From Candidatus Poribacteria bacterium (GTDB lineage Bacteria; Poribacteria; WGA-4E; WGA-3G): 64,000 bases of DNA. Of this stretch, positions 1 to 64,000 are shown one piece after another. How positions within the stretch are numbered: position 1 is the stretch's first letter; every line of letters begins with the position of its first letter. The stretch spans positions 72,880 through 136,879 of the forward strand of contig JAJEGI010000108.1 in the NCBI GenBank assembly GCA_022819945.1, given 5' to 3'. The translations under genes were made by a program, and so were the position numbers. A model generated the notes under the pieces. The model saw only the letters and a list, made by a program, of their open reading frames with translations, searched no databases and was not told where the DNA came from.

Positions 1-40
1 AGGCGACCACGGACCCGTTGCCTATCGCAATGTTTTCTTA

Positions 41-81
41 ATAGGACTTACGGATTCCTCTTAAAGTCCCCTGATAAGGGG
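41..81. repeat. Intergenic repeat family B, copy 1 (ATAGGACTTACG...AAAGTCCCCTGATAAGGGG)
   Basis: About 41 nt nearly identical to 17744-17785. It contains a TCCCC/GGGG(A) mini-hairpin. A second palindrome, GAATGCC-ATGC-GGCATTC, follows at about 100-118. Confidence 0.6.
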
Positions 82-235
82 CGGTGAATGCCCATACGGG
101 GAATGCCATGCGGCATTCATACCGTTGATTCTTTAGAGGGTTTTGCTTGGGGTGTTTCTGGGGATTTCTTCAGATACACGGAAAGCAACATTATTAGTCA
201 TTTACCCTAACCGAACCGCAAGGAAAATTAAAAAA

Positions 236-1294
236 ATGGAAAAATTTAAACTTGGTGTTATCGGTGCAGGCGGCATCGTCTGCCGGATGCATCTCCCTGA
301 TCTCGTGCAAGGCACTGATTTTGAAGTCAGTGTTATCGGCGGTAGACGCGAACACCGTCTCAAACATCAATGTCAAGAGTTCGAGATACCCCGCTGGACA
401 CAGGACTACTACGCAATCATCGCCGATGATACGCTTGATGCGATCCTTGTCGGCACACCGCATCCTTTGCACGTTTCGTGGGGTGTCAAAGCGTTGGAAG
501 CAGGGAAGCACGTGCTCATGCAGAAACCGCTCTGCGGTGAGATGGATGAAGCAAATCAATTTGTGGCAGCAGCCGAAGCCAGCGGTAAAACGGTGATGTG
601 TCTCCCACATTTCAGTGCTGCTGTCTACAAAATCCGCCAATTAATTGCTGAAGAGGCAATCGGACGTGTTTCCGGGGCGAGAATGCGGAGCAGCCACGGC
701 GGACCTGAAATCTATTACGCAGAGATCCGCGATATCTTCGGTGAATCTGGCGACGATTTGTGGTTCTTCGATGCGAAACAGGCAAGCGTCGGCGCACTTT
801 TCGATATGGGTGTTTATGCTGTTTCCAGTCTCGTCGCAATGCTCGGCACCTTCAAACGCGTGACCGGTTTCGTTTCTACTTTCGATAAACCGACCGAATT
901 AGAGGACGTTGCGACGCTCGTGCTTGAGATGCAATCGGGCGGAATTGTCACTGCAGAGACGAGTTGGTGTGATCCCGCACGCACCGGTGAAGGGAGTGTA
1001 CACGGCACAGCAGGCAAGTTCACAATGCCCGGTAAAGATGGCGCAGCACTCAGTCAATTGACACCCACCTCTTACACGCGCGAACACGCGCCCGTTGATG
1101 TGAAAGCGATTGACTGTTCAGACGCTGCACCGAGTGGGATGCACGCGCATTTCGCCGAACATATTCGCAAAGGCACACAACCGCCACTCTCAAATGTCTA
1201 CACGGCGCGGCATGTTACTGAAATTCTACTCGCCGGACTTGAATCTTCTGCAAAGGGTAGCGCAATCGAACTGACCACAGCAGCGGACAAGTAG
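236..1294 (+). CDS. Gfo/Idh/MocA family oxidoreductase
   Basis: N-terminal Rossmann motif KLGVIGAGGI right after the ATG at 236. EKP-like MQKPL motif. The length is typical for the family. The upstream part of the tracked ORF (from 143) has no family-like sequence. Confidence 0.85.
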   Translation: MEKFKLGVIGAGGIVCRMHLPDLVQGTDFEVSVIGGRREHRLKHQCQEFEIPRWTQDYYAIIADDTLDAILVGTPHPLHVSWGVKALEAGKHVLMQKPLCGEMDEANQFVAAAEASGKTVMCLPHFSAAVYKIRQLIAEEAIGRVSGARMRSSHGGPEIYYAEIRDIFGESGDDLWFFDAKQASVGALFDMGVYAVSSLVAMLGTFKRVTGFVSTFDKPTELEDVATLVLEMQSGGIVTAETSWCDPARTGEGSVHGTAGKFTMPGKDGAALSQLTPTSYTREHAPVDVKAIDCSDAAPSGMHAHFAEHIRKGTQPPLSNVYTARHVTEILLAGLESSAKGSAIELTTAADK

Positions 1295-1308
1295 TTAACG
1301 TGAGTCGG

Positions 1309-2355
1309 TTATTCCTTCAGGAGCTTGTGTTTTTCTCTCCACCGTGGATACTCATCTGTGAGTAACCTATTGGCCCAGCTACCGTAGTACGCGTAGCCGT
1401 TGCGGCGTTCCTGTCCGAGCTCGGCGAACGAGTAGCGGACGACCGAGTCGCGATCGAGAAAGATCGGACGGTTGCTGTCAATCTCGTAGAAACGTCCCCA
1501 TATCGGTCCCGCGTCGGGATCCACCACGACCCGCTTATCGTCTTGCCCCGCTGCGTCAGTGAACTTCTCTAAACGAATGCCGTGGATTGCAGTACTCCTG
1601 AACCACTCAACAGCCCCCTCAACAGCGGCGATGATCGCAGGTGTGGGTGCTTCGACTGACATCAGGAAACGCACGACACCGACACTTTCAGCACCTGAGA
1701 TCGATGGCGGCTCGTATGAACGCGCCCACGCAGGCGCGAGCGTTTTTTCGTCATGCTGCGCACACCAAGCAGTGAGTTTACCATCTTGTTTGATCTGCGT
1801 GTGCAGGATGCAGTCGATACCTTTGGTTACAGCAGCCTTAGCCTGAGTGCGGTACGCTGCTTCCAAGAACCCATAGTCTGAAGATTCAGAGACATCTCGG
1901 AGAAGTTCGAGAATTCGCACCATAGCGTTGTCATTGAACGTGATGTGGCGATGATAGTTTTTGCTTAGCGGATAATACTGAGGCCACCCGCCATTCGGGT
2001 ATTGCGCTTCAAGAATATGGGCAAGACCTTTGAGAAATGCTTGTTCGTAGCGCGGCACGTTTGTCGCACGAAACGCACGCGCAAGAAACCGTAGTTCGCC
2101 AATAGTGGCACTGTTGTCAAACGTTCCGTGCAGATCGTCAACGTTGCCATCAAACGGTTCAGATGCTGTGTCTCGATTCTTCGGCCAACTGCCGTGCGGG
2201 GTCTGCCACGTGAGGACGTTGTCGGCAATGCGGCGACCCGCCTCGCTCCGGAACCATTCGGTGGGTTGCTTCGCATACTCGGAAGGAACACTGGCATCGG
2301 GAGATGATAGAAGCAAAAGGAACAAGATACAGATAACAGTGAGTTGTAACTTCAT
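1309..2355 (-). CDS. Pectate lyase, PL10 (PelA/Pel-15E-like), secreted
   Basis: Signal peptide (MKLQLTVICILFLLLLS). Motifs ADNVLTWQTPHGSWPKN, FDNSATIGELRFLA, AQYPNGGWPQYYP and HITFNDNAM match my recollection of the pec_lyase family. Confidence 0.8.
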   Translation of the reverse strand: MKLQLTVICILFLLLLSSPDASVPSEYAKQPTEWFRSEAGRRIADNVLTWQTPHGSWPKNRDTASEPFDGNVDDLHGTFDNSATIGELRFLARAFRATNVPRYEQAFLKGLAHILEAQYPNGGWPQYYPLSKNYHRHITFNDNAMVRILELLRDVSESSDYGFLEAAYRTQAKAAVTKGIDCILHTQIKQDGKLTAWCAQHDEKTLAPAWARSYEPPSISGAESVGVVRFLMSVEAPTPAIIAAVEGAVEWFRSTAIHGIRLEKFTDAAGQDDKRVVVDPDAGPIWGRFYEIDSNRPIFLDRDSVVRYSFAELGQERRNGYAYYGSWANRLLTDEYPRWREKHKLLKE

Positions 2356-2510
2356 AAAGGTCCCCTGTCCTTAGTGCCGTAGGGGTTAGATTACCTAATC
2401 CCTACGAGCGTGTTGTGTGGGCCCCTATAGTTACGTGCCCACGTCCTTTCGGGTCTTACATAAGTTGAACTATAGCAAACTGGATTAGGTCGGAAGGAAA
2501 AGAGGTGTGT

Positions 2511-2547
2511 TTCATGTAGGCGGCGTCAAAAAACCCGCCTACATGAA
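2511..2547. other. 13-bp perfect hairpin (TTCATGTAGGCGG / CCGCCTACATGAA), possible terminator of the gene at 2560-3006
   Basis: Inverted repeat read directly from the sequence. No clear U-run on either strand, so a terminator role is uncertain. Confidence 0.4.
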
Positions 2548-2559
2548 ATGTCTAAAGGT

Positions 2560-3006
2560 TTAATCTAAATTAGCGTGAAATTCATACCAGTCATCGAGAT
2601 TGTTGAGATTCACAGCGTCTAAGATAGAGCCGTCATCTTCAACACCGCTTGCACCGAGAATGCCGCCGCGGGTATCATCGTCGTGATTGTAGCCCGTAAT
2701 TGCGGCGTTCAGTTCATCGACTGCCGCTTGGTCAAAACTCCCATTTTCCGAAACCCACGCTTCAAACTGTGGATAGGTCGGCGAATTGTCGTTGATGTAT
2801 GCCAATGTAGCATCCTTATCCAGTCCGAGGCCATCCAACACCATCTGATCAAAGCCTGCACCGCATGCGGGATAGTCTTCATGGAGGACACCTTTGGCAT
2901 CCATTAGCACTTTCGACCAGAATCGTGGCAGATGCAACACGCCAAGCGGTCCTTTAACCCCGGAACTAATCGTTGGAATCATTGGTGTTTTCTTCCTTCC
3001 GAACAT
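2560..3006 (-). CDS. DUF5069-like protein
   Basis: The LPRFWSKV...G.L.EDYP....G.D..VLD.LGLDKD..L.Y pattern resembles the DUF5069 family as I remember it. Clean 148-aa ORF. Confidence 0.55.
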   Translation of the reverse strand: MFGRKKTPMIPTISSGVKGPLGVLHLPRFWSKVLMDAKGVLHEDYPACGAGFDQMVLDGLGLDKDATLAYINDNSPTYPQFEAWVSENGSFDQAAVDELNAAITGYNHDDDTRGGILGASGVEDDGSILDAVNLNNLDDWYEFHANLD

Positions 3007-3151
3007 TCTATTTTTCCTCCCTTACTTTAAACGTTAAGTAATAGGTCGGTATCATTAGATATAACAGGTGTTGTTGCCTGCTATGCGAAATTCTGACCTA
3101 TTATAGCAGCGCGTAGAAAAAAAGCAAGAAAAATTTAAGCACTGTTCCAAA

Positions 3152-3463
3152 TTATTTAACAGCATCCGGTTTAACCACTTTAAACTTGAGTTCACCGGGT
3201 TTAATATAGCCGAGCCGCTTTCTGGCGAGTCGTTCTTTTGTTAAGTCGTCATTTTTTAGCATTTCGACGCGTTTTTTAAGTCGGTCGCGCTCAATTTCTA
3301 ACGCCCGTATCTCGCCACGATAGGCTTCTTCAGCGAACTGCGCCCGTTGCCAGTCGTCATAACCTTTCATGAACTGCCTCACACTGACCGCGAGTAAACC
3401 GATCGCAATCAAGAATAGGATTGGGCGAAAAATACGCATAAGATGTACCCCTAAAAAAAGCAT
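3152..3463 (-). CDS. ftsB: Septum formation initiator (FtsB/DivIC family)
   Basis: Single N-terminal TM segment followed by a coiled coil (RALEIERDRLKKRVEMLKND) and LARKRLGYIKPGE. It lies immediately downstream of eno, the classic eno-ftsB arrangement. The start may be the internal Met at 3439. Confidence 0.75.
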   Translation of the reverse strand: MLFLGVHLMRIFRPILFLIAIGLLAVSVRQFMKGYDDWQRAQFAEEAYRGEIRALEIERDRLKKRVEMLKNDDLTKERLARKRLGYIKPGELKFKVVKPDAVK

Positions 3464-3505
3464 CTTGGAACGGCACAGAAACCGTTCCTATACGGATGAA
3501 AGCAC

Positions 3506-4852
<1,347 letters not shown>

Positions 4853-4891
4853 TTACGCAAAATCCTTTCGTTTCTTGCCGGATCGGGAAAC

Positions 4892-4964
4892 TGGAAGATT
4901 GGCACGGTGGAAGCGTGGAAGGGAGTTTTCCATCCTTCCCTGCCTTCCATCCTTCCAACCTTCA
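4892..4964. repeat. Intergenic repeat family A, copy 1 (purine-rich GGAAG arm / pyrimidine-rich CTTCC arm)
   Basis: CTGGAAGATTGGCACGGTGGAAG...CCATCCTTCC..CCTTCCATCCTTCCAACCTTC. The left arm is nearly identical to 26242-26263. Confidence 0.6.
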
Positions 4965-5023
4965 ACGTAGGCATTACGCGTAAGTCCTATTTTAGATGAG
5001 TTTTCCAAGTTTGCACTCAGGTC

Positions 5024-5716
5024 CTATTCCTCAATAACAAAATCCGCGAGTAGATACGCGGCTCCTAAAAAGACTAAACTATATCCAACAAGCAAACTCA
5101 ACCAAAATCCGTCCCCTAATCCACCCGTCACCAAAAGCGAAACGGTGCATCTCGCACCACCCATAATAACTGGAATAACAAGGGGTAGCAGAATGACGGA
5201 GAGTAAACTTTCACCACCGCCTGTACTTGTAGACATGCCTGCTAACAGCACACCAACGGCGCAAAAGCCAAGCGTCCCGATACTCAGCACGCCGAGCAGT
5301 TTCAGCAATATGCTCACCGTTACTACATCAAGCAAATCTAAGAATTGAAGCGTGATGGGCGTAACGACAATTTCCAATAAAAATAGAAAAATGACGTTGC
5401 TGACAACTTTGGATAGATAGAAATTGCTTACATCAACACCCGTAAGCCGAATACCGTGTAAAGCACCGTGTGAGTGTTCCACTGTAAATGAACGATTCAA
5501 AGTAATAATTCCCGCAAAAACAAACGCTGCCCAGAGGACACTGGCGGCTAATTTGCCGCGCTCTACCTTTTCTGGGAAAACCGGACCAAATGCAAAAGCA
5601 AAAATCAGGACAACTAACACGCTGAAAACGAAGATTAATACCAGCGTCTCTTTTGAACGAAATTGAAGTCCAAGGTCCTTGCGAATCAACGCGCCAATCT
5701 GACGGAGTGCCTTCAT
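5024..5716 (-). CDS. ccmB: Heme exporter permease CcmB
   Basis: 230-aa polytopic membrane protein directly downstream of the CcmA-like ATPase. Size and hydrophobicity pattern are typical of CcmB. Confidence 0.75.
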   Translation of the reverse strand: MKALRQIGALIRKDLGLQFRSKETLVLIFVFSVLVVLIFAFAFGPVFPEKVERGKLAASVLWAAFVFAGIITLNRSFTVEHSHGALHGIRLTGVDVSNFYLSKVVSNVIFLFLLEIVVTPITLQFLDLLDVVTVSILLKLLGVLSIGTLGFCAVGVLLAGMSTSTGGGESLLSVILLPLVIPVIMGGARCTVSLLVTGGLGDGFWLSLLVGYSLVFLGAAYLLADFVIEE

Positions 5717-5803
5717 GTTTGTCTCAATTCTTACCGGAATGCCCGTCGTTCACGCCTTTACAGCAGTCCATTTCGACGAAAAAAATAAAATGAACCCCAA
5801 TCG

Positions 5804-6505
5804 TTAAAAAACCGACCTCTCCTCGTACATCTGCAATAACGTCTCTGCTGCAATCTCGTCTTTCCGCGCAACCTCTTCCAATTCTCCATTTATCATAAAG
5901 AAAAACCGTGTACCTACAAGATACCCCAACTCTGTATTATGTGTCGTAACGACGATGCCTTTACCATCCTGTTGCTCTTGTCCGATACGCGCGATGACAA
6001 ACTGCCTCGCAGCAGCATCCAATCCAGAGAAGGGTTCGTCAAACAATAGCACTGAAGGATAATGAAGAAGGGCTCGGGCAATCATAACGCGCTGCGTCAT
6101 GCCACGTGAGAAGATGTGCAGAGGTTCGTGAGCAAAGCGCTGTAAGCCAACTTCAGCAAGAAGCGTTGTTGTGCGGCGTTCCAACTGCTCAACGCCGTAC
6201 ATTTGTCCAAAAAACCTGAGATTTTCATACGGACTGAATGCTGGGTAAGCGAGCATTTCATGGATAACAACACCCAGCGTGCTTCGTACATCTGAGGAAT
6301 CTTCTATAACATCCGTGCCTTCAATCTCAAGCTCGCCGGATGTCGGCTTCAGAAGGGTTGCAAGGATTTTGATGAGCGTCGTCTTACCGGCACCGTTAGG
6401 ACCGAAAATCGCAACCACTTCTCCAGGGTTAACCGAAAGCGTAGCATTTTTGACAATTGAGCGATTTCCGAAATCTTTAGTGAGTTGGGAAGCACGAAGA
6501 CGCAT
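5804..6505 (-). CDS. ccmA: ABC transporter ATP-binding protein (heme exporter CcmA-like)
   Basis: Walker A GPNGAGKTT, signature FSRGMTQR (degenerate LSGG) and Walker B LLFDEP. Paired with the CcmB-like permease. Confidence 0.8.
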   Translation of the reverse strand: MRLRASQLTKDFGNRSIVKNATLSVNPGEVVAIFGPNGAGKTTLIKILATLLKPTSGELEIEGTDVIEDSSDVRSTLGVVIHEMLAYPAFSPYENLRFFGQMYGVEQLERRTTTLLAEVGLQRFAHEPLHIFSRGMTQRVMIARALLHYPSVLLFDEPFSGLDAAARQFVIARIGQEQQDGKGIVVTTHNTELGYLVGTRFFFMINGELEEVARKDEIAAETLLQMYEERSVF

Positions 6506-6537
6506 AGTGTCAGCGATTTCCTAACCGATAACAAGAG

Positions 6538-6625
6538 GTGAAGGATGGAAGGATTTAAATGGAAGGGAGGAAGGATGGAAGAAGCATCTCCACGCAACCT
6601 TCCAGTCTTCCTGTCTTCCAGTTTT
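6538..6625. repeat. Intergenic repeat family A, copy 2
   Basis: GAAGGATGGAAGGA...GGAAGGGAGGAAGGATGGAAG...CCTTCCAGTCTTCCTGTCTTCCAGTTTTC. The right arm matches 26283-26303. Confidence 0.6.
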
Positions 6626-6641
6626 CATTCTTTTCTGAGGC

Positions 6642-7556
6642 TTACATCATTTTCTCGATAATTGCATCGCCTTGTTCTTTGCTGATGCCGAGCGGTTGAT
6701 GTGCTATAGGCCCGTTTTCTAAAACAGGTTCCATTTCATTCAGTGATTGACGACTCGTATCGTGGTAGAACAACCCAAGCTGCGTTTCATGACCTGTCTT
6801 GACGGCTTGTTCGAGTGCAGCGGCCCTGTCACTTGTGTCATGATCTTCAAGGTATTGGACCCGCTCCTTCCAGTAATCGAAAATTACTCGCGCCCCTCCC
6901 TTCCAGGTCACACAAGGACTGATAACATCAATGAATGCAAATCCTTTGTGTTGCATCCCGTTATACATCAATTCCGCGAGTTTTGGTCCGTCAGAACTAT
7001 ATGCTCTTGCGACATAAGTCGCACCCGCGACAATTGCCATTGCGACTGGATTCAGAGGTGTCTCTAAATTACCGAACGGTGTACTTTTCGTCTCTTCTCC
7101 GACTATAGTCGTCGGTGAGGCTTGTCCGACTGTCAACCCGTACGTCTCGTTATTCATGACGATGTAGAGGAGATCAATATTTTTTCGCATCGTATGAATA
7201 AAATGATTTCCACCGATGCCGTAACCATCACCATCACCACCCGTGACGACAACATTCAACTCGTGATTGGCAAATTTAGCACCCGTTGCAACCGCCAACG
7301 CACGACCGTGGAGCGTATGCATCCCATACGTTTTGACATAACCAGGAAGGTTAGAGGAACACCCAATTCCACTTACTGTCAGGTGATCATGATTGCCACG
7401 ACCGAGTTTCGCATAAGCACTTTGTAGCGCGTTCAACACACCGAAATCACCACAACCGGCACACCAATCTGGGGTAACATCACCTTTAAAATCTCGCGCT
7501 GTCGGCGCGCCTTGAACAGGTCTTTCTCGTCTTGCTCTTCTCGCCATCTGATCCAT
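6642..7556 (-). CDS. korB: 2-oxoacid:ferredoxin oxidoreductase, beta (TPP-binding) subunit
   Basis: WCAGCGDFGV and GGDGDGYGIGGNH TPP-binding motifs. Located directly downstream of the alpha subunit. Confidence 0.9.
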   Translation of the reverse strand: MDQMARRARRERPVQGAPTARDFKGDVTPDWCAGCGDFGVLNALQSAYAKLGRGNHDHLTVSGIGCSSNLPGYVKTYGMHTLHGRALAVATGAKFANHELNVVVTGGDGDGYGIGGNHFIHTMRKNIDLLYIVMNNETYGLTVGQASPTTIVGEETKSTPFGNLETPLNPVAMAIVAGATYVARAYSSDGPKLAELMYNGMQHKGFAFIDVISPCVTWKGGARVIFDYWKERVQYLEDHDTSDRAAALEQAVKTGHETQLGLFYHDTSRQSLNEMEPVLENGPIAHQPLGISKEQGDAIIEKMM

Positions 7557-7565
7557 CCTCCTTTG

Positions 7566-9350
7566 TTAGACAACAATCTCTTGATACGGGACATAAAGAT
7601 CCGTTTTACTGTTCAAAAGTTCACGCGCCCCATCAACCACGTGGTGCGGCATAAACGGTTCACCGTCGTATTTACGGATGTGACTGTCTGCCTTAAAGCC
7701 AGTCTCACTCCGTAAGAAACGGGCGAATTGACCCGTGTAGTTGCACTCAACGATAATCGAATACGCAGACTTCGCAAGCACTTCGTTGATCGCGTCCTCG
7801 TCCATCGGATAGAGCCACTTGAAGTGGATATGATTGGTGGCAATGCCAGCATCCGTCAACATTTGTGTTGCTTCACTAATCACACTATGCGTGGATCCCC
7901 AGCCAATCAACGTAACTTCCGCATCTTCGGGACCTTCAAAAGTCGGAGGTGGGAGAAGTTCAACGATGCCTTCCATTTTGCGTTGCCGTTTCTCCATAAT
8001 ATCACGCCGCTTGTGAGGATTCGTGAATTCATCACTAATCAGACCACCATCTTCATCGTGATCATCGGTAGCAACAACGTGCATGTGACCAGGCGTGCCG
8101 GGGATAGCACGGGGCGAAATCCCGCTGTCTGTGATTTGGTAACGCAGATATTCGTCTTCTGTCTGTCCTTGGTCGGTGATTAATTCGCCACGGTCGATTT
8201 CCGGCTGCCAGTTAATAGAATCCGGCACGAATGTCGTGTGACCTTCCGCCAACGACAAATCCGTGAGGACCATGCCGGGGCACTGAAACTTGTCAACGAG
8301 GTTAAAGAGTTCAGGTATCGTATTAAACCCGTCCATAATACTGGTAGGTGAAACAACAATTTTCGGAAAATCACCTTGGCTCGCACCGAGAACTTGCCAT
8401 AAATCGCCCTGTTCGGTTTTGGTAGGTAAACCTGTGGAGGGACCTCCGCGTTGAACATTAACAACAACAATTGGAATTTCCATCATGCCCGCACTGCCAA
8501 TCGCTTCCGACATGAGTGCGAAACCGCCACCCGATGTCGCACACATCGCACGACACCCCACATGTGCAGCACCAATGACCATGTTGACAACGCTGATTTC
8601 ATCTTCACATTGTCGGACGATAATACCGAGATCGCGAGCGTTCGGGGCCATCCAGTGGAGAATACCTGTTGATGGACTCATCGGATAGGCAGCATAAAAT
8701 TTAACACCGGCTGCCGCACCGCCCATTGCCATCAACATATTACCGCTACCGAACGCCAATGGCGGGTCCTGTTTCTCAAATTGGACATCAAACGGTGTAA
8801 AGTGTTCAGCGGCGTAATTATAACTTGCCTGAGCAGCAGCGACGTTCGCATCCACTATGGCTTGCCCCTTGCGTTTGAGGAACGCACGGATAATGATATC
8901 CTCAAGCATGCTTAAATCCACACCGACTAACTGCAAAGCAACACTGGATGCACAAACATTCAGCATTAACCTTTTTCTATCAGGATCGTTAGTCAATTCT
9001 TTATAGGAAATAGGGCACAACTGGATGTCATCACGTTCCGGTTCTTGTTTGACATCATCGCTGTTATAAATAAGTGCACCGCCGGGTGAGACGTGCGGCA
9101 AATGCTTCTCTACACTGTCCCGGTCTAAGGCAATAATCAAGTCAATTTTGTCGCCATGGTTGGCGATCGGTTCAGAACTGATTCGAATAGTCAGGAAGGA
9201 GTGACCGCCGCGGATGAGGGATTGATAGGCGGTGTAAGTAAAAACGTTCAGCCCATACCGGGCAAAGATTTGGCTGATACTTTTGCCTGCAGTTTCGATA
9301 CCCTGCCCGGGTGCCCCTCCTACGGCGATTGCAAAATCGTACTTTGCCAT
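7566..9350 (-). CDS. korA: 2-oxoacid:ferredoxin oxidoreductase, alpha subunit
   Basis: 594 aa. GGAPGQGIETAG N-terminus and a YPMSPST pyruvate-flavodoxin-oxidoreductase core motif. Confidence 0.9.
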   Translation of the reverse strand: MAKYDFAIAVGGAPGQGIETAGKSISQIFARYGLNVFTYTAYQSLIRGGHSFLTIRISSEPIANHGDKIDLIIALDRDSVEKHLPHVSPGGALIYNSDDVKQEPERDDIQLCPISYKELTNDPDRKRLMLNVCASSVALQLVGVDLSMLEDIIIRAFLKRKGQAIVDANVAAAQASYNYAAEHFTPFDVQFEKQDPPLAFGSGNMLMAMGGAAAGVKFYAAYPMSPSTGILHWMAPNARDLGIIVRQCEDEISVVNMVIGAAHVGCRAMCATSGGGFALMSEAIGSAGMMEIPIVVVNVQRGGPSTGLPTKTEQGDLWQVLGASQGDFPKIVVSPTSIMDGFNTIPELFNLVDKFQCPGMVLTDLSLAEGHTTFVPDSINWQPEIDRGELITDQGQTEDEYLRYQITDSGISPRAIPGTPGHMHVVATDDHDEDGGLISDEFTNPHKRRDIMEKRQRKMEGIVELLPPPTFEGPEDAEVTLIGWGSTHSVISEATQMLTDAGIATNHIHFKWLYPMDEDAINEVLAKSAYSIIVECNYTGQFARFLRSETGFKADSHIRKYDGEPFMPHHVVDGARELLNSKTDLYVPYQEIVV

Positions 9351-9540
9351 CTTGGCTCCCTTCTAATAGTTTTTTGTATTCCATGCTGATACCGCAAATA
9401 CGCCACAGTTGGGTTCAATACAATGAAGCGATACCAGATGGATGGACAAATAAGCAAATTGATTCGTTTATTAATTACATTGCGATATTTGCACCTTTTT
9501 TTTAATCTTCATGAACACATATAACATTCTACTTTTTTAA

Positions 9541-9569
9541 ATTATACTACATTTTGCTCATTTTTTCAA
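9541..9569 (-). promoter_or_regulatory. Sigma70-type promoter for korAB (TTGAAA-17 nt-TATAAT on the minus strand)
   Basis: Read directly from the sequence: the reverse complement of 9564-9569 is TTGAAA and of 9541-9546 is TATAAT, with a 17-nt spacer. This implies a leader of about 185 nt before korA. Confidence 0.5.
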
Positions 9570-9607
9570 GTTTTTTAAGTCTCAACAAATGCACTATATA
9601 GCAGATC

Positions 9608-9820
9608 TTATAATCCTGTGCCTCCTATCATGGTATGCCTGTTTAGACGACAAGTCGCCATCTCCCACTCCGCTATAATCAACTGTCGAGGCAATTTTCC
9701 ATCTTCCGAATGATACAGCCGCACATCAGAATCTTCTGAGATTTTTCCTCTTGCTGTGATCAACCCAAGAAGGTAGGCAACATCTGCATCAATATAGTCT
9801 ATATCTTCAATTAAGCTCAC
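9608..9820 (-). CDS. Hypothetical 70-aa protein, translationally coupled to the upstream methyltransferase
   Basis: The start overlaps the methyltransferase stop by 14 nt. Contains AYLLGLITARGKI, reminiscent of a LAGLIDADG-type motif. No family assignment is possible. Confidence 0.35.
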   Translation of the reverse strand: MSLIEDIDYIDADVAYLLGLITARGKISEDSDVRLYHSEDGKLPRQLIIAEWEMATCRLNRHTMIGGTGL

Positions 9821-10649
9821 CAGACAAACTCCCCTCCTTGGGTTTTTGAAAAATCAAGATAAATTCATGAACTTTATTGACTCGGAATACACTCGGATAT
9901 CCGAGGGGACGCAAGTTGTTGTACTCTTGCCCACGATTCCATATTATGAGGTCATCGAAAATAAAACCGATCTCCTGCATAAATTGGGAAATATCAATGT
10001 GGTAGGGGTAAAAACGGTTCTTTTTTCGTATATCCATGACAATGACACAACAATAACTTTTGGGTTTCATAGCATCGTAAACTTGCTCGAAAATTTTGTG
10101 AAGTTCTAACAAGAATTTCTCATAATTTTCAATCTTGCCTAAGTCTGCTAATGGGTCTCCATAATCCCGTTGTTCCTTGTTATCGGCAGTCCGTTTCTGT
10201 AGGAGAATATCCCAATAAGGCGGCGATGTCACTACCATATCTATACTGCTTGGTGAAACATATCGGTAAAGTTCTCGACTGTCGGCAGTATGGATTTGGA
10301 TCTCGGTTTGCCCCGCAAATGGTAACATCTGGTTTACACGTCTTTCAGCGATCTGTGCAAATTCTGGAGAAATCTCTAAACCAATAGCATCCTTACCCGA
10401 TTCTTTTGCGGCAAGCAGCGTGGATCCAACCCCCGCGAAAGGATCCAATATTAAAGAGGCATCAGGAGGTGTAAAACATGCAATAAGACGGTGTGCAAGC
10501 ACACTCGGGAACATAGCAGGATGTTTTAGTTCAGTCTCCTCCTTTGTTTTTCTAATATCACTCCATACAGAGACGGAATAGCGTAACCATGTTTTGCCAT
10601 CCAATTCATTTGCCTGTTTTCGAGAGTTTTTTTTCTCGTTTCTCATCAA
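9807..10649 (-). CDS. SAM-dependent N6-adenine/N4-cytosine-type methyltransferase
   Basis: HPAMFPSVLAHRLI plus motif I LDPFAGVGST, followed about 65 aa later by motif IV TSPPYW. The motif order is I then IV, i.e. permuted relative to the common DPPY-first N4/N6 methylases. Confidence 0.8.
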   Translation of the reverse strand: MMRNEKKNSRKQANELDGKTWLRYSVSVWSDIRKTKEETELKHPAMFPSVLAHRLIACFTPPDASLILDPFAGVGSTLLAAKESGKDAIGLEISPEFAQIAERRVNQMLPFAGQTEIQIHTADSRELYRYVSPSSIDMVVTSPPYWDILLQKRTADNKEQRDYGDPLADLGKIENYEKFLLELHKIFEQVYDAMKPKSYCCVIVMDIRKKNRFYPYHIDISQFMQEIGFIFDDLIIWNRGQEYNNLRPLGYPSVFRVNKVHEFILIFQKPKEGSLSGELN

Positions 10650-10658
10650 ACTGCTCCA

Positions 10659-11273
10659 TTATGCCTGGCTTAACGCTTCAAGTGCCTGTTTCGATTCCGG
10701 GGTTCCAATTTTTTCTAACGCAAAAGCCACATGATTTCGGACCTCTTCGGATTCATCAGCAAGTGCCTCAATAAGCGCAGGCACCGCCTCCGCTGCTGCA
10801 CCTTCCATTTTGGAAAATGTGTAGGCAGCATAAGACCGAACATCATCCGACGGATCGGTCAAAGCCTCAATAAGCACAGGTATCGCACGAATTGCCGCAC
10901 CACCCATCAGATTAAGCGCACGCGCTGCATATTCGCGGAACTCTTCATTGAGTTTGTCAGACAACGCTTCAACCAAAACCGGTACGGCTGGCTCACCTAT
11001 ACGGCTAAGCGCATCACCGATAGCGAGTGCATGGTACCGCTCAGCGATCGCCATCTCATCAATAAGCGCAGGTATTGCCGGTTCACCGATAGCAGCCAAG
11101 ACATCAGTGGCTTGTTCAACTACATCCCCAAGATTATTAGCGAGTGCCTCAATCAATTGGGGTATAGCCGGTTCGCCGATAGCAACTAACTCTTCTCTCG
11201 CAGCCTCACGGATATCGTCATCCAACTCTGACAAATCATAGATTAAATCGGCTACAATGTGTTCTGTCTCCAT
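10659..11273 (-). CDS. HEAT-repeat (PBS-lyase-like) protein
   Basis: Six or more repeats of the IGEPAIPxLIEAL...VR..AA.AL type. Confidence 0.8.
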   Translation of the reverse strand: METEHIVADLIYDLSELDDDIREAAREELVAIGEPAIPQLIEALANNLGDVVEQATDVLAAIGEPAIPALIDEMAIAERYHALAIGDALSRIGEPAVPVLVEALSDKLNEEFREYAARALNLMGGAAIRAIPVLIEALTDPSDDVRSYAAYTFSKMEGAAAEAVPALIEALADESEEVRNHVAFALEKIGTPESKQALEALSQA

Positions 11274-11669
11274 CTACTCGCCTTTCTTAACATACGCCAA
11301 CATTGTGATAAGACGGTCCGTCTGTTCGGGTCGCAAGTACTTATAAAACCATTCGGAAAACTCGCGCTCAGCTCTGGTAAGCTCCGCCGTCAGTTTCGGG
11401 ACAGTGGACTCTCCGATGCGTGCCAAGACCTCCGAAGCGTTATTCGCCATCTGTTCCATGTAAACCGGGAGAGCAGACCCTTCAATGTGGGTGTAAAACT
11501 CAGCACCATACCCAGATATATGCCAGCACTCTTGGGTAAGGACATCAATGAGCTGTGGAATCGCCGGTTTACCTATGGCAATTAATTCTGCCTTCGCGGT
11601 GTCCCGAATGTTTTCGTCTATATGCCCCAACATGACTATCAAATCAGCAATGTGGTGTTTGCTATGCAT
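11274..11669 (-). CDS. HEAT-repeat protein (short)
   Basis: IGKPAIPQLIDVL and IGESTVPKLTAEL repeats. The stop abuts the start of the next HEAT gene. Confidence 0.7.
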   Translation of the reverse strand: MHSKHHIADLIVMLGHIDENIRDTAKAELIAIGKPAIPQLIDVLTQECWHISGYGAEFYTHIEGSALPVYMEQMANNASEVLARIGESTVPKLTAELTRAEREFSEWFYKYLRPEQTDRLITMLAYVKKGE

Positions 11670-13035
11670 TGTTCCCCCTTTTTTGTTCTTCTAAGAGTGT
11701 GGTGAGACGCTCTGTTTGCTCTCGGCGCAAGCGTTTGTAGACGCGCTCCGAGATCTCTTGCTTCTCGTACTTATCATCAAGATGCGTAATAAATTCAAGC
11801 CTCGCAACGCGGACATGCTCACGGTCATCGGAATTCAGTTTACGGAGCCAACCCGCATCTGGCGGTGTTGAAGTGTCCTCAGTATCAGGTTCTGCGGCGT
11901 TTTTAGTTGCACGGAGTTTGAAGAGTGCTGCCACGAAAAATCCACCAGCTAATGCCGCAGCGACAGCGATAAGAATCAACTGTCCGAGATTAGATGTCTG
12001 TGTCGGTAAGGCACCGCGAGCAGCACGCATATTTACATTAAGGGCTAAGTCAATTGTTTCACCCGCCGCGAACGTCTTGTTCTCATTGCTTTCATATATT
12101 AGATATACGGTACCGTGGATTTGTTCGCGTTTCGGGGCACCGAAAAACTTGGCACGCGGCACAAAACCGATACCTTCTGGAACAAAGAAATAGAATCGCA
12201 TCGTGTTAACATTCAAACGCCGTGATAAATCTAATTTGTCCCTCTCAACATGAAAAATGTAATTGTAACCTAACTGCGATTCTCCGGGCGGTAATGGCGT
12301 TCTAAGGACAGCTTGATTGGTGTCAGGATTCATCGTGAGTGCCGCTGACAAATGCGGTTGAAACCCCTCAACACCGATTGGAAGTGTTAAATGCACCCCA
12401 ACTTTTTGCGAACCGTGTTCTGTTCTAAACGCGAGATGGCTCAGATTTTCAAGCCCAATTGCCTCGGCGACTGTGACAGCACCATCCGGTGCATGGTCTG
12501 GAGGTGGAGGCCCAATGATGAAAGTATGCGACTTGACAAGGATTTGCGCATTGTCATCCGTAAACGCTCCAACATCAAAGTTAATCTCAATATTCGGAAC
12601 CCAAGTTGACAGCACAAGATCCTTCTCAATGTAGTCAGTCCCATCATGGGTAGTAGAAACCGTATAATGGACACTCGGATCAAGCGGTAAATCCCCGAAA
12701 CGGTAATTTCCGTTTTCATCTGTTGTTGTTTCTTGTGTCTCAACGGCATCGGCCTTATGAATCGTGAGCGTTACAGGATGCGAAACAAGCGGTTTTTCGA
12801 GTTTCCTGTCAATAACTGTGCCGTGGATGTCGCCCTGCTCTGCGGTTTGGGCATGCAGCACAGAAAGCACACTGAAAAAAATTAGGGCAATCGCTAACAG
12901 ATTGCTCACACACCGGGCAGTGATAGAGTCAAATTGCGAGTTGCCCATCTTGGTAAGTGCGGTTTTCAGCCGCATGATATAAGATGCGTTCGTGTACATG
13001 TTATGTTCCGCGTTGTTGCTGTTTAAATCGTTCAA
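11662..13035 (-). CDS. Membrane protein with carboxypeptidase-regulatory-like beta-sandwich and a C-terminal TM plus charged helix
   Basis: IHGTVIDRKLEKPLVSHPVTLTI...NGNYRFGDL (CarboxypepD_reg-like). TM segment LILIAVAAALAGGFFVAALF. The start is uncertain (internal Met codons at 12999, 12975 and 12948). Confidence 0.6.
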   Translation of the reverse strand: MNDLNSNNAEHNMYTNASYIMRLKTALTKMGNSQFDSITARCVSNLLAIALIFFSVLSVLHAQTAEQGDIHGTVIDRKLEKPLVSHPVTLTIHKADAVETQETTTDENGNYRFGDLPLDPSVHYTVSTTHDGTDYIEKDLVLSTWVPNIEINFDVGAFTDDNAQILVKSHTFIIGPPPPDHAPDGAVTVAEAIGLENLSHLAFRTEHGSQKVGVHLTLPIGVEGFQPHLSAALTMNPDTNQAVLRTPLPPGESQLGYNYIFHVERDKLDLSRRLNVNTMRFYFFVPEGIGFVPRAKFFGAPKREQIHGTVYLIYESNENKTFAAGETIDLALNVNMRAARGALPTQTSNLGQLILIAVAAALAGGFFVAALFKLRATKNAAEPDTEDTSTPPDAGWLRKLNSDDREHVRVARLEFITHLDDKYEKQEISERVYKRLRREQTERLTTLLEEQKRGNNA

Positions 13036-13348
13036 TCTCTGCTTCTACATCCGACAAAGACTCATTTTCGAGTTGCATGATGACGCGCGCAGTCTCTTGT
13101 AAAAGTTCTTCGCGTAGTTCCTGATAATCGGCTTCTGAAAGTTTCCCTGTTTCATAATCTTCATCGAGATCCGCCAACGCTGCGTAGCTACTTTCACGTT
13201 CCTGAAAGAGGGTCCGTCGCCGTTCTTCAATGACTTCTTCGGACGTTACAGCATGCTGCCCACCCGTTTTTGAGAAAATCGGAAACCCCAGATAAGCAAG
13301 TAGCAGGATTCCAAAAATTACCATCCATAAAAGTAGAAGAAAAGACAT
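13001..13348 (-). CDS. CcmI-like N-terminal module (TM plus acidic helix)
   Basis: Start placed at MSFLLLLWM, preceded by AAGGGG. ALADLDEDYETGKLSEADYQELREELLQE resembles the N-terminal part of CcmI. Sits in the ccm operon. Confidence 0.5.
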   Translation of the reverse strand: MSFLLLLWMVIFGILLLAYLGFPIFSKTGGQHAVTSEEVIEERRRTLFQERESSYAALADLDEDYETGKLSEADYQELREELLQETARVIMQLENESLSDVEAEIERFKQQQRGT

Positions 13349-13409
13349 AAAAACCCCTTTTTGAAGTACAAGCATGAAAACCAATCCCGTTACGAAAAAA
13401 TTCCCGAGT

Positions 13410-13982
13410 CTAACTTTCGCGCTTATATCTTTCCAGCTCAGCCTCAACCTGCTGGACAGTCTCATCAGAAACCTGTGCTACCGAATTCTCATGCGTATCG
13501 GCAGCTGCCTCTGTCCGCTGCATCAATCTTCGGAGCACAACGAAAGCAAAACCGCCAATGACCACAAGTATGATAACCGGCATCGCGTAGGCAAGTAGGT
13601 TAATACCTTCTACAGGCATGACTGCATAATACTGCGGTCCGTATGTGTCAAGATAATCGGTGCGAATCTGCACAACTGTTTCGCCAGCGAGCAACCGATC
13701 GCGAAAATCGTTCTCGATATCCATTGCCGTGCCGCACGTACACACTTCAATTGTCTCTCTTACACACCCGCAGTAACAGTAGACCGTAGTGAGCAGTTCA
13801 TCCAAATCGGATTTAACTGTGGCATCTTTCATGTCTTTCGGTTCTGTAACCTGAGACTCCCCTGTCTGCGCGCACACCGTGACAGTAAAACCACATACGA
13901 CAAGAAGCGCGACAATCGAAACAAAATTAAGAAATAGAAATTCATTGGACGTTGTTATACGCTCAAGTCTTCCTGTTTTCAT
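13410..13982 (-). CDS. ccmH: CcmH/NrfF-like cytochrome c biogenesis protein with an atypical Cys motif
   Basis: Signal/TM segment, then VYCYCGCVRETIEVCTCGTAMDIE...G.T..QI...Y...YG...Y..MP plus a C-terminal TM segment. This matches the CcmH layout, but the usual LRCxxC is replaced by CYCGC...CTC. Confidence 0.6.
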   Translation of the reverse strand: MKTGRLERITTSNEFLFLNFVSIVALLVVCGFTVTVCAQTGESQVTEPKDMKDATVKSDLDELLTTVYCYCGCVRETIEVCTCGTAMDIENDFRDRLLAGETVVQIRTDYLDTYGPQYYAVMPVEGINLLAYAMPVIILVVIGGFAFVVLRRLMQRTEAAADTHENSVAQVSDETVQQVEAELERYKRES

Positions 13983-14000
13983 CGTCTTACGCCTCGCTTA

Positions 14001-16019
14001 TCATGAATCCTCGCTGCGTTCAGATTTCTCGGCTATCGCAACGATTCCGCCCAACACCATCACAGCAACACCGATCCAAACAATGCCAATCAGAGGGTTG
14101 TAATACACCTGAACGTTCACAACACCCCCTGTCTTGATATTTCGTGGAACGCTCGCAAGAGCGATATAGAGGTCATTCACACCCAAGTGCTGGATAGCTG
14201 ATTCCTTCGTAGGTTCCTCATCCGGCTTCGCCGCGTAGTAGGCGTGAAGCGCGGGTTCCATTGTCCCTATATGTTTCCCGTTCTTTTCTACATCGAAAAT
14301 AACACCGCTCCGGAGATAGTTCGAGTATTCTTTCTCAAACGCGTCTATCATTGTGAGTTTATACTTGCCTACTTCCATGGATCCCCCGAGGGTCACAGTT
14401 TGAGATTCAAGCAGAAAATAGCCCTTCGATCCCATAATGCCAATATAGAGGATAACGATGCCGATATGGATGATGTAACCACCATACCGTCTCTTGTTAC
14501 GCTGAATAAGAAGATTCAAGCCGTTGACGAAAGATGTCTCCTGTCGTTTCGCGCGGAGTTTCGCACCCCGATAAAATTCAGCAAAGATGGCAGCAAACAC
14601 AAAAACAGCAGCAAAACTACAGAGTACGGAGTACAGCGGAAAGGTATATCCTATGAGTGCAAGGAATCCCCATGTCAAAGCACCACCAATTAAACCGATA
14701 ACAAGCGGCATCAAAAACATGCGTCGGAAGTTGTTCGCAGTAATTTTCTTCCATGAAATGATCGGACCCGCCCCCGTCAAAAACAGAAGCAGCAACCCCG
14801 GAATGATAACAACTTTATTAAAAAAGGCTTCAGGAACAGAAGATTTTTCACCGTTAATCGCCTCGGAGATAACCGGCCACAACGTACCCCAGAGGATAAT
14901 TAGGGTTAACCCGACAAGAAGCCAGTTATTCAGAAGAAAGGCACTTTCACGAGAGAGAAGGGATTCTAAGCGATTCGCACTCTTAAGCCGGTTCCAACGA
15001 TAGATGATGAGTCCGATGACCCCGGCTGTTGAAGCAAAAATGAAACTCAGGAAATACCCACCAATACCTGATCCGCCGAAAGCATGCACCGATGTGATAA
15101 TTCCGCTACGCGTAATGAAAGTTCCTAAGAGTGTAAATTGGAAGGCAAGGGTAATCAGAAGGATATTCCAAAGTTTGAGCATATTCCGCTTCTCTTGGAT
15201 CATCACAGAGTGTAGATACGCGGTACCGAGAAGCCACGGCATAAAAGAGGCGTTTTCGACAGGATCCCATGCCCAATAACCGCCCCAACCGAGTTCTTGA
15301 TATGCCCAATTGCCACCGAGCGTGATACCGATTGTAAGGATAATCCATGAAAACAACATCCACCTGCGCGAACGGAGTATCCAACCGCTGCCGATTCTAC
15401 CAGACACAAGCGCGCCAACTGCGAATGCAAACGGTATCGTCAGGCTAATCCAACCGATATATAACGTCGGTGGATGGATCGCCATGAGCGGTGTCTGGAG
15501 AAGTGGGTTCATGCCTTGACCGTCGGCAGCGACCTGTCCCCCCGGAAACCGAGCGAGTGGATTGTAAATGCCGTCTATTAAACCTGTGACAAGGATGGTG
15601 AAGAAAAGCTGAACAATAGCGATCGGAATCAGGGAGTAGTCTGCTAAGGTATCCTGCGTCTGTTTGTTACGTTGATAGTTCTGCCAAACAACAATAGCAC
15701 CACCAACTGTAAGCAACCAGAGCCAGAACAAGAGCGAACCAGACATAGCACCCCAGAGTGCCGCGATTTTATAAAGTACGGGTTGTGCTGCGCTTGAGAC
15801 CTCAACTACGTATTTCATTGAGAAATCATCGGTCACAAAACCGTAGATTAATGCCCCAGTCGCAATACTGATAAGGATGAAGGTGGCAACGACAGCGTTT
15901 CTGCCGCTCTGGATAGCACGGGCATTTCGTATCCATAGACCGAAACTGAGAAAACCGATTGCCCATGAACATGAAAGCACAGAGAGGTATATAGCGGCTT
16001 GTCCGATTTCCGCAGTCAT
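14001..16019 (-). CDS. ccmF: Cytochrome c heme lyase CcmF
   Basis: 672-aa polytopic protein with the WGGYWAWDPVENASFMPWL tryptophan-rich (WWD) motif. Confidence 0.95.
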   Translation of the reverse strand: MTAEIGQAAIYLSVLSCSWAIGFLSFGLWIRNARAIQSGRNAVVATFILISIATGALIYGFVTDDFSMKYVVEVSSAAQPVLYKIAALWGAMSGSLLFWLWLLTVGGAIVVWQNYQRNKQTQDTLADYSLIPIAIVQLFFTILVTGLIDGIYNPLARFPGGQVAADGQGMNPLLQTPLMAIHPPTLYIGWISLTIPFAFAVGALVSGRIGSGWILRSRRWMLFSWIILTIGITLGGNWAYQELGWGGYWAWDPVENASFMPWLLGTAYLHSVMIQEKRNMLKLWNILLITLAFQFTLLGTFITRSGIITSVHAFGGSGIGGYFLSFIFASTAGVIGLIIYRWNRLKSANRLESLLSRESAFLLNNWLLVGLTLIILWGTLWPVISEAINGEKSSVPEAFFNKVVIIPGLLLLFLTGAGPIISWKKITANNFRRMFLMPLVIGLIGGALTWGFLALIGYTFPLYSVLCSFAAVFVFAAIFAEFYRGAKLRAKRQETSFVNGLNLLIQRNKRRYGGYIIHIGIVILYIGIMGSKGYFLLESQTVTLGGSMEVGKYKLTMIDAFEKEYSNYLRSGVIFDVEKNGKHIGTMEPALHAYYAAKPDEEPTKESAIQHLGVNDLYIALASVPRNIKTGGVVNVQVYYNPLIGIVWIGVAVMVLGGIVAIAEKSERSEDS

Positions 16020-16080
16020 GCGCTTCTGTGCCTCCTTAAAAAGGTCTGTTTGAACATACTGCTAAAACGTTGTGTATTCC

Positions 16081-16542
16081 TTATTCTGAGGTATATGAAG
16101 TTTCATCTGTAGGCACGGCACTTTCTGCCCCTTCGTATTTTGAGGCACACTTCGTCATGAGTTTAGTAGCAACAACGAGGTTCTGCGTGGCATCGTATTT
16201 ACCTTCAACGAAAACACTGCCGCCATCCTTAAAGTTATCCGGTTTAAGCCGATCTTCGTAAATCACATGAACTGTTGCCTCGGTCTCACGATCCCGGATA
16301 GCAAAGGTAAGTTTAAAATTAACAGCATCCCATTGCGCACTCTCCTCTGCGATGAGACCATCAACTTGGACCCGTTGATCGTGCGCTTCATCTCCGGCTG
16401 CCACAAGCAAAGCTGGCGTAAAATGTCGCATACTCGTGCTTCTCGTCATGGCTACCACCAAAAACGCCATACCGCCCAGCAAAATGGCACTCGCAGCCAC
16501 GATTTTTAGTCTGCTCTGTTTTTTCACCGGCACACCCTCCAT
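16081..16542 (-). CDS. ccmE: Heme chaperone CcmE, CXXXY variant
   Basis: TM anchor, OB-fold core (RVQVDGLI...FKLTF...DGGSVFVEGKY) and C-terminal KCASKY where canonical CcmE has HxxxY. Start placed at MEGVPVKKQSRLK. Confidence 0.85.
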   Translation of the reverse strand: MEGVPVKKQSRLKIVAASAILLGGMAFLVVAMTRSTSMRHFTPALLVAAGDEAHDQRVQVDGLIAEESAQWDAVNFKLTFAIRDRETEATVHVIYEDRLKPDNFKDGGSVFVEGKYDATQNLVVATKLMTKCASKYEGAESAVPTDETSYTSE

Positions 16543-16695
16543 TAATACGAACCCGTAGGTACAATTTTCGATCCATACCGACAAGATGAATTCTTCTATT
16601 TAAAATAATACTTGATTTTACATGCAAAATCAAGTTAAAATAGAATTAAATTAGAAAATCGTGTGGAATTTGAATAAAAAGCAGTCAGGAGAATG

Positions 16696-16794
16696 TTGTC
16701 AGTTATCAGTTATCAGTTGTCGGTAAGAAGTTATTGATTAAATTAAACCTCTCTTTACTGATGCCTGATAGCCAATAGCCGATAGCCAATAAAA
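16696..16794. repeat. Intergenic repeat family C, copy 1 (CAGTTATCAG repeats ... CCGATAGCCAATAAAA)
   Basis: GTTGTCAGTTATCAGTTATCAGTTGTCGG ... CTGATAGCCAATAGCCGATAGCCAATAAAATATG ends at the start codon of the next gene. Related to 20113-20215. Confidence 0.55.
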
Positions 16795-16795
16795 T

Positions 16796-17743
16796 ATGAA
16801 ACTGAATTGGCAGCACCACCCGTGGGCGGGTGTATTCCCGGCGACGCTCTGCCCCTTTCATGAAGATGAATCAATCGACGAAGCCGGATTGCGCCAGTAC
16901 ATGCAAGAACTCGCGGGTGTCCCTGGAATAAAAGGGGTTGTCTGTAATGGACACACCGGCGAAATTATGTCTCTCCGCCTTCATGAAAGACAACAAGTTA
17001 CCCGGATTACCGCTGAAGCCGTCGGAGACCAAGTTAAAGTCGTCTCAGGTGTCAGCGCGGAAGGGAGCCTACCGGCAATTGACGACGCGCTCGCAGCGAA
17101 AGAAGCTGGTGCGGATGCCATCCTATTAATGCCCGCGCATCACTGGTTGCGATTCGGAAGAACACCCGAAACCGCAGTCGGTTACTTTCAAGATGTCGCC
17201 GAAGGCGCGGATATACCGATCATCGTTCACCAATATCCCGCATGGACGAAGGCAGGGTACACCCTTGAAGAGATGCTGGAGATGGTGAAAATCCCACAGG
17301 TTATCTGCATCAAAATGGGGACCCGCGACCTGGCGCGCTGGCGATGGGATTACGAACAACTCAGAGAAGCCGCACCCGATGTGCCTATCTTGACTTGCCA
17401 TGACGAGTATCTACTGGCTTCACTGCTTGAAGGCAGCGACGGGGCACTCATCGGATTTGCTGGCTTTGTCCCAGAATTGATGGTGGATGTCGTCCACGCT
17501 GCGCTGAATGACGATCTCATCGGTGCCCGTAAGGCACGCAGTCAGGTAGACGCGCTGGCACGGATCGTCTATAACTTCGGGGAACCGAGCAGTGACGCAC
17601 ATCAGCGGATGAAATGCGCACGCTGGCTGATGGGCAGATTCCCATCAATGACCATGCGCCGCCCGCTCCGTCAATTATCCACAGCCGAAGTAGACAAAAT
17701 TCGAGAAAGACTCGAAGCGACCGGCTATCAGTGTGTTCACTAA
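16796..17743 (+). CDS. Dihydrodipicolinate synthase / N-acetylneuraminate lyase family protein
   Basis: DapA-family features (GV.PATLCPF..DESID...L, GHTGE, KMGTRD with the Schiff-base Lys context). 315 aa. Confidence 0.8.
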   Translation: MKLNWQHHPWAGVFPATLCPFHEDESIDEAGLRQYMQELAGVPGIKGVVCNGHTGEIMSLRLHERQQVTRITAEAVGDQVKVVSGVSAEGSLPAIDDALAAKEAGADAILLMPAHHWLRFGRTPETAVGYFQDVAEGADIPIIVHQYPAWTKAGYTLEEMLEMVKIPQVICIKMGTRDLARWRWDYEQLREAAPDVPILTCHDEYLLASLLEGSDGALIGFAGFVPELMVDVVHAALNDDLIGARKARSQVDALARIVYNFGEPSSDAHQRMKCARWLMGRFPSMTMRRPLRQLSTAEVDKIRERLEATGYQCVH

Positions 17744-17785
17744 ATAGGACTTACGCAGTTCTTCTCAAAGTCCCCTGATAAGGGG
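17744..17785. repeat. Intergenic repeat family B, copy 2
   Basis: ATAGGACTTACGCAGTTCTTCTCAAAGTCCCCTGATAAGGGGG, compare 41-81. Confidence 0.6.
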
Positions 17786-17869
17786 GATTTAGCGGGTTAA
17801 AGGTATAACGACCTTTTCTCAAAATATACCTTCAATTTACGTAAGCCTTGATAGCGTTGGAGGGACGAA

Positions 17870-19084
17870 ATGTCACGCCTAAAATACGCGTTAATCGGTC
17901 ATGGCAGACGCGGTGCCGCGCATCTGTCAACAGCAGCGACATTAAAGGATACCTTTGACATCGTTGCTGTATGCGACGCACACTCGGAATCGGCAGAGAC
18001 GGGTGCCGCGAAAGTCGGCACTAAAGCCTATACAGATGTCAGGAAAATGGTTGACGAAATCTCACCGGATGTCTGTGATGTCGTCGTGCCTGCACCACTG
18101 CATCACACCGTCTCCTGTTACCTCTCCCGGCGCGGCATCCCCCACAATGTCGAGACCGGACTCGCACCGACACTTGGTTTGATGGATATGATGATCGCCG
18201 ACGCTGCCGAAAATAGGGTAAAACTCCAGACATCAGAGAACTTTCCCTTTGTTCCGGTAGAACAGTTCGTCTGTAAACTCATTAAGGAAGGGGTCATCGG
18301 AAACGTTCATAAGTGCCATCGACTCTTCTCTACAACCGGCTACCATGGACTCGCTGCAATACGGTGTCGTATGGATGCCAACCCGAAAGCGGTCAGCAGT
18401 ATCGGACATACGATGCCTGTCACCCCTTACGTCGACCGGGCAAAACGAGATTTTAATCGCGAAAACCTTGAGTTTTACGCCATAGATTTCGATAACGGCG
18501 GACTCGGGATCGCCATGGTAGGCAATAAGAACGGATGCCTCGGACGGAATAAACTCGTCGGTTTTGAGACGTGTGGTGAGCGCGGCACGATTATCACCAA
18601 CGGAAACCAAGGTGCCACGGGTGGTGAAACAGTCAATGTCTGCACAGACGAGGATCTCACCCAAAACGCTGGAAGAGCACACACCTACGAATTTCAGCGA
18701 GAATATAGTGAAGACAAAACACTGCACCGTATCTTTGTAGAATTGCCTGCATCGTTAGGGGGTACGGTTGAATGGGTAAATCCTTATCGATATACGAATA
18801 TCTCAGAGACAGGTATCTCGTTGGCAACGATGCTTGATGGCATCGCTCGCGCGGTTCGAGAAGATACACAACCACTGTGGACAGGAGAAATGGGCAGAGC
18901 CGATCAGGAGATGGTAATCGCTGCACACCGTTCCATCCAGACAAATCGCCAACCGATCCAACTCCCACTCGAACCCGACCCTACAGAAGAGGACGCATTC
19001 GACCAAAATTTTGAAGCGCAATTTGGTGTTCATCCACGCGAAGACATCGAAAAAGCATTACAGGTTAATTTCAAAGCACGTTAA
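17870..19084 (+). CDS. Gfo/Idh/MocA family oxidoreductase
   Basis: YALIGHGRRG N-terminal Rossmann-like motif and family-typical length and organisation. Confidence 0.7.
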   Translation: MSRLKYALIGHGRRGAAHLSTAATLKDTFDIVAVCDAHSESAETGAAKVGTKAYTDVRKMVDEISPDVCDVVVPAPLHHTVSCYLSRRGIPHNVETGLAPTLGLMDMMIADAAENRVKLQTSENFPFVPVEQFVCKLIKEGVIGNVHKCHRLFSTTGYHGLAAIRCRMDANPKAVSSIGHTMPVTPYVDRAKRDFNRENLEFYAIDFDNGGLGIAMVGNKNGCLGRNKLVGFETCGERGTIITNGNQGATGGETVNVCTDEDLTQNAGRAHTYEFQREYSEDKTLHRIFVELPASLGGTVEWVNPYRYTNISETGISLATMLDGIARAVREDTQPLWTGEMGRADQEMVIAAHRSIQTNRQPIQLPLEPDPTEEDAFDQNFEAQFGVHPREDIEKALQVNFKAR

Positions 19085-19135
19085 TTTGAACCAATATCGC
19101 AACAATACTGTCCAAATTCTCATAAGAGAGGAAAA

Positions 19136-20107
19136 ATGAAAGAAGTTAAAATCGGATTTATCGGATGTGGTGGTAATGCCAATGGACACATGAACCAACT
19201 GTCAGGCATTGAAGGCGCAAGAATCGTCGCTGTATGCGATGTTCAAGCTGAACGCGCACAAAGTGCAGCCGAGAAGCATAATGCAGACCCGTATACTGCA
19301 CACCAAGACCTGCTTGAACGCGATGACCTGGATGCAGTCTATCTCAGTCTCCCCGTTTTTGTTCATGGTCAACCAGAACTCGACGTTATCGCGCGCGGCT
19401 TACCGTTTCTCGTTGAAAAGCCTGTCGCCATCAACATTGATATTGCGCGTGAAATCGAAGCGGCGGTAACAAAAGCAGGACTGATAACTTGTGTCGGTTA
19501 CCAACTCCGTTACCTCGGTTCGACGCGGATAACGCAGCAAATCTTGAACGGCAGAACAATTAACATGATTGTCGGTAAGTACTGGTGCAGCACCGGACAC
19601 GGGGACCCAAACGCATGGCTCCGCCAGATGAACAAATCCGGCGGTCAACTTGTCGAACAAGCAACACACACGGTTGACATGATGCGCTACATGGGCGGTG
19701 AAGTGGAGGCTGTCTATGCGATGCAAGCGAATCGGTTTCTCAAAGAAACAGATTGCCCTGATGCCAATAGCGTCTCACTCCAGTTTGCAAGTGGTGCCGT
19801 CGGCTCGTTGACTGCTACTTGGGCTTATGCAGGGGACTGGTCGAACGCTAATGTACTGGATTTATTGTATGAAGATGAATTTTTGAATTGGAATCCATCA
19901 AGAGTCTCAGTACATGAAGATGGCGAGTGGGTAGATAAAACAGAACCGGGACCGACAATTGATGAAGTCTTTGTGAAAGCAGTCCGTAGCGGCGATGCAT
20001 CTCCAATTTTAAGTCCCTACAGCGATGCCGTCAAAACACTTGAAATATCGCTTGCGGCAAATCTCTCCGCGCAAGAAAAGCGGTTGGTAGAAATATCTTC
20101 CCTATAA
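19136..20107 (+). CDS. Gfo/Idh/MocA family oxidoreductase
   Basis: KIGFIGCGGNANGH and VEKPVA motifs. Confidence 0.85.
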   Translation: MKEVKIGFIGCGGNANGHMNQLSGIEGARIVAVCDVQAERAQSAAEKHNADPYTAHQDLLERDDLDAVYLSLPVFVHGQPELDVIARGLPFLVEKPVAINIDIAREIEAAVTKAGLITCVGYQLRYLGSTRITQQILNGRTINMIVGKYWCSTGHGDPNAWLRQMNKSGGQLVEQATHTVDMMRYMGGEVEAVYAMQANRFLKETDCPDANSVSLQFASGAVGSLTATWAYAGDWSNANVLDLLYEDEFLNWNPSRVSVHEDGEWVDKTEPGPTIDEVFVKAVRSGDASPILSPYSDAVKTLEISLAANLSAQEKRLVEISSL

Positions 20108-20112
20108 TGTAA

Positions 20113-20215
20113 TAGTTATCAGTTTTCGGAGGAAAGGCTGTCAGCCATCAGCAAACGGCAATCAGAAGGAAAAACCGAAAGCCGACAACTAATGGTTTCC
20201 GATAGCCAATAAAAA
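20113..20215. repeat. Intergenic repeat family C, copy 2
   Basis: GTTATCAGTTTTCGG ... CCGAAAGCCGACAAC ... CCGATAGCCAATAAAAAATCATG, again ending at a start codon. Confidence 0.55.
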
Positions 20216-20218
20216 ATC

Positions 20219-21199
20219 ATGGCGAAAAAATACCGAGTAGCGATTGTCGGGTGCGGTGGTATATCTAATGCACACGGCAACGCGTGGCGCAACCTGCCAG
20301 AGATTGAGATTGTAGGCGCGTGCGACGAGAAATTTGAATCGCTTAAGCGTTTTGCTACCGAATATAATGTTCAGAGTACTTACAACGATCTCCGACAGAT
20401 GTTGGAGAAACAGGAGCCAGAAATTCTGGTAGTCGCCACGTGGCCCTCAAGCCATCTCAAAAATGTGCTGGAGGCGGTGCGGTGTAATGTCAAAGGCATT
20501 CTTGTTGAAAAACCGATCACTGTTAACACTACGCAATTGGAACAGATGATTCAAGTCACAGAGAACGCCAATATCTTATTGATGGAAGCGTTCATGTATC
20601 GGCACCACCCGCTGACACTCGCCGTAAAACAGAAGATTGAAGAAGGCGCAATCGGGGAAGTCCGCTACGCGCGCTCCACTTTCTCAACAGGACTCACAGA
20701 TCGACAAAACTGGCGATTGAGAGGCGACCTCGGTGGCGGTGCTGTCATGGATTTAGGCTGCTACTGCATCAACATCATCCGTTATCTCGTCGGACGAGAA
20801 CCACAGTCCGTCTGGGCGACAGGTAAATTTGAACCAATTAACAACGTCTGGGAAACATTGATCGGAACCTTAGACTTTGGCGACGGCATCACCGGGCAAT
20901 TAGATTGCAGTTTCGGTTGGACGTGGCGTGAATCTTATGAAGTCACTGGCACGGACGGCACGCTCTTTGTTCACAGCGCATGGGGCAATTCGGAAGGTGA
21001 AACTCACTTTACTATAAACGGTGAAACCTTTAGCGTTAGTGGCGTGAATCCCTACGCCGCTGAAATTTTGAATCTCTGTCAAGCTGTAGAAAGCGGCACG
21101 CCGACCCGATTACCTATATCGGACGCACTCGGAAATATGCGAACCATTGATGCATTACACGAATCCGCGCATACGGGAGAAAGGCGCAAAGTGGGCTAA
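20219..21199 (+). CDS. Gfo/Idh/MocA family oxidoreductase
   Basis: RVAIVGCGGISNAH and VEKPIT motifs. Confidence 0.85.
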   Translation: MAKKYRVAIVGCGGISNAHGNAWRNLPEIEIVGACDEKFESLKRFATEYNVQSTYNDLRQMLEKQEPEILVVATWPSSHLKNVLEAVRCNVKGILVEKPITVNTTQLEQMIQVTENANILLMEAFMYRHHPLTLAVKQKIEEGAIGEVRYARSTFSTGLTDRQNWRLRGDLGGGAVMDLGCYCINIIRYLVGREPQSVWATGKFEPINNVWETLIGTLDFGDGITGQLDCSFGWTWRESYEVTGTDGTLFVHSAWGNSEGETHFTINGETFSVSGVNPYAAEILNLCQAVESGTPTRLPISDALGNMRTIDALHESAHTGERRKVG

Positions 21200-21257
21200 A
21201 GTTTTCTTAATCGTTGCGGACAACCAACACAATATCCACACGAATGCAGGTAAAACT

Positions 21258-23675
21258 ATGTTTGAAAAAATAATGAAGTATCCCATTGATGTTTTTCGAG
21301 AAGGCGATTTTTCGTTTGGGGTACCGTTGCCAGGGCTTCTTATTGCCGTTCTGCTTGCCGCACTTGTTGCCGCTACGATTTGGGCATATCGGCGTACACA
21401 GGGACGTATTCAACGCGGGTTCCGCGGGTTCCTCATTTTTCTTCGGACAATCGTACTCTGTCTGCTTGCCTTTTGTCTACTCAAACCGTTCCTCACAATT
21501 TACCAAACCAATCCAGACGACTCCTATCTATTGGTAATGGTTGACCAATCCAAAAGCATGCAAATTACGGATTCTCCTGATTCAGAGACACGTTTGCAGC
21601 GCGTCAATCAGTTGCTCTTTGCGGAAGAGGAAGGTCTCCTTGAAAAACTGAACGCCAAATTCAAAGTACGACTTTTTGCGTTTGACACTACAGCAAAACG
21701 CATTTCCAGTCAGGCACTAACGCGGGCAGAAAGCGAAAACACCGACATCCCACAGGCGTTAAACGAAGCACTCGATGATTTGCAGGGAATCCCGCTCTCC
21801 GGTGCCGTTGTTTTAACAGATGGCGCGGATAGAAGCGGCACTGATATCACGAAATTCGCAATGCAAATTCGAGAACAGAAATTGCCTATCCACACCGTTG
21901 GAGTCGGTTCGGAAACAGGCAACCCAGACCTCGAAATCGTCAAATTGGACGTTCCCCGCACGGCAGAAGAAGATTTCCCTGTCGAAATATGGGCGACTGT
22001 AAAACGGAAAGGATTTAACGGTAAAAAGGTTAACCTCCAATTAAGAAACGACACACGGGTACTAAAAAGTGAGTCTGTTGACATGGATGAAGGCACTCCT
22101 TGGATACCGCAAATCCGTGGAACAGACGCAGCTCTTGATGTAAAAACAAAACGCGTGCTGCTGAAATTCACGCCTCGCCAAGCGGGGACCCAAAAATTTG
22201 AGGTACATACGGAGTTAGGAGAAACCGAAGCGGTGCCACAAAACAATACAAAAACGTTTTTGCTGAAGGTCGCCCCTACCAAACGTGTGAAAATCCTGTT
22301 TGCCGATGGCAAGCCGCGCGCTGAATTTGGGTTCATAAAACGGACGCTGAAAAAGGATCCAAATATCCAATTAACCGACCGGATCTTGACAAAACTCTCA
22401 GCTGATGGCAGCAGAAATTACCTCGGCACTCGCACCGCAACATCGCACGATTTTGATTTTTATCCAGATGATAAAGAGACGCTCTTCGATTTTGATGCTA
22501 TCATCTTAGGCAACGTGGATGCCTCCCAATTTACACCAGCGCAACTTGAAAATACACTTGAGTTTGTACGCACCCGCGGCGGTGGATTGCTTATATTAGG
22601 CGGTTCAAACTCCTTGGGTAACCACGAACTCGCTGGGGCCTATATCAACACGCCAATTGCGCAGTGCCTGCCAGTAGAATTGGAACTCGGACCCGCACCA
22701 ACACCAATAGCACCGAGGCGGCGCACTCGGTCCGTTACCGGTTCACAGTCCGCCCAAAATGAGTATAAATTGCAACTGACACCAGAGGGGAAGGTCGAAA
22801 ATTTGATGGCACTGGCTGACACACCTACCGAAAATTTGGAACGCTGGAAGATCTTACCCACGCTGAAAGGGTATAGTAAGGTGAAACGCGCGAAAGCAGG
22901 CGCACTGGTTTTGGCAGAACACCCAACCGATCGGAATGAATTCGGGAACCGGATCCTCATCGCAATCCATAATTATAACGCGGGACGCGTCATGGTATTT
23001 ACGCCACACACTTCCCGGCGATGGCAGATGATACCCTCCCACGAAAACGGTAATCAACGATTCTGGCATCAAGAGGACAGTCCGGAACGGTTCTGGCGAC
23101 AGGTTGCCAGATGGTTAACAACTGCACCGAAAGAACATATTCAGCTTGATATCGCGAAAACAGCTTACACGTTGAAAGAACCTGTTATAATTGAGGTTAC
23201 CGCCACAGACGAGCAATTCCAATTGACGAACAACGCAAGAGTCCGAGCCGTAGTCGTTGACGAAGCAGGAAAACGCAAAGAATTAAAACTTGAACAGGTC
23301 CTCGGTAAAGATGGACTCTACACGGCGCGTTTCATTCCAAATCGATTTGGCGAATACACCGTCACCGCAACCGGCACCCTTAACGGCGAAAACCTTGGCG
23401 AACAACAGACCCTTTTTGAGGTGAAAGCATCTTATGCCGAATTCAGTAACGCTGAACTTAACGCCGCCCTTCTTAAAACACTCGCTGAAGGGAGTGGTGG
23501 AAAGTACTATGCCATGGAAGAGGCAGCCCAACTCGTGAATCAGATCCCTCTCGTCGAAAGCGCGACATCAAAAATTACGGATGTTGACGTCTGGAATATT
23601 CCGCTCATTTTTGGAGCCGTGATCGCATTGCTTGGATTTGAATGGTTCCTAAGAAAACGGGGCGGCTTGGTATAA
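21258..23675 (+). CDS. BatA-like membrane protein with VWA-like and GATase1-like (DUF1355-type) domains
   Basis: Two N-terminal TM segments, LLVMVDQSKSM (VWA MIDAS-like), FDAIILGNVD...RGGGLLILGG and a C-terminal TM segment. Start placed at MFEKIMKYP (21258), which avoids overlap with the upstream gene. Confidence 0.6.
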   Translation: MFEKIMKYPIDVFREGDFSFGVPLPGLLIAVLLAALVAATIWAYRRTQGRIQRGFRGFLIFLRTIVLCLLAFCLLKPFLTIYQTNPDDSYLLVMVDQSKSMQITDSPDSETRLQRVNQLLFAEEEGLLEKLNAKFKVRLFAFDTTAKRISSQALTRAESENTDIPQALNEALDDLQGIPLSGAVVLTDGADRSGTDITKFAMQIREQKLPIHTVGVGSETGNPDLEIVKLDVPRTAEEDFPVEIWATVKRKGFNGKKVNLQLRNDTRVLKSESVDMDEGTPWIPQIRGTDAALDVKTKRVLLKFTPRQAGTQKFEVHTELGETEAVPQNNTKTFLLKVAPTKRVKILFADGKPRAEFGFIKRTLKKDPNIQLTDRILTKLSADGSRNYLGTRTATSHDFDFYPDDKETLFDFDAIILGNVDASQFTPAQLENTLEFVRTRGGGLLILGGSNSLGNHELAGAYINTPIAQCLPVELELGPAPTPIAPRRRTRSVTGSQSAQNEYKLQLTPEGKVENLMALADTPTENLERWKILPTLKGYSKVKRAKAGALVLAEHPTDRNEFGNRILIAIHNYNAGRVMVFTPHTSRRWQMIPSHENGNQRFWHQEDSPERFWRQVARWLTTAPKEHIQLDIAKTAYTLKEPVIIEVTATDEQFQLTNNARVRAVVVDEAGKRKELKLEQVLGKDGLYTARFIPNRFGEYTVTATGTLNGENLGEQQTLFEVKASYAEFSNAELNAALLKTLAEGSGGKYYAMEEAAQLVNQIPLVESATSKITDVDVWNIPLIFGAVIALLGFEWFLRKRGGLV

Positions 23676-23698
23676 GACATCAAAAAAGGAGTGAAGGC

Positions 23699-24187
23699 AT
23701 GACACAACAAGAACTTCACAAAATCACGCAGGGTATTCGCGCACCCGAACAAGTCTCCATGACATTGGCGGAATTTCTTGAGAACGATATAGACGGATAC
23801 GAATACGTTAAAGGAGAATTAGTGCCGATGTCGCCACCAACGAGAATACATAGCAAGGTTAATGTTAACGTTATCCGGCATTTGGACCGGTATGTACGTG
23901 AGAATCAGTTAGGGGAGGGCCATGTAGAAGCAACTTTTCAGGTCGGTGAACGTGCGCTGAAGCCAGATGTAGCGTTTGTTTCAACTTCCGGGCTTACTGG
24001 AGACGAAAACACAGGTTTCCCGATACCGCCCGATTTGGCGATTGAGGTGGTTTCACCGACAGACGTTCAGTGGTGTGTTGTAGACAAAGCGTTTGTCTAT
24101 CTGAACGCCGGAACCCGCCTTGTCTGGGTTCTGGATCCCCGCTCCAAAACGGTGACAGTTTATCGTTCCGATTTATCCGAAAACTAA
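23699..24187 (+). CDS. Uma2 (DUF820) family endonuclease
   Basis: YEYVKGELVPMSPP, KPDVAFVS and PDLAIEVVSPTD motifs. Start at MTQQEL, preceded by AAAGGAG. Confidence 0.85.
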   Translation: MTQQELHKITQGIRAPEQVSMTLAEFLENDIDGYEYVKGELVPMSPPTRIHSKVNVNVIRHLDRYVRENQLGEGHVEATFQVGERALKPDVAFVSTSGLTGDENTGFPIPPDLAIEVVSPTDVQWCVVDKAFVYLNAGTRLVWVLDPRSKTVTVYRSDLSEN

Positions 24188-24248
24188 ATGTTCTAACCGC
24201 TCTGAAAAATGTCTTGACAGGCGCGAATTTATCGGTTATCCTACCACT

Positions 24249-24497
24249 ATGCCACAAGATAAATTGCTCGCAAGAATGAAAAACAATCCACGCGGTGATT
24301 GGAAAATTTCTCACGTTGAAATACTTGCGAAGCGATACGGGTTTCAAATAAGCAGACCTGGACGTGGAGGAAGCCATGTGACTCTACGCCACGATTTAAC
24401 CGGAAATGTGACTATTCCGGCCCGCCGCCCAATTAAACCGGTGTATATTCGGCAACTTGTGCAGATAATTGAGTCCTTGGAGGAAGATGAATCGTGA
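24249..24497 (+). CDS. hicA: HicA-family toxin (YcfA-like mRNA interferase)
   Basis: About 80 aa, GGSHVTLRH motif. Overlaps the downstream HicB start (GTGA). Confidence 0.7.
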   Translation: MPQDKLLARMKNNPRGDWKISHVEILAKRYGFQISRPGRGGSHVTLRHDLTGNVTIPARRPIKPVYIRQLVQIIESLEEDES

Positions 24498-24835
24498 ATA
24501 AACTGAAGTATCCATTTTTGATAAGTGTGCTGTCTGTTGAGGACGACTATCTGACCAAATTCCCTTCGCTACCCCCATATCCATTCCTTATTAGCATATT
24601 GCCTGCAGAGGAAGGTGGTGGTTATTTAATCGAATTCCCAGATCTACCGGGATGTATGTCTGATGGAGAAACGATTGAAGAAACGATAGAAAATGGAAAA
24701 GATGCTGTTTTCTGCTGGATAGAAACAGCGAAAGCGTTTGGTGATGAAATCCCTCAACCCTGCACCACCAGCATTTTCAGTGGACGCTGGTTTCAACAGA
24801 TACCTAAACATATTCATACGCAACTTGCACAGTAG
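24494..24835 (+). CDS. hicB: HicB-family antitoxin, N-terminally duplicated and C-terminally truncated
   Basis: GGYLIEFPDLPGCMSDGETIEETIENGKDAV is a canonical HicB N-domain. The ORF ends at SGRWFQQIPKHIHTQLAQ, i.e. inside the expected RHH DNA-binding motif. Confidence 0.7.
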   Translation: MNKLKYPFLISVLSVEDDYLTKFPSLPPYPFLISILPAEEGGGYLIEFPDLPGCMSDGETIEETIENGKDAVFCWIETAKAFGDEIPQPCTTSIFSGRWFQQIPKHIHTQLAQ

Positions 24836-24855
24836 GCAGAGTAAAAAGGAGGATA

Positions 24856-26214
24856 ATGAACAATTCCTATAAAAACGTAATGTTCGTTATCGCTGACGAT
24901 TGGAGCCGGATCGCAAAGTGTTACGGAAACGATATCATCCGAACACCACACATCGATGCCTTCGCAGAACGTGGCGTCGTCTTTGATCACGCATTCTGAA
25001 CAAGTCCATCGTGTGCAGTAAGCCGCGCATGCATCCTTACCGGACAACACAGCCACACACACGGACAATACGGACATTGCCACGGAATCCACGGATTTCG
25101 CACACATGAATACATGCAATCCGTACCAAAGATTCTGAAGGCAAACGGATTCGCTACGGCGTGTATCGGAAAAAAACACGTCGAACCCAAGAGTGTTTAT
25201 CCATTCGATTTTGAACCGAGAGTCAATGCCCGGAGTCCGGTGGACATGGCAACAAAGGTCACACAATTTCTCGACGAGAATACAGATACGCCTTTTTATC
25301 TCCATATCGGCAGTACGCATCCACATCGAGCAGGCAAAGGATTCGGAAACGACCAGACGCCCGCAGGTATTCAACCCGGTTCCTATGCGCCGGATGAAAT
25401 CATTGTGCCGAATTTCCTGCCGGATGTCCCCGCTGTCCGTGAAGATCTCGCAGATTATTACGAAAGCGTCTCGCGATGGGATGCCGTCGTAGGCGCGGTT
25501 TTAGACGCACTTGACGCTTCTGGACGCGCAGACGAAACCCTCGTTTTTGTCACTACTGACCACGCGATGCCGTTCCCCGGCGCGAAGGCATCAAGCTTCG
25601 ATAGCGGACACCACTGCCCACTGCTGATTTCCAGTCCCACGCAACAAAAACACGGGTTCCATAATCAGGCACTCGTCAACTGGGTAGATTTCTGCCCAAC
25701 GATGTTGGATTGGTGTGGTGTTACGCACCCCGACGGAGATGACGCACTTCCGGGCAGGTCAATCCTATCCATCCTCGAAGACGACAGCGCACAACCGGGC
25801 AACGGTGAATGGGAGGAAACCTATTTCTCGCACTGCTTCCACGAAGTAACGAATTATTACCCGTATCGCGTCTTACGGGGCAGACGGTATAAATACGTCC
25901 GCAATCTGGCGTACCAACTGGAGACACCGCTCCCAAGCGACCTATTCCGATCAATCTCATGGACAGCCGTACGAGACGATAACGTCCAGCAACTCGGTGA
26001 ACGCCAGCGTACCGAGTTTCTACAACAGAGCCGTGAAGCATTGTTCGATATCCAGAACGACCCGGCGGAATCGCAGAACCTTATTGACGTACCGGAGTTA
26101 CAAGACACCGCCAATGAGATGCGCCAAAAAGTCATCGAATTCAGGCAGAGAACCAAGGATCCGTGGCTTGAGCAGTCCTTCCAAGAAGGCGAAACACAAC
26201 CATTTTTTGTGTAA
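24856..26214 (+). pseudogene. Sulfatase (N-sulfoglucosamine sulfohydrolase-like) interrupted by one in-frame TGA at 24997-24999
   Basis: AAAGGAGG SD and ATG at 24856. N-terminal VMFVIADDW, then HAF-TGA-TSPSCAVSRACILTG, in frame with the 366-aa tracked ORF (IGKKHV..VYPFDF, TTDHAMPFPGAKAS). There are no other stops between 24856 and 26214. Confidence 0.75.
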
Positions 26215-26241
26215 ATCTAACCAAGATAGAAGAAACCCAGA

Positions 26242-26306
26242 TGGAAGATTGGAATGGTGGAAGGATAGGTGCCCCTTCCCCAATCTTCCAGTCTTCCAGT
26301 TTTCCT
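26242..26306. repeat. Intergenic repeat family A, copy 3
   Basis: TGGAAGATTGGAATGGTGGAAGGATAGG...CCCCAATCTTCCAGTCTTCCAGTTTTCC. Confidence 0.6.
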
Positions 26307-26348
26307 ATCTTGGTAATCCTATAATCCTGTAAATCCTGATTCAGACAG

Positions 26349-27344
26349 ATGCAAAAAAACTACGACTTAGAAGCCATGAACGCTCGCATCCAAGCGGATA
26401 GCGGACTCGTCCAACAGATTCTTACAGAGACAGGAAAAGTTATCGTCGGGCAGAACGCGCTATTAGAAGGGCTAATCATCGGGTTGCTCTGCAACGGACA
26501 TATCCTACTTGAAGGCGTACCCGGACTCGCGAAGACAACCGCTGTCAGTGCACTTGCCCAGACCATCGATGCCTCTTTCAATCGCCTTCAGTTTACCCCT
26601 GACTTGCTCCCAGCAGACCTTATCGGCACACTAATTTACGACCAGCAGAAAGGCGAATTTTACACGAAAAAGGGACCGATTTTCGCCAACGTTATCCTCG
26701 CCGATGAGATAAACCGGGCACCCGCAAAAGTACAAAGCGCGCTCCTTGAAGCGATGCAAGAACGGCAGGTAACGATTGGCGGCACGACATATCCACTCGA
26801 TGATCCGTTTCTCGTTTTAGCGACCCAAAATCCGATTGAGCATGAAGGCACCTATCCACTCCCAGAGGCACAAGTAGATAGGTTTATGCTAAAGATTAAG
26901 GTCGACTATCCTTCGCATGCAGAGGAATTACAAATCCTTCGGCGGATGACAACCGAGGAAATCGCCACGATCCAATCGGTGATTTTTCCGAAAGACATTA
27001 TCCGGTTCCGAGAAGTCGTCCGAAACATCTATATGGCAGAGCAATTAGAGAATTATATTGTCGATTTGGTGTGTGCGACGCGCGCACCGGAAGCGTATCA
27101 GTTAGACGAACTCAGCACGCTCATTGAATACGGCGCATCCCCACGCGCGACCATCTTTCTCGCTTTCGCTGCAAGGGCAAGAGCGTTCCTTTCCGAGCGC
27201 GGCTATGTGACCCCAGAGGACATCCACGCCGTCGGCATGGATGTGCTAAGGCATCGGGTAATTATTAGCTACGAAGCGGAGGCAGACGGACGCGATGTCG
27301 AAAGCATTATAGAACAAGTGTTTGCAAAGCTTGAAGTGCCTTGA
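26349..27344 (+). CDS. MoxR-family AAA+ ATPase
   Basis: GHILLEGVPGLAKT (Walker A), ILADEINRAPAKVQSALLEAMQE (Walker B/sensor) and GTYPLPEAQVDRF. Confidence 0.95.
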   Translation: MQKNYDLEAMNARIQADSGLVQQILTETGKVIVGQNALLEGLIIGLLCNGHILLEGVPGLAKTTAVSALAQTIDASFNRLQFTPDLLPADLIGTLIYDQQKGEFYTKKGPIFANVILADEINRAPAKVQSALLEAMQERQVTIGGTTYPLDDPFLVLATQNPIEHEGTYPLPEAQVDRFMLKIKVDYPSHAEELQILRRMTTEEIATIQSVIFPKDIIRFREVVRNIYMAEQLENYIVDLVCATRAPEAYQLDELSTLIEYGASPRATIFLAFAARARAFLSERGYVTPEDIHAVGMDVLRHRVIISYEAEADGRDVESIIEQVFAKLEVP

Positions 27345-27348
27345 ACAA

Positions 27349-28587
27349 TTATTCCTGTGTCTGTCCAGCAACAGCAGATGCCCGCGCACCAACGCCGAGT
27401 ACCGCTAAAAATCCTTCCGAATCCGCATGATCAAAGTCACCGATAGCTTCCATCGACGCTGTCTCCTCAGAATAGAGCGAATGCGGTGCCCCACCCGCGG
27501 CGTAGAATGCTACATTCCCCTTGTAGAGGGCTACCGTGATAGTCCCACTCGCCAAGTCGGTTAGCGGCTGAATAGAAGACAACAACGCCTGCGTAGCAGC
27601 ATCAAACCAGTAACCTTGATAAATCTGTTCAGCGATCGTCGGTGCGACACTATCAAAGTGTCTGCGGGCACGTCTATCTAAAATCAGTTGGAGCAGATAC
27701 TCGTAACACTTCCCAAGCAATTCCATTCCAGGCGATTCATAAACGCCACGACTCTTAATCCCCACAAACCGATTTTCAACGGTGTGAATGCCGATACCGA
27801 TGCCGTTCCGTCCACCGATACGATTCGCCTCCGTCAGACTCTGAAGCGGTGTCACAGGACCACCGTCGACTTCAACAGGTGTTCCTCGCGCAAAAGTAAC
27901 GGTAAAGTGTTCGACATCATCAGGTGCGTCTTTCGGATGGACACCCATACCGGGATTGATAAACCCGGCAGGAGTCTTCAGCGATTCGAGCCGTCCGGCT
28001 TCATGTGTAAGTCCAAGAAGATTTGCGTCGGTTGAGTAGGGCTTCTCGTGTGTGGCAGTAATCGGCAAGTTGTGTGCTTGGCAGAAGTCTATCATCTCTT
28101 TCCTACCGCCAAACTTTTTGAGGAACGTCGGATCCCGCCACGGTGCGTACACAGAAAAGTGGGGGTTGAGCATATTCGTAGCGAGTTGGAACCGGACCTG
28201 ATCATTGCCTCTACCGGTTGCGCCGTGCGTTAAGATGGAAATACCGCGTTTCTCCATCTCCGGTAGGAGTGCCTTCACTGTGACGTGCCGAGCGATGCCT
28301 GTCGTATTCCAATAGCCGCCTTCATACATCGCTTGGCACTGGATAAGACGGATGCCGTCTTCGGCAAGCGCGTCTTTCGCATCTACAACGATAGCGTCTT
28401 CGGCACCACACGCCAACATCCGCTCCCGAATTTCGGAAACGTCCCGTTCATCGGGCTGGCCGAGATCCGCTGTAAAACAGACGACGTTGACCCCGTTATC
28501 GACTAACCACTTAGTGATGGTGCAACTATCCAAGCCACCCGAAACAGCGGCACCAATAGTTTTCCCTTTTAATGCATCAATATTCAA
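27349..28587 (-). CDS. argG: Argininosuccinate synthase
   Basis: AVSGGLDSC P-loop-like motif, GATGRGNDQVRF and IGIKSRGVYE. Confidence 0.95.
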   Translation of the reverse strand: MNIDALKGKTIGAAVSGGLDSCTITKWLVDNGVNVVCFTADLGQPDERDVSEIRERMLACGAEDAIVVDAKDALAEDGIRLIQCQAMYEGGYWNTTGIARHVTVKALLPEMEKRGISILTHGATGRGNDQVRFQLATNMLNPHFSVYAPWRDPTFLKKFGGRKEMIDFCQAHNLPITATHEKPYSTDANLLGLTHEAGRLESLKTPAGFINPGMGVHPKDAPDDVEHFTVTFARGTPVEVDGGPVTPLQSLTEANRIGGRNGIGIGIHTVENRFVGIKSRGVYESPGMELLGKCYEYLLQLILDRRARRHFDSVAPTIAEQIYQGYWFDAATQALLSSIQPLTDLASGTITVALYKGNVAFYAAGGAPHSLYSEETASMEAIGDFDHADSEGFLAVLGVGARASAVAGQTQE

Positions 28588-28684
28588 AAGCAGTCTCCAA
28601 AGTATTATGTTGAGTTATAGCGGAATTATACCACCTTTCGTCGCAGCTTGCAAACCAATATTGAGATGTTCAACAAAGATGTAC

Positions 28685-28721
28685 TTGACAATGCATCCGA
28701 TTATATTGCATAATAATGCAA
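28685..28721 (+). promoter_or_regulatory. Candidate promoter (TTGACA-18 nt-CATAAT) with overlapping palindrome TTGCAT-AATA-ATGCAA
   Basis: The hexamers and the 16-nt palindrome at 28706-28721 were read directly from the sequence. It lies about 180 nt upstream of the 1006-aa ORF, in the divergent argG intergenic region. Confidence 0.4.
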
Positions 28722-28901
28722 ACGGGACGACGGCACCTGCTCCATCCAGAGTAACAAACCTAAAAACAGAAAATAGCGAGACCTTTCTCACCAACTTTTC
28801 ATAAATGACGTTAAGTTCACAATTTCCAAACGACGCTCTCAAATTGTTTTTAAGGTTTCTAAAAACCGATAACGTCCACTCTCTATGGAGATTTTCTCTA
28901 T

Positions 28902-31900
28902 ATGCAATCCGTAAAGGACATTATCCAACAGTGCCATGACCAGCGACGAAGAGATCTGCAGCAGCGCGAGACGATTGTCTCACCCACATTGCACGGTGAG
29001 TACCCTTACCATTATATTGTTTATTGTGCGCGTCAGCACCCGTTGCTTTTACATGACCTCGAACAGGCAAATATTTCGTTTATGCCGATTGGACAGGCAC
29101 CCTTCGATCGGGGGCCAGCGTATTGTGGCGGCACGCGGCTCTTAAGACGACAAGGCACACTCAACTGGGAACCGAGACGATGGTTCTCGTCGTGGGGGAT
29201 TCAGGTCTATACAGGAACGCCATCCGCGCGTGACGGGGCGAACTGGCACGACATTGAGTTCACCTATCAGGCGATCCGAGACGCACCCGATGCCGTCGTT
29301 ACATGTGTAGACGCGCTCGTCAACGCTGTTATGAACCCACTCCTCACCTTACGCAAAGATGGAGGCTTGCGCTTTTCGTGTCGAGTCCCGGACTATCTTC
29401 ACTCAAACACAACGGATGCAAGGCAGTACGTTTATAAGTACCTACCCGATATAGACCACCGCGATCGTGAGATCTACGTTGAGATTGTTGGTGGTAAAGG
29501 CTACACGCGCTGGGACGCTCGCTACGAGATTCTTACAGGCAGTCTTTTAGCCCCGCCTATCATTTCTAAAGACGTGCTTTTCGCGTTTCTCGATGTTTTG
29601 CGAGAACTCCAGCATGAACCCGCTCCGGCATCGGAATTAGACCTAATAGATGAAGAACTTGTGGATACACAGGATTTCGACGATTTCGATGTCATAGAAT
29701 CGTTAGAAACAGAACAAGTTGTGAATGAAAGTCTCCTTGCAGTACGACGCGGGGAACTTTCTCCGATTGGAATCAAACGACCCAGACCGCTCCTTGAAAA
29801 AGTGAAACACACTGCTGTGGAAGATCAGAGGAACCTCTCTGAACGCGAAGCCCGTATTCTTGGGATTATCACGGGTTTAATGAGCACTGAAAAGAAACGT
29901 GAAATCGAAGCCACGTTTCTCAATACCGAACCTATATGGATCAACGCGAATACCGCACACGATGCTGAAAACGTAGAACAGTATTATGAAGAACTGGGTG
30001 TTTCAGTAGGACGTTGGAAACCGAGAAACTATCGCTGGGAACAGGCGGAGTGGATACCTATTGCTGAACGGATGAAGAATCCTTTCGCGCGGGGAAACGT
30101 CTGCGAAGATGCCAAGAGATGTGATGCCTTAGCGCAGAAAGGCGGTGATCCGAATAAAAGTATCTGCCCAAGTTGTCCGGTTTATAATGCGTGTCAGGCG
30201 CGCGGGTATCTTTCTCAATTTGAGACACTCAAGGAAAAGCAGGTCATTGTGTCCGATATTCCAAACCTCTTTCTCGATCAGCGGTACGCGGCACTGGTTG
30301 AGCGGTTGATTATGCCCGGTCGAATCTGTATTATAAACGATTCCGAATCCCAACTCACGAAACTCTTTTCAGAGCATCATCTGTCAACCGAAATTCTTGA
30401 AGGCTGGCTCATTAATTGGAGCAGTGCAGCCTTGGGTCAATTCGCGAAAACACTGCTGAACGCTATTCGGATCACAGACAGTCAACATGGCGATATTGCC
30501 AAGCGGGTTCGCACTGTTGTTCAGGCGTTTGAAAAGTTAGCAGATAGCATTGTTCAGCAGATGTCTCAGGTAAATTGTACAGATAAAGAGGGACACCAGA
30601 TTGCAATAGATACTGATAGTGCAATCCTGCTTGGGGCCTTGGACATATCGACCTCAGAAAACATAGAGAAACTTCCAAATGTGTATCGCGACTCGGAATG
30701 GACGTTATGGCATCAGCTGAAGACATTTTTTGCCTATTACACCCGCGATATGGATGCACCGATGTTTGTCGATGACGGGATTTTGCGGTTCTGGTTACCG
30801 CCAAGAATTCATCAAGAGATTCAGCACCTTGTATTCATATCACCAGCGTTCTCGGAAGATAGTTTTAAAAAAGTGTTTCCTGAAGAAACTGTTTCGGTGA
30901 GATGGGTTGAATCGCAGGAAACATCACTTTCAGGGAATAAGGTTTTTCAACTACGGAGCGCACCACATATCTCCTATGCAATCGCAAACTACGAGGTTAA
31001 GTGGGATGTGTTTAGCCTTTCTGAAATTGCAAGTCGCTTTTTTCGCGGTATCTATCAAGAAATGAAACAACACCCAGATCGCAATCATGTCGTTATCTCA
31101 AGCACAACCACGAGATTGATGTTGAAAAATGTTTTCGATAGGATTATCAGCTACCACGATCTTATCAAAGACGCACCAGCACATCCTGAGGACTTGCGAT
31201 CTACTTTTGAAGCCGCCGATCTTTACTACGACCGCATCAATGTTCTACAATCCATTTTTAAGGCTGCTGATGTTGTCTGGATCGTTGGTACGCCTTATTG
31301 GCCCCCAAAATTCATCTGGGAACAAGCGAAAATCCTGTTTGGAAATCAAGTGGAACCGCTAAATTATAACTTGACAATGAATCCCTATCAATTTGAAGAT
31401 GAACGGATACAGGCACTTTACGAACAGAATGCTATCGGGGCACTGACACAGATCGTCCGTATCGCTGGATTCAATGAATCATCAGGCAAAGTACTGGTTC
31501 TTAACACGGCTTTGCGGGTCCCCTCAGTCACCGATGCACCAGAGATAGAATTGTTTGATTGGGAAGACTTTGAGCTCGCTGGCGGATTGGATGAACTTTC
31601 AGAGACAATTCGGATACGTGAGGAATACGAGACAGAACAAGCGAACATGGACGCCTCGTGGAGCCGAAAACGCGTTGAATATTTGCTCGGTGTTTCTAAA
31701 GCACAAGCGAACCGTATCTTGATGAGGTTGAGGGGCGGTAAACTTGAGCGGATCCCATTTCATGTGCAGATTTTAGAGATGCTCTCGGATGGACAGAAAA
31801 CAACATCTGAAATTGTTGAAGCAATTGAGGGGAATCCGGGTGCCATTAAAAACGAACTCACCTATCTTGTAGAATCGGGTGAGATTGTGAGGATCCGGCG

Positions 31901-31922
31901 CGGGGTCTATGCACTCGCATAG
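28902..31922 (+). CDS. Large orphan protein: AEP primase-polymerase-like N-domain, C-x2-C-x5-C cluster, C-terminal winged helix
   Basis: Uninterrupted 1006-aa ORF. WGIQVYTG...WHDIEF / RKDGGLRFSCRVP / VEIVGGKGYTRWDARYEIL resemble AEP motifs I-III. CEDAKRC-x15-CPSCPVYNAC. The C-terminal ILEMLSDGQKTTSEIVEAIEGNPGAIKNELTYLVESGEIVRIRRGVYAL is wHTH-like. No Walker A motif was seen. Confidence 0.7.
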   Translation: MQSVKDIIQQCHDQRRRDLQQRETIVSPTLHGEYPYHYIVYCARQHPLLLHDLEQANISFMPIGQAPFDRGPAYCGGTRLLRRQGTLNWEPRRWFSSWGIQVYTGTPSARDGANWHDIEFTYQAIRDAPDAVVTCVDALVNAVMNPLLTLRKDGGLRFSCRVPDYLHSNTTDARQYVYKYLPDIDHRDREIYVEIVGGKGYTRWDARYEILTGSLLAPPIISKDVLFAFLDVLRELQHEPAPASELDLIDEELVDTQDFDDFDVIESLETEQVVNESLLAVRRGELSPIGIKRPRPLLEKVKHTAVEDQRNLSEREARILGIITGLMSTEKKREIEATFLNTEPIWINANTAHDAENVEQYYEELGVSVGRWKPRNYRWEQAEWIPIAERMKNPFARGNVCEDAKRCDALAQKGGDPNKSICPSCPVYNACQARGYLSQFETLKEKQVIVSDIPNLFLDQRYAALVERLIMPGRICIINDSESQLTKLFSEHHLSTEILEGWLINWSSAALGQFAKTLLNAIRITDSQHGDIAKRVRTVVQAFEKLADSIVQQMSQVNCTDKEGHQIAIDTDSAILLGALDISTSENIEKLPNVYRDSEWTLWHQLKTFFAYYTRDMDAPMFVDDGILRFWLPPRIHQEIQHLVFISPAFSEDSFKKVFPEETVSVRWVESQETSLSGNKVFQLRSAPHISYAIANYEVKWDVFSLSEIASRFFRGIYQEMKQHPDRNHVVISSTTTRLMLKNVFDRIISYHDLIKDAPAHPEDLRSTFEAADLYYDRINVLQSIFKAADVVWIVGTPYWPPKFIWEQAKILFGNQVEPLNYNLTMNPYQFEDERIQALYEQNAIGALTQIVRIAGFNESSGKVLVLNTALRVPSVTDAPEIELFDWEDFELAGGLDELSETIRIREEYETEQANMDASWSRKRVEYLLGVSKAQANRILMRLRGGKLERIPFHVQILEMLSDGQKTTSEIVEAIEGNPGAIKNELTYLVESGEIVRIRRGVYALA

Positions 31923-32020
31923 GCAGAATCTGCTTTTTACTTTTCACAGCACATTTTTCGCGCAAAAATTCATCAAAAATAACATTTTTTGCAATTTTTT
32001 TACAAAAATTGAATTTTTTC

Positions 32021-32049
32021 TTGCAAAATAGAATTATTTCATGTATAAT
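32021..32049 (+). promoter_or_regulatory. Sigma70-type promoter TTGCAA-17 nt-TATAAT
   Basis: Read directly from the sequence. The predicted start, about 32056, is 3 nt before the first hairpin module. Confidence 0.5.
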
Positions 32050-32058
32050 TTATTTAAC

Positions 32059-32172
32059 ATGACTGAAATCAATCAATTATTCACAAGCCATTATGATTTA
32101 AGTCATATAGAATTCAAAAACTGAAATCTATTCATATATCATACATCATGATTTCAGTTATACAGAATTCAA
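32059..32172 (+). repeat. Two tandem hairpin modules (ACTGAAATC arm - about 20-nt loop - GATTT(C/A)AGT arm - ATA(T/C)AGAATTCAA tail)
   Basis: Module 1: 32059-32071 pairs with 32094-32106 (13 bp, 1 mismatch). Module 2: 32119-32128 pairs with 32150-32159 (10 bp). Both are followed by ATAYAGAATTCAA. Confidence 0.65.
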
Positions 32173-32412
32173 GCGGAGATCTTGGCGAGCAGCAAAAAGG
32201 AAACTCCAGAAGCGCATCCTCTCTGTTGCTCGCTAACTCCTCTTTAAACCACCCCGGTGAATATGTTCTCACCTCCTACAGATTGGAATATTTGTTGAAC
32301 CCACACTACATTAAACTAAAGTTGGGACAATTTGTGTTGCGTTTTCAAGAAACCGTGTATTTCTCCACCATTTTCGCACAATCCCTTGCGACTCTAATGA
32401 TTCGGGAAACCT

Positions 32413-32441
32413 TTGACAAGCACTCTCAGCAATGTTATAAT
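32413..32441 (+). promoter_or_regulatory. Perfect extended sigma70 promoter TTGACA-17 nt-(TGT)TATAAT
   Basis: Read directly from the sequence. It faces the KTSC remnant and the DUF433/DUF5615 pair. Confidence 0.6.
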
Positions 32442-32550
32442 TGTGAACAAGAACATACCCGTGTTTGTATTTTTTCTTAGACGAGGTCCGGGGCCTCTGA
32501 CCTTCAAACCACCTATGAGATAACATATAAATTCACAGCGGAGGAAAAAC

Positions 32551-32640
32551 GTGAAACGTTATGGAAACCGTCACGGAAACTCAGGCATTGCTGCCTATGA
32601 AGAAGGCTCTGATTTCATCAGACTCCGGTTCACGATTTGA
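32551..32640 (+). pseudogene. KTSC-domain remnant (30 codons)
   Basis: GGAGG SD and GTG start. The product VKRYGNRHGNSGIAAYEEGSDFIRLRFTI resembles only the first half of a KTSC domain. Confidence 0.3.
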
Positions 32641-32665
32641 TTAACCCAAAAAGGAGATACAGGCA

Positions 32666-32878
32666 ATGGATAGAATAACTTTTAATTCAGAGCAGTGCGG
32701 TGGACGTCCGTGCATTCGAGGGATGCGGATTCGGGTAACAGATGTCTTAGATTTGCTGGCAGCTGGGCTCTCTTTTCAAGAAATTCTTGACGAAATGCCA
32801 CTGTTGGAATACGAAGACATTGTCGCTTGTCTCCAATTTGCCTCACAAAAAATTAACCATCCTGTAATTGCCGCATGA
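32666..32878 (+). CDS. DUF433 antitoxin-like protein
   Basis: CGGRPCIRGMRIRVTDVLDLLAAGLSFQEILDEMPLLEYEDIVACLQFA is the DUF433 signature. Its stop overlaps the next start (ATGA). Confidence 0.85.
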   Translation: MDRITFNSEQCGGRPCIRGMRIRVTDVLDLLAAGLSFQEILDEMPLLEYEDIVACLQFASQKINHPVIAA

Positions 32879-33216
32879 AGTTTTGGATTGATGTGCAACT
32901 TTCTCCGGCACTTGCCCCTTGGCTCAATGCAACTTTCGGAGTACAAGCTTTTTCACTTGAGTGGCTTGGCCTCCAACAGGCTAGCGATAAAAGAATCTTC
33001 TCCGCCGCTCGCGAGGCAAATGCAGTTGTCATAACTAAAGATCAAGACTTTGTTCACCTGTTAAATCAGCTAGGTCCCCCACCACAAGTCGTCTGGATAA
33101 CTTGTGGCAATACATCAAATGCGGAAATGCGTAAGATCCTCCAACAAAATTTCCCAGAAGTCTTTCTACTCTTACAATCCGGTCAACTACCCAAGTCTAA
33201 AGACTTGGGCTTGTGA
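32875..33216 (+). CDS. DUF5615 (PIN-like) toxin-like protein
   Basis: MKFWIDVQLSP...ASDKRIFSAAREANAVVITKDQDF...VVWITCGNTS is typical of DUF5615 partners of DUF433. The last 8 codons fall inside the hairpin at 33190-33212. Confidence 0.8.
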   Translation: MKFWIDVQLSPALAPWLNATFGVQAFSLEWLGLQQASDKRIFSAAREANAVVITKDQDFVHLLNQLGPPPQVVWITCGNTSNAEMRKILQQNFPEVFLLLQSGQLPKSKDLGL

Positions 33217-33383
33217 ACATCCGTAGCCACACGGGGACCCACAAGTTAAACAGTTTTCTACAGTCATATATCGCGGTATCTGTGTGTGGCAACACGAACA
33301 ATGTTTCGGATGCTCCCCAAGTCTGATTCACTTTGGATACTGTGATCTGGATGGGGCAATATATACCCGAAAGGGGTTTACGC
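33213..33383 (+). ncRNA. Candidate omega-RNA scaffold region upstream of isrB
   Basis: Positional inference only: IscB/IsrB guide RNAs are encoded immediately 5' of the ORF. Local stems are visible (CTTGTG...CACAAG at 33210-33245). No covariance model was run. Confidence 0.3.
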
Positions 33384-34415
33384 ATGTTAGTGGTAGTCGT
33401 AGACGAGAATCAACACCCTCTAATGCCTACAAAGCCTTCAAGGGCAAGGCGTTGGATACAATCCGGTAAAGCCACGCCTTTTTGGAAGAATGGTATCTTC
33501 TGCGTCCGCCTAAACGTTGACCCTTCAGATACCGAACTCCAAGAGATCGTCGTCGGTGTAGACCCCGGCAGTAAGAAAGAGGGCTTTACTGTGAAGTCGG
33601 CATCTCACACCTATCTCAACGTTCAGGCAGATGCCCACAACAAAGTCGGTAAGAAGGTTGAAAAGAGACGAGACCTTCGCAGAGGCAGACGTTCACGGAA
33701 GTGTCCGAATCGAAAGAACAGGACGAACCGTCTTGCGAATAAAGACCGTATCCCCGCAGGCACGCGCGCAAGGTGGGATTGGAAACTCCGTATTCTTGAT
33801 TGGTTGTCGAAACTCTATCCGATCACACACGTCTGTGTTGAAGATATTAAGGCACGGACGATAGAACGTGCGAAGCAGTGGAATCAGTCGTTTAGTCCAC
33901 TTGAAGTCGGTAAGCAATGGTTCTATGGTGAAATACAGAAGCGTTGGCACTTGCTAACCCTTCAAGGGTGGGAAACCCAAGAGATACGCGATAGATTAGG
34001 TCTCAAGAAGTCGTCAAAGAAACTATCAGAGACTTTTGACGCACATTGCGTAGATTCTTGGTGTTTAGCGTATCATAGTGTTGGCGGTGATAGCACACCT
34101 GAGAACACGGCTATATTCTGTATAGCCCCGATACGGATAAAACGCAGAGAACTGCACAGACAGCAAGAATCAAAAGGTCGGAAGCGTTCACGACAAGGCG
34201 GAACGGTATTAGGCAAAGGGTTGGTCAAAAACACATTGGTCCGACACATTAAATACGGACTTACCCGACTTGCTGGTGTTAATGCAAAAGGTTTGTTTTC
34301 CATATACAACTTAGAAGGCAACAAACGCTTAACAACAGGCGCAAAGCAGTCTGATTTCAGAGTGCTAACACGCCTTAACTTTAACTACAGGAGCGGGCAT
34401 TCCTCCCAAACTTAA
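33384..34415 (+). CDS. isrB: IsrB-like RuvC nuclease (IscB family lacking HNH)
   Basis: PLMP motif (ENQHPLMPTKPSRARRW), RuvC-I VGVDPGSKKEGF, Arg-rich bridge helix KRRDLRRGRRSRKCPNRKNR, RuvC-II HVCVEDIK and RuvC-III FDAHCVDSWCLA. Only about 65 aa with no HNH signature lie between RuvC-II and RuvC-III. Start at MLVVVVDE, preceded by GAAAGGGG. Confidence 0.8.
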   Translation: MLVVVVDENQHPLMPTKPSRARRWIQSGKATPFWKNGIFCVRLNVDPSDTELQEIVVGVDPGSKKEGFTVKSASHTYLNVQADAHNKVGKKVEKRRDLRRGRRSRKCPNRKNRTNRLANKDRIPAGTRARWDWKLRILDWLSKLYPITHVCVEDIKARTIERAKQWNQSFSPLEVGKQWFYGEIQKRWHLLTLQGWETQEIRDRLGLKKSSKKLSETFDAHCVDSWCLAYHSVGGDSTPENTAIFCIAPIRIKRRELHRQQESKGRKRSRQGGTVLGKGLVKNTLVRHIKYGLTRLAGVNAKGLFSIYNLEGNKRLTTGAKQSDFRVLTRLNFNYRSGHSSQT

Positions 34416-34478
34416 AAGTTTGGGCTTCCTGCCCGAAGATTAGGTGAATCTTTGATAGAAATTACTGCTACCTCGTAA

Positions 34479-34742
34479 ATCAAAGGACTAACCGGGCGAC
34501 AAGTTTGGTACCGTTTCAGTGATCGACAGATTCGCAATGAAAGACATTACTACACAACCCTGAACTATATCCATTACAATCCGACAAAACATAATTACGT
34601 GCAAAAACCAAAAGATTGGACCTGTTCAAGTCTACATTGGTATGAAAAGCACTTCGGGATTGAATGGCTGCGAGACCTTTGGCGAACACATCCTGTACGG
34701 GATTATGGAAAGGGATGGGATTGGCAAGGTTCAGGTTCGTAG
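34479..34742 (+). pseudogene. C-terminal remnant of an IS200/RAYT-type Y1 (HUH) transposase
   Basis: The open frame lacks a start codon: GRQVWYRFSDRQIRNERHYYTTLNYIHYNPTKHNYVQKPKDWTCSSLHWY. It contains the Y..YIH.NP tyrosine region, but the HUH half is absent. Confidence 0.65.
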
Positions 34743-34818
34743 TAAGGCGATAAACAGGCCTACTATAAGCGTAGAGTTACACCATTTCTGAATAACCGGT
34801 TCTCCTTAACGGAAAACT

Positions 34819-34898
34819 GGCTCGTAGTAGCGCAATTCATTGCGCTTCTTTGATTACGCCTCAAGAGCACCGGTTCGTAGTAGCGCAATTCATTGCGC
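34819..34898. repeat. Two REP-like copies GGYTCGTAGTAGCGCAATTCATTGCGC (34819-34845, 34872-34898)
   Basis: Direct repeats, each containing the palindrome GCGCAAT-TC-ATTGCGC. A partial third copy (GGTTCGTAGTAAGGCG) lies at 34734-34749, overlapping the transposase remnant stop. Confidence 0.75.
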
Positions 34899-35053
34899 CT
34901 CTTTTACATGCGAACCTACTTTTCAGATTTAGTATTATTTATGTCCCTCAATCACGTTACATTAAGGTCAGCAAACTTCACCACTCTACAAGATCAAAGA
35001 ATCGGAGATTAAACTTATAACCCCACTGCTAAACGACAGAAAGGAAAACAACA

Positions 35054-35542
35054 ATGAGACAGAAGAAAAAATCGTTAACGTGCTTCGCTTTTTTGGGATT
35101 CCTCTTATTCTGTGTAGTAACTGCGACAACTGCACAGACCCCTCAACAAATCGCCCAAAAAGCCTTCCGTTCTACGGTGCTGCTCGTCATGGAAGATGCC
35201 AACGGTCAACCACTTTCATTGGGTAGTGGATTTTTCGTCAAAGATGACCAGATTGCGACGAATCTCCATGTTGTAGAAGGTGCCGCAAGAGGCTATGCAA
35301 AATTGGTCGGCAAAGAGACAAAGTTCAATATTGAAGGCTACACCGCCATTGACGAGAAACGCGATCTGATAATCTTAAAGGTTGCAGCTTTTGGCACACA
35401 GGCTATTTCGCTTGGTAACAGCGATTTTGCACAAGTTGGAGAAACGGTTTACGCTGTCGGCAATCCACGCGGATTAGGGGTAAGCGGCGGGAAGTTCACA
35501 TGGGTATACGATTACTTAGGTTATAACCCAAGTTGCTACTAA
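35054..35542 (+). pseudogene. Truncated trypsin-like (S1C/Trypsin_2) serine protease
   Basis: Signal peptide, His region (IATNLHVVEG) and Asp region (DLIILKV). The ORF ends just after GNPRGL, before the GxSGG catalytic-serine motif, and no continuation is seen in other frames. Confidence 0.6.
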
Positions 35543-35583
35543 CAGATTTTGGAAGGTTCGATGAGGTCCTCAGTCCACTTTCC

Positions 35584-35650
35584 TCACCCCAGAGGGGTGA
35601 TATATCTATAGAAAACAGTGTATTTAACCTCTTGCACTCCAGCGGAGTGC
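35584..35650. repeat. Pair of similar 7-bp hairpins TCACCCC-AGA-GGGGTGA-TAT and GCACTCC-AGC-GGAGTGC-TAT
   Basis: Read directly at 35584-35600 and 35634-35650. They have the same geometry and the same 3' TAT(A/G)T tail. Confidence 0.5.
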
Positions 35651-35764
35651 TATGTGTATAAATAGGTGGCAACTTGCGTTAGGATAATGTAAATATGTGT
35701 CTTGTAAAATTACCAATAATCGTTTATTCTGAATTACCACATTAGTTTTACACTGTAAAAACCC

Positions 35765-35793
35765 TTGACATCCTTTCCAAAACTACATACAAT
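35765..35793 (+). promoter_or_regulatory. Sigma70-type promoter TTGACA-17 nt-TACAAT
   Basis: Read directly from the sequence, 39 nt upstream of the ATG at 35832. Confidence 0.5.
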
Positions 35794-35831
35794 AAAACCT
35801 CAATACAATATATCGTATACGGAGGTTTCTC

Positions 35832-36464
35832 ATGCCCACAATCGAAAAAGTTTTTGACGCCCCAGGTCCACAACCCAACGGAATGCAAGCCACCGAAGAC
35901 GGACTCTGGATTCTCGACCAGCAGACCAACGAAGTCCATCTCGTCTCTTACGACGGTGCTGTGAAAAAGACACTCGCTACCGGCTCCGACAGAGGCAGCG
36001 GTATTACGGACACAGGCGACACGCTCTGGCTTGCCTCCACCTACAGTTGCGAAATCCTATCAACCGACCCAGAAAGCGGTGAGACACTCGCATCTTTCGA
36101 GACACCCGGCGCAGGACAGACCGGGGCACACGGCTTGGAATGGCGAGACAATAAACTCTGGATAGCAGTACCACCCTCTGCCACCGTTTATCAGGTAGAT
36201 GTTGAAGACGACTTCAAGGTGATCCATACACTTCCCGCCCCCGGTGACCGACCTCACGGTATCGCATGGGTAGGCGACGACCTCTGGTGCGTTGAGACGA
36301 ATCATCGCGCAATCTTTCATCTTGATCCAGAAGATGGCAGCCATCTGAACAAAATTGAGATACCCGAACCGCACCCCGAACCCCACGGAATGACTTATTG
36401 GGACGGATATTTCTGGTATTGTGACGCACATACGACAGCAGTGTGCCGCGTCCCGTTATCCTAA
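35832..36464 (+). CDS. Beta-propeller repeat protein (glutamine-cyclotransferase/NHL-like)
   Basis: Repeated (D/G)xLW(I/L/C) blades (DGLWILD, DTLWLAS, NKLWIAV, DDLWCVE, GYFWYCD). The family assignment is tentative. Confidence 0.45.
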   Translation: MPTIEKVFDAPGPQPNGMQATEDGLWILDQQTNEVHLVSYDGAVKKTLATGSDRGSGITDTGDTLWLASTYSCEILSTDPESGETLASFETPGAGQTGAHGLEWRDNKLWIAVPPSATVYQVDVEDDFKVIHTLPAPGDRPHGIAWVGDDLWCVETNHRAIFHLDPEDGSHLNKIEIPEPHPEPHGMTYWDGYFWYCDAHTTAVCRVPLS

Positions 36465-37246
36465 TGGAAACCACCGGTAGACGCCTGAATATGGGCGCGA
36501 ACCCCGCCGCAATGAACATGGCGATTGATGAGGCTATCCTACTCGCGCAGAAGGAGCAGCCAAACCCGACGCTGCGCTTTTACGACTGGTCATCCCCAGC
36601 TTTCAGTTTCGGCTACTTCCAAGATATTGACGCTGAAGTTGACATAGAGGCGTGCCGATCAGACGGCATTGAACTCGTGAAACGGATGACAGGTGGTGGA
36701 ACCGTCGTACATGGGTGGGAATTGACCTATACATTAATTCTGCCACGCGGTGCCGGAGAAATGCGTATCTCTGACGCTTACGATGGCATTGGACAATCTC
36801 TCGTCAAGGCATTTCAGAAACTCAGCATCCCTGCGCAGTGCTACACCGCATGCTCCGATGCTACTCAAACTGCCCAGAACATCTGTCTGACGAATCCCGC
36901 TGAACACGATGTGATGGCTGACGACAAGAAACTGGCAGGTGTCTCCGTGAGGCGTAATCGAAACGGAATTATGTTTCAAGGTTATATCTCCTTAGATATG
37001 CCACCTCCTGCCATCCTCGCACGCGTTTCAAAAGATCCTGAGGTCCAAAAGATACTGCGCGAAAAATCGACCGCTATCAACGCAGATGGACGTTCCATAA
37101 CCCGAAACATGCTTATCCAAGCAATATCTGAAACATTTAATCTCGGAATTGCGTTTCATTCAAGTACATTCTCATCGGCAGAACTTGCACAGGCAGAAAC
37201 CTTGGTTGATACCAAGTATGCGACCGCAGCGTGGAACTTTGGATGA
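36464..37246 (+). CDS. Biotin/lipoate A/B protein ligase family protein (LplA/LipB-like)
   Basis: NMAIDEAIL, LRFYDWSSPAFSFGYFQ, KRMTGGGTVVHG and KKLAGVSVRR motifs. The ATG overlaps the preceding stop (TAATG). Confidence 0.75.
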   Translation: METTGRRLNMGANPAAMNMAIDEAILLAQKEQPNPTLRFYDWSSPAFSFGYFQDIDAEVDIEACRSDGIELVKRMTGGGTVVHGWELTYTLILPRGAGEMRISDAYDGIGQSLVKAFQKLSIPAQCYTACSDATQTAQNICLTNPAEHDVMADDKKLAGVSVRRNRNGIMFQGYISLDMPPPAILARVSKDPEVQKILREKSTAINADGRSITRNMLIQAISETFNLGIAFHSSTFSSAELAQAETLVDTKYATAAWNFG

Positions 37247-38349
37247 ATCACAACCCAAAACCCATCAATGCCATCCTTATTCCGCAAGGCGCGTTTATCA
37301 TGGGCACCGATATTGAACCCTTCTACGGAACCGCCTTAGCTAATTCGGAGCATGCCAAACTCGACGAAGCACCGATGCACGTCCGATTTTTGGAGGCATA
37401 TCTGATTGAACAGTATCCCGTAACAAACGCCGAATATGCAGCCTTCGTACACGCGACAAACCGTCCGCCACCAACACACTGGAAAAATGGCAACTTCGCG
37501 CCCGAAGATGCGAATTTACCGGTTGTCTATGTCAGTTGGCACGATAGCAACGCGTACGCACAATGGGCTGGCAAGCGGCTACCGACAGAGGCAGAGTGGG
37601 AGAAAGCGTGCCGCGGTCCCGACGGACGCATCTATCCATGGGGCAATATTTTTGTTCCTGATGAACCAGAATCCACACAAACCTCACAGATTCTGACGGC
37701 ATCTCTCACACCCGTCGGCACCCGTTCTGCCACAGCAAGTCCCTATGGAGTCGGTGAAGCTGCAGGGAATGTATGGGAATGGACTGCGGATTGGTATCAG
37801 CCATATCCCGATCCGAAACGTCCAAAACTTAAACAGACAACTGATGAAAAACAGAAAGCCTTGCGTGGCGGATCATGGTTAGAAGTGCGCGACGGCACGG
37901 CAGAACGCTATTTTCGGTGTGCCAATCGTTTACACGCGCCACCAGACTATAGTGCCGGAAATATCGGATTCCGCTGTGTCCGAGAAGCATCAACCCAACA
38001 AGCCGAGTCGCTTCATGTTCCCATAGAACCGCTCGTCGATTATATTAAAAAGAAGAAACTCGCAAATCTAAGGCTCCTTCAAAAACGAACACAAAAGAGC
38101 AGTCTCAGAGATGCACTGATTGCTGTCGTTCTCATCGGAGGAACAGTTTATAGTGTTATGGTAAACCCTGAACTGATATTAGGCGGCGCGATCGTCGGAA
38201 TTATCGGTGCCGGCTTTCTTTTTAGTGCAGGGGTGAATTTTTGGCGGAGATGGCGTGCCGTCAGGCGAGCAAAACAGGTCGAATCTGAAAACATCAATCT
38301 TCATAGCAAACACATTTTTCACATTGACGATAACTCAAATTCAGTGTAA
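37243..38349 (+). CDS. Formylglycine-generating-enzyme (SUMF1/FGE-sulfatase) family protein with C-terminal TM segments
   Basis: IPQGAFIMGT, YPVTNAEYAAFV, PVVYVSWHDSNAYAQWAGKRLPTEAEWEKACRG, GNVWEWTADWY, RGGSW and IGFRC. The ATG overlaps the preceding stop (ATGA). Confidence 0.85.
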   Translation: MNHNPKPINAILIPQGAFIMGTDIEPFYGTALANSEHAKLDEAPMHVRFLEAYLIEQYPVTNAEYAAFVHATNRPPPTHWKNGNFAPEDANLPVVYVSWHDSNAYAQWAGKRLPTEAEWEKACRGPDGRIYPWGNIFVPDEPESTQTSQILTASLTPVGTRSATASPYGVGEAAGNVWEWTADWYQPYPDPKRPKLKQTTDEKQKALRGGSWLEVRDGTAERYFRCANRLHAPPDYSAGNIGFRCVREASTQQAESLHVPIEPLVDYIKKKKLANLRLLQKRTQKSSLRDALIAVVLIGGTVYSVMVNPELILGGAIVGIIGAGFLFSAGVNFWRRWRAVRRAKQVESENINLHSKHIFHIDDNSNSV

Positions 38350-38386
38350 ACTTTTCGCAAACTGAAGCATCCTTTATAGGGAGAAA

Positions 38387-39238
38387 ATGATGAACTCGCT
38401 ATGTTTAGAACACTGTTTGACCGAAACAGAAAAACAGCAATTTGAAGAAAACGGCTTCCTGGTCGTTGAAGATGCCATCCCACAAGAGATGGTCGAAAAA
38501 TTGATTGTCGCTGTTGACCGAGTCGGGGCAGAACACCTCGGAAAAGATGAACTCCCACCCGACGCGAACTTCAATCTCCTCGACTTTGTTGGCAGAGATG
38601 AGAGTTTTATAGAGTTACTGGATTGGCACACAACGTTCCCGAAAGTGTGGGGGATTTTGGGATGGAACATCAAACTTTACCACTCACATCTGATTGTGCT
38701 GCCACCGCTGCCACCCGAAGAACACGATAAACAGAGACGACTCGGATGGCACCAGGATAGCGGACGACTTAACATCGAATTGGAAGGCAACCCGCGCCCG
38801 CGTGTATCACTGAAGGTCGCCTATTTTCTAACCGATACTTCGGTACCCGGACGCGGTAATTTCTCCGTACTACCGGGCAGCCAACTGTTCAACCAAGTAG
38901 AAATGCCAGAAGAGAGCACTGCTGACCCTGAGAACGCGACACCTGTGTTCGCGAAACCAGGAACCGCTGTCTTTTTTGATCGGAGATTGTGGCACGCTGC
39001 AGGACGGAACACCTCCGACACCACACGCAAGGTACTCTTCTACGGTTATAGCTACCGCTGGCTCCAACCCCGCGATAACATGACAGTAGAACACGTCATG
39101 GAACATTCCGATCCGATTCGACAGCAGATTTTGGGTAAAAGCACAGGCGGTATGGGATATACCTCCCCGGGTGAAAAAGATGTCCCACTCCGCACGTGGC
39201 TTCAGGAAAACCTCGGTTCCGAAGCGGTTGCACGCTAA
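38387..39238 (+). CDS. Phytanoyl-CoA dioxygenase (PhyH) family protein
   Basis: FEENGFLVVEDAI, LGWHQDS and the RLWHAAGRN Fe(II)/2OG-type motifs. Confidence 0.85.
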   Translation: MMNSLCLEHCLTETEKQQFEENGFLVVEDAIPQEMVEKLIVAVDRVGAEHLGKDELPPDANFNLLDFVGRDESFIELLDWHTTFPKVWGILGWNIKLYHSHLIVLPPLPPEEHDKQRRLGWHQDSGRLNIELEGNPRPRVSLKVAYFLTDTSVPGRGNFSVLPGSQLFNQVEMPEESTADPENATPVFAKPGTAVFFDRRLWHAAGRNTSDTTRKVLFYGYSYRWLQPRDNMTVEHVMEHSDPIRQQILGKSTGGMGYTSPGEKDVPLRTWLQENLGSEAVAR

Positions 39239-39306
39239 CATAGAAGCATAACGGACGGGCAACGCTGCCCGTCCTTACGTCTGGATTCAACGATACCGTT
39301 AGTAAA

Positions 39307-39350
39307 AAGAAGCACCTCTGAAAAAAAACTGAGAGGTTCTTCTTTTTTTT
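39307..39350 (+). terminator. Rho-independent terminator
   Basis: AAGAAGCACCTCT ... AGAGGTTCTTCTT stem followed by a T8 run. It is preceded by a second 9-bp GC-rich hairpin at 39253-39274. Confidence 0.75.
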
Positions 39351-39438
39351 GGCAATCTGAGAAGAAAAATTGTATACTTTTTATTAAACACATCACATAA
39401 ATTTTTGAACATACCCAGAACAGGAGTTGCCGACTTTT

Positions 39439-41661
39439 ATGAAAAGTTTGTTTTGCTTGCTGGCACTTCTTATAGTTCCCACAGTCGCCTTTTCGCAAAC
39501 AGGAACAATCGAAGGCACTGTCTATAATAATGACACGAAAGAACCGTTGGCAGGCGCAGAGGTCAAGATCATTCAAACCGATGAACGTCAAAAAACCGAT
39601 GAAAATGGGAAATTCGCGTTCAGTTCCGTTCCCGAAGGTACCTATACTTTAGTTACGACGATACCTGAAACCGAACTAATCCAACAAACCTCGGTTGTGG
39701 TTATTGCCGGAGAGAAACAAGAGACTGAAATCTATGTTGTAACAGAACAGTACCGGCTCGAAGGTGTGGAGGTAACCGGCAAACGCCTACCTAAAACCGT
39801 CAGCAAAAAAAGCATCCAAGCGGAAGAAATTACGCGCCTGCCCGGCACCGCTGGCGACGCGCTTCGCGCCCTACCCGCCATTCCCGGCATCGGTGTCGCA
39901 AACGATTTCAGCGGGGCACTCTATATCCGTGGCGGCTCCGATGAGGATAACCTCTATTACTTCGACCGCGTACCTGTCGGTTACCCTTACCACTTTGGTG
40001 GGATCGTCTCGTCGTTAAGTTCCGAAATTATTGACGATATCAGTGTCTACGCCGGTGGCTACGGTGCCGAGTACGGCGTAGATTCCCAAGCCGTAATTGA
40101 CATCTCGTCAAAAGACAACAGTCCAGTGGACTTGGGCGGAAAATTCAATATCAACGCTCTCTACTCGGAGGGACTATTTCAGGGGAAAATCGGCGAAAAA
40201 GGGTTCTGGTACGCCGCCGGACGTAGAAGTTACATCGACCTTTTCGTCAGCTCTCTCTCGTTTGAAACAGGGGCAATCACTGCTTTTCCTCGCTTTTGGG
40301 ATTACCAACTTAAAGCCGGCTACGATTTTAGTGAAAAACATCAACTCTTTTTTAATCTTTTCGCCTCTGGAGATCGGTTCGCTCTAAAATTGGATGGTGA
40401 TAACGTAGACCAAGATTTTAGAGGCAATACCAGTTTTGAAAGCGGTTTTGAGGGCGCAGGAATCCACCTTCGCTCCTTCTTGACAGAAAAGCTTACCTCC
40501 TTTTTATCCCTAACCCGTTCTGATTTTCTATTCAATATTAACCTCGGTTCAGCCCTTTCTCTCAATATTGACGCGCCCAGCTACACCCTCCGCGAAGATC
40601 TCACATACGAGTTAAATCCGAAGCATCGTTTAGAATCCGGGTTAATCCTCGGCATTGAACCGGGACAGGTTACCGGCACTTTCGCCCGCATACCTGATGA
40701 AGGTGAGGTCGACTATGACATCCGATTTGAGGAAAAAATCCTCTTAGATGAATACGTCCGTGGACAGCGTATCGAAGGTTATTTGCAAGACAGGTATACA
40801 CTCCTGCCATTTCTATCTGTTGTTTTTGGACTCCGTTTCGACTATTTCAATCGGACTGATGAACTCTCCATCCAACCGCGTGGCAGCCTGCTCGTGGAAC
40901 TCCCCAATAAATCTGAAATCCAATTTGCTTACGGGATTTACAACCAGGCACCACTACCAGCACTGCTCTCTCCTACTATCGGTAATCCGTCCTTAAAGTC
41001 AAGTCGCGCCAGCCATTATATTCTCGAGCTCAAACGCCAAGTTTCACAAGACACAGAAATCAAAATGGCAGCCTATTATAAAGACCTTGAAGGCATAGCG
41101 ACAAGTGATGAAGAAGCCGCTTACCTCAATCAAGGGGTCGGCTACGCACAAGGCACCGAAATTTTTCTCAGGCATCAGCGCGGTGATCGGTTTTTTGGCT
41201 GGATTTCCTACGCGTACGCACTCTCCAAACGCCGCGACCGCATCGGTGAACCCTATCGTTTCTATTCGTTTGACCAAACACACGTCGCAACTCTCGCCGC
41301 CAGCTACAACCTCACCCCTACATGGGAGTTCGGTGCGAAATGGCAATATCGCACAGGAAATCCATATACTCCTGTTGAAGATGCTAAAATTGAGTTCGAT
41401 CCAAGGAACGGGAGACCTATCTATATCCCTATTTATGCCGAAACAAATTCGGATCGATTACCGCCTTACCACAGATTGGACCTGCGCGTCAGTAAAATCT
41501 TCCAATTCAAAAAATGGAAACTCGGTATCTTTCTGGAACTCCTAAATACTTATAACCGAAAGAATTTGCTCGATTACAACTATAGCGACGATTATAAAAC
41601 GCGGGATGATATTAACCAACTGCCTATCCTTCCTTACTTGGGGATTACAGTGGAATTTTAA
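39439..41661 (+). CDS. TonB-dependent receptor (CarboxypepD_reg + plug + barrel)
   Basis: Signal peptide, GTIEGTVYNNDTKEPLAGAEVKI, plug motifs (LPGTAGDALRALPAIPGI, LYIRGGS..DNLYYFDRVP) and a C-terminal aromatic residue (TVEF). Confidence 0.85.
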   Translation: MKSLFCLLALLIVPTVAFSQTGTIEGTVYNNDTKEPLAGAEVKIIQTDERQKTDENGKFAFSSVPEGTYTLVTTIPETELIQQTSVVVIAGEKQETEIYVVTEQYRLEGVEVTGKRLPKTVSKKSIQAEEITRLPGTAGDALRALPAIPGIGVANDFSGALYIRGGSDEDNLYYFDRVPVGYPYHFGGIVSSLSSEIIDDISVYAGGYGAEYGVDSQAVIDISSKDNSPVDLGGKFNINALYSEGLFQGKIGEKGFWYAAGRRSYIDLFVSSLSFETGAITAFPRFWDYQLKAGYDFSEKHQLFFNLFASGDRFALKLDGDNVDQDFRGNTSFESGFEGAGIHLRSFLTEKLTSFLSLTRSDFLFNINLGSALSLNIDAPSYTLREDLTYELNPKHRLESGLILGIEPGQVTGTFARIPDEGEVDYDIRFEEKILLDEYVRGQRIEGYLQDRYTLLPFLSVVFGLRFDYFNRTDELSIQPRGSLLVELPNKSEIQFAYGIYNQAPLPALLSPTIGNPSLKSSRASHYILELKRQVSQDTEIKMAAYYKDLEGIATSDEEAAYLNQGVGYAQGTEIFLRHQRGDRFFGWISYAYALSKRRDRIGEPYRFYSFDQTHVATLAASYNLTPTWEFGAKWQYRTGNPYTPVEDAKIEFDPRNGRPIYIPIYAETNSDRLPPYHRLDLRVSKIFQFKKWKLGIFLELLNTYNRKNLLDYNYSDDYKTRDDINQLPILPYLGITVEF

Positions 41662-41715
41662 CCCAACCTTATCCCCTAATGTTTGCCTCGTTAAATCAAA
41701 TACTCAGGAGATAAA

Positions 41716-43833
41716 GTGTTGAAAAAGATATTGATCCTTTTAATTTGCCTGCTTCCGTTCAGTACCTTCGCGCAAACCGATGAGACTACCGAACCAAACA
41801 CGGTAAAGGATGAAGCCTCACGTCCCATTACTATGGACCCAGTAAGGGTTGAAGCAGAACGGATTGAAAGAAAACCGAGACACATTTTGAACGGCGCATT
41901 CATTAGGAGTGCCACCGGAAGCGCAGGAGATCCACTGCGCGTTTTAAATCACCTTCCAAGTATCGGTGTCCTCAACGATTTCGTCGGCGTCCTCTCTGTC
42001 CGAGGTGGAGGTCCTGAAGATAATCTCTACTACTTCGACCGACTGCCGTTAGGATACCCGTACCATCTCCACGGAATCGTCTCAACAGTCAACCCCGAAG
42101 TTATTGAAAATATCGACGTGTATCCGGGGGGATACGGCGCAGAATTCGGTTCCGATGCACAAGCTGTGATTGACATCCACTCCCGCACGAAGACCGATAC
42201 TCGGTTAGGTGGAACGGTCAACCTCAATTTCGTGTATTGGCAAGCCTTTCTTGAAGGGAATTTAGGTGAACGCGGATACTGGTACTCTTTTTGGCGACGA
42301 AGCAATATGGGCCCCCTTTTTGAATTGCTGCCAAGACTGTTCGCAATAGAGAGCGATTTGGTGACCGAGGTGCCAAGTTTCTGGAGTTATCAGGGAAAAG
42401 GGGTCTACCAACTAAGTCGTACGCATAGGTTGGTTGTCAATGCCATTGCAGCGGACGATGCCGGTGAATTGAACTTCACAGCAAATGAAGTGTCTGAAAG
42501 CGACTTGCGCGGTCCACTGAGTTCAGATAACCCTTTCGATTCACAAGGCATTCATCTCTATTCTGAGAAACAGGACACCTTCAAATCAATTGTATCACTC
42601 ACGCGTTCGTTTTCTCGCACAGTGCTTAAGTATGGTGACGGTTACTTTTATCGGGACGCACGAAGTATCTATGCACTACGCGGCGACCTTGAGTCCTGGG
42701 TAAAATATCCAGATACGCTCTTAGCATCTGGATTTGTCCTTTCAAGCCTCCCTACATCACTCATCAGTGTTGGTGCACGTCCGTTTGAAGAAGGCGATCC
42801 AGACTATGATTTCAGACTTAAACAAGATGGCGAAAAAATCCGTACCAGCGTATCCAAAAGCCTGCACCGTCTTGAAGGATACTTGCAAGCAACACAAGAC
42901 TTACCCTCGCCTCGCTATGCTGATTTTTATGCCACCATCGGGATGCGCGCAAACTACTTCAATCTGATAGACAATTTTTCTCTTCAGCCGCGCGGGCTCC
43001 TCGGTGTGACGCTTGGACCAGAGGACCCGAACACCGATCAGTCATCTTTTTTTCCAATAGACCTGCGTCTCATGTCTGGTAGTTACGTTCAAAATCCGCA
43101 GTTTTATCAAGTTGTGCTTGGGAAGGAGAATCCCGAAATCGCGCCGAGTCTCGCAAAACACTATGTTGTCGCACTGGAAAAAGTTTTAGAATCAAAGAAG
43201 AAACGCGTCCCCACACGGACAACGATTGAAATCGCTGGCTACTATAAAGACCTTCGAGACATGATTACTTACAATGAATCCGAAAGACGCTATCGCAACC
43301 AACGGATAGGACACGTGAAAGGAGTTGAGGTCTCATTGGATCATGAAATAGGCAAAGCGTTTCGGGGTTGGCTCTCTTATACCTACACTATCTCTAAACG
43401 CCAAGATTCTCCACGGGATGACGAGCGTTTTTATATGTATAATACGCCGCATGTCGCGACGATCGGTATGAGTTACCAAGCAGAATCGTGGGAATGCAGC
43501 GCGAACTGGCAATACAAGAGCGGTGTGTTATATTCGCCGTTAGTTGATCGGGAACCCTATACCAATCCCTTCACGAAAAACAAAACGTGGCTACCGATTT
43601 ACGGTGAAATGGCGCGCGAAGCAGCATATCATCGTTTGGACTTACGGTTTCACAAGTCATTCAAGTCCGTTTTTAACATTGACAAATGGAAATGGGGTTT
43701 TACTTTAGAAATCTGGAACGTTTATAACCACAGGAATATCCTTCAAGTCCGCTATGACGAGAATTATACAAAAGAGGTACGGATTGCCCAATTACCGATG
43801 ATCCCCTTCGTTGCAGTGACGGCGGAGTTTTGA
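41716..43833 (+). CDS. TonB-dependent receptor-like outer-membrane protein (paralogue of 39439-41661)
   Basis: Signal peptide, plug motifs (GSAGDPLRVLNHLPSIGV, LSVRGGGPEDNLYYFDRLP) and C-terminal VTAEF. GTG start preceded by AGGAG. Confidence 0.8.
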   Translation: MLKKILILLICLLPFSTFAQTDETTEPNTVKDEASRPITMDPVRVEAERIERKPRHILNGAFIRSATGSAGDPLRVLNHLPSIGVLNDFVGVLSVRGGGPEDNLYYFDRLPLGYPYHLHGIVSTVNPEVIENIDVYPGGYGAEFGSDAQAVIDIHSRTKTDTRLGGTVNLNFVYWQAFLEGNLGERGYWYSFWRRSNMGPLFELLPRLFAIESDLVTEVPSFWSYQGKGVYQLSRTHRLVVNAIAADDAGELNFTANEVSESDLRGPLSSDNPFDSQGIHLYSEKQDTFKSIVSLTRSFSRTVLKYGDGYFYRDARSIYALRGDLESWVKYPDTLLASGFVLSSLPTSLISVGARPFEEGDPDYDFRLKQDGEKIRTSVSKSLHRLEGYLQATQDLPSPRYADFYATIGMRANYFNLIDNFSLQPRGLLGVTLGPEDPNTDQSSFFPIDLRLMSGSYVQNPQFYQVVLGKENPEIAPSLAKHYVVALEKVLESKKKRVPTRTTIEIAGYYKDLRDMITYNESERRYRNQRIGHVKGVEVSLDHEIGKAFRGWLSYTYTISKRQDSPRDDERFYMYNTPHVATIGMSYQAESWECSANWQYKSGVLYSPLVDREPYTNPFTKNKTWLPIYGEMAREAAYHRLDLRFHKSFKSVFNIDKWKWGFTLEIWNVYNHRNILQVRYDENYTKEVRIAQLPMIPFVAVTAEF

Positions 43834-43925
43834 CAATCCGGTTCAACTCAAATTTATATACTCCAATTCGCCTCCCTTTTCGTCTTTAATAATAACCCAC
43901 TCTTCACCGAAAGGAGGCAACATTT

Positions 43926-46187
43926 TTGCACAAGTATCTATCTTCTTCACCCAAATTCCAAAAGATTACAATTTCCTTGATCGTCATTACACTGCTGTAC
44001 ACCGTTACCGCCAGTATACATGCTGAATCCGTCAATAACGAGATTAAAGCATATCGCACCTATGAAACCGTCGAGATTGATGGCGATTTAACGGAAGCGG
44101 ATTGGCAGCACGCCGAACCGATGGACCGGTTTATCCAAGTCGAGCCACATGAAGGTGAAAACATTACCGAAACAACGGAACTTCGGATCCTCTACGATGA
44201 TGAGAATATCTACTTCGGTTTCACCTGTTTCGACTCAGAGATGTCCAAACTTATCGCAAACGAAATGCGTAGGGATGCACGCGACTTACACGAAAACGAC
44301 AACGTTTTTGTGCTACTGGATACATACAACGACAAACGGAGTGGTTTTTTCTTTCGGATGAACCCCCTTGGCGCAATACAGGATAGAGCCATCACAAACA
44401 GTGGGGATTCAATGAATACCGATTGGGATGCCGTTGTCGCATGCAAGTCGAAAATTAACGATACTTACTGGACCGCGGAGCTGAGCATTCCGTTTAGTCA
44501 ACTCCGCTTTGAAAAAAACGATCCCATGACATGGGGCATTAATGCCGGACGTGGAATCGCTCGCCATCAAGAGGAAGGCGTATGGATGCCGGTTCCATCT
44601 TCTTACGGTGGTAGAGCAAAATACCGAACAGCACACGTCGGCAGCCTTGTCGGATTAGAAGGGATCACACCATCTCGGAACTTAGAAATCCTTCCGTATG
44701 TGCTGCCCGGAATTACGCAAGTCAGTGACGACGATGCAACATTCCAGACGACACGCGAATTTAAACTCGGTTTTGACGCAAAATACGGTATTACATCAAA
44801 CTTGACCGCAGATGTCACCTTTAACACCGACTTCGCACAAGTCGAAGCTGATGAGGAACAGGTAAATCTTACCCGATTTAGTCTCTTTTTTCCCGAAAAG
44901 CGCCCTTTCTTTTTAGAGGGTGCAGGACTCTTCGACTTCGGAATACCGCGAACCAGCTTCCGCCAACCGCCACCAATGCTCCTTTTCTACAGCCGACAGA
45001 TCGGACTCGCGGAAAAGAACGCAATCCCAATTATCTTTGGTGGAAAAACAAGTGGAAAGATCGGTTCTTACGGCGTAGGGTTTCTCAACGTCCTAACAGA
45101 TAAATTCTATGATGATACTGATCCAGATGATGATCCAATTGATATTCCGCGTACCAATTATTCTGTCATGCGAATTACAAAAGACATCGCTTCGGGTTCG
45201 CGTATCGGAATGATCGCTGTGAATAAAGACGAGATTGGGAGCTACAATCGGGCAGGGGGTTTCGATTTTGAATACCGTCCCAATGACAGTCTCGATGTAC
45301 GAGGCTTGTGGTCCCGAACGTTTGAACCCGATGCATCTGGACGGAATAACGCATGGTATATCGGTTCCAACTGGCGGCACAAACGTTTCCGCATAGAGGG
45401 GTCCTATACCGATATTGATGAGGATTTCAACCCTGCTGTTGGATATGTGAGACGTCCTGGCACCCGGCACTTTCGCGGTGAGACGCGTTGGGTACCAATG
45501 CCTCAAAAATTCGGGATTCGACAAATTTGGACCGGTCCAGAGGTGGACTATATCCTCAATCACAACAATGAATTGGAAGAATGGAACATCTCCTACACCA
45601 ATTGGTTTGAATTCAGTTCGGGAGACTCCATCTTTTTTAACGTTGGACGCAGCTTTGAGCGATTGGACGAAATTTTCCCTTTTCAGGAAGGTATAGATAT
45701 TCCTATAGGCGACTACTATTCCAACTCATTTGGCTTCCGTGCCTCCAGCAGTGATAGCCGTCCGATCAGTACAAGCATCGGGGGCGGCATTGAAGATTTC
45801 TTTGAAGGTCAAGTGCGTAGGGCATCCCTACAAACCACGCTTAAACCGAACGGACATATAAGCGTAAGCGCACAGTACCAACTTAACCAGATAGTAGACC
45901 TGGCAACAGCATATTTTACCGACGGACAACCGCGTTCCCTTTACGTCAACCTTTTCAGAGGTAGGGTGGACTACTCTTTTACTACAGGACTCTTCGCAAA
46001 ACTCTTCGCACAGTGGAACACGGAAACCGATGTGGTGTCTGCCAACTTTCTGATCAATTACATCTATCGCCCAGGAAGCGATTTCTATTTCGTTTTCAAT
46101 CAGACTTATGATACCGATGGGACCACAAAATCTGTCTTGCTGGATTCAACCGTCGTCGCGAAAATGACCTATTGGTGGAATCCGTAA
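43926..46187 (+). CDS. CBM9-like / DUF5916 outer-membrane-associated protein
   Basis: IDGDLTEADWQHAEPMDRFIQVEP...LRILYDDENIYFGF is CBM9-like. The long beta-rich C-terminal part ends with an aromatic motif (TYWWNP). The start codon is uncertain (TTG in the ORF track). Confidence 0.65.
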   Translation: MHKYLSSSPKFQKITISLIVITLLYTVTASIHAESVNNEIKAYRTYETVEIDGDLTEADWQHAEPMDRFIQVEPHEGENITETTELRILYDDENIYFGFTCFDSEMSKLIANEMRRDARDLHENDNVFVLLDTYNDKRSGFFFRMNPLGAIQDRAITNSGDSMNTDWDAVVACKSKINDTYWTAELSIPFSQLRFEKNDPMTWGINAGRGIARHQEEGVWMPVPSSYGGRAKYRTAHVGSLVGLEGITPSRNLEILPYVLPGITQVSDDDATFQTTREFKLGFDAKYGITSNLTADVTFNTDFAQVEADEEQVNLTRFSLFFPEKRPFFLEGAGLFDFGIPRTSFRQPPPMLLFYSRQIGLAEKNAIPIIFGGKTSGKIGSYGVGFLNVLTDKFYDDTDPDDDPIDIPRTNYSVMRITKDIASGSRIGMIAVNKDEIGSYNRAGGFDFEYRPNDSLDVRGLWSRTFEPDASGRNNAWYIGSNWRHKRFRIEGSYTDIDEDFNPAVGYVRRPGTRHFRGETRWVPMPQKFGIRQIWTGPEVDYILNHNNELEEWNISYTNWFEFSSGDSIFFNVGRSFERLDEIFPFQEGIDIPIGDYYSNSFGFRASSSDSRPISTSIGGGIEDFFEGQVRRASLQTTLKPNGHISVSAQYQLNQIVDLATAYFTDGQPRSLYVNLFRGRVDYSFTTGLFAKLFAQWNTETDVVSANFLINYIYRPGSDFYFVFNQTYDTDGTTKSVLLDSTVVAKMTYWWNP

Positions 46188-46252
46188 TGCCAAAAACAAA
46201 GTCACTTTCAATATGAGGCTATGTTGAGTAATCTCCGAACACACACTATAAT

Positions 46253-46293
46253 GGTTTTCCTACTACAAGCAGCCCGTTTGTAGTAGGAAAACC
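46253..46293 (+). terminator. 16-bp hairpin GGTTTTCCTACTACAA / TTGTAGTAGGAAAACC followed by TTT
   Basis: Perfect inverted repeat read directly from the sequence, 66 nt after the stop at 46187. Confidence 0.6.
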
Positions 46294-46413
46294 TTTCAGC
46301 GCCCGTCAATTTCCCAAGTCCAAGTTTTTCCAATTTTCATGAGATCATCTGCCGTATGTAGTTAACAACCAACTGCTAATAACCGAATGCCTCTGGATTT
46401 CGGGCTAAAAAAG

Positions 46414-46442
46414 TTGACACAGAAGTGAAAATATGTTATAAT
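46414..46442 (+). promoter_or_regulatory. Perfect extended sigma70 promoter TTGACA-17 nt-(TGT)TATAAT abutting the intron 5' end
   Basis: Read directly from the sequence. The -10 element ends 9 nt before GTGCG at 46452. Confidence 0.6.
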
Positions 46443-47256
46443 TAGGATATGGTGCGATTGGACAGGCACAAAATAACTGTGCATGAGCGCAAGCAATACA
46501 GCACTCGGTGAACCTAACACCGCATACTTTACCGTAACTGCGTTGATGGAAACGTCAAGGTGGGAAGCAACGGGACATGGAGACCAGCGAACACAAGGCA
46601 AAATTATTTTGGGAAAATCATAACCCAAATAACGTGCTAGCGAATTCCAGTAAGAACCGAAAAGTATAAGCGAAAGTTGAATATCCCAAAGCCCCGTTAA
46701 ATTAGATACGCGAGCCTTTGAGACGGCTATAATCGTCAAAAGCGTAGTATCATAAATAGTATACTCATGTTTTATACTATTAAATGATGTGCTTGTATTT
46801 CACATCATAAAAGTTTATTATTCACGGAATAAACTAATTAGGTTGATTGATACAAGGCTACGAAGTAGCACATCGGGGTAAAGGATAATACTAAATCGGT
46901 TTAGTTATCTTGTAGAGAGTCCAATAGAACCTAACCCGTCTTTTCTGTGAAAAGATGGCATGGTTGAGGAGATTGGAAAAAGTCAAGAATTTTTTCGGAC
47001 ATCTTAAAAAGGAATTTATCAGTACTGGGTTAACGTAGCAAGGTGGACGGTATTAACCGCCCACGCATCGCAAGGACGACTACAACCGTCCTCGCTCTCC
47101 CACGCTACTGGTGGACACCCCCAATACTAAGGCATTGTTGATGCTCATAAACAATTTAATAATGCCTTAGTATTCATAGAAAACCTGCAAAATTCTTTTC
47201 AAAGCCCAATCAGTGTCAATCCTTTAACAATTCTTTTCTCTGGAGAATTCTAAATC

Positions 47257-48999
47257 ATGAGTAATCAAAACTCAAGTAGAACAAGCACTCATAACACATT
47301 TACCGCATCCAATATAAGAAGATGCGAAAAATATGTTCTTGATATGCAGAAAAGACTTGACAAAGCGGTTGCCAATAATGACGTGAAAGCAATTCATAAT
47401 CTTTTTACTATCTTGGTTAAAAGGTCTTGGGCAGTGAAAGTTTTGGCAGTATGGAGAATAACATATCTCAACAACGGTAAATACACTGCTGGAATTGATG
47501 ATAAGAAAATTCCACATGCTACAAAACAACAACAGGACGAAATGAGATGGCGACTTCTACAAGAAATCAACATCAAATCAAATCCTGATGCTATCAGGCG
47601 TGTTTATATTCCGAAATCTAACGGCAAGAAACGACCGCTTGGCATACCCACCTTAAAAGACCGAATAAATCAAGAAATCCTTAGAATAGCACTTGATCCA
47701 ATAGTAGAATATCATTTTGACGATGACAGTTACGGTTTTAGACCAAAACGAAGTTGCCAAGATGCTATGAAAATGTTATTTATCTGCCTTTCAAGACAAG
47801 ACCGCAGACGCTACATAGTAGAAGGTGATATTAAAAGTTGTTTTGACAATATATCTCACAATCACATACTATGGACTTTACGGACTTGGAAAGTGCCGAT
47901 ATATGCCATACGCACTATTAAAAAGATGCTAAAAGCAAAGATATTTGATAAAGAAAAACTACACGAAAGCACACAAGGAACACCTCAAGGTGGAGTAATT
48001 TCACCGATGTTGTCTAATGTGGCGTTATCATCTTTTGACTACTACATCAGAAATCACACCGACCAAATAATGGTAAGATATGCTGATGATTTTGTGATTT
48101 TGTGTAAATCCAAATCACAGGCTAAGGAAGTTAAAAAGGACATATCTAAATATCTTAATAACACGATTGGCTTAACGCTATCAGAGGAAAAGACTCATAT
48201 CACTCATATCAAGAAAGGTTTTAATTTTCTAGGATTTACATTTAGAAAATATCCACAAACAGGGATACACAAACCTAAAGATATAAGTGATTATACCATG
48301 TTAGTTACACCTGATAAGGAAAGAACGAAAGACCGCATTTTGAAATTAAAAGATGTAATAAGCAAAGGCAAAGCCCTACCCCAAAACACGCTTATCACAC
48401 TTTTAAATCCGATACTTCGTGGCTGGAGTAATTACTATAGATACGTCAATAGTTCTAAAACATTTAGCAACATTGATTATTATTTATGGCGGAAACTTCT
48501 TAAATGGGGAAAACGGAGGCACAACAGAAAAGGCGGAAAGTGGGTTGTAGATAATTATTACACCAAAGACAACAAAGGGCTTATCTTTGGCAAAAGACCC
48601 AATCCTTTACTTATCAGGCTTACCGATACAACTTTATTAAGTTTTATCAAAGTAAGAAAAGGAAAAAGAGTCTATAGTAAAAGTGATTCTGATTATTGGA
48701 CAAAACGGGAATATGCGTTGGTTAATCAGAATTTATCAGAAATGAATAAACGACTACTTAAAAAGCAAAAGGGCAAATGCCCACATTGCAATAACCCTTT
48801 TGCTTTAGATGATAAATTACATACTCATCATATATTTCCAAAAGCACTCGGAGGCAACGATAGTTATAGCAACCTTCAACTACTGCATGCCGAATGCCAT
48901 CGTGAGTTACATTCCAAAAGGGGATATGGTGTTAGTTCGGCAACACACCCGACTGCCAATCGGGACTCGCAGGTTCGAGACCTGTTATCTCCAATTTGA
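47257..48999 (+). CDS. Group II intron reverse transcriptase/maturase with HNH endonuclease domain
   Basis: RT motifs (RRVYIPKSNGKKRPLGIPT, YGFRP, VRYADDFVI), X domain (LNPILRGWSNYYRY) and HNH (CPHCNN...HHIFPKALGG...LLHAECHRELH). The last 26 codons read through the tRNA-like sequence, so the native C-terminus is uncertain. Confidence 0.9.
   Translation: MSNQNSSRTSTHNTFTASNIRRCEKYVLDMQKRLDKAVANNDVKAIHNLFTILVKRSWAVKVLAVWRITYLNNGKYTAGIDDKKIPHATKQQQDEMRWRLLQEINIKSNPDAIRRVYIPKSNGKKRPLGIPTLKDRINQEILRIALDPIVEYHFDDDSYGFRPKRSCQDAMKMLFICLSRQDRRRYIVEGDIKSCFDNISHNHILWTLRTWKVPIYAIRTIKKMLKAKIFDKEKLHESTQGTPQGGVISPMLSNVALSSFDYYIRNHTDQIMVRYADDFVILCKSKSQAKEVKKDISKYLNNTIGLTLSEEKTHITHIKKGFNFLGFTFRKYPQTGIHKPKDISDYTMLVTPDKERTKDRILKLKDVISKGKALPQNTLITLLNPILRGWSNYYRYVNSSKTFSNIDYYLWRKLLKWGKRRHNRKGGKWVVDNYYTKDNKGLIFGKRPNPLLIRLTDTTLLSFIKVRKGKRVYSKSDSDYWTKREYALVNQNLSEMNKRLLKKQKGKCPHCNNPFALDDKLHTHHIFPKALGGNDSYSNLQLLHAECHRELHSKRGYGVSSATHPTANRDSQVRDLLSPI
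48920..48993 (+). tRNA. tRNA-like gene, anticodon GCC (Gly), embedded in the intron and overlapping the IEP 3' end
   Basis: Hand-folded cloverleaf. Acceptor GGGGATA/TATCTCC (G3:U70 wobble). D stem GTGT/ACAC with GG in the loop. Anticodon stem CCCGA/TCGGG with loop CTGCCAA. 4-nt variable loop. T stem GCAGG/CCTGT with loop TTCGAGA. Discriminator A. Position 14 is U rather than A, and CCA is not encoded. Confidence 0.6.
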
Positions 49000-49094
49000 A
49001 ATTTAATTCACGATAAACGTTTTGTCGATTGACTTTCAGTAAACCAAGCAGGCTCACAATTTTATCAATTGTTTGCTTACTATGAGGTGAAATA

Positions 49095-49502
49095 ATGAAA
49101 GATAAAATTGTATTCTTTATTTTAGGAATGCTTGTAATAACTGCAGTAATCATCACAGAAAGAGTGAATTCACCAGTTGCACAAGTAGATACACAAGTCT
49201 TTGAAAATGTATTAATTAGAGGTAAACTAATCATTGAGGACGGAGATAATAGAATTACTCTGGAAAACAAAGATGGTGCTTCTAATATAATAATTGATTC
49301 TAAAGGCTGCGGTATTGCACTGAGTGCTAAGGAAGATAATGCTACAGTTCTCGTTATAAACGATATACAAGACAAAGGGAAACTTGGCATTCCAAAAGGT
49401 ATAGCGTTGTATACTACGAGAGACCAAGCAACAAATGAAAAAGGCTCACTCATTTATATGCAAGATGATAAAGGTATGAAAATTTCAACCACTACAGATT
49501 AA
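49095..49502 (+). CDS. Hypothetical membrane-anchored 135-aa protein (intron cargo ORF)
   Basis: GAGGTGA SD 7 nt before the ATG. N-terminal TM segment (IVFFILGMLVITAVIIT) followed by a beta-rich D/G/N/K-rich domain. No recognisable family. Confidence 0.55.
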   Translation: MKDKIVFFILGMLVITAVIITERVNSPVAQVDTQVFENVLIRGKLIIEDGDNRITLENKDGASNIIIDSKGCGIALSAKEDNATVLVINDIQDKGKLGIPKGIALYTTRDQATNEKGSLIYMQDDKGMKISTTTD

Positions 49503-49520
49503 AATTTTCATTGGTTTTGC

Positions 49521-49549
49521 TTGAAATACTAATCAAAATGTGTTATAAT
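49521..49549 (+). promoter_or_regulatory. Sigma70-type promoter TTGAAA-17 nt-(TGT)TATAAT inside the intron, 44 nt before domain V
   Basis: Read directly from the sequence. Confidence 0.45.
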
Positions 49550-49592
49550 ACACAAAATCAAATGTAATAAAAGTCGTTATTGTTGACATGGA

Positions 49593-49667
49593 AAGCCGTG
49601 TGCGGTGAAAGTCGCACGCACGGTTTGGGGAGAGGGGCTAGAAGGCGACTTTTAGTCCCTACTCTAC
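49593..49667 (+). ncRNA. Group II intron domains V and VI
   Basis: Domain V is AAGCCGTGTGCGGT-GAAA-GTCGCACGCACGGTTT: an 8-bp lower stem with the AGC triad, a 2-nt CG bulge, a 6-bp upper stem and a GAAA loop. Domain VI is an 11-bp helix (49630-49640 paired with 49653-49664) with a single bulged A at 49661, 6 nt before the 3' end. Confidence 0.85.
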
Positions 49668-49859
49668 TTACGCTAAGATCGAGGGATTTTACTACATTTC
49701 GTGAGCCCTATTAAACATTTTGGCAGTACTTGACGTTAAAAATAAGTACTCGCGAATCGCAAATGGTTAATCATTTTTGCAACGCCAGTTTCGGTTAGGT
49801 CTCACATGATAGTCTTAAGACCGAAACGATCCCTCTTCTGTTTATAGGAGGAAAAGCGA

Positions 49860-50813
49860 ATGAATAGCAGAACTTCCGGCCTGCTCAGTCAAATGCGAGA
49901 ACGTCGAGCGGAACGAAAAAAACCGAAGCGTTTTGTCGCATTGAAGAAGGTTACGCTGGATTCCAGCCAGCAGCACCACATTTCCGAGGCACAAGCGAAT
50001 CTGCCGAAACACCCCATCACGCAAAAACATATTAAAAAGAGTTCCACCGCGTTTTCAGTCGCAATGTTGTTTCATATCCTCATCGCTATATTCATTGGAA
50101 CTTACGTTATCGTTGAGCGGATTGAGTATGAAGATGAAACATTTGATGTGAGTATGGTCGTAGAAGAGTCAAAAACGAAACGCCGACTCATACGTAGGAA
50201 GACAACGCAGTTTGACTCAAAAACGGAACGCCAACAACCCGTTTTCAAGCAACCCGTAAGGACAGATACTGCCCAATTGCCTTCAAAGGATGGGTTCACA
50301 ATCCCTCAAGGTCCAGAAACAGGGTTTGATCTTACAACGCCAGAAACGAGTACAGGGCCCGCGCTTATAAATGTTGACCGAAATTTTGTACAACCTACAA
50401 CGACAATCGAACCTGAAACCAAGGCACCAGGCTTTGAACTCGAGCGCGACGCACCAACACTGATAAATAAACTTGATACCCCTGATGCTAATGTAGGACC
50501 CGGGTTGGATAACATTAACTTTACGCCTGAGCCAGGCGTTGTTGAGCCCAAGTATAAAGTTAAAGTGAAGCCGAAGTATCCAGAAAGTGCTAAGAAAGCA
50601 GGGAAGGAAGGCACTGTTCTTTTGCAAGCAACCATTGACGAAAATGGTATTCCAAAAGACATTGTGGCATTGACTAACCTCGGATTTGGGTTTGAGGCAG
50701 CAGCAATTGAGGCGCTGAAAAAAGCGACTTTTCGTCCGGCGACGAAGGCTGGTAAACCTATCACCCTTAAAGAGGTTCAAATACCCTACGAGTTTAAACT
50801 TGAAGAGGACTAA
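49860..50813 (+). CDS. TonB-family energy transducer (paralogue 1)
   Basis: N-terminal TM segment (FSVAMLFHILIAIFIGTYVIV), Pro/Thr-rich linker and TonB C-terminal domain (KPKYPESAKKAGKEGTVLLQATIDENG...ATFRPATKAGKPI). Confidence 0.85.
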   Translation: MNSRTSGLLSQMRERRAERKKPKRFVALKKVTLDSSQQHHISEAQANLPKHPITQKHIKKSSTAFSVAMLFHILIAIFIGTYVIVERIEYEDETFDVSMVVEESKTKRRLIRRKTTQFDSKTERQQPVFKQPVRTDTAQLPSKDGFTIPQGPETGFDLTTPETSTGPALINVDRNFVQPTTTIEPETKAPGFELERDAPTLINKLDTPDANVGPGLDNINFTPEPGVVEPKYKVKVKPKYPESAKKAGKEGTVLLQATIDENGIPKDIVALTNLGFGFEAAAIEALKKATFRPATKAGKPITLKEVQIPYEFKLEED

Positions 50814-50860
50814 ACACACCGCTTGTTATCCTTCGTTCTTACTTATAGGAGAAAAAGCGA

Positions 50861-51808
50861 ATGAATAGCAGAACTTCCGGCTTGCTCAGTCAAATGCGAG
50901 AACGTCGCGCAGAACGAAAAAAACCGAAGCGTTTTGTCGCATTGAAGAAGGTTACGCTGGATCCCAGTCAGCAGAGCCATATTTCCGAGGCACAAGCGAA
51001 TCTGCCGAAACACCCCATCACGCAAAAACATATTAAAAAGAGTTCCACCGCGTTTTCAGTCGCAATGTTGTTTCATGTCCTCATCGCTATATTCATTACG
51101 ACCTACGTGATCGTCGACCGGATTGAACAGGAGGATGTGGTATTTGATGTGAGTATGATCGTAGAAGAGTCGAAAACGAAACGCCAACTCATACGTAGGA
51201 AGACAACGCAGTTTGACTCGAAAACGCAACAGCAGAAACCCGTTTTCAAGCAACCCGTAAGGACAGATACTGCCCAATTGCCTTCAAAGGATGGGTTCAC
51301 AATCCCTGAAGGTCCAGGAACAGCACTTGACCTTACAACGCCAGATGCCAATGAAGGCCCCTCACTCATAGATGTTAACCGGAATTTCGTACAACCCACG
51401 ACAACAATCGAACCTGAAACCAAGGCACCAGGCTTTGAACTCGAGCGCGACGCACCAACACTGATAAATAAACTCGATACCCCTGATGCCAAGGCAGCAC
51501 CCGGGTTGGATAACATTAACTTTACTCCCGAGCCTGGAGTCGTCCCACCGAAAATTATCCTCGCAGAAAAAAAGTATCCAGAGAGAGCGAAAAAGGCAGG
51601 AAAGGAAGGCGAGGTTATTTTGCAACTGACCATTGATGAAAAGGGTATTCCTAAAGACATTGTCCCCTTGACAAACATCGGATTTGGGCTTGAGGAGGCA
51701 GCGATCGAGTTGTTGAAGAAGAGCACTTTCCGACCTGCTACGAAGGGTGGAAAGCCGATAAGTCTTCTGATCGAAATACCTATTGACTTTAAACTTGAAG
51801 ATGAATAA
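50861..51808 (+). CDS. TonB-family energy transducer (paralogue 2, tandem duplicate)
   Basis: Collinear with 49860-50813, including the RBS region. Most positions are identical by eye. Confidence 0.85.
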   Translation: MNSRTSGLLSQMRERRAERKKPKRFVALKKVTLDPSQQSHISEAQANLPKHPITQKHIKKSSTAFSVAMLFHVLIAIFITTYVIVDRIEQEDVVFDVSMIVEESKTKRQLIRRKTTQFDSKTQQQKPVFKQPVRTDTAQLPSKDGFTIPEGPGTALDLTTPDANEGPSLIDVNRNFVQPTTTIEPETKAPGFELERDAPTLINKLDTPDAKAAPGLDNINFTPEPGVVPPKIILAEKKYPERAKKAGKEGEVILQLTIDEKGIPKDIVPLTNIGFGLEEAAIELLKKSTFRPATKGGKPISLLIEIPIDFKLEDE

Positions 51809-51864
51809 GTACACTGCTTACAAGCATTAACGGATATTGCCGCATCGGTTCCCTATACCAGAGT

Positions 51865-52650
51865 TCACCCAATTTGCAGCAATCCTTTGGCTGCGAAGTT
51901 GCGCACCAAACTGACAACGGATTGCCGAGCCGTATCAGCGATCTGCGTCTGTTCAAATGTCAATTCCGCAATTTCCGATTCGACAGCTTCCGCCTGCGAT
52001 GCCGACATATTTTCAAAGAATCGATCATGAACCGCAGACGGCGCATTGTGCAAGGCAAGAGCTAAGGTCGGTTTGTCTAATACTTGCAGGATAGTCTTGA
52101 TCGCTTCATCTCCCAAATTACTCAGGTCTTCAAAGGTAAACAACTTTTCAGAAACGCTATCCGCCACCTCTGGTCGTCTCTGACCCAACGCTTCCAACAG
52201 TTGGTTCTGATCTGCTATATCCATGTGGGATAACAATCGGGCAAGGTTCGCTGTACCCGCGCCTAAGAAAGTCGTCTTTTGCAGCGTCTCCTTAATCTTA
52301 GCAACCAGTTCGTCCCAGACTTGTGTTGCGCGTTCGGCATCAACGATCTCTGTTGTCGTCACCTTCTCAGCAATGCTTATCTGTTTATTAAAAGGCAGCA
52401 TCGCAAAAATTTCTCCCGTGTGCGAGGCGAGCGTACTTCCGGCGGATTCATCTTTCAACTGCCCACACATAACAAAAAATAGAGCAGCGTCGCTATCATC
52501 TATACCTTGGAATGCTGCTAAAACAACTTGTGGGTGTGTCTCATCAAGTAAAACCGTTAACGCTTGTAGCGCAGCCTCATCTAAAAATGGAGGCGTAGTC
52601 TGTGCGTCTGCATTAGAAACCGACACCTTGCACCCCTTTCTCGCCCGCAA
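51865..52650 (-). CDS. FliG C-terminal/MgtE_N-like domain protein
   Basis: FENMSASQAEAVESEI...IADTARQSVVSLVRNFAAKGLLQI resembles the FliG C-terminal (MS.RAA...EEEGEI) motif. The annotated start overlaps the purM 3' end by 38 nt, and a GTG at 52626 is an alternative. Confidence 0.55.
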   Translation of the reverse strand: MRARKGCKVSVSNADAQTTPPFLDEAALQALTVLLDETHPQVVLAAFQGIDDSDAALFFVMCGQLKDESAGSTLASHTGEIFAMLPFNKQISIAEKVTTTEIVDAERATQVWDELVAKIKETLQKTTFLGAGTANLARLLSHMDIADQNQLLEALGQRRPEVADSVSEKLFTFEDLSNLGDEAIKTILQVLDKPTLALALHNAPSAVHDRFFENMSASQAEAVESEIAELTFEQTQIADTARQSVVSLVRNFAAKGLLQIG

Positions 52651-53653
52651 CCACTTCGCCGATCAAGTAAGTCGATTCTCCAGCTGCCTTGAGCGACGCT
52701 AAGGCAGCATCAACGGCATCAGGCGCGAGTATCACTACCATCCCGATCCCCATATTAAAAACCCTGTACATCTCTGCTTCTTCAACATCACCCTTTTCTT
52801 GTAAAAATCGGAAAATCGGCGGTATCTCCCAGGTACCTTTCCGAATGTCGGCGACACATCCATCTGGTAGAATTCGCAGTACATTCGCAGGCAATCCGCC
52901 ACCCGTGATATGGGCAACCCCTTTAATCTCGCATACCTTGCGAAGTCCGAGAATAGATTTCACGTAACTTTTGTGGCACTCAAGCAAGGCTTCTCCGACT
53001 GTCGCAGAGAGTTCAGGCAAGTAAGTATCAACATCATAGCCACACTTGTTGAATACAATGCGGCGGACGAGTGAAAAACCGTTGGTATGCAAACCTGTTG
53101 AACCTAACCCAATAAGTTGATCACCGAGTGCTATCTTCTCTCCGGTAATTACGTTGGACTTCTCGACCGCGCCGACGATAGTCCCGACCAGATCGTATTC
53201 ACCCAACGTATAAATATCCGACAACTCCGCGATTTCACCCCCGATTAAGGTACAACCGATCTCTCGGCACCCCGCCGCGAGACCTGTCACAATACCTTCA
53301 ATCACCGCTGGCTCTACTTTGCTGATACCGATGTAATCTAAAAAGAAAAGCGGCTCTGCTCCCTGTACAACAATATCATTACCACAATGGGCGACAATAT
53401 CAAAGCCGACGGTGTCGTGTCGTCCTACTTTAAACGCGACCTTTAACTTTGTACCAACACTATCTGTACTGGAAACAAGCACCGGTTCCTGATACCCTTG
53501 AATCGCAAAAAGCCCTCCGAAACCTCCAACATCGCTGAGCACCTCAGGGCGGTAGGTGGTTTGGACAAGTTTTTTAAGCCGCGCTATCGCTTCGGACTCC
53601 GCTTCAAATGAGACCCCGGCATCAGCGTACGTCAACTGCTTTTTATCTGCCAT
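52613..53653 (-). CDS. purM: Phosphoribosylformylglycinamidine cyclo-ligase (AIR synthetase)
   Basis: YADAGVS, VSSTDSVGTKLK, DIVAHCGNDIVVQGAEPLFFLDY and AHITGGG motifs. Confidence 0.95.
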   Translation of the reverse strand: MADKKQLTYADAGVSFEAESEAIARLKKLVQTTYRPEVLSDVGGFGGLFAIQGYQEPVLVSSTDSVGTKLKVAFKVGRHDTVGFDIVAHCGNDIVVQGAEPLFFLDYIGISKVEPAVIEGIVTGLAAGCREIGCTLIGGEIAELSDIYTLGEYDLVGTIVGAVEKSNVITGEKIALGDQLIGLGSTGLHTNGFSLVRRIVFNKCGYDVDTYLPELSATVGEALLECHKSYVKSILGLRKVCEIKGVAHITGGGLPANVLRILPDGCVADIRKGTWEIPPIFRFLQEKGDVEEAEMYRVFNMGIGMVVILAPDAVDAALASLKAAGESTYLIGEVVAGEKGVQGVGF

Positions 53654-53978
53654 CTGATTTTTCTTGTTCCTTCAATAATTGTTTACGAAGAGGGGAGACA
53701 CTCTTCCTCGGCCTTAAAAGGCTGACAACTAACACGACACCACTAATACCCAAAGCAATGAGCACACCGATCTCTTGTGCATCTTCCGGTTTCATATTCG
53801 GCCGTAACTTCTCAATAAGTGCAGGAAGAATTCTGCTTAAAACCATGCCAAGGATGGCACAGACAAGCAGAGAGATAAGCGTATTTCGTCCTTGTGGTGT
53901 TCCTATTGGATTTGGTTTTTTCGACTTACCACTCTGTCTATACTGCATAAAAATTTTCCTCGTAGCCTCCGAACCCAC
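53643..53978 (-). CDS. Small two-TM membrane protein (hypothetical)
   Basis: Fills the purF-purM gap. Two clear hydrophobic segments. Its stop overlaps the purM start by 11 nt. Confidence 0.45.
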   Translation of the reverse strand: MGSEATRKIFMQYRQSGKSKKPNPIGTPQGRNTLISLLVCAILGMVLSRILPALIEKLRPNMKPEDAQEIGVLIALGISGVVLVVSLLRPRKSVSPLRKQLLKEQEKSDGR

Positions 53979-53992
53979 ACCCAGACATCGGT

Positions 53993-55426
53993 TTAATCTA
54001 CGATTAACGGAAGTTGTTCTGAATATTCCTCCACAAGCGGAATTGGATATTCCCCGTCAAAACAGGTGGTGCAAAAATCCTGCGGTGCCTTTACTGACTT
54101 TAGCAACCCTTCAATGCTCAAATAACCGAGACTGTCAGCGCGGATATACTTGCGTATCTCCTCAATCGTATGTGAACTGGCAATCAATTCAGTACGTGTC
54201 GGTGTGTCTACACCATAGAAGCAGGGGAACTTATTCGGCGGGGATGCAATTCGGAGATGTACAGCCGTCGCACCACCTTGACGCACAATTTTGATAAGTT
54301 TCCTACTATTCGTTCCTCGCATAATTGAATCATCTACGAGTACAACCCGTTTGCCACGCAGGACATCGCGCACAGGGTTCAATTTCACTTTTACCATCAG
54401 TTCACGGATATCCTGCGTCGGATTCATGAAAGAGCGGCCGACGAAAGTATTCCGAGACAGCCCTAAATCGAACGGAATACCTGACTCTTCAGCGTATCCG
54501 AGCGCAGCAATTGTTGCAGAATCAGGGACTGGAATAACAATATCCGCTTTGACGGGATGTTCACGCGCAAGTTGCCTGCCGAACTCACGGCGCGTATTGT
54601 TCACACTGTGTCCGAACATCATGCTATCCGGCCGCGCCAGATAGATATATTCAAAGATACATTGCGATAACTCCGACTGCCTCTTATGAGAACGCAACGA
54701 TTCCAAACCGCGATGCACAGAACGTGTAAAGACCAATTCCCCAGGTTCTACCTCACGTATCGGTTCCGCTTCAATCACATCAAACGCGCCCGTCTCGGAG
54801 GCTAACACATACGCGTCACCGAGCCTACCGATCCATAGCGGGCGGAATCCGTGTGCATCGCGGGCACCCATCAGCGTGGTCTTATCCATGCATACAAACG
54901 AATAAGCACCTTCAACACTCCGCAGCGCGTCTATGATTCTGTGTTCTAAAGCCTGCTTTCGCGAATGCGCTATTAGATGGAAAATGACTTCTGTGTCCAA
55001 ACTTGTACTGAAAATAGAACCGGCATTCTCCAAATGATTCCGAACTTGCACCGCATTGACGAGATTACCGTTGTGACCAAGCGCAAGTGGACCCTGCTTG
55101 TAGTTCCGGACCAAAGGTTGCGCGTTCTCAAGCGTACTCGCACCCGCTGTCGAATAGCGATTGTGTCCGATAGCGATATGCCCCTTCAGTTCCGCTAAAA
55201 CCTCAGCACTAAACACAGAGTGAACCAGCCCCATGCCGTGGTGATACGTTAGTCTCTCGCCATCTGAAGCGACAATGCCACTACTTTCTTGCCCCCGATG
55301 CTGAAGGGCACGTAACCCTAAATAGGTCAATTCTACTGCTCTTGGATGACCAAAGACACCAAAGACACCACACTCGTCCTTCGGTTTATCATCATATTGC
55401 ATTTTGATAGATGACACCTCCAGCAT
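53993..55426 (-). CDS. purF: Amidophosphoribosyltransferase
   Basis: N-terminal DECGVFGVFG (Ntn Cys), GHNRYST and VLVDDSIMRGTN PRPP motifs, plus a C-terminal Cys cluster (CTTCFDGEYP). Confidence 0.95.
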   Translation of the reverse strand: MLEVSSIKMQYDDKPKDECGVFGVFGHPRAVELTYLGLRALQHRGQESSGIVASDGERLTYHHGMGLVHSVFSAEVLAELKGHIAIGHNRYSTAGASTLENAQPLVRNYKQGPLALGHNGNLVNAVQVRNHLENAGSIFSTSLDTEVIFHLIAHSRKQALEHRIIDALRSVEGAYSFVCMDKTTLMGARDAHGFRPLWIGRLGDAYVLASETGAFDVIEAEPIREVEPGELVFTRSVHRGLESLRSHKRQSELSQCIFEYIYLARPDSMMFGHSVNNTRREFGRQLAREHPVKADIVIPVPDSATIAALGYAEESGIPFDLGLSRNTFVGRSFMNPTQDIRELMVKVKLNPVRDVLRGKRVVLVDDSIMRGTNSRKLIKIVRQGGATAVHLRIASPPNKFPCFYGVDTPTRTELIASSHTIEEIRKYIRADSLGYLSIEGLLKSVKAPQDFCTTCFDGEYPIPLVEEYSEQLPLIVD

Positions 55427-55473
55427 ACGCTTTTAAATTTTCGCAACTGCTCATCAAAAAGCCCTTCGTAAAT

Positions 55474-56016
55474 CTATGCTTGTTCCGCATTTACCTCGGT
55501 ATTCTCCACTGACGCTAACCTGTACCCCAATATCGCGCCGAGCGGAACAGCGAGGATATACCAAACTGTGACCGGCAAACCGAGAGACACCCATCCTCGC
55601 ATTGGCAACGAAACAACATACGCAAGTGTTTTAAGCACCGGGATAAGCAACGCCAAGATCAGATTCGGCTTACCAAATATCTCCCACGGAACGTTAAGCA
55701 AGGCAAGCAAGCCAACGACAGCAGGAGGCCCCAAAAAAGCACCGGAGCAGAGCGGTTTTAAGGGAATATCAACGCCAAATTTCTGACTCACAAAGCGCAT
55801 CCCTACGCCCGCTCCCATAATTACAACCCCGTACGTGACACCCAACGAGACCATGAGAAACAGACCTATCCAGAAGCCATGATTGACGCGATCCCCGATC
55901 AGCACCTGCCAAATTAAATTCTCAAATACAAACAGGCAAATCCAACCGCCTACAAACCCAATGATACCCCCTGTAGCAATCTGCCCAAGGGTTAATGTAA
56001 CACTATTTTTTTTCAT
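55474..56016 (-). CDS. Polytopic membrane protein (hypothetical)
   Basis: Five or six hydrophobic segments. Start placed at MKKNSV, preceded by GGGAAGG. Confidence 0.5.
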   Translation of the reverse strand: MKKNSVTLTLGQIATGGIIGFVGGWICLFVFENLIWQVLIGDRVNHGFWIGLFLMVSLGVTYGVVIMGAGVGMRFVSQKFGVDIPLKPLCSGAFLGPPAVVGLLALLNVPWEIFGKPNLILALLIPVLKTLAYVVSLPMRGWVSLGLPVTVWYILAVPLGAILGYRLASVENTEVNAEQA

Positions 56017-56212
56017 ACCTTCCCGACTCTCGCTTAAATTTAATTTTATTGTATCACGATGACACATTATTGTCAAAAAATAATGTTTAGTCCTTGAGAA
56101 TTGGTTGACACAATTTCAGTTTTCCATTAAACTGTTCCCACAAAGTGGAGTTCCTACGTCCAATTTCTTATTGTAAGCGGCGGATACAGTGCCGTTTCTA
56201 AAGGAGGCTCTC

Positions 56213-56860
56213 ATGTCAAAAATCCTTGTACTATCAGGTGAAAACCACCGTTTCAATGCCAGTGCCAGCGTTATCCACGATTTTCTTTCCAAAGATGCTG
56301 ATATTTCAGCCACGTTAACCGATGATAAAGAAATTTTAGCGTCATCTGAGTTGAATACTTATGATGCCTGTGTCTTTGGCACCGGCTTCACGCGCACGGA
56401 ACGCCGAGAGGACGGGGCTGTCGAGCGGGTGTCTGATTTAGCCTCTGCTGAAGAAGACGGCTTATTCCGATTCGTAAGCGAAGGTAAAGGGTTAGTCGGT
56501 ATTCACGGTACTGCGTGGTGGATTGGCGGTCGCGCCATGGACCTTATCGGTGGGGCATCCAATTGGCATCCACCCGGTTCAACCTTTACTGTCCACATTG
56601 AGGATGACGCGCATCCAACGACCCAAGGGGTTGAAGATTTCGATGTAGAAGATGAAATCTATATCTCCGCCCACGATCCACATATCCATATCTTGGCATC
56701 TGCCGAGTGGTTCGGCAAAGCACATCCCATGGCGTGGGTAAAGCCTTATGGTTCAGGACGCGTCTTTTACACCACTTTGGGCCACGGTCCGGGGACCTTT
56801 GAGCGCGAAGGGATGCAGAAATTCCTGACGCAAGGTGTGAAATGGGCAGCAGCATCGTAA
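56213..56860 (+). CDS. ThuA-domain (trehalose-utilisation-like) protein
   Basis: KILVLSGENHRF..., GKGLVGIHG and GRVFYTTLGH motifs. AAGGAGG SD before the ATG at 56213. Confidence 0.8.
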   Translation: MSKILVLSGENHRFNASASVIHDFLSKDADISATLTDDKEILASSELNTYDACVFGTGFTRTERREDGAVERVSDLASAEEDGLFRFVSEGKGLVGIHGTAWWIGGRAMDLIGGASNWHPPGSTFTVHIEDDAHPTTQGVEDFDVEDEIYISAHDPHIHILASAEWFGKAHPMAWVKPYGSGRVFYTTLGHGPGTFEREGMQKFLTQGVKWAAAS

Positions 56861-56909
56861 AATTTTGTCAGGCGAGGCACCTCTGTCTCGCCACTAACCC
56901 AAGTCCAAA

Positions 56910-57989
56910 ATGTACACGCTGAAAATCACAGACATAAAAACAGAAGTTATTCAAGTAAACCACCGCGGCAATTGGCTCTTCGTCAAGGTGTATGCTGACA
57001 ATGGCACAACCGGTGTCGGTGAGGCTTCCCACGGTAGAGACGATGATCAAGTGCAACATATCATCGACACCCTTAAACCCGTACTCGTCGGATGGAACCC
57101 GTTCCAATTAGAAGCATTTCGGCAACGATTCTATCGCGATACCGAAAGCCACACCTATCACACCGCACTCAGTGGCATTGAACAGGCAATGTGGGATCTG
57201 ATAGGTAAAACGTTAGACGCACCGAGTTATCAATTTTTAGGTGGTAAGTGTCGAGAAAACATCCGTCTCTATGCAAATATAAATCGGGCAACCGTGGATC
57301 GCAGCCCATCCGGGTTCGCTGACAATGCTGAGCGCGCTGTTACCGAAGGGTTTACTGCCATAAAATGCGCACCTTTCGACGATGTTTCCGTAGCGAATAT
57401 CTCGCGTGGCAGCCTGACACCCGCTATCTGCATCGGTATCGACCGTATCCGCACGATACGTGCCGCGATTGGTGGTGACATTGATCTAATGGTTGACTGC
57501 CACAGCCGTTTTAATCCCGGTATCATCACCCAAGTCGCAAAAGAGTTAGAGGATCTACATCTCTTCTGGATTGAGGATGCAGTATCGCTGCACAACCTGG
57601 ACGCTTTCGCACACATGAGCCGTTCCATCGGTATACCCATTGCAACCGGCGAACGCTTACGGACCCTTACAGATTTTGATAGGCTACTAACCGAAACACA
57701 CGTCGATTACATCTTGCCAGACGTTAAACACGTCGGCGGAATATCGGGACTAAAAAAAATTGCGACACTCGCCGCTTCACGAAACGTTATGGTCACACCG
57801 CACAATCCGAGCGGGCCCGTCGCAACCGCTGCGAGTGTACAATGCATGGCGAGTGTGCCTAATTTCGCAATCCTCGAATACGCATGGGGAGAAGTAGAGT
57901 GGCGTGCGTCTCTTATTGAACCACCAGAAAAAATCGTCAACGGGGCCATTAAAGTATCTGACCGAGCGGGGTTAGGTATCACACTATAG
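56910..57989 (+). CDS. Mandelate racemase/muconate-lactonizing (enolase superfamily) enzyme, galactonate-dehydratase-like
   Basis: N-terminal capping domain (NWLFVKVYADNGTTGVGEA), FTAIKCAPFD, MVDCHSRF, WIEDA and ATGERL metal-ligand pattern. Confidence 0.85.
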   Translation: MYTLKITDIKTEVIQVNHRGNWLFVKVYADNGTTGVGEASHGRDDDQVQHIIDTLKPVLVGWNPFQLEAFRQRFYRDTESHTYHTALSGIEQAMWDLIGKTLDAPSYQFLGGKCRENIRLYANINRATVDRSPSGFADNAERAVTEGFTAIKCAPFDDVSVANISRGSLTPAICIGIDRIRTIRAAIGGDIDLMVDCHSRFNPGIITQVAKELEDLHLFWIEDAVSLHNLDAFAHMSRSIGIPIATGERLRTLTDFDRLLTETHVDYILPDVKHVGGISGLKKIATLAASRNVMVTPHNPSGPVATAASVQCMASVPNFAILEYAWGEVEWRASLIEPPEKIVNGAIKVSDRAGLGITL

Positions 57990-58074
57990 TAGACCGGTTT
58001 TTGCTGGCGAGTTTCTAAAGTTGCCAACTCTGCTCACTATCCACAAAAACCATAACATATCAGGAGGGATTACG

Positions 58075-59274
58075 ATGATATTTCTCAACATTGGAAACCT
58101 AAAAATTACACCCAAATTTATCGCCATCTGTCTTTTTCTCAGTGTCGTTCTGCTTGCTGGATGCCTCGGAAACTTACAGACAACGACACCCCAGATGCAA
58201 ACAGAGACAGGCGAAGCCACCACATCAGATGCAGAAACGGAAGCACCTACAGCCCTCGCTGAACTTCAGCTTTCAACGCTTAAAACGAACTATGTCGCGA
58301 ATGAAGCCATTCCACTTCAACTTAACATTCAGAATGGAAAATTTGATCTTCTCGTGCCCTTTTTCAGCCTCGCAACGAGGGGCGCGTTTACGCAAATAAC
58401 TGTGACAGACGCGAACGGACAGACCGTTAAACCGAAGCATCTGATTACCCAAGAAAACCCACAGAAATATGTTAAAGGGAGCGATGGAAAATCGACCCGA
58501 TGCATTCAGGGATTTGAACTCAAAGCATCCGCAAATCAGGAACTGGCACTGAAAGATATTCAGAAATACTACCAGCTACAACCCGGAACATACACCGTGA
58601 CGCTTGCAATTGAATTGGAGGTCTACAAAGAATCTATAACCGAGGAACACCCTGAAATACGCGAACTCAGACAAGATATGGCGCGCCTCGAGAAAGACCC
58701 GAGCCTTCAAGGTGCCGCAAAACAGGATGCCCTCAGCTATTACCAAGAACAGATTAAGTTTATTCAGGAAAGACACAAGGACGAGGTGCAGAATATTTAT
58801 CTCCCAGTCAAATCGCTGCGTGGAAAGGCATCGCTTGTATCAAACAGTATTACCGTAACAGTGGAACCGGAAGCGGAGCCACCAACGGGGCAGATACCAA
58901 ATGAAACGCCATCAGCGAATAACGAATCTGATACTGCATCACCGGAAAAACCGTCCGATCTCAAAGACCTTGTTGCGCGGCGCGCGGATGAATGGGTTGC
59001 CCCCAAGTACAAAACTAAAGTGGACGCAAAATATCCGAAGAGTGCCAAAGCATCAGAAAAAGAGGGCAAGGTTACTTTACAGGTAACCATTGATGAAAAC
59101 GGCAGCCCGCAAGACATTGTAGCACTGACAAACCTCGGATTTGGACTTGAAGCGGCAGCGATTGAGGCGTTGAAGAAAAGCACTTTTCATCCTGCGATGA
59201 AGGGCGGTAAACCCATCAGCATCGAAGTTAAAATACCCTATATCTTCGCGATTACAAATGGCAATGCACCATAG
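58075..59274 (+). CDS. Lipoprotein with an N-terminal domain paralogous to 59288-60013 and a C-terminal TonB_C domain
   Basis: Lipobox LLAGC. C-terminal AKYPKSAKASEKEGKVTLQVTIDENGSPQDIVALTNLGFGLEAAAIEALKKSTFHPAMKGGKPI is nearly identical in pattern to the TonB paralogues at 49860 and 50861. Confidence 0.75.
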   Translation: MIFLNIGNLKITPKFIAICLFLSVVLLAGCLGNLQTTTPQMQTETGEATTSDAETEAPTALAELQLSTLKTNYVANEAIPLQLNIQNGKFDLLVPFFSLATRGAFTQITVTDANGQTVKPKHLITQENPQKYVKGSDGKSTRCIQGFELKASANQELALKDIQKYYQLQPGTYTVTLAIELEVYKESITEEHPEIRELRQDMARLEKDPSLQGAAKQDALSYYQEQIKFIQERHKDEVQNIYLPVKSLRGKASLVSNSITVTVEPEAEPPTGQIPNETPSANNESDTASPEKPSDLKDLVARRADEWVAPKYKTKVDAKYPKSAKASEKEGKVTLQVTIDENGSPQDIVALTNLGFGLEAAAIEALKKSTFHPAMKGGKPISIEVKIPYIFAITNGNAP

Positions 59275-59287
59275 AATCCAGACGCTT

Positions 59288-60013
59288 ATGAAAACGCTCA
59301 AGTGCCTTATGCTGCCTTACCTATTGCTAACCCTTAGCATGATAGGGTGCATCACGAGTTTGCAAACGCAATCCGCGCCAAGTGATGTAACAACAGCCAC
59401 TTCAGAGGTAATTTTCACCCTTTCAACACCTAAGTCAACCTATATATCCAAAGACGCCATACCACTTGAACTCAGCATTCAGAACGGGAAGTTTGACCTT
59501 CTTGTGCCTTATGCCAATGTCTCAACATCAGGCGCATTTGCGCAATTAAACGTTACAGATTCCGCTGGTAATGTTGTCAAACCTAAACGCTCATTTACCG
59601 CGCCGAATTCCGAAGAAATCTTTATCGAAAAAAATGGAAAATCTGTTCAATGTATCCAAGGATTGGAATTAAAAGCTGGGGCAACACAGGTCGTCTCCTT
59701 GGAAGACTTACAGAAATACTATCAGTTGGAGAAAGGTGATTACACAATCACGCTCGCAATAGCGTTACCCATTTACCGAGATTTTTTGAAAAAAACACAG
59801 CCAGAGATTAGAGAATTGGAAGAGGAGATCAAACGGATTCAGAAAGTGGCAGATGCCCACGTCTCCGCTGCGGATAAGCGTTCCGCAGTCAACGCCCTCC
59901 AGCAACAGATTGAATTCCTTGAGAAGAAACACACGGATAGCTATCTGCCCGTCAAATCGCTACTTGGCAAGGCACTGCTTACCTCTAACAGTATCACCCT
60001 AAGCATAGAGTGA
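59288..60013 (+). CDS. Lipoprotein, paralogue of the N-terminal domain of 58075-59274 (no TonB_C)
   Basis: Lipobox MIGC. Shared blocks include IPL.L.IQNGKFDLLVP, GQ/GN.VKPK, IQG.ELKA, LQKYYQL..G.YT.TLAI and YLPVKSL.GKA.L.SNSIT. Confidence 0.7.
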   Translation: MKTLKCLMLPYLLLTLSMIGCITSLQTQSAPSDVTTATSEVIFTLSTPKSTYISKDAIPLELSIQNGKFDLLVPYANVSTSGAFAQLNVTDSAGNVVKPKRSFTAPNSEEIFIEKNGKSVQCIQGLELKAGATQVVSLEDLQKYYQLEKGDYTITLAIALPIYRDFLKKTQPEIRELEEEIKRIQKVADAHVSAADKRSAVNALQQQIEFLEKKHTDSYLPVKSLLGKALLTSNSITLSIE

Positions 60014-60070
60014 TAGAGCGTCCGAGCACACTCTTATGTCGCCTATCGCGCGGTCCGTGGAGGAACTACG

Positions 60071-61063
60071 ATGAAAATTATGAAACCTTCCATCTTACTG
60101 ATTACCAATGCGGTGTTTGTGCTATCAAGCATTTTTCCTATCTGGGCACAAGCCCCAACACGCCCTAAAATTGTGTTCGCATCCACTCGGAACGGTAATC
60201 ACGGCAATGCTGAAATCTATGTAATGAATACTGACGGCAGTCAACAGATAAGATTGACCCACTACCCTGGAGACGATACCGATCCCGCTTGGTCCCCAAA
60301 TGGAAAACACATCGCTTTCGTCTCAGATCGGGAACACAAGGGACTTTACGACATCTATCTCATGGATCCCGACGGGAAAAATATCCGACGCGCGTTTAAC
60401 GACTTGGCGTATAGAACCGCGCCCGCGTGGTCGCCCGACGGAAAACACATCGCCTACCTTACGTATTCACCCGTGCCGGATTGGGCAGTGTACACCCAAC
60501 CAGTCGGTGGGGGTGAAGTAGAACGAATTGCCAAATCCGGAAGGGGGTGGAGCGGTTTTCCCGCGTGGTCACCCGACGGAACCGAAATCGCTTTCGTGAG
60601 TGGTAAATCGCCCGAATGGCATATTCGGATTATCAACCTAAAAACGCGTGAGGAAGATAGAATCCTTCCAAAGGTCCAAGGCGACAATATGCTCTATCCA
60701 GCTTGGTCCCCTGACGGAAAAAAACTTGCATTTTCGATATGGAGATGGAATGCAGAACCGGGTATCTATATCATCCAACGCAATGGTGAAGCATGTGAAG
60801 AGATTGTTAAAAACACATTCGGAACACTCGTATGGTCCCCTGACGGGAAAAAACTTCTTTATCCAAAAACGGTCAAAGATTCAGACCTATTGTTTAAAAT
60901 AGACCTTGACACCCGCACCGAAACGCTACTCGCTCGCATCGGTTCAAGCAAACATCGTAATGGAAATATAGGTTGGGACTGGTTTGATCCCAGCGCGCTG
61001 CCTGTTTTTCCACAACCTCAATTGCTTACCACAGTCTGGGGTAAAATGAAAACACAAGACTAA
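60071..61063 (+). CDS. TolB-like PD40 beta-propeller protein
   Basis: Signal peptide plus repeated P(A)WSPDGK.IAF blades. Confidence 0.85.
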   Translation: MKIMKPSILLITNAVFVLSSIFPIWAQAPTRPKIVFASTRNGNHGNAEIYVMNTDGSQQIRLTHYPGDDTDPAWSPNGKHIAFVSDREHKGLYDIYLMDPDGKNIRRAFNDLAYRTAPAWSPDGKHIAYLTYSPVPDWAVYTQPVGGGEVERIAKSGRGWSGFPAWSPDGTEIAFVSGKSPEWHIRIINLKTREEDRILPKVQGDNMLYPAWSPDGKKLAFSIWRWNAEPGIYIIQRNGEACEEIVKNTFGTLVWSPDGKKLLYPKTVKDSDLLFKIDLDTRTETLLARIGSSKHRNGNIGWDWFDPSALPVFPQPQLLTTVWGKMKTQD

Positions 61064-61084
61064 ATCTTAACACTGACGGAGTTT

Positions 61085-62071
61085 GTGATGAAACGCCTAT
61101 CCCTCTGCTTTTTGTGTTGGCTTACAGTTACCCTGTTTTGCCTCAGCATCTGTCCTACTTCAGCACAAGCACCAACGCGCGCCAAAATTGTGTTTACCTC
61201 CGCCCGGAACAGCAATGCTGAAATCTATATAATGAACGCTGATGGAAGCCAACAGATAAGATTAACCCACCACCCTGGGGAAGATTTCGATCCCGCATGG
61301 TCACCAACCGGTGAACGCATCGCCTTTGTCTCGGAACGAGACCATGAAGGGCTTTATGACATCTACCTCATGGATCCTAATGGAAAAAATATCCGACGAG
61401 CGTTCAATGACTTGGAATATAGAACCGCGCCCGCGTGGTCACCCGACGGAAAACACATCGCTTACCACACGCACTCGCCCGTGCCGGATTGGGCAGTGTA
61501 CGCCAAACCCCTCGGTGGCGGTAAGGCAGAACGGCTTGCTGAATCAGGAATGTATCCTGGCGGTTTCCCTGCTTGGTCCCCTGACGGAACCGAGGTCGCT
61601 TTCACCAGCAGTAAGCCAGCAGAATGGCGGATTCGGATTATCAATCTACAAACGCGTCAGCAAGAGACACTGCTTCCGAATATTCAAGGAAGGACCATGC
61701 GCTATCCCGCATGGTCCCCTGATGGGAAGAAACTCGCCTTTGCGCTATGGGAACCCGATCAGGAACCCGGTATCTACATTTTCGATCGCCATAGTGAGAA
61801 ACTTGATAAGATAGTTGAAAACGCATTCAAAGCACCAGTGTGGTCGCCGGATGGGAAATCACTGCTTTATGAAAAAATAGTCGCGGACCAAAGATTGTTG
61901 CTGAAAATAGACTTAGAGTCTCGTACTGAGACACCGCTCGCCCGATCAGGGCCCCTCAATAGTCATGGAAAGAATATAGGTTGGGATTGGTTTGATCCTA
62001 AAGCCTTGCCGGTTTCCGCCAAACCACAGCTGCTCACGACGGTCTGGGCAAAAGTTAAAATAACAAATTAA
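61085..62071 (+). CDS. TolB-like PD40 beta-propeller protein (tandem paralogue)
   Basis: Collinear with 60071-61063, with the same blade motifs. Confidence 0.85.
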   Translation: MMKRLSLCFLCWLTVTLFCLSICPTSAQAPTRAKIVFTSARNSNAEIYIMNADGSQQIRLTHHPGEDFDPAWSPTGERIAFVSERDHEGLYDIYLMDPNGKNIRRAFNDLEYRTAPAWSPDGKHIAYHTHSPVPDWAVYAKPLGGGKAERLAESGMYPGGFPAWSPDGTEVAFTSSKPAEWRIRIINLQTRQQETLLPNIQGRTMRYPAWSPDGKKLAFALWEPDQEPGIYIFDRHSEKLDKIVENAFKAPVWSPDGKSLLYEKIVADQRLLLKIDLESRTETPLARSGPLNSHGKNIGWDWFDPKALPVSAKPQLLTTVWAKVKITN

Positions 62072-62140
62072 ATGTACTTATGCAACGGATTTGAACAAAC
62101 CGTGTTCATCTAATCTGTCTCTGAAAAGTTGAAAATTTAC

Positions 62141-62169
62141 TTGCAAATCAGCACAAAATGATATATAAT
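62141..62169 (+). promoter_or_regulatory. Sigma70-type promoter TTGCAA-17 nt-TATAAT upstream of nuoA
   Basis: Read directly from the sequence, 67 nt before the nuoA ATG. Confidence 0.55.
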
Positions 62170-62235
62170 TTTAATGATGAAATCGTATATGCAAGAAAGT
62201 TTTCGCAACATCACGGTTCTCAAGGATAACCCAGA

Positions 62236-62646
62236 ATGCTTTTTAACTTCGCAAACGTTCTAATCTTCTTGATTGTTGGCTGTCTATTCGTCGTTCTAAA
62301 TCTCACCGTCTCTCGCCTCCTGCACACCAAGCTGTTCTCAGGCGAAAAGTATATTCCCTATGAATGCGGCGAAGACCCGATCGGTGACACGCGGATCAAG
62401 TTTAACACCCGCTTTTACGTCATCGCGCTCATTTTCCTGATTTTTGACGTCGAAGTTGTGTTCCTTTTTCCGTGGGCAGTTGTTTTTAGGGATTTCGGTC
62501 TCTTTGCGTTCTTGGAGATGCTCGTCTTCATCGTTATTCTTTTAGTCGGGTTTGCTTACGTCTGGGCAAAAGGCGACTTGGAATGGATCCGCTCTACGCA
62601 GCTTGAAGTACAATCCGTCCGAACGGAGGAAAATTATGATAATTGA
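62236..62646 (+). CDS. nuoA: NADH-quinone oxidoreductase subunit A
   Basis: Three TM segments, YECGE motif and [15 protein letters not shown]. Confidence 0.9.
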
Positions 62647-63244
62647 TGAAAAACTCGATAAAAACGTTATTGTCACTTCAGTCGATGCTGTCGCTAACTG
62701 GGCACGTTCCTCAGCACTCTGGCCCATGACGTTTGGGCTCGCCTGTTGCGCCATCGAATTTATGGCGACTGGCCTTTCTAACTACGACCTGGACCGATTC
62801 GGTGCAGGCGTGCCGCGTGCGACACCGCGTCAGGCCGACTTGATGGTTATCTCTGGGACGGTGACACTTAAAATGGCGACACGTATCCGGCGACTTTATG
62901 AACAGATGGCGGAACCGAAATACGTCATCTCAATGGGCAGCTGCGCCACCAGCGGCGGACCCTACTGGCAACACGGATACCACGTTCTCAAAGGCGTTGA
63001 TCGGATTATCCCTGTTGACGTTTACGTACCCGGATGTCCACCGCGACCGGAGGCTCTCATCGAAGGGCTGCTCAAACTACAAGAGAAAATTAAAACACAG
63101 ACCGTCGCCAAACGCGACCATGTCCCGTTCCTGAAAAGACTCTTTACCAAAACAGAATGGTACGAGATTGAAGGAACTGATGCTGTGCCTGAAACAGAGG
63201 ATCTACCTATAGAAGAAGGCGACAGTTCTGAAACCACTGCGTAA
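62636..63244 (+). CDS. nuoB: NADH-quinone oxidoreductase subunit B
   Basis: [22 protein letters not shown] and VPGCPPRPE FeS (N2) motifs. Start placed at MIIDEKL, preceded by GGAGGA. C-terminal acidic extension. Confidence 0.9.
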
Positions 63245-63294
63245 ATAAAATACCAACGCGTCCAACGGTGGAACTGATTCGTAATAACGAACAT

Positions 63295-63351
63295 TGTAGG
63301 ATCGGTTTGCAACCGCCAGTATTGTTTGTAAGATCGGTTTGTAAACGCGAC
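63295..63351. repeat. Intergenic repeat family D: TGTAGGATCGGTTTGCAACCGCC and TGTAAGATCGGTTTGTAAACGCGACC
   Basis: Two tandem related units between nuoB and nuoC. A third related unit lies at 63967-63992. Confidence 0.5.
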
Positions 63352-63368
63352 CATGGAGTAAGACTTAC

Positions 63369-63854
63369 GTGAAACCGGAAGAAATTTATGAAGCACTAAC
63401 CGCGCAGTTCGGAGAAGCCATCCTCGGCTTCGACAATGAACTCGCCGGTGACCCGAGCATTAGCGTTGCTCCCACAGCAATCGCTGACGTGTGCCAATAT
63501 CTCGCCGAAACCGACACGTTGGCGTTTGATTCTTTAATGTGTCTCAGTGGGGTGGATTTAAGTGCCAAGGATGAAGAATTTGCTATCGTCTACCATCTCT
63601 ATGCCATGCGGCATCGGTATAGTGTAGTTCTGAAAACGGCAGTCCCGAAAACCGACCCACACCTCCCAAGCGTTTCGCACATCTGGAAAACCGCAGATTG
63701 GCATGAACGTGAAGCTTATGACCTTTACGGAATTTTCTTTCAGGGACACACTGACCTCCGCCGCATTTTACTTCCCGATGATTGGGAGGGATACCCACTT
63801 CGCAAAGATTACAAGGAGCCTGAAACTTATCGCGGTATGCGCGTGCCATATTAG
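63369..63854 (+). CDS. nuoC: NADH-quinone oxidoreductase subunit C
   Basis: VYHLYAM, WKTADWHEREAYDLYGIFFQGHTDLRRILLPDDWEGYPLRKDY. GTG start. Confidence 0.9.
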   Translation: MKPEEIYEALTAQFGEAILGFDNELAGDPSISVAPTAIADVCQYLAETDTLAFDSLMCLSGVDLSAKDEEFAIVYHLYAMRHRYSVVLKTAVPKTDPHLPSVSHIWKTADWHEREAYDLYGIFFQGHTDLRRILLPDDWEGYPLRKDYKEPETYRGMRVPY

Positions 63855-63966
63855 GTACAGGAATATCGGATTTTTGCCTTATGTAGTGTCACCAAAAAAC
63901 GAAAACATTACACTTTTGACTTTTTTCTCCCAGCCGAGCATCGGAATGAAAACACCTCTAAACTTA

Positions 63967-63992
63967 GGTAGGACCTTGGTTTGTAGACCCAA
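63967..63992. repeat. Intergenic repeat family D, third unit (GGTAGGACCTTGGTTTGTAGACCCAA)
   Basis: Same GTAGGAYC..GGTTTG.A.ACC pattern as 63295-63351. Lies downstream of nuoC. Confidence 0.4.
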
Positions 63993-64000
63993 AAACTGAA

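Follow-up and report, generated by a model that had tools for sequence, protein, structure and literature searches.

In the primase-helicases of plasmids, phages and ICEs (pRN1 ORF904, phage Prim-Pol/D5-type and BT4734/VirE-type proteins), an archaeo-eukaryotic primase (AEP) domain is followed by a helicase and a winged helix, and the same order of modules is found in a 1006-amino-acid protein encoded in the window, that is, in the 64,000-nucleotide stretch of Candidatus Poribacteria DNA analysed here (assembly GCA_022819945.1, contig JAJEGI010000108.1). The likeness extends to its relatives, in which the primase is followed by a PriCT-2 domain or a zinc ribbon and which lie in mobile-element-like contexts. 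It ends at the helicase, which is here of the SF2 XPD/DinG type with a cysteine cluster, not of the SF3/D5, DnaB or MCM type; moreover, the window copy is chromosomal, lacks both the helicase motifs and the zinc module, and has no AEP profile match. The best structural matches of the helicase part are XPD, Rad3 and DinG, including CasDinG, with which it shares two RecA-like domains, a helical insert with four cysteines that separates motifs I and II, and another insert that follows motif II at the position of the XPD Arch. It differs from XPD in its cysteine spacing (C-x20-C-x2-C-x5-C, the WhiB/AddB/Cas4 type), and from the whole group in being fused to a primase domain and a winged helix-turn-helix (wHTH) and, in the window copy, in lacking the ATPase motifs. 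A replication fold kept under selection after catalysis has been lost, presumably for binding or scaffolding, is known from pseudo-enzyme subunits such as UL8 of HSV, the inactivated polymerase-fold subunit of the helicase-primase; here, in contrast, both enzymatic modules of a single polypeptide appear eroded, in a solo chromosomal copy for which no partner protein was identified.

The BT4734-like AEPs, such as the pAgo-associated PrimPol AgaPP, likewise replace the motif II histidine by a basic residue (GLK there, GGLR here), and these enzymes are active primase-polymerases (PMC11724360). In different members of the family a BT4734-like AEP and the window-type N-domain take the same place in front of one and the same helicase core, and hhalign detected no profile similarity between the two (probability 0.2%); in the window's orthogroup, unlike in BT4734-like AEPs, the motif III acid is not conserved. 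The All3500-family proteins, in the part of Kazlauskas et al. 2018 that describes them (PMC5862659), are bacterial AEPs fused to a C-terminal domain with only remote similarity to SF2 helicases (pVOG1685/9714, UL9-like). The likeness is one of description: the core gave no match to Pfam Herpes_ori_bp or to PHROG, and that part of the paper mentions no Fe-S-type cluster, no poribacterial expansion and no dead copies.

The coding sequence (28902..31922, plus strand, as are the features below) starts with ATG and has no internal stop, so the open reading frame from which an earlier, sequence-only reading had started is real. It encodes an AEP-like domain, an acidic linker, a dead XPD-like helicase core with a cysteine cluster, and a wHTH, in that order (full-length AF2 model: pLDDT 86.4, pTM 0.73). 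The protein had been taken for an orphan, but it belongs to an unannotated family of at least 909 homologues in 383 clusters at 50% identity. All named members belong to Candidatus Poribacteria; this host is a sponge symbiont. With a probability that we put at about 55%, the product derives from a mobile-element primase-helicase, has been catalytically eroded and exapted, and would serve as a non-catalytic nucleic-acid binder tied to an element located downstream of its gene.

The N-terminal domain (aa 1-243, 28902..29630) was modelled with pLDDT 91.1 and pTM 0.89. A Foldseek search of the viral models in BFVD returned 34 matches at E<=1e-3, of which the named ones are nearly all primase-polymerases or D5-type primases; phage primase-polymerases were matched with E 6e-8, TM 0.59-0.60 and an rmsd of about 4 Å over about 220 columns. 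Matches in the PDB are weak yet enriched in AEPs, and no AEP family was matched in Pfam or by profile. The AEP fold proposed from the sequence is supported in this way, and all the motifs quoted for it were found in place: D117-I-E119 of motif I within WHDIEF (aa 115-120, nt 29244-29261), G154-G155-L-R157 of motif II within KDGGLRF (aa 152-158, nt 29355-29375) and V-E194 of motif III within YVEIVGG (aa 192-198, nt 29475-29495), followed by a family-specific W-D205-A-R207-Y-E (nt 29508-29531). All three motifs are thus nominally present in the window copy (D117, E119, R157, E194). D117, E119, G154, G155, R157, D205 and R207 are kept in 75-78 of 78 orthologues. Residue 194 is acidic (E or D) in only some 41 of the 78; in about 37, among them the two closest orthologues (90% identity), it is a basic or neutral residue (K, R, H, N or Q). 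The two states alternate between orthologues that are 80-90% identical. Among distant motif-intact members the acid is kept in 113 of 128.

Between the N-domain and the core there is a disordered acidic linker (aa 244-274, 29631..29723; pLDDT <50, 13 D/E in 31 residues), which stands where distant relatives have a module of about 115-130 residues with a CHC2 zinc ribbon. The insert is 53 residues long in the orthologues versus a median of 115-126 in the relatives, and the C-x4-H...C-x2-C pattern, present in 108 of 147 distant members, occurs in none of the orthologues and none of the poribacterial paralogues; judging from this comparison, the primase zinc ribbon has been deleted in the window's orthogroup.

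These features bear on the alternative that the protein is a still-active primase-polymerase, for example in damage tolerance or repair, with the dead helicase core and the wHTH as its DNA-binding or targeting modules. We consider this unlikely, although it fits the confidently assigned fold, the nearly invariant residues of motifs I and II with D205 and R207, the presence of E194 in the window copy itself and a dN/dS that, in the comparison with L002, is lowest in the N-domain of all regions (0.097). A lysine in motif II does not abolish primase-polymerase activity in BT4734-like enzymes (PMC11724360), and the compatibility of a basic residue with activity speaks against the main reading. The true third ligand could also be D205 instead of E194; the active site would then be conserved in full. 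However, the tolerance of basic or neutral residues at a position that distant motif-intact members conserve, the loss of the module, zinc ribbon or PriCT-type, with which relatives pair their primase domain, and the lack of any AEP profile match argue against activity, which in the window copy would probably have been lost.

Erosion of the second enzymatic module is seen more directly. Against the PDB, the best Foldseek match of the core is XPD (2vsf, E 4e-11), followed by Rad3, DinG and CasDinG; these matches span E 4e-11 to 1e-8, with TM to target of 0.37-0.53 and about 620-780 aligned columns, and no sequence-profile relationship to XPD, Rad3 or DinG was detectable. Residues ~277-895 form an XPD/DinG-like SF2 helicase core that is complete yet catalytically dead. 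Structure prediction followed by Foldseek, which had been proposed as a check on the protein, thus yielded both the AEP fold and this core. According to Foldseek and motif comparison with relatives, the N-terminal part of helicase domain 1 (aa 275-495, 29724..30386) carries a degenerate Walker A, ITGLMSTEKK (aa 323-332, nt 29868-29897; ADTGTGK[NTS] in relatives), and a degenerate Walker B, CIINDSES (aa 476-483, nt 30327-30350; hhhD[ED] in relatives). A helical insertion follows motif II (aa 496-640, 30387..30821; AF2 secondary structure and full-length XPD/DinG alignments of about 670-780 columns) and would, by position alone, correspond to the XPD Arch domain. The rest of domain 1 and domain 2 (aa 641-895, 30822..31586, delimited by motif comparison) contain FISPAFS (aa 645-651) in place of motif III MSATL, LTQIVRIAGFNE (aa 848-859, nt 31443-31478) in place of motif VI QAxGRARL, with neither of its arginines left, and a conserved LFDWEDFE (aa 884-891). 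None of the 78 orthologues has kept the glycines of Walker A, the aspartate of Walker B or the arginines of motif VI, and helicase motif III is likewise destroyed across the orthogroup, whereas distant members retain TGxGK, D[ED], MSATL and QAxGRARL; the NTPase is therefore not missing but present and dead. The statement that the protein has no NTPase motif holds for the window copy, in which neither an intact Walker A nor an intact Walker B was found, but it overlooked the dead core.

Between helicase motifs I and II lies the cysteine cluster C401-x20-C422-x2-C425-x5-C431 (aa 401-431, 30102..30194), at a position that corresponds, by the Foldseek alignment, to the Fe-S domain of XPD/DinG, and followed by a conserved GYLSQ (aa 435-439). 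It reads CEDAKRC-x14-CPSCPVYNAC; the sequence-only reading had recognised the cluster and its CX2CX5C part correctly but counted the spacer as 15 residues. C407 is variable, while the other four, C401, C422, C425 and C431, occur in every one of the 78 orthologues and in no fewer than 122 of 147 distant members. The match to WhiB is weak (E 0.22), and the cluster is a putative [4Fe-4S] or metal site as judged from position and spacing alone. The wHTH recognised at the C-terminus (aa 950-1006, 31749..31919) is borne out by Pfam (HTH_5 at 955-993, E 4.9e-4; AbiEi_4 at 983-1006, E 1.9e-6) and by the AF2 model, in which helices 953-961, 968-974 and 979-992 precede strands 995-999 and 1002-1005.

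The protein descends from a primase-helicase of which intact relatives lie in plasmid-like contexts. Distant motif-intact members adjoin Rep_3, ParA/RHH, AAA_25, transposase and restriction-modification genes, and five relatives consist of a BT4734-like AEP, PriCT-2, the same core and an HTH. The comparison with pRN1 ORF904 was right about this ancestry but not about the helicase, which is SF2 and not SF3. Searches of IMG/VR and PLSDB found no relative. In the window's orthogroup, on the other hand, one gene copy was found in each of about 25 species genomes, and the gene is syntenic among orthologues of 72-90% identity, with the same upstream sequence as on the window's argG side in 11 loci, those examined with enough upstream sequence. 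The gene is under purifying selection (dN/dS about 0.16): against three orthologues dN/dS is 0.15-0.17 overall and 0.10-0.29 by region, with dS from 0.45 to 1.8. A degraded element, as had been suggested, does not agree with a single syntenic copy constrained in every domain.

Its promoter is of the sigma-70 type (TTGACA-18-CATAAT, 28685..28714; 11/12 in a consensus scan), surrounded by an imperfect 20-bp palindrome, GATGTACTTGACAATGCATC (28678-28697), and the -35, -10 and flanking bases are conserved upstream of at least 15 orthologues. The gene had been credited with its own promoter and a palindromic operator; the promoter stands, but TTGCAT-AATA-ATGCAA, which overlaps the -10, is specific to the window and absent from orthologues. 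In the alignment of orthologues, the 5' leader of about 180 nt (28722..28901) shows conserved blocks, and a GGAG Shine-Dalgarno precedes the ATG by about 12 nt; RNAalifold detected no conserved structure in the leader (-2.8 kcal/mol, 0 compensatory pairs).

The family context raises the possibility of an anti-plasmid decoy or incompatibility factor: a host-fixed dead replicase copy would bind to origins, or to partners, of related elements entering the cell, keep them from replicating and in this way confer dominant-negative immunity. The plasmid-like contexts of the motif-intact relatives, the Poribacteria label of two named members retrieved by the distant-member profile, the retained DNA-binding wHTH and the many paralogues on poribacterial chromosomes, whose active sites have decayed in differing ways as in conflict-driven families, would all suit this idea. 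We nevertheless find it improbable, as selection in the orthogroup is uniformly purifying with no sign of diversifying change, the gene is strictly single-copy and syntenic, PADLOC gave no defence-system match apart from the weak AbiEi match of the wHTH, a Pfam scan of neighbouring genes found no conserved defence genes, and the linked downstream element would be left unexplained.

That element lies in the AT-rich, repeat-bearing tract noticed after the stop codon, which is a conserved companion of the gene and is laid out as a promoter-hairpin-terminator unit rather than as an origin. An AT-rich region with CAAAAATTG-type palindromic units (31940..32019; inverted repeats I1, I4 and I8) sits directly upstream of a second promoter (TTGCAA-17-TATAAT with TG before the -10, 32021..32049; 10/12 in the scan); in orthologues the units take the form ATACAAAAATTGTAT in 1-3 copies, the number varying over 18 aligned loci. 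In the same loci nearly all columns of the -35 and -10 are identical (TTGAAA as -35 in L027); in a branch of 59-60% identity the promoter is kept in L026 and L043 and degraded in L003. It precedes a candidate small structured RNA of about 195 nt (32056..32250), with hairpin 1 (32059-32106), hairpin 2 (32110-32170, missing from 6 of 18 loci) and, at the end, a long GC-rich stem-loop (32171-32244), after which comes a T-rich run. Its minimum free energy is -55.4 kcal/mol (z -5.5), and none of 200 shuffles folded as well. The consensus fold (-40.4 kcal/mol) contains 47 pairs with only 4 compensatory; since the stems are nearly invariant, covariation is no proof of RNA. In the variants of L012 (z -6.4) and L026 (z -3.7) the terminal stem has another sequence, but the arrangement of hairpin plus terminator is preserved. 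The element is previously undescribed, and Rfam contains no family matching it.

With nhmmer the element was found downstream of orthologues only and never beside paralogues, about 20 to 380 nt past the stop codon in about 26 of 27 informative loci, and the only complete copy in a metagenome scan again lay directly behind a family gene. The 59-60% branch has a different neighbourhood and still carries the element next to the gene, so that the linkage survives rearrangement; in the L024 orthologue the element is lost and the gene intact. It had been asked whether homologues always precede a hairpin tract and TA/IS genes: the tract does follow the orthologues, but the TA/IS genes beyond it are variable insertions. 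Against the main reading it can be said that the linkage could be due to a conserved neighbourhood and a single shared rearrangement, with no common function.

Another reading makes the protein the replication or integration factor of an element, integrated or degraded, whose origin would be the AT-rich repeat tract (iterons, hairpins, ssi-type primase recognition sites). It would account for the mobile-element ancestry and for an AT-rich tract with direct and inverted repeats that moves along with the gene. Some plasmid primases, such as RSF1010 RepB', recognise hairpin DNA signals. This is nonetheless very unlikely: the helicase is dead, no integrase was seen, the locus is stable across species over the whole range of dS, GC skew does not shift at the locus, and an invariant sigma-70 promoter with a terminator-type 3' hairpin, whose structure is kept while its sequence changes, better fits a transcription unit. 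That the gene is a decaying, functionless relic, as might be suggested by the absence of NTPase motifs and zinc ribbon and by a motif III that is no longer conserved, is hardly tenable given a full-length reading frame in at least 25 genomes, dN/dS of 0.15-0.17 in every domain with dS up to 1.8, a conserved promoter and Shine-Dalgarno and invariant cysteines, and the selection analysis refutes it in practice.

For the exapted nucleic-acid binder, the following history is proposed. The ancestor would have joined an AEP primase-polymerase, a zinc ribbon of the CHC2 type, an SF2 helicase of the XPD/DinG type whose four cysteines probably held an Fe-S cluster, and a C-terminal HTH, and presumably bound, unwound and primed an origin. 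The window's lineage would then have settled into the poribacterial chromosome, where the zinc ribbon was deleted, all helicase motifs for ATP binding and hydrolysis disappeared and the metal ligand of primase motif III ceased to be conserved, while purifying selection kept all three folds together with the cysteine cluster and the wHTH. The present protein would have exchanged unwinding and priming for ATP-independent nucleic-acid binding, in which the wHTH could recognise specific DNA sequences and the dead helicase core, together with its metal cluster, could form a static clamp on single-stranded DNA or RNA. It may either regulate the promoter of the downstream element, with the CAAAAATTG palindromes as candidate binding sites, or bind the hairpin RNA that the element would encode.

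The open reading frame at 28902-31922 (+) proved to be a genuine gene, as the sequence-only reading had proposed: it runs uninterrupted from an ATG to a stop codon over 1006 codons, with no internal stops, and GGAG is found about 12 nt 5' of the start codon. The features pointed out in its product, which is the only family copy in the window, were recovered at their places, namely three motifs resembling those of archaeo-eukaryotic primases (AEPs; WHDIEF at aa 115-120, KDGGLRF at aa 152-158 and YVEIVGG at aa 192-198), the cysteines C401, C407, C422, C425 and C431 (nt 30102-30194) and a C-terminal winged helix (wHTH) at aa ~950-1006 (Pfam AbiEi_4, E 1.9e-6; HTH_5). It was also right that no named family covers the protein: the wHTH is the sole match in Pfam, NCBIfam, PADLOC and PHROGs, and a PDB sequence search with the window protein and two family profiles returned nothing significant, only weak matches to SF2 motif I and to WhiB. 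The description of the protein as an orphan had to be abandoned. A word-indexed search gave 909 homologues among the scored candidates, an exhaustive search 383 clusters at 50% identity, and a scan with one genome per species 394 relatives, the best 80 of which are titled Candidatus or uncultured Poribacteria, apart from two "uncultured bacterium" records. The named family members are all "hypothetical protein", except for one record named for its AbiEi-type wHTH, and no relatives of the family were found in IMG/VR or PLSDB. One subgroup (P0259 and P0335-P0351, ~1270 aa) has only the N-terminal AEP-like domain in common with the family (~32% coverage), and its long C-terminal part is a different one; in these proteins the first residue of motif I is often Ser.

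The window protein was modelled with AlphaFold2 from a 98-sequence alignment (pLDDT 86.4, pTM 0.73). In Foldseek searches of the PDB its core (aa ~277-895) matched XPD, Rad3, DinG and CasDinG best (E 4e-11 to 1e-8), followed by UvrB; the top 11 matches are all XPD, Rad3, DinG or CasDinG chains or complexes containing them (E 4e-11 to 2e-7), with TM-scores to the target of 0.37-0.53 against these four proteins. The modelled core is assigned to the XPD/Rad3/DinG fold, with two RecA-like domains and predicted insertions of the Fe-S and Arch types. At the level of profiles the core has no match to Pfam DEAD_2 or Helicase_C_2, and among PDB sequences family profiles picked up no more than weak similarity to motif I of UvrB and DEAH helicases (E at least 0.02). 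XPD-type helicases carry a 4Fe-4S domain as an insertion that separates motifs I/Ia from II, and the Arch domain comes after motif II. The window protein has its motif I remnant at aa 323-332 and its motif II remnant at aa 476-483, with the cysteine cluster (aa 401-431) in between and a helical insert (aa 496-640) after motif II.

The state of the helicase motifs becomes apparent when the orthogroup, i.e. the 78 orthologues of the window protein, is compared with 147 distant members of the family, many of which are motif-intact. The distant members carry ADTGTGK[NTS] as motif I (G in 143/147, K in 144/147), hhhD[ED] as motif II (D in 122/147), MSATL as motif III and QAxGRARL as motif VI (its two arginines in 120/147 and 116/147), and the corresponding stretches of the window protein read ITGLMSTEKK, CIINDSES, FISPAFS and LTQIVRIAGFNE. 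Motifs I and II are lost in all 78 orthologues. The Walker A, Walker B and motif VI remnants of the window protein are MSTEKK, IIND and QIVRIAG; throughout the orthogroup (78/78) the Walker A glycines, the aspartate of Walker B and the two arginines of motif VI, present in the distant relatives, are gone. The sequence-only reading had seen no helicase P-loop, which is correct for the intact motif and wrong for the helicase itself, since an SF2 core of the XPD type is there. Because this core is intact in distant relatives and its motifs are degenerate in the orthogroup, the missing P-loop is that of a dead helicase, which by its motifs is predicted neither to bind nor to hydrolyse ATP.

Of the five cysteines, C401, C422, C425 and C431 never vary within the orthogroup and are kept in at least 122 of the 147 distant members; C407 is variable. 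As in XPD, Rad3 and DinG, four potential Cys ligands are located between motifs I/Ia and II, but their spacing (C401-x20-C422-x2-C425-x5-C431) differs from that of XPD. C-x20-C-x2-C-x5-C is the pattern of WhiB, AddB and Cas4-type [4Fe-4S] sites. The family profile matches WhiB chains weakly (E 0.22), and by its position and spacing the cluster is a plausible Fe-S site.

The N-terminal domain (aa 1-243), modelled alone, reached a pLDDT of 91.1. Among the predicted viral structures of BFVD its best matches are phage bifunctional primase-polymerases (best E 6e-8, TM 0.59-0.60, rmsd ~4 Å over ~220 columns), and nearly all named proteins among the 34 matches with E<=1e-3 are Prim-Pol or D5-type primases. 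The PDB gave no significant neighbour (E at least 0.14); eight of the 14 top weak matches there are AEPs (NrS-1, the LigD polymerase domain, CAPP). The structural check proposed for the AEP assignment thus came out in its favour through the viral primase-polymerases, with the PDB matches below threshold, and the domain is predicted to have the AEP catalytic fold. Membership is based on fold and motifs, since profile-level similarity to any AEP family is absent: the window protein matches no AEP profile in Pfam (Prim-Pol, BT4734-like_N and others), NCBIfam or PHROG, and hhalign found no similarity between the family N-domain and the BT4734-like domains of its relatives (probability 0.2%).

D117-x-E119, GGLR157 and V-E194 are located where the usual AEP arrangement places motifs I, II and III. 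Motif I (W-H-D117-I-E119-F) ends the strand 113-120, and D117 is kept in 77/78 and E119 in 75/78 orthologues; in distant members it is mostly D-L-D. In the secondary structure of the model, motif II (G154-G155-L-R157) starts the next strand of the sheet, and motif III (V-E194), present in the window copy, lies inside a strand. The canonical sxH of motif II has His where Arg is invariant in this family, so the nucleotide-binding His is absent. This Arg parallels the Lys that BT4734-like AEPs, which are active enzymes, have in motif II (PMC11724360). Position 194 is far less stable: about 41 of the 78 orthologues have E/D and about 37 have K/R/H/N/Q/L, the residue flips even among proteins that are 80-90% identical, and the two closest orthologues have Lys. 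Distant members mostly have E here (113 of 128). D117, E119, G154, G155, R157, D205 and R207 are conserved in 75-78 of the 78 orthologues, and the invariant D205 is an alternative candidate for the motif III acid.

In five distant members a BT4734-like AEP domain (Pfam, E down to 8.6e-23), in four of them together with PriCT-2, precedes the same core, so that a true primase module occupies the slot of the N-domain. A CHC2-type zinc ribbon (e.g. CHVTKHRKSHG...FCHNC) stands between N-domain and core in 108 of the 147 distant members; the poribacterial paralogues, i.e. the other poribacterial copies, keep the insert without its zinc ligands, and in the window orthogroup it is replaced by a 31-residue disordered acidic linker. 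The flips at position 194 and the loss of the zinc ribbon suggest that priming is no longer the selected function in the orthogroup, and both speak against an active primase-polymerase. The window copy retains all three AEP motifs and may itself still be active; as an account of the gene, an active primase-polymerase is unlikely.

The surroundings of motif-intact members are plasmid-like. One such member is found amid Rep_3, UvrD and restriction-modification genes (L082), another beside ParA/RHH, an integrase fragment and transposases (L083), a third beside AAA_25 (L081) and a fourth beside HU genes, transposases and a Type ISP enzyme (L080). Together with the primase module and the zinc ribbon, this gene context indicates that the ancestor was most probably a mobile-element primase-helicase. 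A descendant now serving as an anti-plasmid decoy is a reading that we consider rather improbable. Many poribacterial paralogues are solo genes with motifs decayed to varying degree. Others form arrays with gaps of 0.3-1 kb: in the loci L052 and L059 two short forms (~790 aa), whose core is missing Walker A and the Cys region, come first, and two ~1150-aa forms that retain Walker A and B come after them; L067 is organised alike, except that its third gene scores negative for both Walker motifs, and in L004 (4785-15379) the array has three genes. Such arrays may represent a hetero-oligomeric system.

In the plasmid-type protein pRN1 ORF904 an SF3 helicase (D5/P4-type) follows Prim-Pol, whereas the core here is SF2 and XPD-like, the window protein matches neither SF3 nor DUF3987, and the gene sits in the chromosome between argG and Vgb-lyase, a position that is syntenic across species. 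AbiEi antitoxin (type IV TA), the name of one orthologue in an NCBI record, was rejected: such an antitoxin has the AbiEi C-terminal domain besides the wHTH and an AbiEii nucleotidyltransferase toxin next to it, whereas here only 24 residues of the wHTH match AbiEi_4, the PADLOC AbiEi wHTH matches have E 0.002 or worse, and no protein-coding neighbour is conserved downstream of the gene. Primase-helicase fusions and XPD-type helicases are each already well known. In the available literature we found no protein described as uniting an AEP fold and a CHC2 ribbon with an XPD-like SF2 helicase that has a Cys cluster and with an HTH, and literature searches for XPD or DinG fusions with a primase and for poribacterial primases gave nothing relevant. 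Kazlauskas et al. 2018 (PMC5862659) describe fusions of All3500-family AEPs with remote SF2-like helicases, which may be related to the family.

Directly 3' of the gene lies an AT-rich element, and in 23 syntenic loci (22 distinct) the sequence immediately following the orthologue is 68-83% identical to the stretch 31924-~32282. An alignment of 18 loci resolves the element into palindromes of the ATACAAAAATTGTAT type (one to three copies), a promoter that hardly varies, TTGCAA-17-TGTATAAT (32021-32049), a 12-bp hairpin ATGACTGAAATC...GATTTCAGTCAT, a second related hairpin in 12/18 loci, and a long GC-rich stem-loop ending in a T-run. The region 32056-32268 folds with -55.4 kcal/mol (z -5.5; 0/200 shuffles as stable), and the consensus fold of -40.4 kcal/mol has 47 pairs, of which only four are compensatory, because the stems hardly vary. 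A one-hairpin variant (L012) folds with z -6.4. The more distant branch at 59-60% (L003, L026, L043) has another neighbourhood, yet keeps the promoter, hairpin 1 and a terminal hairpin, whose sequence differs; the promoter is degraded in L003, and the L026 element folds with z -3.7.

The linkage of element and gene is tight. A nucleotide profile located the element behind essentially all orthologues and in no case close to a paralogue or distant member, so that the earlier question of whether homologues always precede an AT-rich hairpin tract is answered positively for nearly all orthologues and negatively for the rest of the family. Within the window the exact hairpin pattern is unique. A metagenome scan used an 18-nt pattern, which was too short, and 119 of its 120 matches lack a complete element and are most likely chance; the sole complete element again directly follows a family gene. 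In one locus (L024, 7680-11400) the gene is intact and the element is deleted, only its 3' tail being left after the stop codon, and the sequence upstream of the gene's -10 is replaced. Rfam gave no match to the element in 28000-36500. A mir-761 hit on the terminal hairpin (32180-32238, -) is a chance match (26.9 bits against a gathering score of 82), and the overlapping ORF 32148-32480 (110 aa) was rejected as a gene, having no Pfam match and indels among orthologues that are not multiples of three.

On this anatomy the element at 31940-32265 is a candidate gene for a previously undescribed small RNA of ~130-195 nt. Promoter, hairpins and intrinsic terminator suit a small RNA gene better than an origin, although the inverted repeats may also act at the DNA level; an origin with the protein as initiator of an integrated element is very unlikely. 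Conserved TA and IS neighbours, also looked for after the earlier reading, were not borne out: TA, IS and RRXRR genes are variable insertions beyond the element, and in L014 the entire gap to the Vgb-lyase gene is 431 nt. The insertion hotspot (~32300-35830) between element and conserved Vgb-lyase gene holds in the window a DUF433/DUF5615 (PIN-like) TA pair (32666-33216), an RRXRR/HNH gene (33333-34415), perhaps IscB-like, and a trypsin-like ORF (35054-35542); orthologous loci have a PemK TA, TnpB or nothing, the gap ranging from 431 nt to 5.7 kb.

Upstream, the promoter TTGACA-18-CATAAT (28685-28714) is conserved in orthologues together with flanking bases. The palindromic operator postulated at the -10 is absent from orthologous upstream sequences. 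The 5' leader (~180 nt) has conserved sequence blocks and no conserved RNA structure. A 20-bp imperfect palindrome at 28678-28697, centred on the gene's -35 (GATGTACTTGACAATGCATC; in orthologues GATGTATTTGACAATTTATC), is conserved outside the hexamer too and may be an operator.

Orthologues of 72-90% identity were found once each in ~25 species-level genomes. The window shares the order GATase1-like, sulfatase, MoxR, argG(-), the gene, variable region, Vgb-lyase, LplA, FGE-sulfatase with L001 and L002, the two loci with called genes; argG-proximal upstream sequence is shared by 11 of the 18 further orthologous loci aligned, and the Vgb-lyase gene follows 0.4-5.7 kb downstream in 17 loci (15 distinct). 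Against three orthologues dN/dS is 0.17, 0.17 and 0.15, with every region at 0.10-0.29 and dS at 0.45-1.8. Such low ratios at this divergence, together with synteny, mean that the gene is not a relic and has not moved recently, and a decaying relic is hardly credible with dN/dS of 0.15-0.17. Among the neighbours, the sulfatase ORF (25114-26214) has 366 aa, its Pfam match starting at profile position 81; with 452 and 444 aa in orthologous loci, the window copy may be 5'-truncated or frameshifted. A Uma2-family endonuclease gene (23642-24187) is present in the window and L001 and missing from the slot in L002, so its presence is variable.

What function does this protein perform? It is a primase-helicase-wHTH protein whose zinc module is gone and whose primase site is relaxed, and it is under selection and linked to a structured element. 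From these characteristics and the dead helicase we infer an ATP-independent nucleic-acid-binding protein that would function in connection with the neighbouring element. The wHTH would bind DNA sequence-specifically, candidate sites being the palindromes that precede the element's promoter or the imperfect one at the -35 of the gene itself, and the dead XPD-like core with its putative metal cluster would serve as a static clamp on single strands, perhaps on the hairpin RNA. A further-reaching reading, with a probability of roughly 15%, is that a plasmid replicase gave rise to a dedicated module of gene and element, of the protein-RNA (or protein-hairpin-DNA) kind, in which a helicase-dead Fe-S protein of PrimPol fold binds its own small RNA. 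The RNA could be used as template, primer or specificity determinant; alternatively, the cluster could sense redox or iron status and thereby control the RNA. The logic would be comparable to that of the reverse-transcriptase-ncRNA pairs of retrons or DRTs, with an AEP enzyme as the basis instead, and if true the module would be a new kind of ncRNA-associated system.

Our results define a previously unannotated family that combines an AEP primase-polymerase fold with an XPD/DinG-type cysteine-cluster helicase and an HTH. Its members form a graded series from fully equipped copies in plasmid-like contexts, by way of chromosomal arrays with several copies, to a chromosomal gene present once, in which the helicase center is destroyed and the primase center eroded while the protein is still selected. 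This is a clear natural case of a replication enzyme turned pseudo-enzyme, and its linkage to an undescribed structured RNA-like element provides a testable handle on exapted replicases in an uncultured phylum of sponge symbionts.

Follow-up and report, generated by a model that had tools for sequence, protein, structure and literature searches.

A non-autonomous IsrB element and its predicted omega-RNA scaffold in Candidatus Poribacteria

Few IsrB proteins have been characterised, and the structural reference comes from a thermophile, D. thermocuniculi (DtIsrB, 8dmb; Hirano et al., 2022, PMC9581776). In this protein of 353 amino acids, a PLMP domain, RuvC-I, the bridge helix, RuvC-II, a short HNH-less linker, RuvC-III and a TAM-interacting domain follow one another. 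The published IsrB omega RNA consists of a 20-nt guide followed by the scaffold, and the target-adjacent motif (TAM) is 5'-NTGA-3', which in DtIsrB is read by residues R323 and Q326, the latter reading the fourth TAM base (PMC9581776). In the IscB-type elements of the IS200/IS605 family (ISC; Kapitonov, 2016; Altae-Tran, 2021; Meers et al., 2023), the transposon RE delimits the omega RNA, the guide lies outside the element, and the TAM is the target motif of the transposase, found beside LE. The transposase gene tnpA is linked to iscB in ∼1.5% of cases, and iscB shows a co-orientation bias with its upstream gene, which was explained by the outside transcription needed for the guide (Meers et al., 2023). 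Among the papers listed by a literature search, none links Poribacteria with IscB or IsrB.

I analysed a window of 64,000 nucleotides from a Candidatus Poribacteria bacterium (contig JAJEGI010000108.1), which contains an element that I take, with a probability of about 0.9, to be a non-autonomous OMEGA-type insertion sequence of the IS200/IS605 family, carrying an omega-RNA scaffold and an intact isrB gene; it is called non-autonomous because tnpA is absent from the element and from the window. This element is a well-preserved new example of the known IsrB family and no new kind of system, and what separates it from DtIsrB is of degree: 28% identity, a shorter, group-A-like scaffold, a threonine at residue 318, a marine symbiont host and a high copy number. 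The features of the locus are the following.

32875..33216, forward strand: host DUF5615/PIN-like gene of a DUF433-DUF5615 pair (Pfam DUF5615, E 3e-25), cut 10 codons before its end
33162..33181, forward strand: putative guide-supplying flank CTTTCTACTCTTACAATCCG, outside the element, in the host DUF5615 gene
33182..34443, forward strand: whole mobile element, 1262 bp, with a 2-nt boundary ambiguity
33182..33383, forward strand: predicted omega-RNA scaffold (HEARO-like; the transposon RE of Meers et al.), 202 nt upstream of the ATG, from covariation
33384..34415, forward strand: isrB gene, 343 aa from ATG, with PLMP, a split RuvC, an Arg-rich bridge helix, no HNH and a C-terminal TAM-interacting domain
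34394..34435, forward strand: subterminal imperfect palindrome at the isrB-distal end (LE in IS200/IS605 terms), read from the sequence
34444..34447, forward strand: target-adjacent motif GTGA (TCAC on the opposite strand), part of the target site and not of the element

The encoded protein matches Pfam RRXRR (PF14239) over residues 3-156 (E 5e-34), and no Pfam match to an HNH domain was obtained at E <= 1 anywhere in its 343 residues, a length similar to the 330-350 aa of its best relatives. The NCBIfam IscB equivalog (NF040563) also matches residues 3-156, with model positions 1-157 of 314, thus only its N-terminal half, and reaches 93.2 bits, below the cut-off of 175. The best-scoring relative of known structure is DtIsrB, with an E-value of 8.6e-32 in a single-sequence search, which improved to 4e-41 when a profile of 36 close relatives was used and to 2.6e-80 with one of 50 diverse relatives, whereas sequence matches to IscB structures are restricted to the N-terminal ∼115-160 residues. 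An AlphaFold model built with a diverse alignment (pLDDT 86.3, pTM 0.84) was compared to the PDB with Foldseek, which placed 8dmb first (E 1.5e-24, TM 0.78/0.82, rmsd 3.7), followed by IscBs with lower scores (TM 0.69/0.61, about 0.60 for the second value), while RuvC resolvases and Cas12f were found at E > 1e-4 and TM <0.3. This model replaced a first, poor one (pLDDT 54), obtained with close relatives only (76-95% identity). The poor model also had 8dmb as its best fold match.

Profile, sequence and structure comparisons therefore agree in supporting the preliminary description of this locus, in which the protein had been proposed as an IsrB-type, HNH-less relative of IscB. By every sequence and model-based structure criterion that could be tested, the predicted protein is an IsrB. 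Judged from its sequence, it is not an IscB sensu stricto, as HNH is absent and the NCBIfam cut-off is missed. Its motifs are distributed as follows.

Residues 10-24 (PLMP itself 12-15): PLMP motif, QHPLMPTKPSRARRW
Residues 56-67: RuvC-I, with D60 (VDPGS), VGVDPGSKKEGF
Residues ∼94-106: Arg-rich bridge helix, KRRDLRRGRRSRK
Residues 150-156: RuvC-II, with E153, VCVEDIK
67 aa between RuvC-II and RuvC-III: linker with no Cys and no HNH motif
Residues 218-229: RuvC-III, with H221 and D224 (AHCVD), FDAHCVDSWCLA
∼114 aa: C-terminal domain

The preliminary description had listed PLMP, RuvC-I, the Arg-rich helix, RuvC-II and RuvC-III in this very order, with a linker of about 65 aa lacking CxxC or HNH, a C-terminal domain of about 110 aa and apparently intact acidic and histidine positions in RuvC, and all were recovered, within an ORF whose ATG at 33384, also given there, is backed by the N-termini of the family. 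The predicted ORF and the listed motifs are real, far beyond chance, and no comparable reading frame was seen on the reverse strand at isrB. A start at TTG 33333, which would give a longer mechanical ORF, was rejected: family N-termini match the ATG, and 33333..33383 lies within the conserved RNA scaffold.

The catalytic residues D60, E153, H221 and D224 show no variation among 36 close relatives and are conserved at 90% or more among 50 diverse ones, and they align to the VDPG, TED and H..D motifs of DtIsrB. In both profile alignments, the invariant R315 corresponds to the TAM-reading R323 of DtIsrB; in contrast, a threonine, T318, sits at the position of Q326. The PLMP domain aligns to that of DtIsrB and is modelled as a beta-sheet and a helix with pLDDT >90, and a C-terminal TAM-interacting domain like that of DtIsrB is present, since the profile alignment reaches position 331 of 340 and the TM values above are for the whole chain. 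The two proteins are thus alike in domain order and in size (343 and 353 aa), although only 28% identical.

The preliminary description had also pointed to an upstream leader, and this region turns out to be structured: it is a predicted omega-RNA scaffold, supported by covariation. I aligned the RNA of 69 distinct copies, derived helices from a scan for covariation between pairs of columns, and then tested a hand-drawn structure of 56 pairs. The scaffold totals eight helices and two pseudoknots, its first base being the element boundary, and all parts are on the forward strand.

33185-88 with 33252-55: S1
33190-97 with 33202-09: SL1
33210-15 with 33240-45: helix enclosing a hairpin, 33220-24 with 33231-35
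33270-80 with 33336-46: long helix (11 bp) enclosing two hairpins, 33282-85 with 33292-95 and 33306-11 with 33321-26
33226-29 with 33287-90: kissing-loop pseudoknot
33315-19 with 33352-56: second pseudoknot
33366-68 with 33373-75: last hairpin, carrying the ribosome-binding site

The 5' domain has a short closing stem around two hairpin arms, and in the 3' domain the 11-bp helix surrounds two hairpins. The kissing-loop pseudoknot joins the loop of the second 5' hairpin to that of the first 3' hairpin, and its diagnostic pair is found as AU (32 copies) or GC (28 copies); the second pseudoknot joins the CCCCA loop of the second 3' hairpin to a downstream UGGGG, one of its pairs being AU in 40 copies and UA in 23. 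Across the 69 copies, 87.9% of cells are paired, against 35-45% when the partners are slid, and 31 pairs vary on both sides; none of 500 shuffles reached the observed values. RNAalifold alone recovered only 24 pairs. When drawn on the window sequence, helix 33220-24/33231-35 is formed in just 37% of cells, owing to a one-column offset of most other sequences in the alignment, where an equivalent hairpin (AGCGU/ACGUU) was recognised by eye. The last hairpin, 55% paired, is affected by alignment gaps. The 202 nt upstream of isrB are a conserved, covarying RNA structure, which starts exactly at the element boundary.

With a relaxed threshold, positions 1-211 of the Rfam HEARO model (RF02033) align full-length on 33182..33418, from exactly the first base of the element, at 23.2 bits, where the gathering score is 83. 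In two sister copies the scores are 28 and 38 bits, and the matches end 7 and 4 nt before the ATG (4 nt in L058). This lineage and HEARO have in common the full-length alignment from the first base of the element to the start of the ORF, and the 5' consensus GUCAAC..CCC..UAAAG..GGG, but at 23-38 bits the lineage escapes the curated model. As in DtIsrB, the omega RNA lies directly upstream of the ORF and includes two pseudoknots; its scaffold is however shorter (∼202 nt, against 262 nt). By analogy, the topology would correspond to that of the group A IsrB omega RNAs of Hirano et al. (PMC9581776), with the first inner hairpin kissing a hairpin of the 5' domain and the second pairing with a downstream single strand, whereas the omega RNA of DtIsrB belongs to group B.

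The preliminary description had claimed definable ends for this element, and they are sharp. When the window was compared to related loci with blastn, similarity between copies began at 33182 and stopped at 34447/8, with unrelated flanks. Every copy starts with GTCAAYWACCC or GTAAAGATCACCC, preceded by unrelated sequence, and at the right end a conserved imperfect palindrome is found in every copy, followed by ...RTGA. This LE palindrome has an outer stem CGGGCA/TGCCCG and an inner stem CCCAAACTT/AAGTTTGGG, with the stop codon in the loop, and both stems change in a compensatory manner between copies (for example GGTGT/ACACC and GGATT/AATCC). Palindromes are thus subterminal at both ends, CCCAAGTCT..AGACTTGGG located 8 nt inside one end and CCCAAACTT..AAGTTTGGG 19 nt inside the other, and those of both ends covary between copies; terminal inverted repeats and target-site duplication are absent.

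The insertion site can be read from related contigs. The DUF433 neighbour protein (32666..32878) was seen on 19 contigs read, one of which (L082) is 100% identical to the window over the compared flanks and the whole element. Four contigs (L084-L087) lack the element, and read ...CTCTTACAATCCG GTGA ATCTTTGATAGAAATTACTGCTACCTCGTAA. The precise joint of the empty site, ...CAATCCG/GTGAATC..., corresponds in the occupied window to ...CAATCCG/GTCAAC...GATTAG/GTGAATCTTTG..., and in L086 nothing separates the left flank from the right (3516/3517). The insertion is therefore precise and without duplication, the sole ambiguity being of 2 nt, because the element and the target site both start with GT. 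The element interrupts a DUF5615 toxin-like gene at its 3' end, directly upstream of GTGA, and related populations still hold the empty site. The last 11 codons and the stop of this gene are now derived from the element, so that its last 10 residues have changed from ESLIEITATS to QLPKSKDLGL; the original tail, GT GAA ... TCG TAA, is found at 34444..34478, and uninterrupted genes end in ...LLLQSGESLIEITATS. Precise insertion, lack of duplication, subterminal palindromes at both ends and a tetranucleotide on one side are the characteristics of non-autonomous IS200/IS605 elements.

The motif abutting the element was collected for 80 copies: ATGA in 65, GTGA in 13, TTGA in one and none in one (NTGA in 79/80, RTGA in 78/80). 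RTGA is found at the isrB-distal end only, and the other flank has no motif. This natural target motif fits the published IsrB TAM, RTGA being within NTGA, and its position beside LE is that of the TAM of IscB-type elements. As in these, the omega RNA is bounded by RE and the putative guide (its 20-nt length being assumed from DtIsrB) lies outside the element. In empty sites the sequence matching the guide is directly 5' of GTGA. In the occupied site the element begins there instead, with GTCA, which departs from the TAM at a single position, a parallel to the relation between TAM and TEM of Meers et al.

The element belongs to a large family. In a large protein database the protein has 3302 relatives. 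Identity is 76-95% for the best 120, whose lengths are 330-369 aa (mostly 340-344); these come from Candidatus Poribacteria and bear no other names than 'hypothetical' or 'RRXRR domain-containing'. When species-representative genomes were scanned, 292 encoding sites were obtained, and the best 80 are nearly all titled Poribacteria, one being an 'uncultured bacterium' MAG. At least 8 copies are found on the single chromosome OZ253447.1, and copies 96-98% identical are found at separate sites of one chromosome. In the window, nhmmer revealed neither a second element nor a standalone omega RNA. The exact protein was found at one site only.

The nearest upstream ORF is co-oriented at 52 of 63 loci, which is the bias seen for iscB. 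In the window, a consensus promoter (32413..32441) precedes the DUF433-DUF5615 operon; the promoter scan gave at 33151..33178 a promoter-like site that is weak and not above chance.

No tnpA is present in the element or in the window, consistent with the ∼1.5% linkage of iscB, and clustering of flanking ORFs from ∼70 loci gave no recurrent transposase, only ordinary families of Poribacteria paralogues. Just downstream of the element, 34482..34739 encodes what remains of a 202-aa Y1_Tnp-like protein, its C-terminal 86 residues; a related contig (L083) has the intact form. This remnant was rejected as a part of the element: the gene is truncated, and also lies beside the empty site. Two other loci bear on the source of a transposase. 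At L003, the omega RNA of an IsrB copy is interrupted by a tnpB element, inserted directly before a GTGA, and the adjacent end of this tnpB element resembles the isrB-distal end of IsrB elements. At L028, in one Poribacteria genome, an IsrB element separates the ribosome-binding site of a canonical tnpA from its ATG(A), with tnpB next in line, and the ends of this tnpA-tnpB element have C-rich stems of the same kind, with TTTAG in the loop. This tnpA was found with an approximate IS200 TnpA query (E 2e-17), and HUH and Y motifs are visible in the ORF; the 32% identity to the query is not relied on. Both loci would be compatible with IsrB and tnpB elements having one end type and target motif in common, and therefore with a transposase provided in trans, which would be in line with the common ends of IscB-type elements with different cargo.

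Several observations count against the preferred reading of the locus as a non-autonomous IsrB insertion sequence: T318 at the position of Q326, the HEARO score of 23 bits for 83, the IscB model score of 93 for 175, and the lack of tnpA in the element, the window and the flanks of ∼70 loci, the sole nearby Y1-like sequence being truncated.

Of the alternatives, the one that survives best is an immobile relic: by descent the copy would be an IsrB element, but it would neither move nor cut any longer and would be kept as a neutral sequence. I consider it improbable. It would agree with the absence of tnpA from the element and window, with the single site of the exact protein, and with the damage in some sister copies, such as L003, whose omega RNA is split by the tnpB element; but the ORF is intact with all catalytic residues, and the RNA retains all helices and both pseudoknots. 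All 19 copies checked have intact ORFs of 340-344 aa, and dN/dS between the window copy and near-identical paralogues elsewhere is 0.18-0.20, or 0.06-0.15 relative to more distant copies where dS could be estimated, indicating that isrB is under purifying selection. Furthermore, the insertion is polymorphic among related populations, and near-identical copies occupy different sites of one chromosome.

Host co-option, in which the element would be an RNA-guided regulator or modifier of the DUF433-DUF5615 toxin-antitoxin pair and not a selfish homing system, is very unlikely. Its co-orientation with the pair would allow co-transcription from the upstream promoter, and the last 10 residues of DUF5615 have been rewritten, yet copies of the element occur in dozens of other, unrelated contexts, its position can be explained by insertion next to RTGA, with no need of a link to the host gene, and the site is empty in related populations. 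Least credible of all, to the point of being negligible, is a merely superficial motif match in a protein of another RuvC/RNase H family (an IscB with a degenerate HNH, TnpB/Cas12 or a RuvC resolvase), for despite the IscB equivalog match and the weak resolvase fold matches noted above, the sequence and fold comparisons reject it, with IscB structures aligning by sequence over the N-terminal third only and giving lower TM than IsrB, HNH undetected, and resolvases and Cas12f distant in fold.

For the preferred reading, a non-autonomous IsrB insertion sequence, a mechanism can be proposed by analogy with DtIsrB and with the IscB and TnpB of G. stearothermophilus. Read-through transcription from the co-oriented host operon would yield an RNA with a ∼20-nt 5' guide (33162-33181) followed by the scaffold, to which IsrB would bind. 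A Y1 transposase (TnpA) acting in trans would excise the element as single-stranded DNA, leaving a rejoined donor site in which the guide match is followed by GTGA. IsrB may then recognise this site and nick its non-target strand, and recombination with a sister copy that still holds the element would restore it. The occupied site would be spared, because there the guide match precedes GTCA and not NTGA. Nickase activity of the Poribacteria IsrB is expected by analogy; unlike IscB-type elements, this one has no HNH, and therefore a nick, not a double-strand break, would be predicted. I also infer that the element is currently mobile, although, because the exact protein occurs at one site only, it is the presence/absence polymorphism that speaks for movement in the very recent past.

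This is a cleanly delimited, apparently functional unit of IsrB and omega RNA, from a phylum where such genes are labelled 'hypothetical' or 'RRXRR domain-containing', and its natural empty sites reveal guide and TAM without experiment. The host is a marine sponge symbiont, in contrast to the thermophilic host of DtIsrB, and such a marine orthologue, presumably mesophilic and with its shorter scaffold, could serve as a compact nickase. The sponge-symbiont lineage shows a heavy expansion of IS200/IS605-type elements, with IsrB and TnpB elements having one common end type and one target motif. Going further, it is possible, with the odds somewhat against it, that the Poribacteria IsrB elements are an active, burst-amplified family, passengers of an IS605 tnpA-tnpB master (by their common end hairpins) and of tnpB elements (by the common TCAY/RTGA motif), and that they encode a mesophilic nickase with a compact RNA (∼200 nt scaffold), which would read the fourth TAM base with Thr and not Gln. 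If this is true, they would provide a practical, non-thermophilic alternative to DtIsrB, and would constitute a natural IsrB/TnpB/TnpA network in an uncultivated sponge symbiont.

The DUF433-DUF5615 pair, the toxin-antitoxin-like host genes upstream of the IsrB element (window 32666-33216; related loci L081-L088), lies in a gene neighbourhood that varies from contig to contig, the neighbours being Vgb_lyase, trypsin-like, TIR-domain or Y1-like genes. These differing surroundings suggest that the pair is part of a variable region, or that it is a mobile toxin-antitoxin cassette. Two features were identified upstream of it in the window:

28902-31922: 1006-aa protein, whose sole domain match is a short AbiEi_4/HTH at the extreme C-terminus
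32413-32441: perfect sigma-70 consensus (TTGACA, 17 nt, TGnTATAAT), upstream of the DUF433-DUF5615 operon

The large protein is conserved in this upstream position on several related contigs (L081, L082, L085 and L087). Of the predicted read-through transcription into the omega RNA, the sigma-70 site is the likeliest source.

On the other side of the element, window 34482-34900 holds the 5'-truncated remnant of a Y1_Tnp-like, RAYT-like gene, reduced from 202 residues to its C-terminal 86, at 95% identity; an intact version is present at the related locus L083. Two REP-like hairpins (GTAGTAGCGCAATTCATTGCGC) are found 3' of the remnant, and both score terminator-like as well:

34826-34846: first REP-like hairpin
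34880-34898: second REP-like hairpin

Further along the window, a group II intron region was annotated:

47257-48999: group II intron reverse transcriptase/maturase/HNH ORF
48920-48993: tRNA-Gly(GCC) call, overlapping the last 80 nt of this ORF
49591-49667: Rfam match to RF00029 (Intron_gpII)

The gap of ∼600 nt between the ORF and the RF00029 match is an unusual spacing.

Two related copies depart from the omega-RNA scaffold of the window. At L008 (2769-3037), the omega RNA carries an additional insert of ∼25 nt (columns 96-120 of the omega-RNA alignment A2), able to fold into its own hairpin, GCGAATGC...GCATTCGC; the insert is possibly an optional stem-loop comparable to SL3, by which the published IsrB omega-RNA subgroups are told apart. 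At L003 (1456-2960; OZ253447.1), a ∼1.47-kb insertion with a tnpB of 429 aa (OrfB_IS605 and Cas12f1-like TNB) as its cargo interrupts the omega RNA of an IsrB copy that is 96% identical. The insertion point is immediately 5' of a conserved GTGA within the scaffold, corresponding to window 33342-33345, and the GTGA-adjacent end of the insertion is similar to the isrB-distal end of IsrB elements.

A canonical tnpA (137 aa) followed by tnpB (413 aa) was found at L028 (2600-5800; CATOTL010000001.1), forming an autonomous IS605-type element. An IsrB element is nested there, with a ribosome-binding site on one side and the ATG(A) start of tnpA on the other; start codons often coincide with RTGA targets, the ATGA or GTGA target-adjacent motif. 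The end hairpins of the IS605-type element are CCCCCTTGCTTTAGCTGGGGG and CACCCTTGCTTTAGCTGGGTG, and those of IsrB elements are alike. This autonomous element is a candidate transposase source for IsrB elements.

Follow-up and report, generated by a model that had tools for sequence, protein, structure and literature searches.

A IIB-like group II intron of Poribacteria with a tRNA gene, a second ORF and a predicted promoter in domain IV, inserted beside a host promoter

The 64,000-nt stretch of Poribacteria DNA analysed here (the window) contains a single group II intron of 3,216 nt (Table 1). It is probably a mobile, IIB-like element that carries a cargo module and has landed 9 nt past the −10 box in the promoter of a TonB operon. 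Sequence comparison suggests that it takes over this promoter and provides the operon with transcription from an outward promoter of its own. The part of domain IV (DIV) that follows the intron-encoded protein (IEP) forms a heritable accessory module, comprising a tRNA gene joined to the 3′ end of the IEP reading frame, a second ORF (ORF2) and a predicted sigma70-type promoter. A preliminary description of this DNA had proposed that the intron carries cargo in domain IV, and the extra genes are indeed present and recur in relatives. It had also considered natural cargo in group II introns to be very unusual; this is agreed here, and no published description of such a natural cargo-carrying design was found.

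Table 1. Features of the intron and of its insertion site, in window coordinates.
Feature	Position	Strand	Basis
Host sigma70 promoter TTGACA-17-TGTTATAAT, TonB-like operon	46414..46442	+	12/12 plus extended −10
IBS1 GATATG, final 6 nt of the 5′ exon	46446..46451	+	Pairs with EBS1 loop TGTATT
Complete group II intron, IIB-like	46452..49667	+	Empty sites, Rfam D5/D6, D1 covariation
Domain I, opening with 5′ GUGCG	46452..46930	+	RNAalifold consensus, 6 introns
EBS1 TGTATT, loop of hairpin 46783–46808	46794..46799	+	Homologous loop tracks 5′ exon
IEP (RT, maturase X, D, HNH endonuclease), 580 codons	47257..48999	+	Pfam RVT_N, RVT_1, GIIM, HNH
tRNA gene, anticodon GCC	48920..48993	+	ARAGORN tRNA-Gly(GCC); Rfam tRNA
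ORF2 Shine–Dalgarno GAGGTG	49084..49089	+	Sequence; GAGGTG/GAGGTA or AAGG in relatives
ORF2, 135-aa cargo protein	49095..49502	+	Small family, purifying selection by dN/dS
Internal outward-facing promoter-like element TTGAAA-17-TGTTATAAT	49521..49549	+	11/12 plus TG
Domain V	49593..49626	+	RF00029 alignment; near-identical among relatives
Domain VI, bulged branch A 49661, 3′ end ...CCUACUCUAC	49628..49667	+	RF00029 alignment
Host operon, two tandem TonB-like genes (49860–50813, 50861–51808)	49860..51808	+	Pfam TonB_C (first gene)

The intron ends are fixed by two empty orthologous loci, L019 and L023, which are colinear with the window flanks. In both, the promoter and the TonB genes are present with nothing between them, the flanks are joined exactly at 46451|49668, and comparison with the occupied window reveals no target-site duplication. 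The 5′ end, GTGCG, agrees with the consensus GUGYG and is kept in all relatives. At the 3′ end, Rfam model RF00029 (D5 + D6) matches 49591–49667 with 69.8 bits (gathering score 40; E 1e-11), and the alignment displays the AGC triad, the 2-nt bulge, the GAAA loop, the bulged A and a ...CUCUAC terminus. Furthermore, the D6 stem carries compensatory changes between relatives. The GTGCG start, the RF00029 match and the bulged A bear out the earlier impression that both ribozyme ends look intact.

The Rfam models for domains I–IV, a check that the preliminary description had proposed, gave only a sub-threshold match, the best being RF02012 (D1-D4-7) at 46504–46636 with 30.7 bits against a gathering score of 34; the 5′ half is nevertheless backed by covariation in D1. 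In the RNAalifold consensus of six introns, domain I is closed by long-range helices that pair 46457–46476 with 46905–46925, and 13 of the 17 pairs in D1 helices 2 and 3 show compensatory changes. The structure of the 5′ half, which came from the same six-intron alignment in which covariation was tested, comprises 99 predicted pairs with 93% of cells paired and compensatory changes in 50 pairs. None of 500 shuffles reached the observed D1 covariation, and slid controls were only 33–39% paired.

The EBS1 loop is complementary to five different 5′-exon sequences. Pairing at the homologous position is found in L001, L003, L005, L013, L014 and L016, and at five of six positions in L010. The EBS1/5′-exon pairs are TGTATT/GATATG in the window, where three of the six pairs are G-U, TGTATT/AATATA (L001), AGCAACG/CGTTGCT (L013), GCGTTA/TAACGC (L014 and L016), GAGCGT/ACGCTC (L003) and CTAACCT/AGGTTAG (L005). 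For EBS2/IBS2 and EBS3/IBS3 (or δ–δ′), candidates such as CTAATT at 46834–46839 were seen, none of them at homologous positions in relatives. The insertion is precise, and the D1, EBS1/IBS1, D5 and D6 parts of the ribozyme are all present. The element is best read as a mobile, IIB-like group II intron, of a lineage found so far only in Poribacteria-type contigs.

The IEP ORF runs without internal stops and includes the YADD motif; its RVT_1 match has an E value of 6e-44, and Pfam confirms the RT, maturase and HNH domains that had been read from the sequence. Its nearest solved structure is chain C of 6ME0 ('Maturase reverse transcriptase'), which aligns end to end with an E value of 3e-95; we take 6ME0 to be the Thermosynechococcus T.el4h IIB intron. 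Functional protein sequence extends to about 48916; the final 26 codons result from reading through the overlapping tRNA gene, which gives the tail ...RGYGVSSATHPTANRDSQVRDLLSPI. In relatives, the IEP stops between a few and about 21 residues past the HNH motif CHxE[LI]H. The distance from the IEP stop to D5 measures 594 nt, in line with the earlier figure of about 590 nt.

The tRNA-like gene noticed earlier is a real tRNA gene by ARAGORN and Rfam (RF00005, 51.8 bits, gathering score 29; canonical cloverleaf), but it overlaps the 3′ end of the IEP ORF instead of lying in the roughly 590-nt spacer to which it had been assigned. The gene is identical at 74 of 74 positions between L001 and L003/L004, the window copy differs by 1 nt, and L002 has none. 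Its acceptor stem reads G1-C72, G2-C71, G3-U70 and G4-C69 with A73, followed directly by ATT, so that CCA is not encoded. By textbook rules, a G3-U70 acceptor stem with A73 is the alanine identity set, while the bacterial glycine set consists of U73, C2-G71 and G3-C70; the latter is absent from the acceptor stem in the Rfam alignment. The identity elements of this tRNA thus disagree with its glycine-reading GCC anticodon.

ORF2 corresponds to the 135-codon ORF with a Shine–Dalgarno sequence that the preliminary description had pointed out. It is predicted to encode a small membrane-anchored protein, with an N-terminal transmembrane helix followed by an eight-strand beta meander (AlphaFold2, pLDDT 83). 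Searches of Pfam and comparison with PDB folds returned no match for ORF2, and no nuclease or mobility domain. The family is small (21 clusters among 5.8 billion proteins), and its dN/dS of 0.23–0.39 shows that it is under purifying selection. All close-family members on the inspected contigs lie directly downstream of an intron IEP; homologues immediately follow the IEP in L001–L010 and L013–L018.

ORF2 and the promoter-like motif recur together in related introns with IEPs 45–76% identical, at four further Poribacteria sites, which makes five genomic sites including that of the window. The pair is present in every related intron with a readable post-IEP region except L011. This intron occupies the same ATP-synthase site as L013 and keeps the motif; in place of ORF2 it has a 175-aa ORF whose N-terminus appears, in our reading, lipoprotein-like. 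The cargo slot is thus variable across the lineage: L010 has an additional 85-aa ORF, and tRNA genes occupy three positions, among them a tRNA-Ala(GGC) inside a D1 insertion in L003 and a tRNA-Val(GAC) upstream of the IEP in L017/L018. The extra genes are dispensable for ribozyme or RT function. Whether 49000–49590 is an insertion or ordinary intron sequence, a question posed at the outset, has an answer in two parts: the segment is conserved in relatives, but as a lineage-specific accessory module and not as ordinary ribozyme sequence.

The recurrence of the module also bears on the suggestion that an unrelated mobile element or host DNA, bringing tRNA, ORF and promoter, recently landed in an ordinary intron. 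A close relative, L002, does lack the tRNA segment of about 90 nt plus flanks, which marks that segment as an indel. Distant ORF2 relatives also occur outside introns, in variable regions beside a GIY-YIG/NUMOD3 gene (L100) and beside IS1595 (L101), and ORF2 was therefore probably captured once. However, with the module present in relatives down to 45% IEP identity, any capture would be ancient and now part of the lineage, and the whole intron with its cargo is one indel relative to the empty sites. Around 48917–49590 there is no second D5, transposase, terminal (inverted) repeat or target-site duplication, and RF00029 matches only once. This nested insertion, which the preliminary description had offered as an alternative, is very improbable. 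An assembly chimera at 48920 or 49590, named there as grounds for refutation, deserves practically no credence and is ruled out by independent assemblies from different samples: the order IEP, tRNA, ORF2, promoter motif and D5 is found in L001, L003 and L004, and the same order without tRNA in L002 and more than 10 further contigs.

Upstream, the intron lies 9 nt behind a host promoter (Table 1), which belongs to the host and not to the intron because it is present in the intron-less L019 and L023, where the TonB-like genes follow it directly. By the ORF list, the second of these genes is a close paralogue of the first. Related introns likewise precede housekeeping operons (TonB, ATP synthase, Rieske/cytochrome b and yggS-proC-ileS). 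Across 10 loci, representing five independent sites that were drawn from database hits and are not a census, the distances from the −10 box to GTGCG are 9, 9, 9, 9, 9, 9, 10, 11, 13 and 13 nt. Such promoter adjacency could partly reflect the survival of harmless insertions, and not targeting. The host promoter, the promoter-proximal placement of all relatives and the tRNA/IEP overlap had been missed by the preliminary description.

The near-consensus promoter that had been reported before domain V is found as a candidate element with 11 of 12 consensus positions plus the TG of an extended −10. It ends 41 nt before the D5 match and faces the host genes through D5/D6. Promoter-like matches in the region are at chance level (14 against 12.3 expected), so the weight of the internal promoter comes from its strength and from its conservation in relatives. 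Only four sites with 11/12 and TG occur in the whole 64-kb window on both strands (128 kb), a scarcity that also lends weight to the position of the intron next to so strong a host promoter. Related introns, L011 included, carry TTGnnn-17-TATAAT at the equivalent place, 35–47 nt before D5.

Conservation of the internal motif could, as a counterpoint, reflect RNA structure. The motif would then be an RNA-level domain IV element, such as a DIV stem or a protein-binding site, and the operon would be expressed by read-through and splicing. The chance-level regional count is consistent with this, as is conservation of the spacer in most relatives (ttt.ct.attgattattg), beyond the hexamers. Most relatives, moreover, match the consensus at only 9–10 of 12 positions (mostly TTGGTT-17-TATAAT, 9/12), and the motif is degenerate in L014 (TATAAA) and L017 (TATAAC). 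In the window and L002, however, the spacer differs, yet both hexamers and the 17–18 nt spacing are kept and an extended −10 is added; L011 retains the motif despite its different cargo ORF. The orientation and position of the motif also suit an element that drives transcription of D5/D6 and the operon, and polarity should be costly in interrupted ATP synthase and cytochrome bc operons. A purely RNA-level function is therefore considered unlikely, and the motif is treated below as a predicted promoter.

The comparison of relatives points to a lineage that moves. An alternative is that the intron is a domesticated or fossil leader element, fixed long ago before a few operons and inherited vertically without movement or splicing; ORF2 and the tRNA would then be just host genes within an intron, and the internal promoter the working promoter of the operon. 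IEP clades do largely follow sites; four different assemblies share the occupied Laminin_G_3/Rieske-cytochrome b site, and two share that of ATP synthase. In the window, a very short 5′ exon and an EBS1/IBS1 pairing rich in G-U also argue against efficient splicing. Against fossil status, IEP ORFs are intact in 11 of 11 loci, with dN/dS of 0.10–0.22, EBS1 tracks each 5′ exon, and the TonB site exists both with and without the intron. Between the window and L001, ribozyme and IEP are 98–100% identical whereas the host flanks are 85–95% identical. L003 occupies the Rieske site independently: its IEP is 55–56% identical to those of its neighbours there, whereas the flanking Laminin_G_3 protein is 83–84% identical, and the intron lies 2 nt further downstream, with an EBS1 that matches. 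L005 has an IEP 74–76% identical to those of the Rieske-site introns, yet occupies a different site with a retargeted EBS1. Overall, a fossil leader is distinctly unlikely, and a mobile intron is preferred.

For the mobile intron, it is proposed that the captured host promoter drives transcription of intron RNA, IEP, tRNA and ORF2, while the displaced operon is transcribed anew from the internal promoter; host expression would then be independent of splicing a 3-kb intron. The preferred homing targets of the lineage may be the first transcribed nucleotides behind strong promoters, recognised through EBS1/IBS1 pairing and IEP contacts with the −10 region. Because domain IV is not part of the catalytic core, it can presumably accommodate the cargo. 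The 5′ exon of a promoter-driven transcript would be only about 3–7 nt long, and an exon of about 3 nt leaves EBS1/IBS1 largely unpaired, which makes efficient 5′ splicing from such a transcript doubtful. The introns are also mosaic: the window and L001 share 98% identity in the IEP against 57% in ORF2, and L003 and L013 share 60% in the IEP against 82% in ORF2. The 5′ and 3′ modules may have been reshuffled between co-resident introns by recombination or RT template switching.

In its core, the intron resembles mobile group IIB introns of the chloroplast-like RT-X-D-En type: a 5′ GUGCG, a D1 with an EBS1 loop, a 34-nt D5, a D6 with a bulged A, an IEP in DIV with RVT_N, RT, X and HNH domains, and precise insertion without target duplication. 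It differs in three respects: none of the listed top IEP hits among PLSDB plasmids exceeds 39% identity to its IEP; DIV continues past the IEP for about 600 nt, which contain a tRNA, another ORF and a promoter-like motif; and all insertion sites here are promoter-proximal, none lying inside a gene or a mobile element. Insertion sequences with outward-facing promoters are mobile elements that supply a promoter to adjoining host genes, and prophage 'morons' are small accessory genes whose products are often membrane or secreted proteins and which the element does not need for its mobility. The analogy with both is functional only, the present element being a retroelement ribozyme and not a DNA transposon or phage.

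Class C (IIC) introns insert after transcription terminators (PMC4028801). As may hold for the present lineage, what defines their targets is a type of transcription signal and not a single gene. IIC introns, however, are small, lack an En domain and recognise terminator stem-loops, whereas this lineage is IIB-like with HNH and lies after promoter −10 boxes. LAGLIDADG-encoding group II introns contain non-RT ORFs (PMC13190283), and in these and in twintrons domain IV or other peripheral loops likewise host unrelated coding sequence; in those cases the foreign ORF has taken the place of the RT or is itself another intron, whereas here the RT is kept. In engineered targetrons, cargo genes are best placed in the DIV loop, where they do the least harm to mobility (PMC3898094). 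Similarly to the genes found here, the foreign genes of targetrons, some with their own promoter, sit in DIV and travel with the intron (PMC3898094). Targetrons are laboratory constructs from which the RT has usually been moved out of the intron, whereas the present cargo is natural, lies behind an in-place IEP, includes tRNA genes and is conserved over deep divergence.

The group II intron in the window entered its site as one precise insertion. A search of metagenome contigs with the upstream DUF5916 protein identified two orthologous loci that lack an intron, L019 (MKWU01010033.1) and L023. Each has the DUF5916 gene, then the promoter seen in the window and, immediately after that promoter, the TonB-like genes. 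The L019 sequence, ...TGTTATAATTAGGATATA^TTTGCACTAAAATTG..., follows the two window flanks base by base once these are joined at 46451|46668. Hence the entire 3,216 nt, including the tRNA gene, the gene for a 135-aa cargo protein (ORF2) and an internal promoter, constitute a single insertion without target duplication. The preliminary description had considered a nested insertion inside an intron; the element is neither a twintron nor a nested transposon, and its ORF2 module is conserved across the lineage. An intron-borne origin of the upstream promoter is likewise ruled out, since this promoter is also present in both empty sites and is thus host-owned. Downstream of the DUF5916 gene there is a long perfect hairpin (GGTTTTCCTACTACAA...TTGTAGTAGGAAAACC) with TTTC after it. 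It is probably the terminator of that gene and would limit read-through into the intron; Rfam returned chance-level miRNA matches only. The two TonB-like paralogues in tandem are nearly identical in their N-terminal halves, and so are the antisense ORFs at their starts. This looks like a recent ~1-kb tandem duplication, and L019 can be aligned to both copies.

Features of the intron and its surroundings, in window coordinates
Feature	Position	Detail
Second perfect promoter	32413-32441	TTGACA-17-TGTTATAAT
Hairpin	46250-46296	probable DUF5916 gene terminator
Host promoter	46414-46442	perfect match, present in empty sites
Intron	46452-49667	3,216 nt
5' end	46452	GTGCG, read from sequence
D1 closing helices	46457-46476 / 46905-46925	long-range
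EBS1 hairpin loop	46794-46799	TGTATT
Three-hairpin segment	47037-47110	GC-rich, between D3 and IEP start
IEP ORF	47257-48999	RVT_N, RVT_1, GIIM, HNH domains
Conserved IEP end	48841-48916	~75 nt
tRNA, anticodon GCC	48920-48993	called by both ARAGORN and Rfam
ORF2	49095-49502	135 codons, GAGGTG Shine-Dalgarno
Internal promoter-like motif	49521-49549	TTGAAA-17-TGTTATAAT
D5/D6	49591-49667	Rfam group II D5/D6 model, 69.8 bits (gathering score 40)
TonB-like paralogues	49860-50813, 50861-51808	tandem

The ribozyme ends correspond to those first described. GTGCG is present at the 5' end, and the textbook domain V and domain VI are recovered by the Rfam D5/D6 model in a match that contains the AGC triad, the 2-nt bulge, the GAAA loop, the bulged A at 49661 and a ...CUCUAC end; D6 stems show compensatory changes between relatives. 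The Rfam covariance models held for D5/D6 and fell short for D1–D4, where nothing matched at the gathering threshold and only RF02012 scored below it (30.7 bits versus 34). Because of this, comparative covariation was used for the 5' half. The 5' parts of six related introns were aligned, giving a consensus fold of 99 pairs with 93% of cells paired and 50 pairs with compensatory changes across the six introns, numbers that are generous because the fold was taken from the same alignment on which it was scored. None of 500 shuffles reached the observed level, and slid controls were 33–39% paired. The helices that close D1 covary at 13 of 17 pairs.

The EBS1 loop is complementary to IBS1, the six bases GATATG that end the 5' exon, with three G-U pairs, and the homologous loop fits the differing 5' exons of related introns. 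At the level of base complementarity, this matching is the EBS1/IBS1 signature of group II introns. Complements for EBS2/IBS2 exist, none of them at homologous positions in relatives. Pairing of the EBS1 hairpin with the ORF2 Shine-Dalgarno region is not conserved in relatives and was taken as chance. The intron-encoded protein (IEP) carries the RT, maturase and HNH domains previously recognised, and can be aligned from end to end with chain C of PDB 6ME0 ("Maturase reverse transcriptase"; E 3e-95), which we take to be from the T.el4h IIB intron. Among the top matches listed, it is at most 39% identical to plasmid-borne proteins. By these membership tests the element is a mobile group II intron, the exceptions being the sub-threshold D1–D4 model and the EBS2 and EBS3 pairings.

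The three-hairpin segment gave a chance-level Rfam match only (LOOT, 24.9 bits), and weak tRNA-like elements occupy the equivalent position in L011 and L003. In L005, domain VI (7280-7421) contains an insertion of ~130 nt with a promoter-like TTGACA...TATTAT; the Rfam match stops at 7360, short of the true intron 3' end (CCTACTCTAC) at 7421. L017 has two GTGCG motifs 31 nt apart (3469-3500): its EBS1 loop TGTATGT fits ATATACA before the first, and the sequence past the second aligns with the 5' ends of other introns. The doubling may be what is left of an earlier insertion, or a duplicated 5' end.

Related introns (contigs L001–L018) compared with that of the window
Intron	IEP identity to window	-10 box end to GTGCG	EBS1 loop / IBS1	Motif before D5	Downstream operon
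Window		9 nt	TGTATT / GATATG	TTGAAA-17/18-TGTTATAAT	TonB x2
L001		9 nt		TTGCCT-17-TATAAT	
L002	76%			TTGAAA-17/18-TGTTATAAT	
L003	59%	11 nt	GAGCGT / ACGCTC	TTGGTT-17-TATAAT	probably Rieske/cytochrome b
L004	59%				
L005	64%	9 nt	CTAACCT / AGGTTAG	TTGGTT-17-TATAAT	
L006–L009	64%				
L010	65%	9 nt			Rieske/cytochrome b
L011		13 nt		TTGCGA-17-TATAAT	ATP synthase
L013	56%	13 nt	AGCAACG / CGTTGCT	TTGGTT-17-TATAAT	ATP synthase
L014	66%	9 nt	GCGTTA / TAACGC	degenerate (TATAAA)	Rieske/cytochrome b
L015	66%				
L016	66%	9 nt	GCGTTA / TAACGC	TTGGTT-17-TATAAT	Rieske/cytochrome b
L017	45%	10 nt, to the first GTGCG, which fits its EBS1 loop		degenerate (TATAAC)	yggS-like, proC, ileS, lspA
L018	45%				

Close relatives of the IEP occur on many contigs, several of which have Candidatus Poribacteria as source name; L001 represents the TonB locus of the window in another, related strain. 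A search of genome contigs with the IEP found one true relative only, the Poribacteria MAG contig L011. The 135-codon ORF with its Shine-Dalgarno sequence, reported in the preliminary description, belongs to a conserved cargo module: a homologue of 130–146 aa lies directly 3' of the IEP in each of L001–L010 and L013–L018. Its dN/dS of 0.23–0.39 identifies ORF2 as a real coding gene under purifying selection. The AlphaFold2 prediction (pLDDT 83) comprises an N-terminal transmembrane helix and an eight-strand beta meander. ORF2 has no Pfam match, Foldseek against the PDB gave nothing below E 0.18, relatives are absent from IMG/VR viral contigs, and a profile search of genome contigs gave no match.

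The close ORF2 family amounts to 21 clusters among 5.8 billion proteins. Against 1.8 billion representatives, the ORF2 profile made 75 matches with E up to 0.001, some of them to distant small proteins of the same build. The two distant relatives that could be placed lie outside introns, in variable regions among small unknown ORFs, which suggests that the intron lineage captured one member of a wider accessory-gene family, probably long ago. One (L100, 4843-7912) is beside a GIY-YIG/NUMOD3 homing-endonuclease-like gene, and the other (L101, 4787-6785) is beside an IS1595 transposase and an AAA_21/DUF4276 pair.

Other genomes, to which the preliminary description had looked for cargo variants, do contain them: ORF2 is kept in relatives, L002 lacks the tRNA, and L011, whose IEP is 79% identical to that of L013 and which shares its ATP-synthase site, carries in place of ORF2 a 175-aa ORF (6794-7321) unrelated to it. 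L010 has an extra 85-aa ORF and a 427-nt spacer. Judged from these contigs, the cargo slot is variable among related introns. The 175-aa ORF matched no Pfam family above threshold; by our reading it has a His-rich, lipoprotein-like N-terminus with the signal LWVTAC, and a HDHEHDHEHSHE run, possibly metal-binding.

The tRNA-like gene noted earlier is real, but it does not lie in the spacer after the IEP: it overlaps the final 26 IEP codons, and the IEP tail is tRNA read-through. Were RNase P or RNase Z to cut at the tRNA, the 5'-end cut would leave the IEP mRNA without a stop codon. Across the introns, tRNA genes take three distinct positions: at the IEP end (window, L001, L003/L004), in a ~250-nt D1 insertion (tRNA-Ala(GGC) in L003, 66.8 bits) and upstream of the IEP (tRNA-Val(GAC) in L017/L018, 66.2 bits, and a weak 33-bit tRNA in L003). 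A remnant seen by eye at the L010 IEP end was dropped, having no ARAGORN or Rfam support. The window tRNA combines G3-U70/A73, the alanine acceptor set, with GCC, a glycine anticodon; the D1-borne tRNA of L003 (3304-3376) has the Ala anticodon GGC but C3-G70 and U73. On sequence criteria, identity elements and anticodon disagree in both. If charged by AlaRS, the window tRNA would put Ala at Gly codons, and identity elements at odds with the anticodon, in a tRNA carried by a mobile element, would be relevant to natural mistranslation. Origin as a retro-copied mature tRNA is unsupported, as CCA is not encoded.

The introns appear to be mobile and mosaic. The TonB site is polymorphic, with the intron present or absent. 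At the Rieske site, L003 shares 83–84% identity with L010, L014 and L016 in the flanking Laminin_G_3 protein and only 55–56% in the IEP, and the L003 intron, whose EBS1 fits its site, is placed 2 nt further downstream; from these comparisons, L003 is an independent occupant. L005 is as near to the Rieske-site introns as those are to each other (74–76%), at another location and with a different EBS1. Between the window and L001, the ribozyme, IEP and tRNA are 98–100% identical versus 85–95% for the host flanks, 52–76% for the stretch from ORF2 to D5 and 78% for D5/D6; between L003 and L013, ORF2 is 82% identical and the IEP 60%. Such patterns indicate that modules are exchanged among introns, presumably by homologous recombination or by RT template switching, of which these enzymes are known to be capable (PMC8363836).

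The final 75 nt of the IEP form a 98%-identical tract shared by the window, L002 and L003, which in L003 extends through the tRNA. Including L001, this IEP end is 98–100% identical at the nucleotide level in IEP genes that are otherwise 50–85% identical; it is either a product of recombination or an RNA element that overlaps the end of the HNH coding sequence. The 100% tRNA identity between L001 and L003 is unsafe as proof of selection, since it falls within this tract and recent recombination is equally possible.

The distance from the -10 box to GTGCG is near-fixed across 10 loci, at 9–13 nt. Most promoters ahead of introns have 11–12 of 12 matches plus an extended -10; only four equally strong sites exist on both strands of the whole window. 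No intron follows the second perfect promoter of the window; strong promoters are therefore not all occupied. By textbook expectation, transcription would start ~7 nt past the -10 box, and the 5' exon of the primary transcript would then be only 3–7 nt long.

A near-consensus promoter sequence, as originally described, is also present inside the intron. All introns have a TTGnnn-17-TATAAT motif 3' of the cargo ORF, 35–47 nt before the D5 match; it is degenerate in L014 and L017, and points through D5/D6 towards host genes. We infer that it is a promoter. As a direct repeat of 29 nt, the host promoter and the internal promoter-like motif are 76% identical, and within AAAAT(A/G)TGTTATAAT they agree at 14 of 15 positions. 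The similarity may reflect chance among strong promoters, or copying.

These features could be joined in one mechanism. The -10-proximal region would be targeted through EBS1/IBS1 and IEP contacts; the captured host promoter would drive the intron, IEP, tRNA and ORF2; and the internal promoter would restore operon transcription, with D5/D6 becoming part of the leader. Cargo would be tolerated in the DIV, D1 and D2 loops, which accords with targetron experience that DIV is the best cargo site (PMC3898094). The widest reading, which is tentative and rather doubtful as a whole, is that the lineage is a promoter-homing retroelement and natural gene-delivery platform that recognises the -10/initially transcribed region of strong sigma70 promoters, takes these promoters over to express itself, repays the host with a replacement promoter and shuttles exchangeable cargo, including identity-mismatched tRNAs.

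Bacterial group II introns are usually portrayed as minimal retroelements, a ribozyme with one protein, that limit harm by splicing or by insertion in other mobile DNA or after terminators. The steady spacing behind the -10 boxes of housekeeping operon promoters suggests a retroelement route to secure expression, and the outward promoter may neutralise polarity, which would be splicing-independent cost avoidance. The lineage also offers a natural test of the carrying capacity of DIV, D1 and D2, and of group II intron function with an almost absent 5' exon. To our knowledge, no natural bacterial group II intron has been described that conserves a second ORF downstream of its IEP, contains tRNA genes, carries an outward promoter or occupies a promoter-proximal niche. 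No published example of these was found in literature of incomplete coverage, an absence of evidence only, and searches on Poribacteria introns did not find this arrangement described. The lineage would add natural, heritable and exchangeable domain IV cargo of protein and tRNA genes, so that the cargo engineered into domain IV of targetrons is mirrored by the natural cargo of Poribacteria introns.
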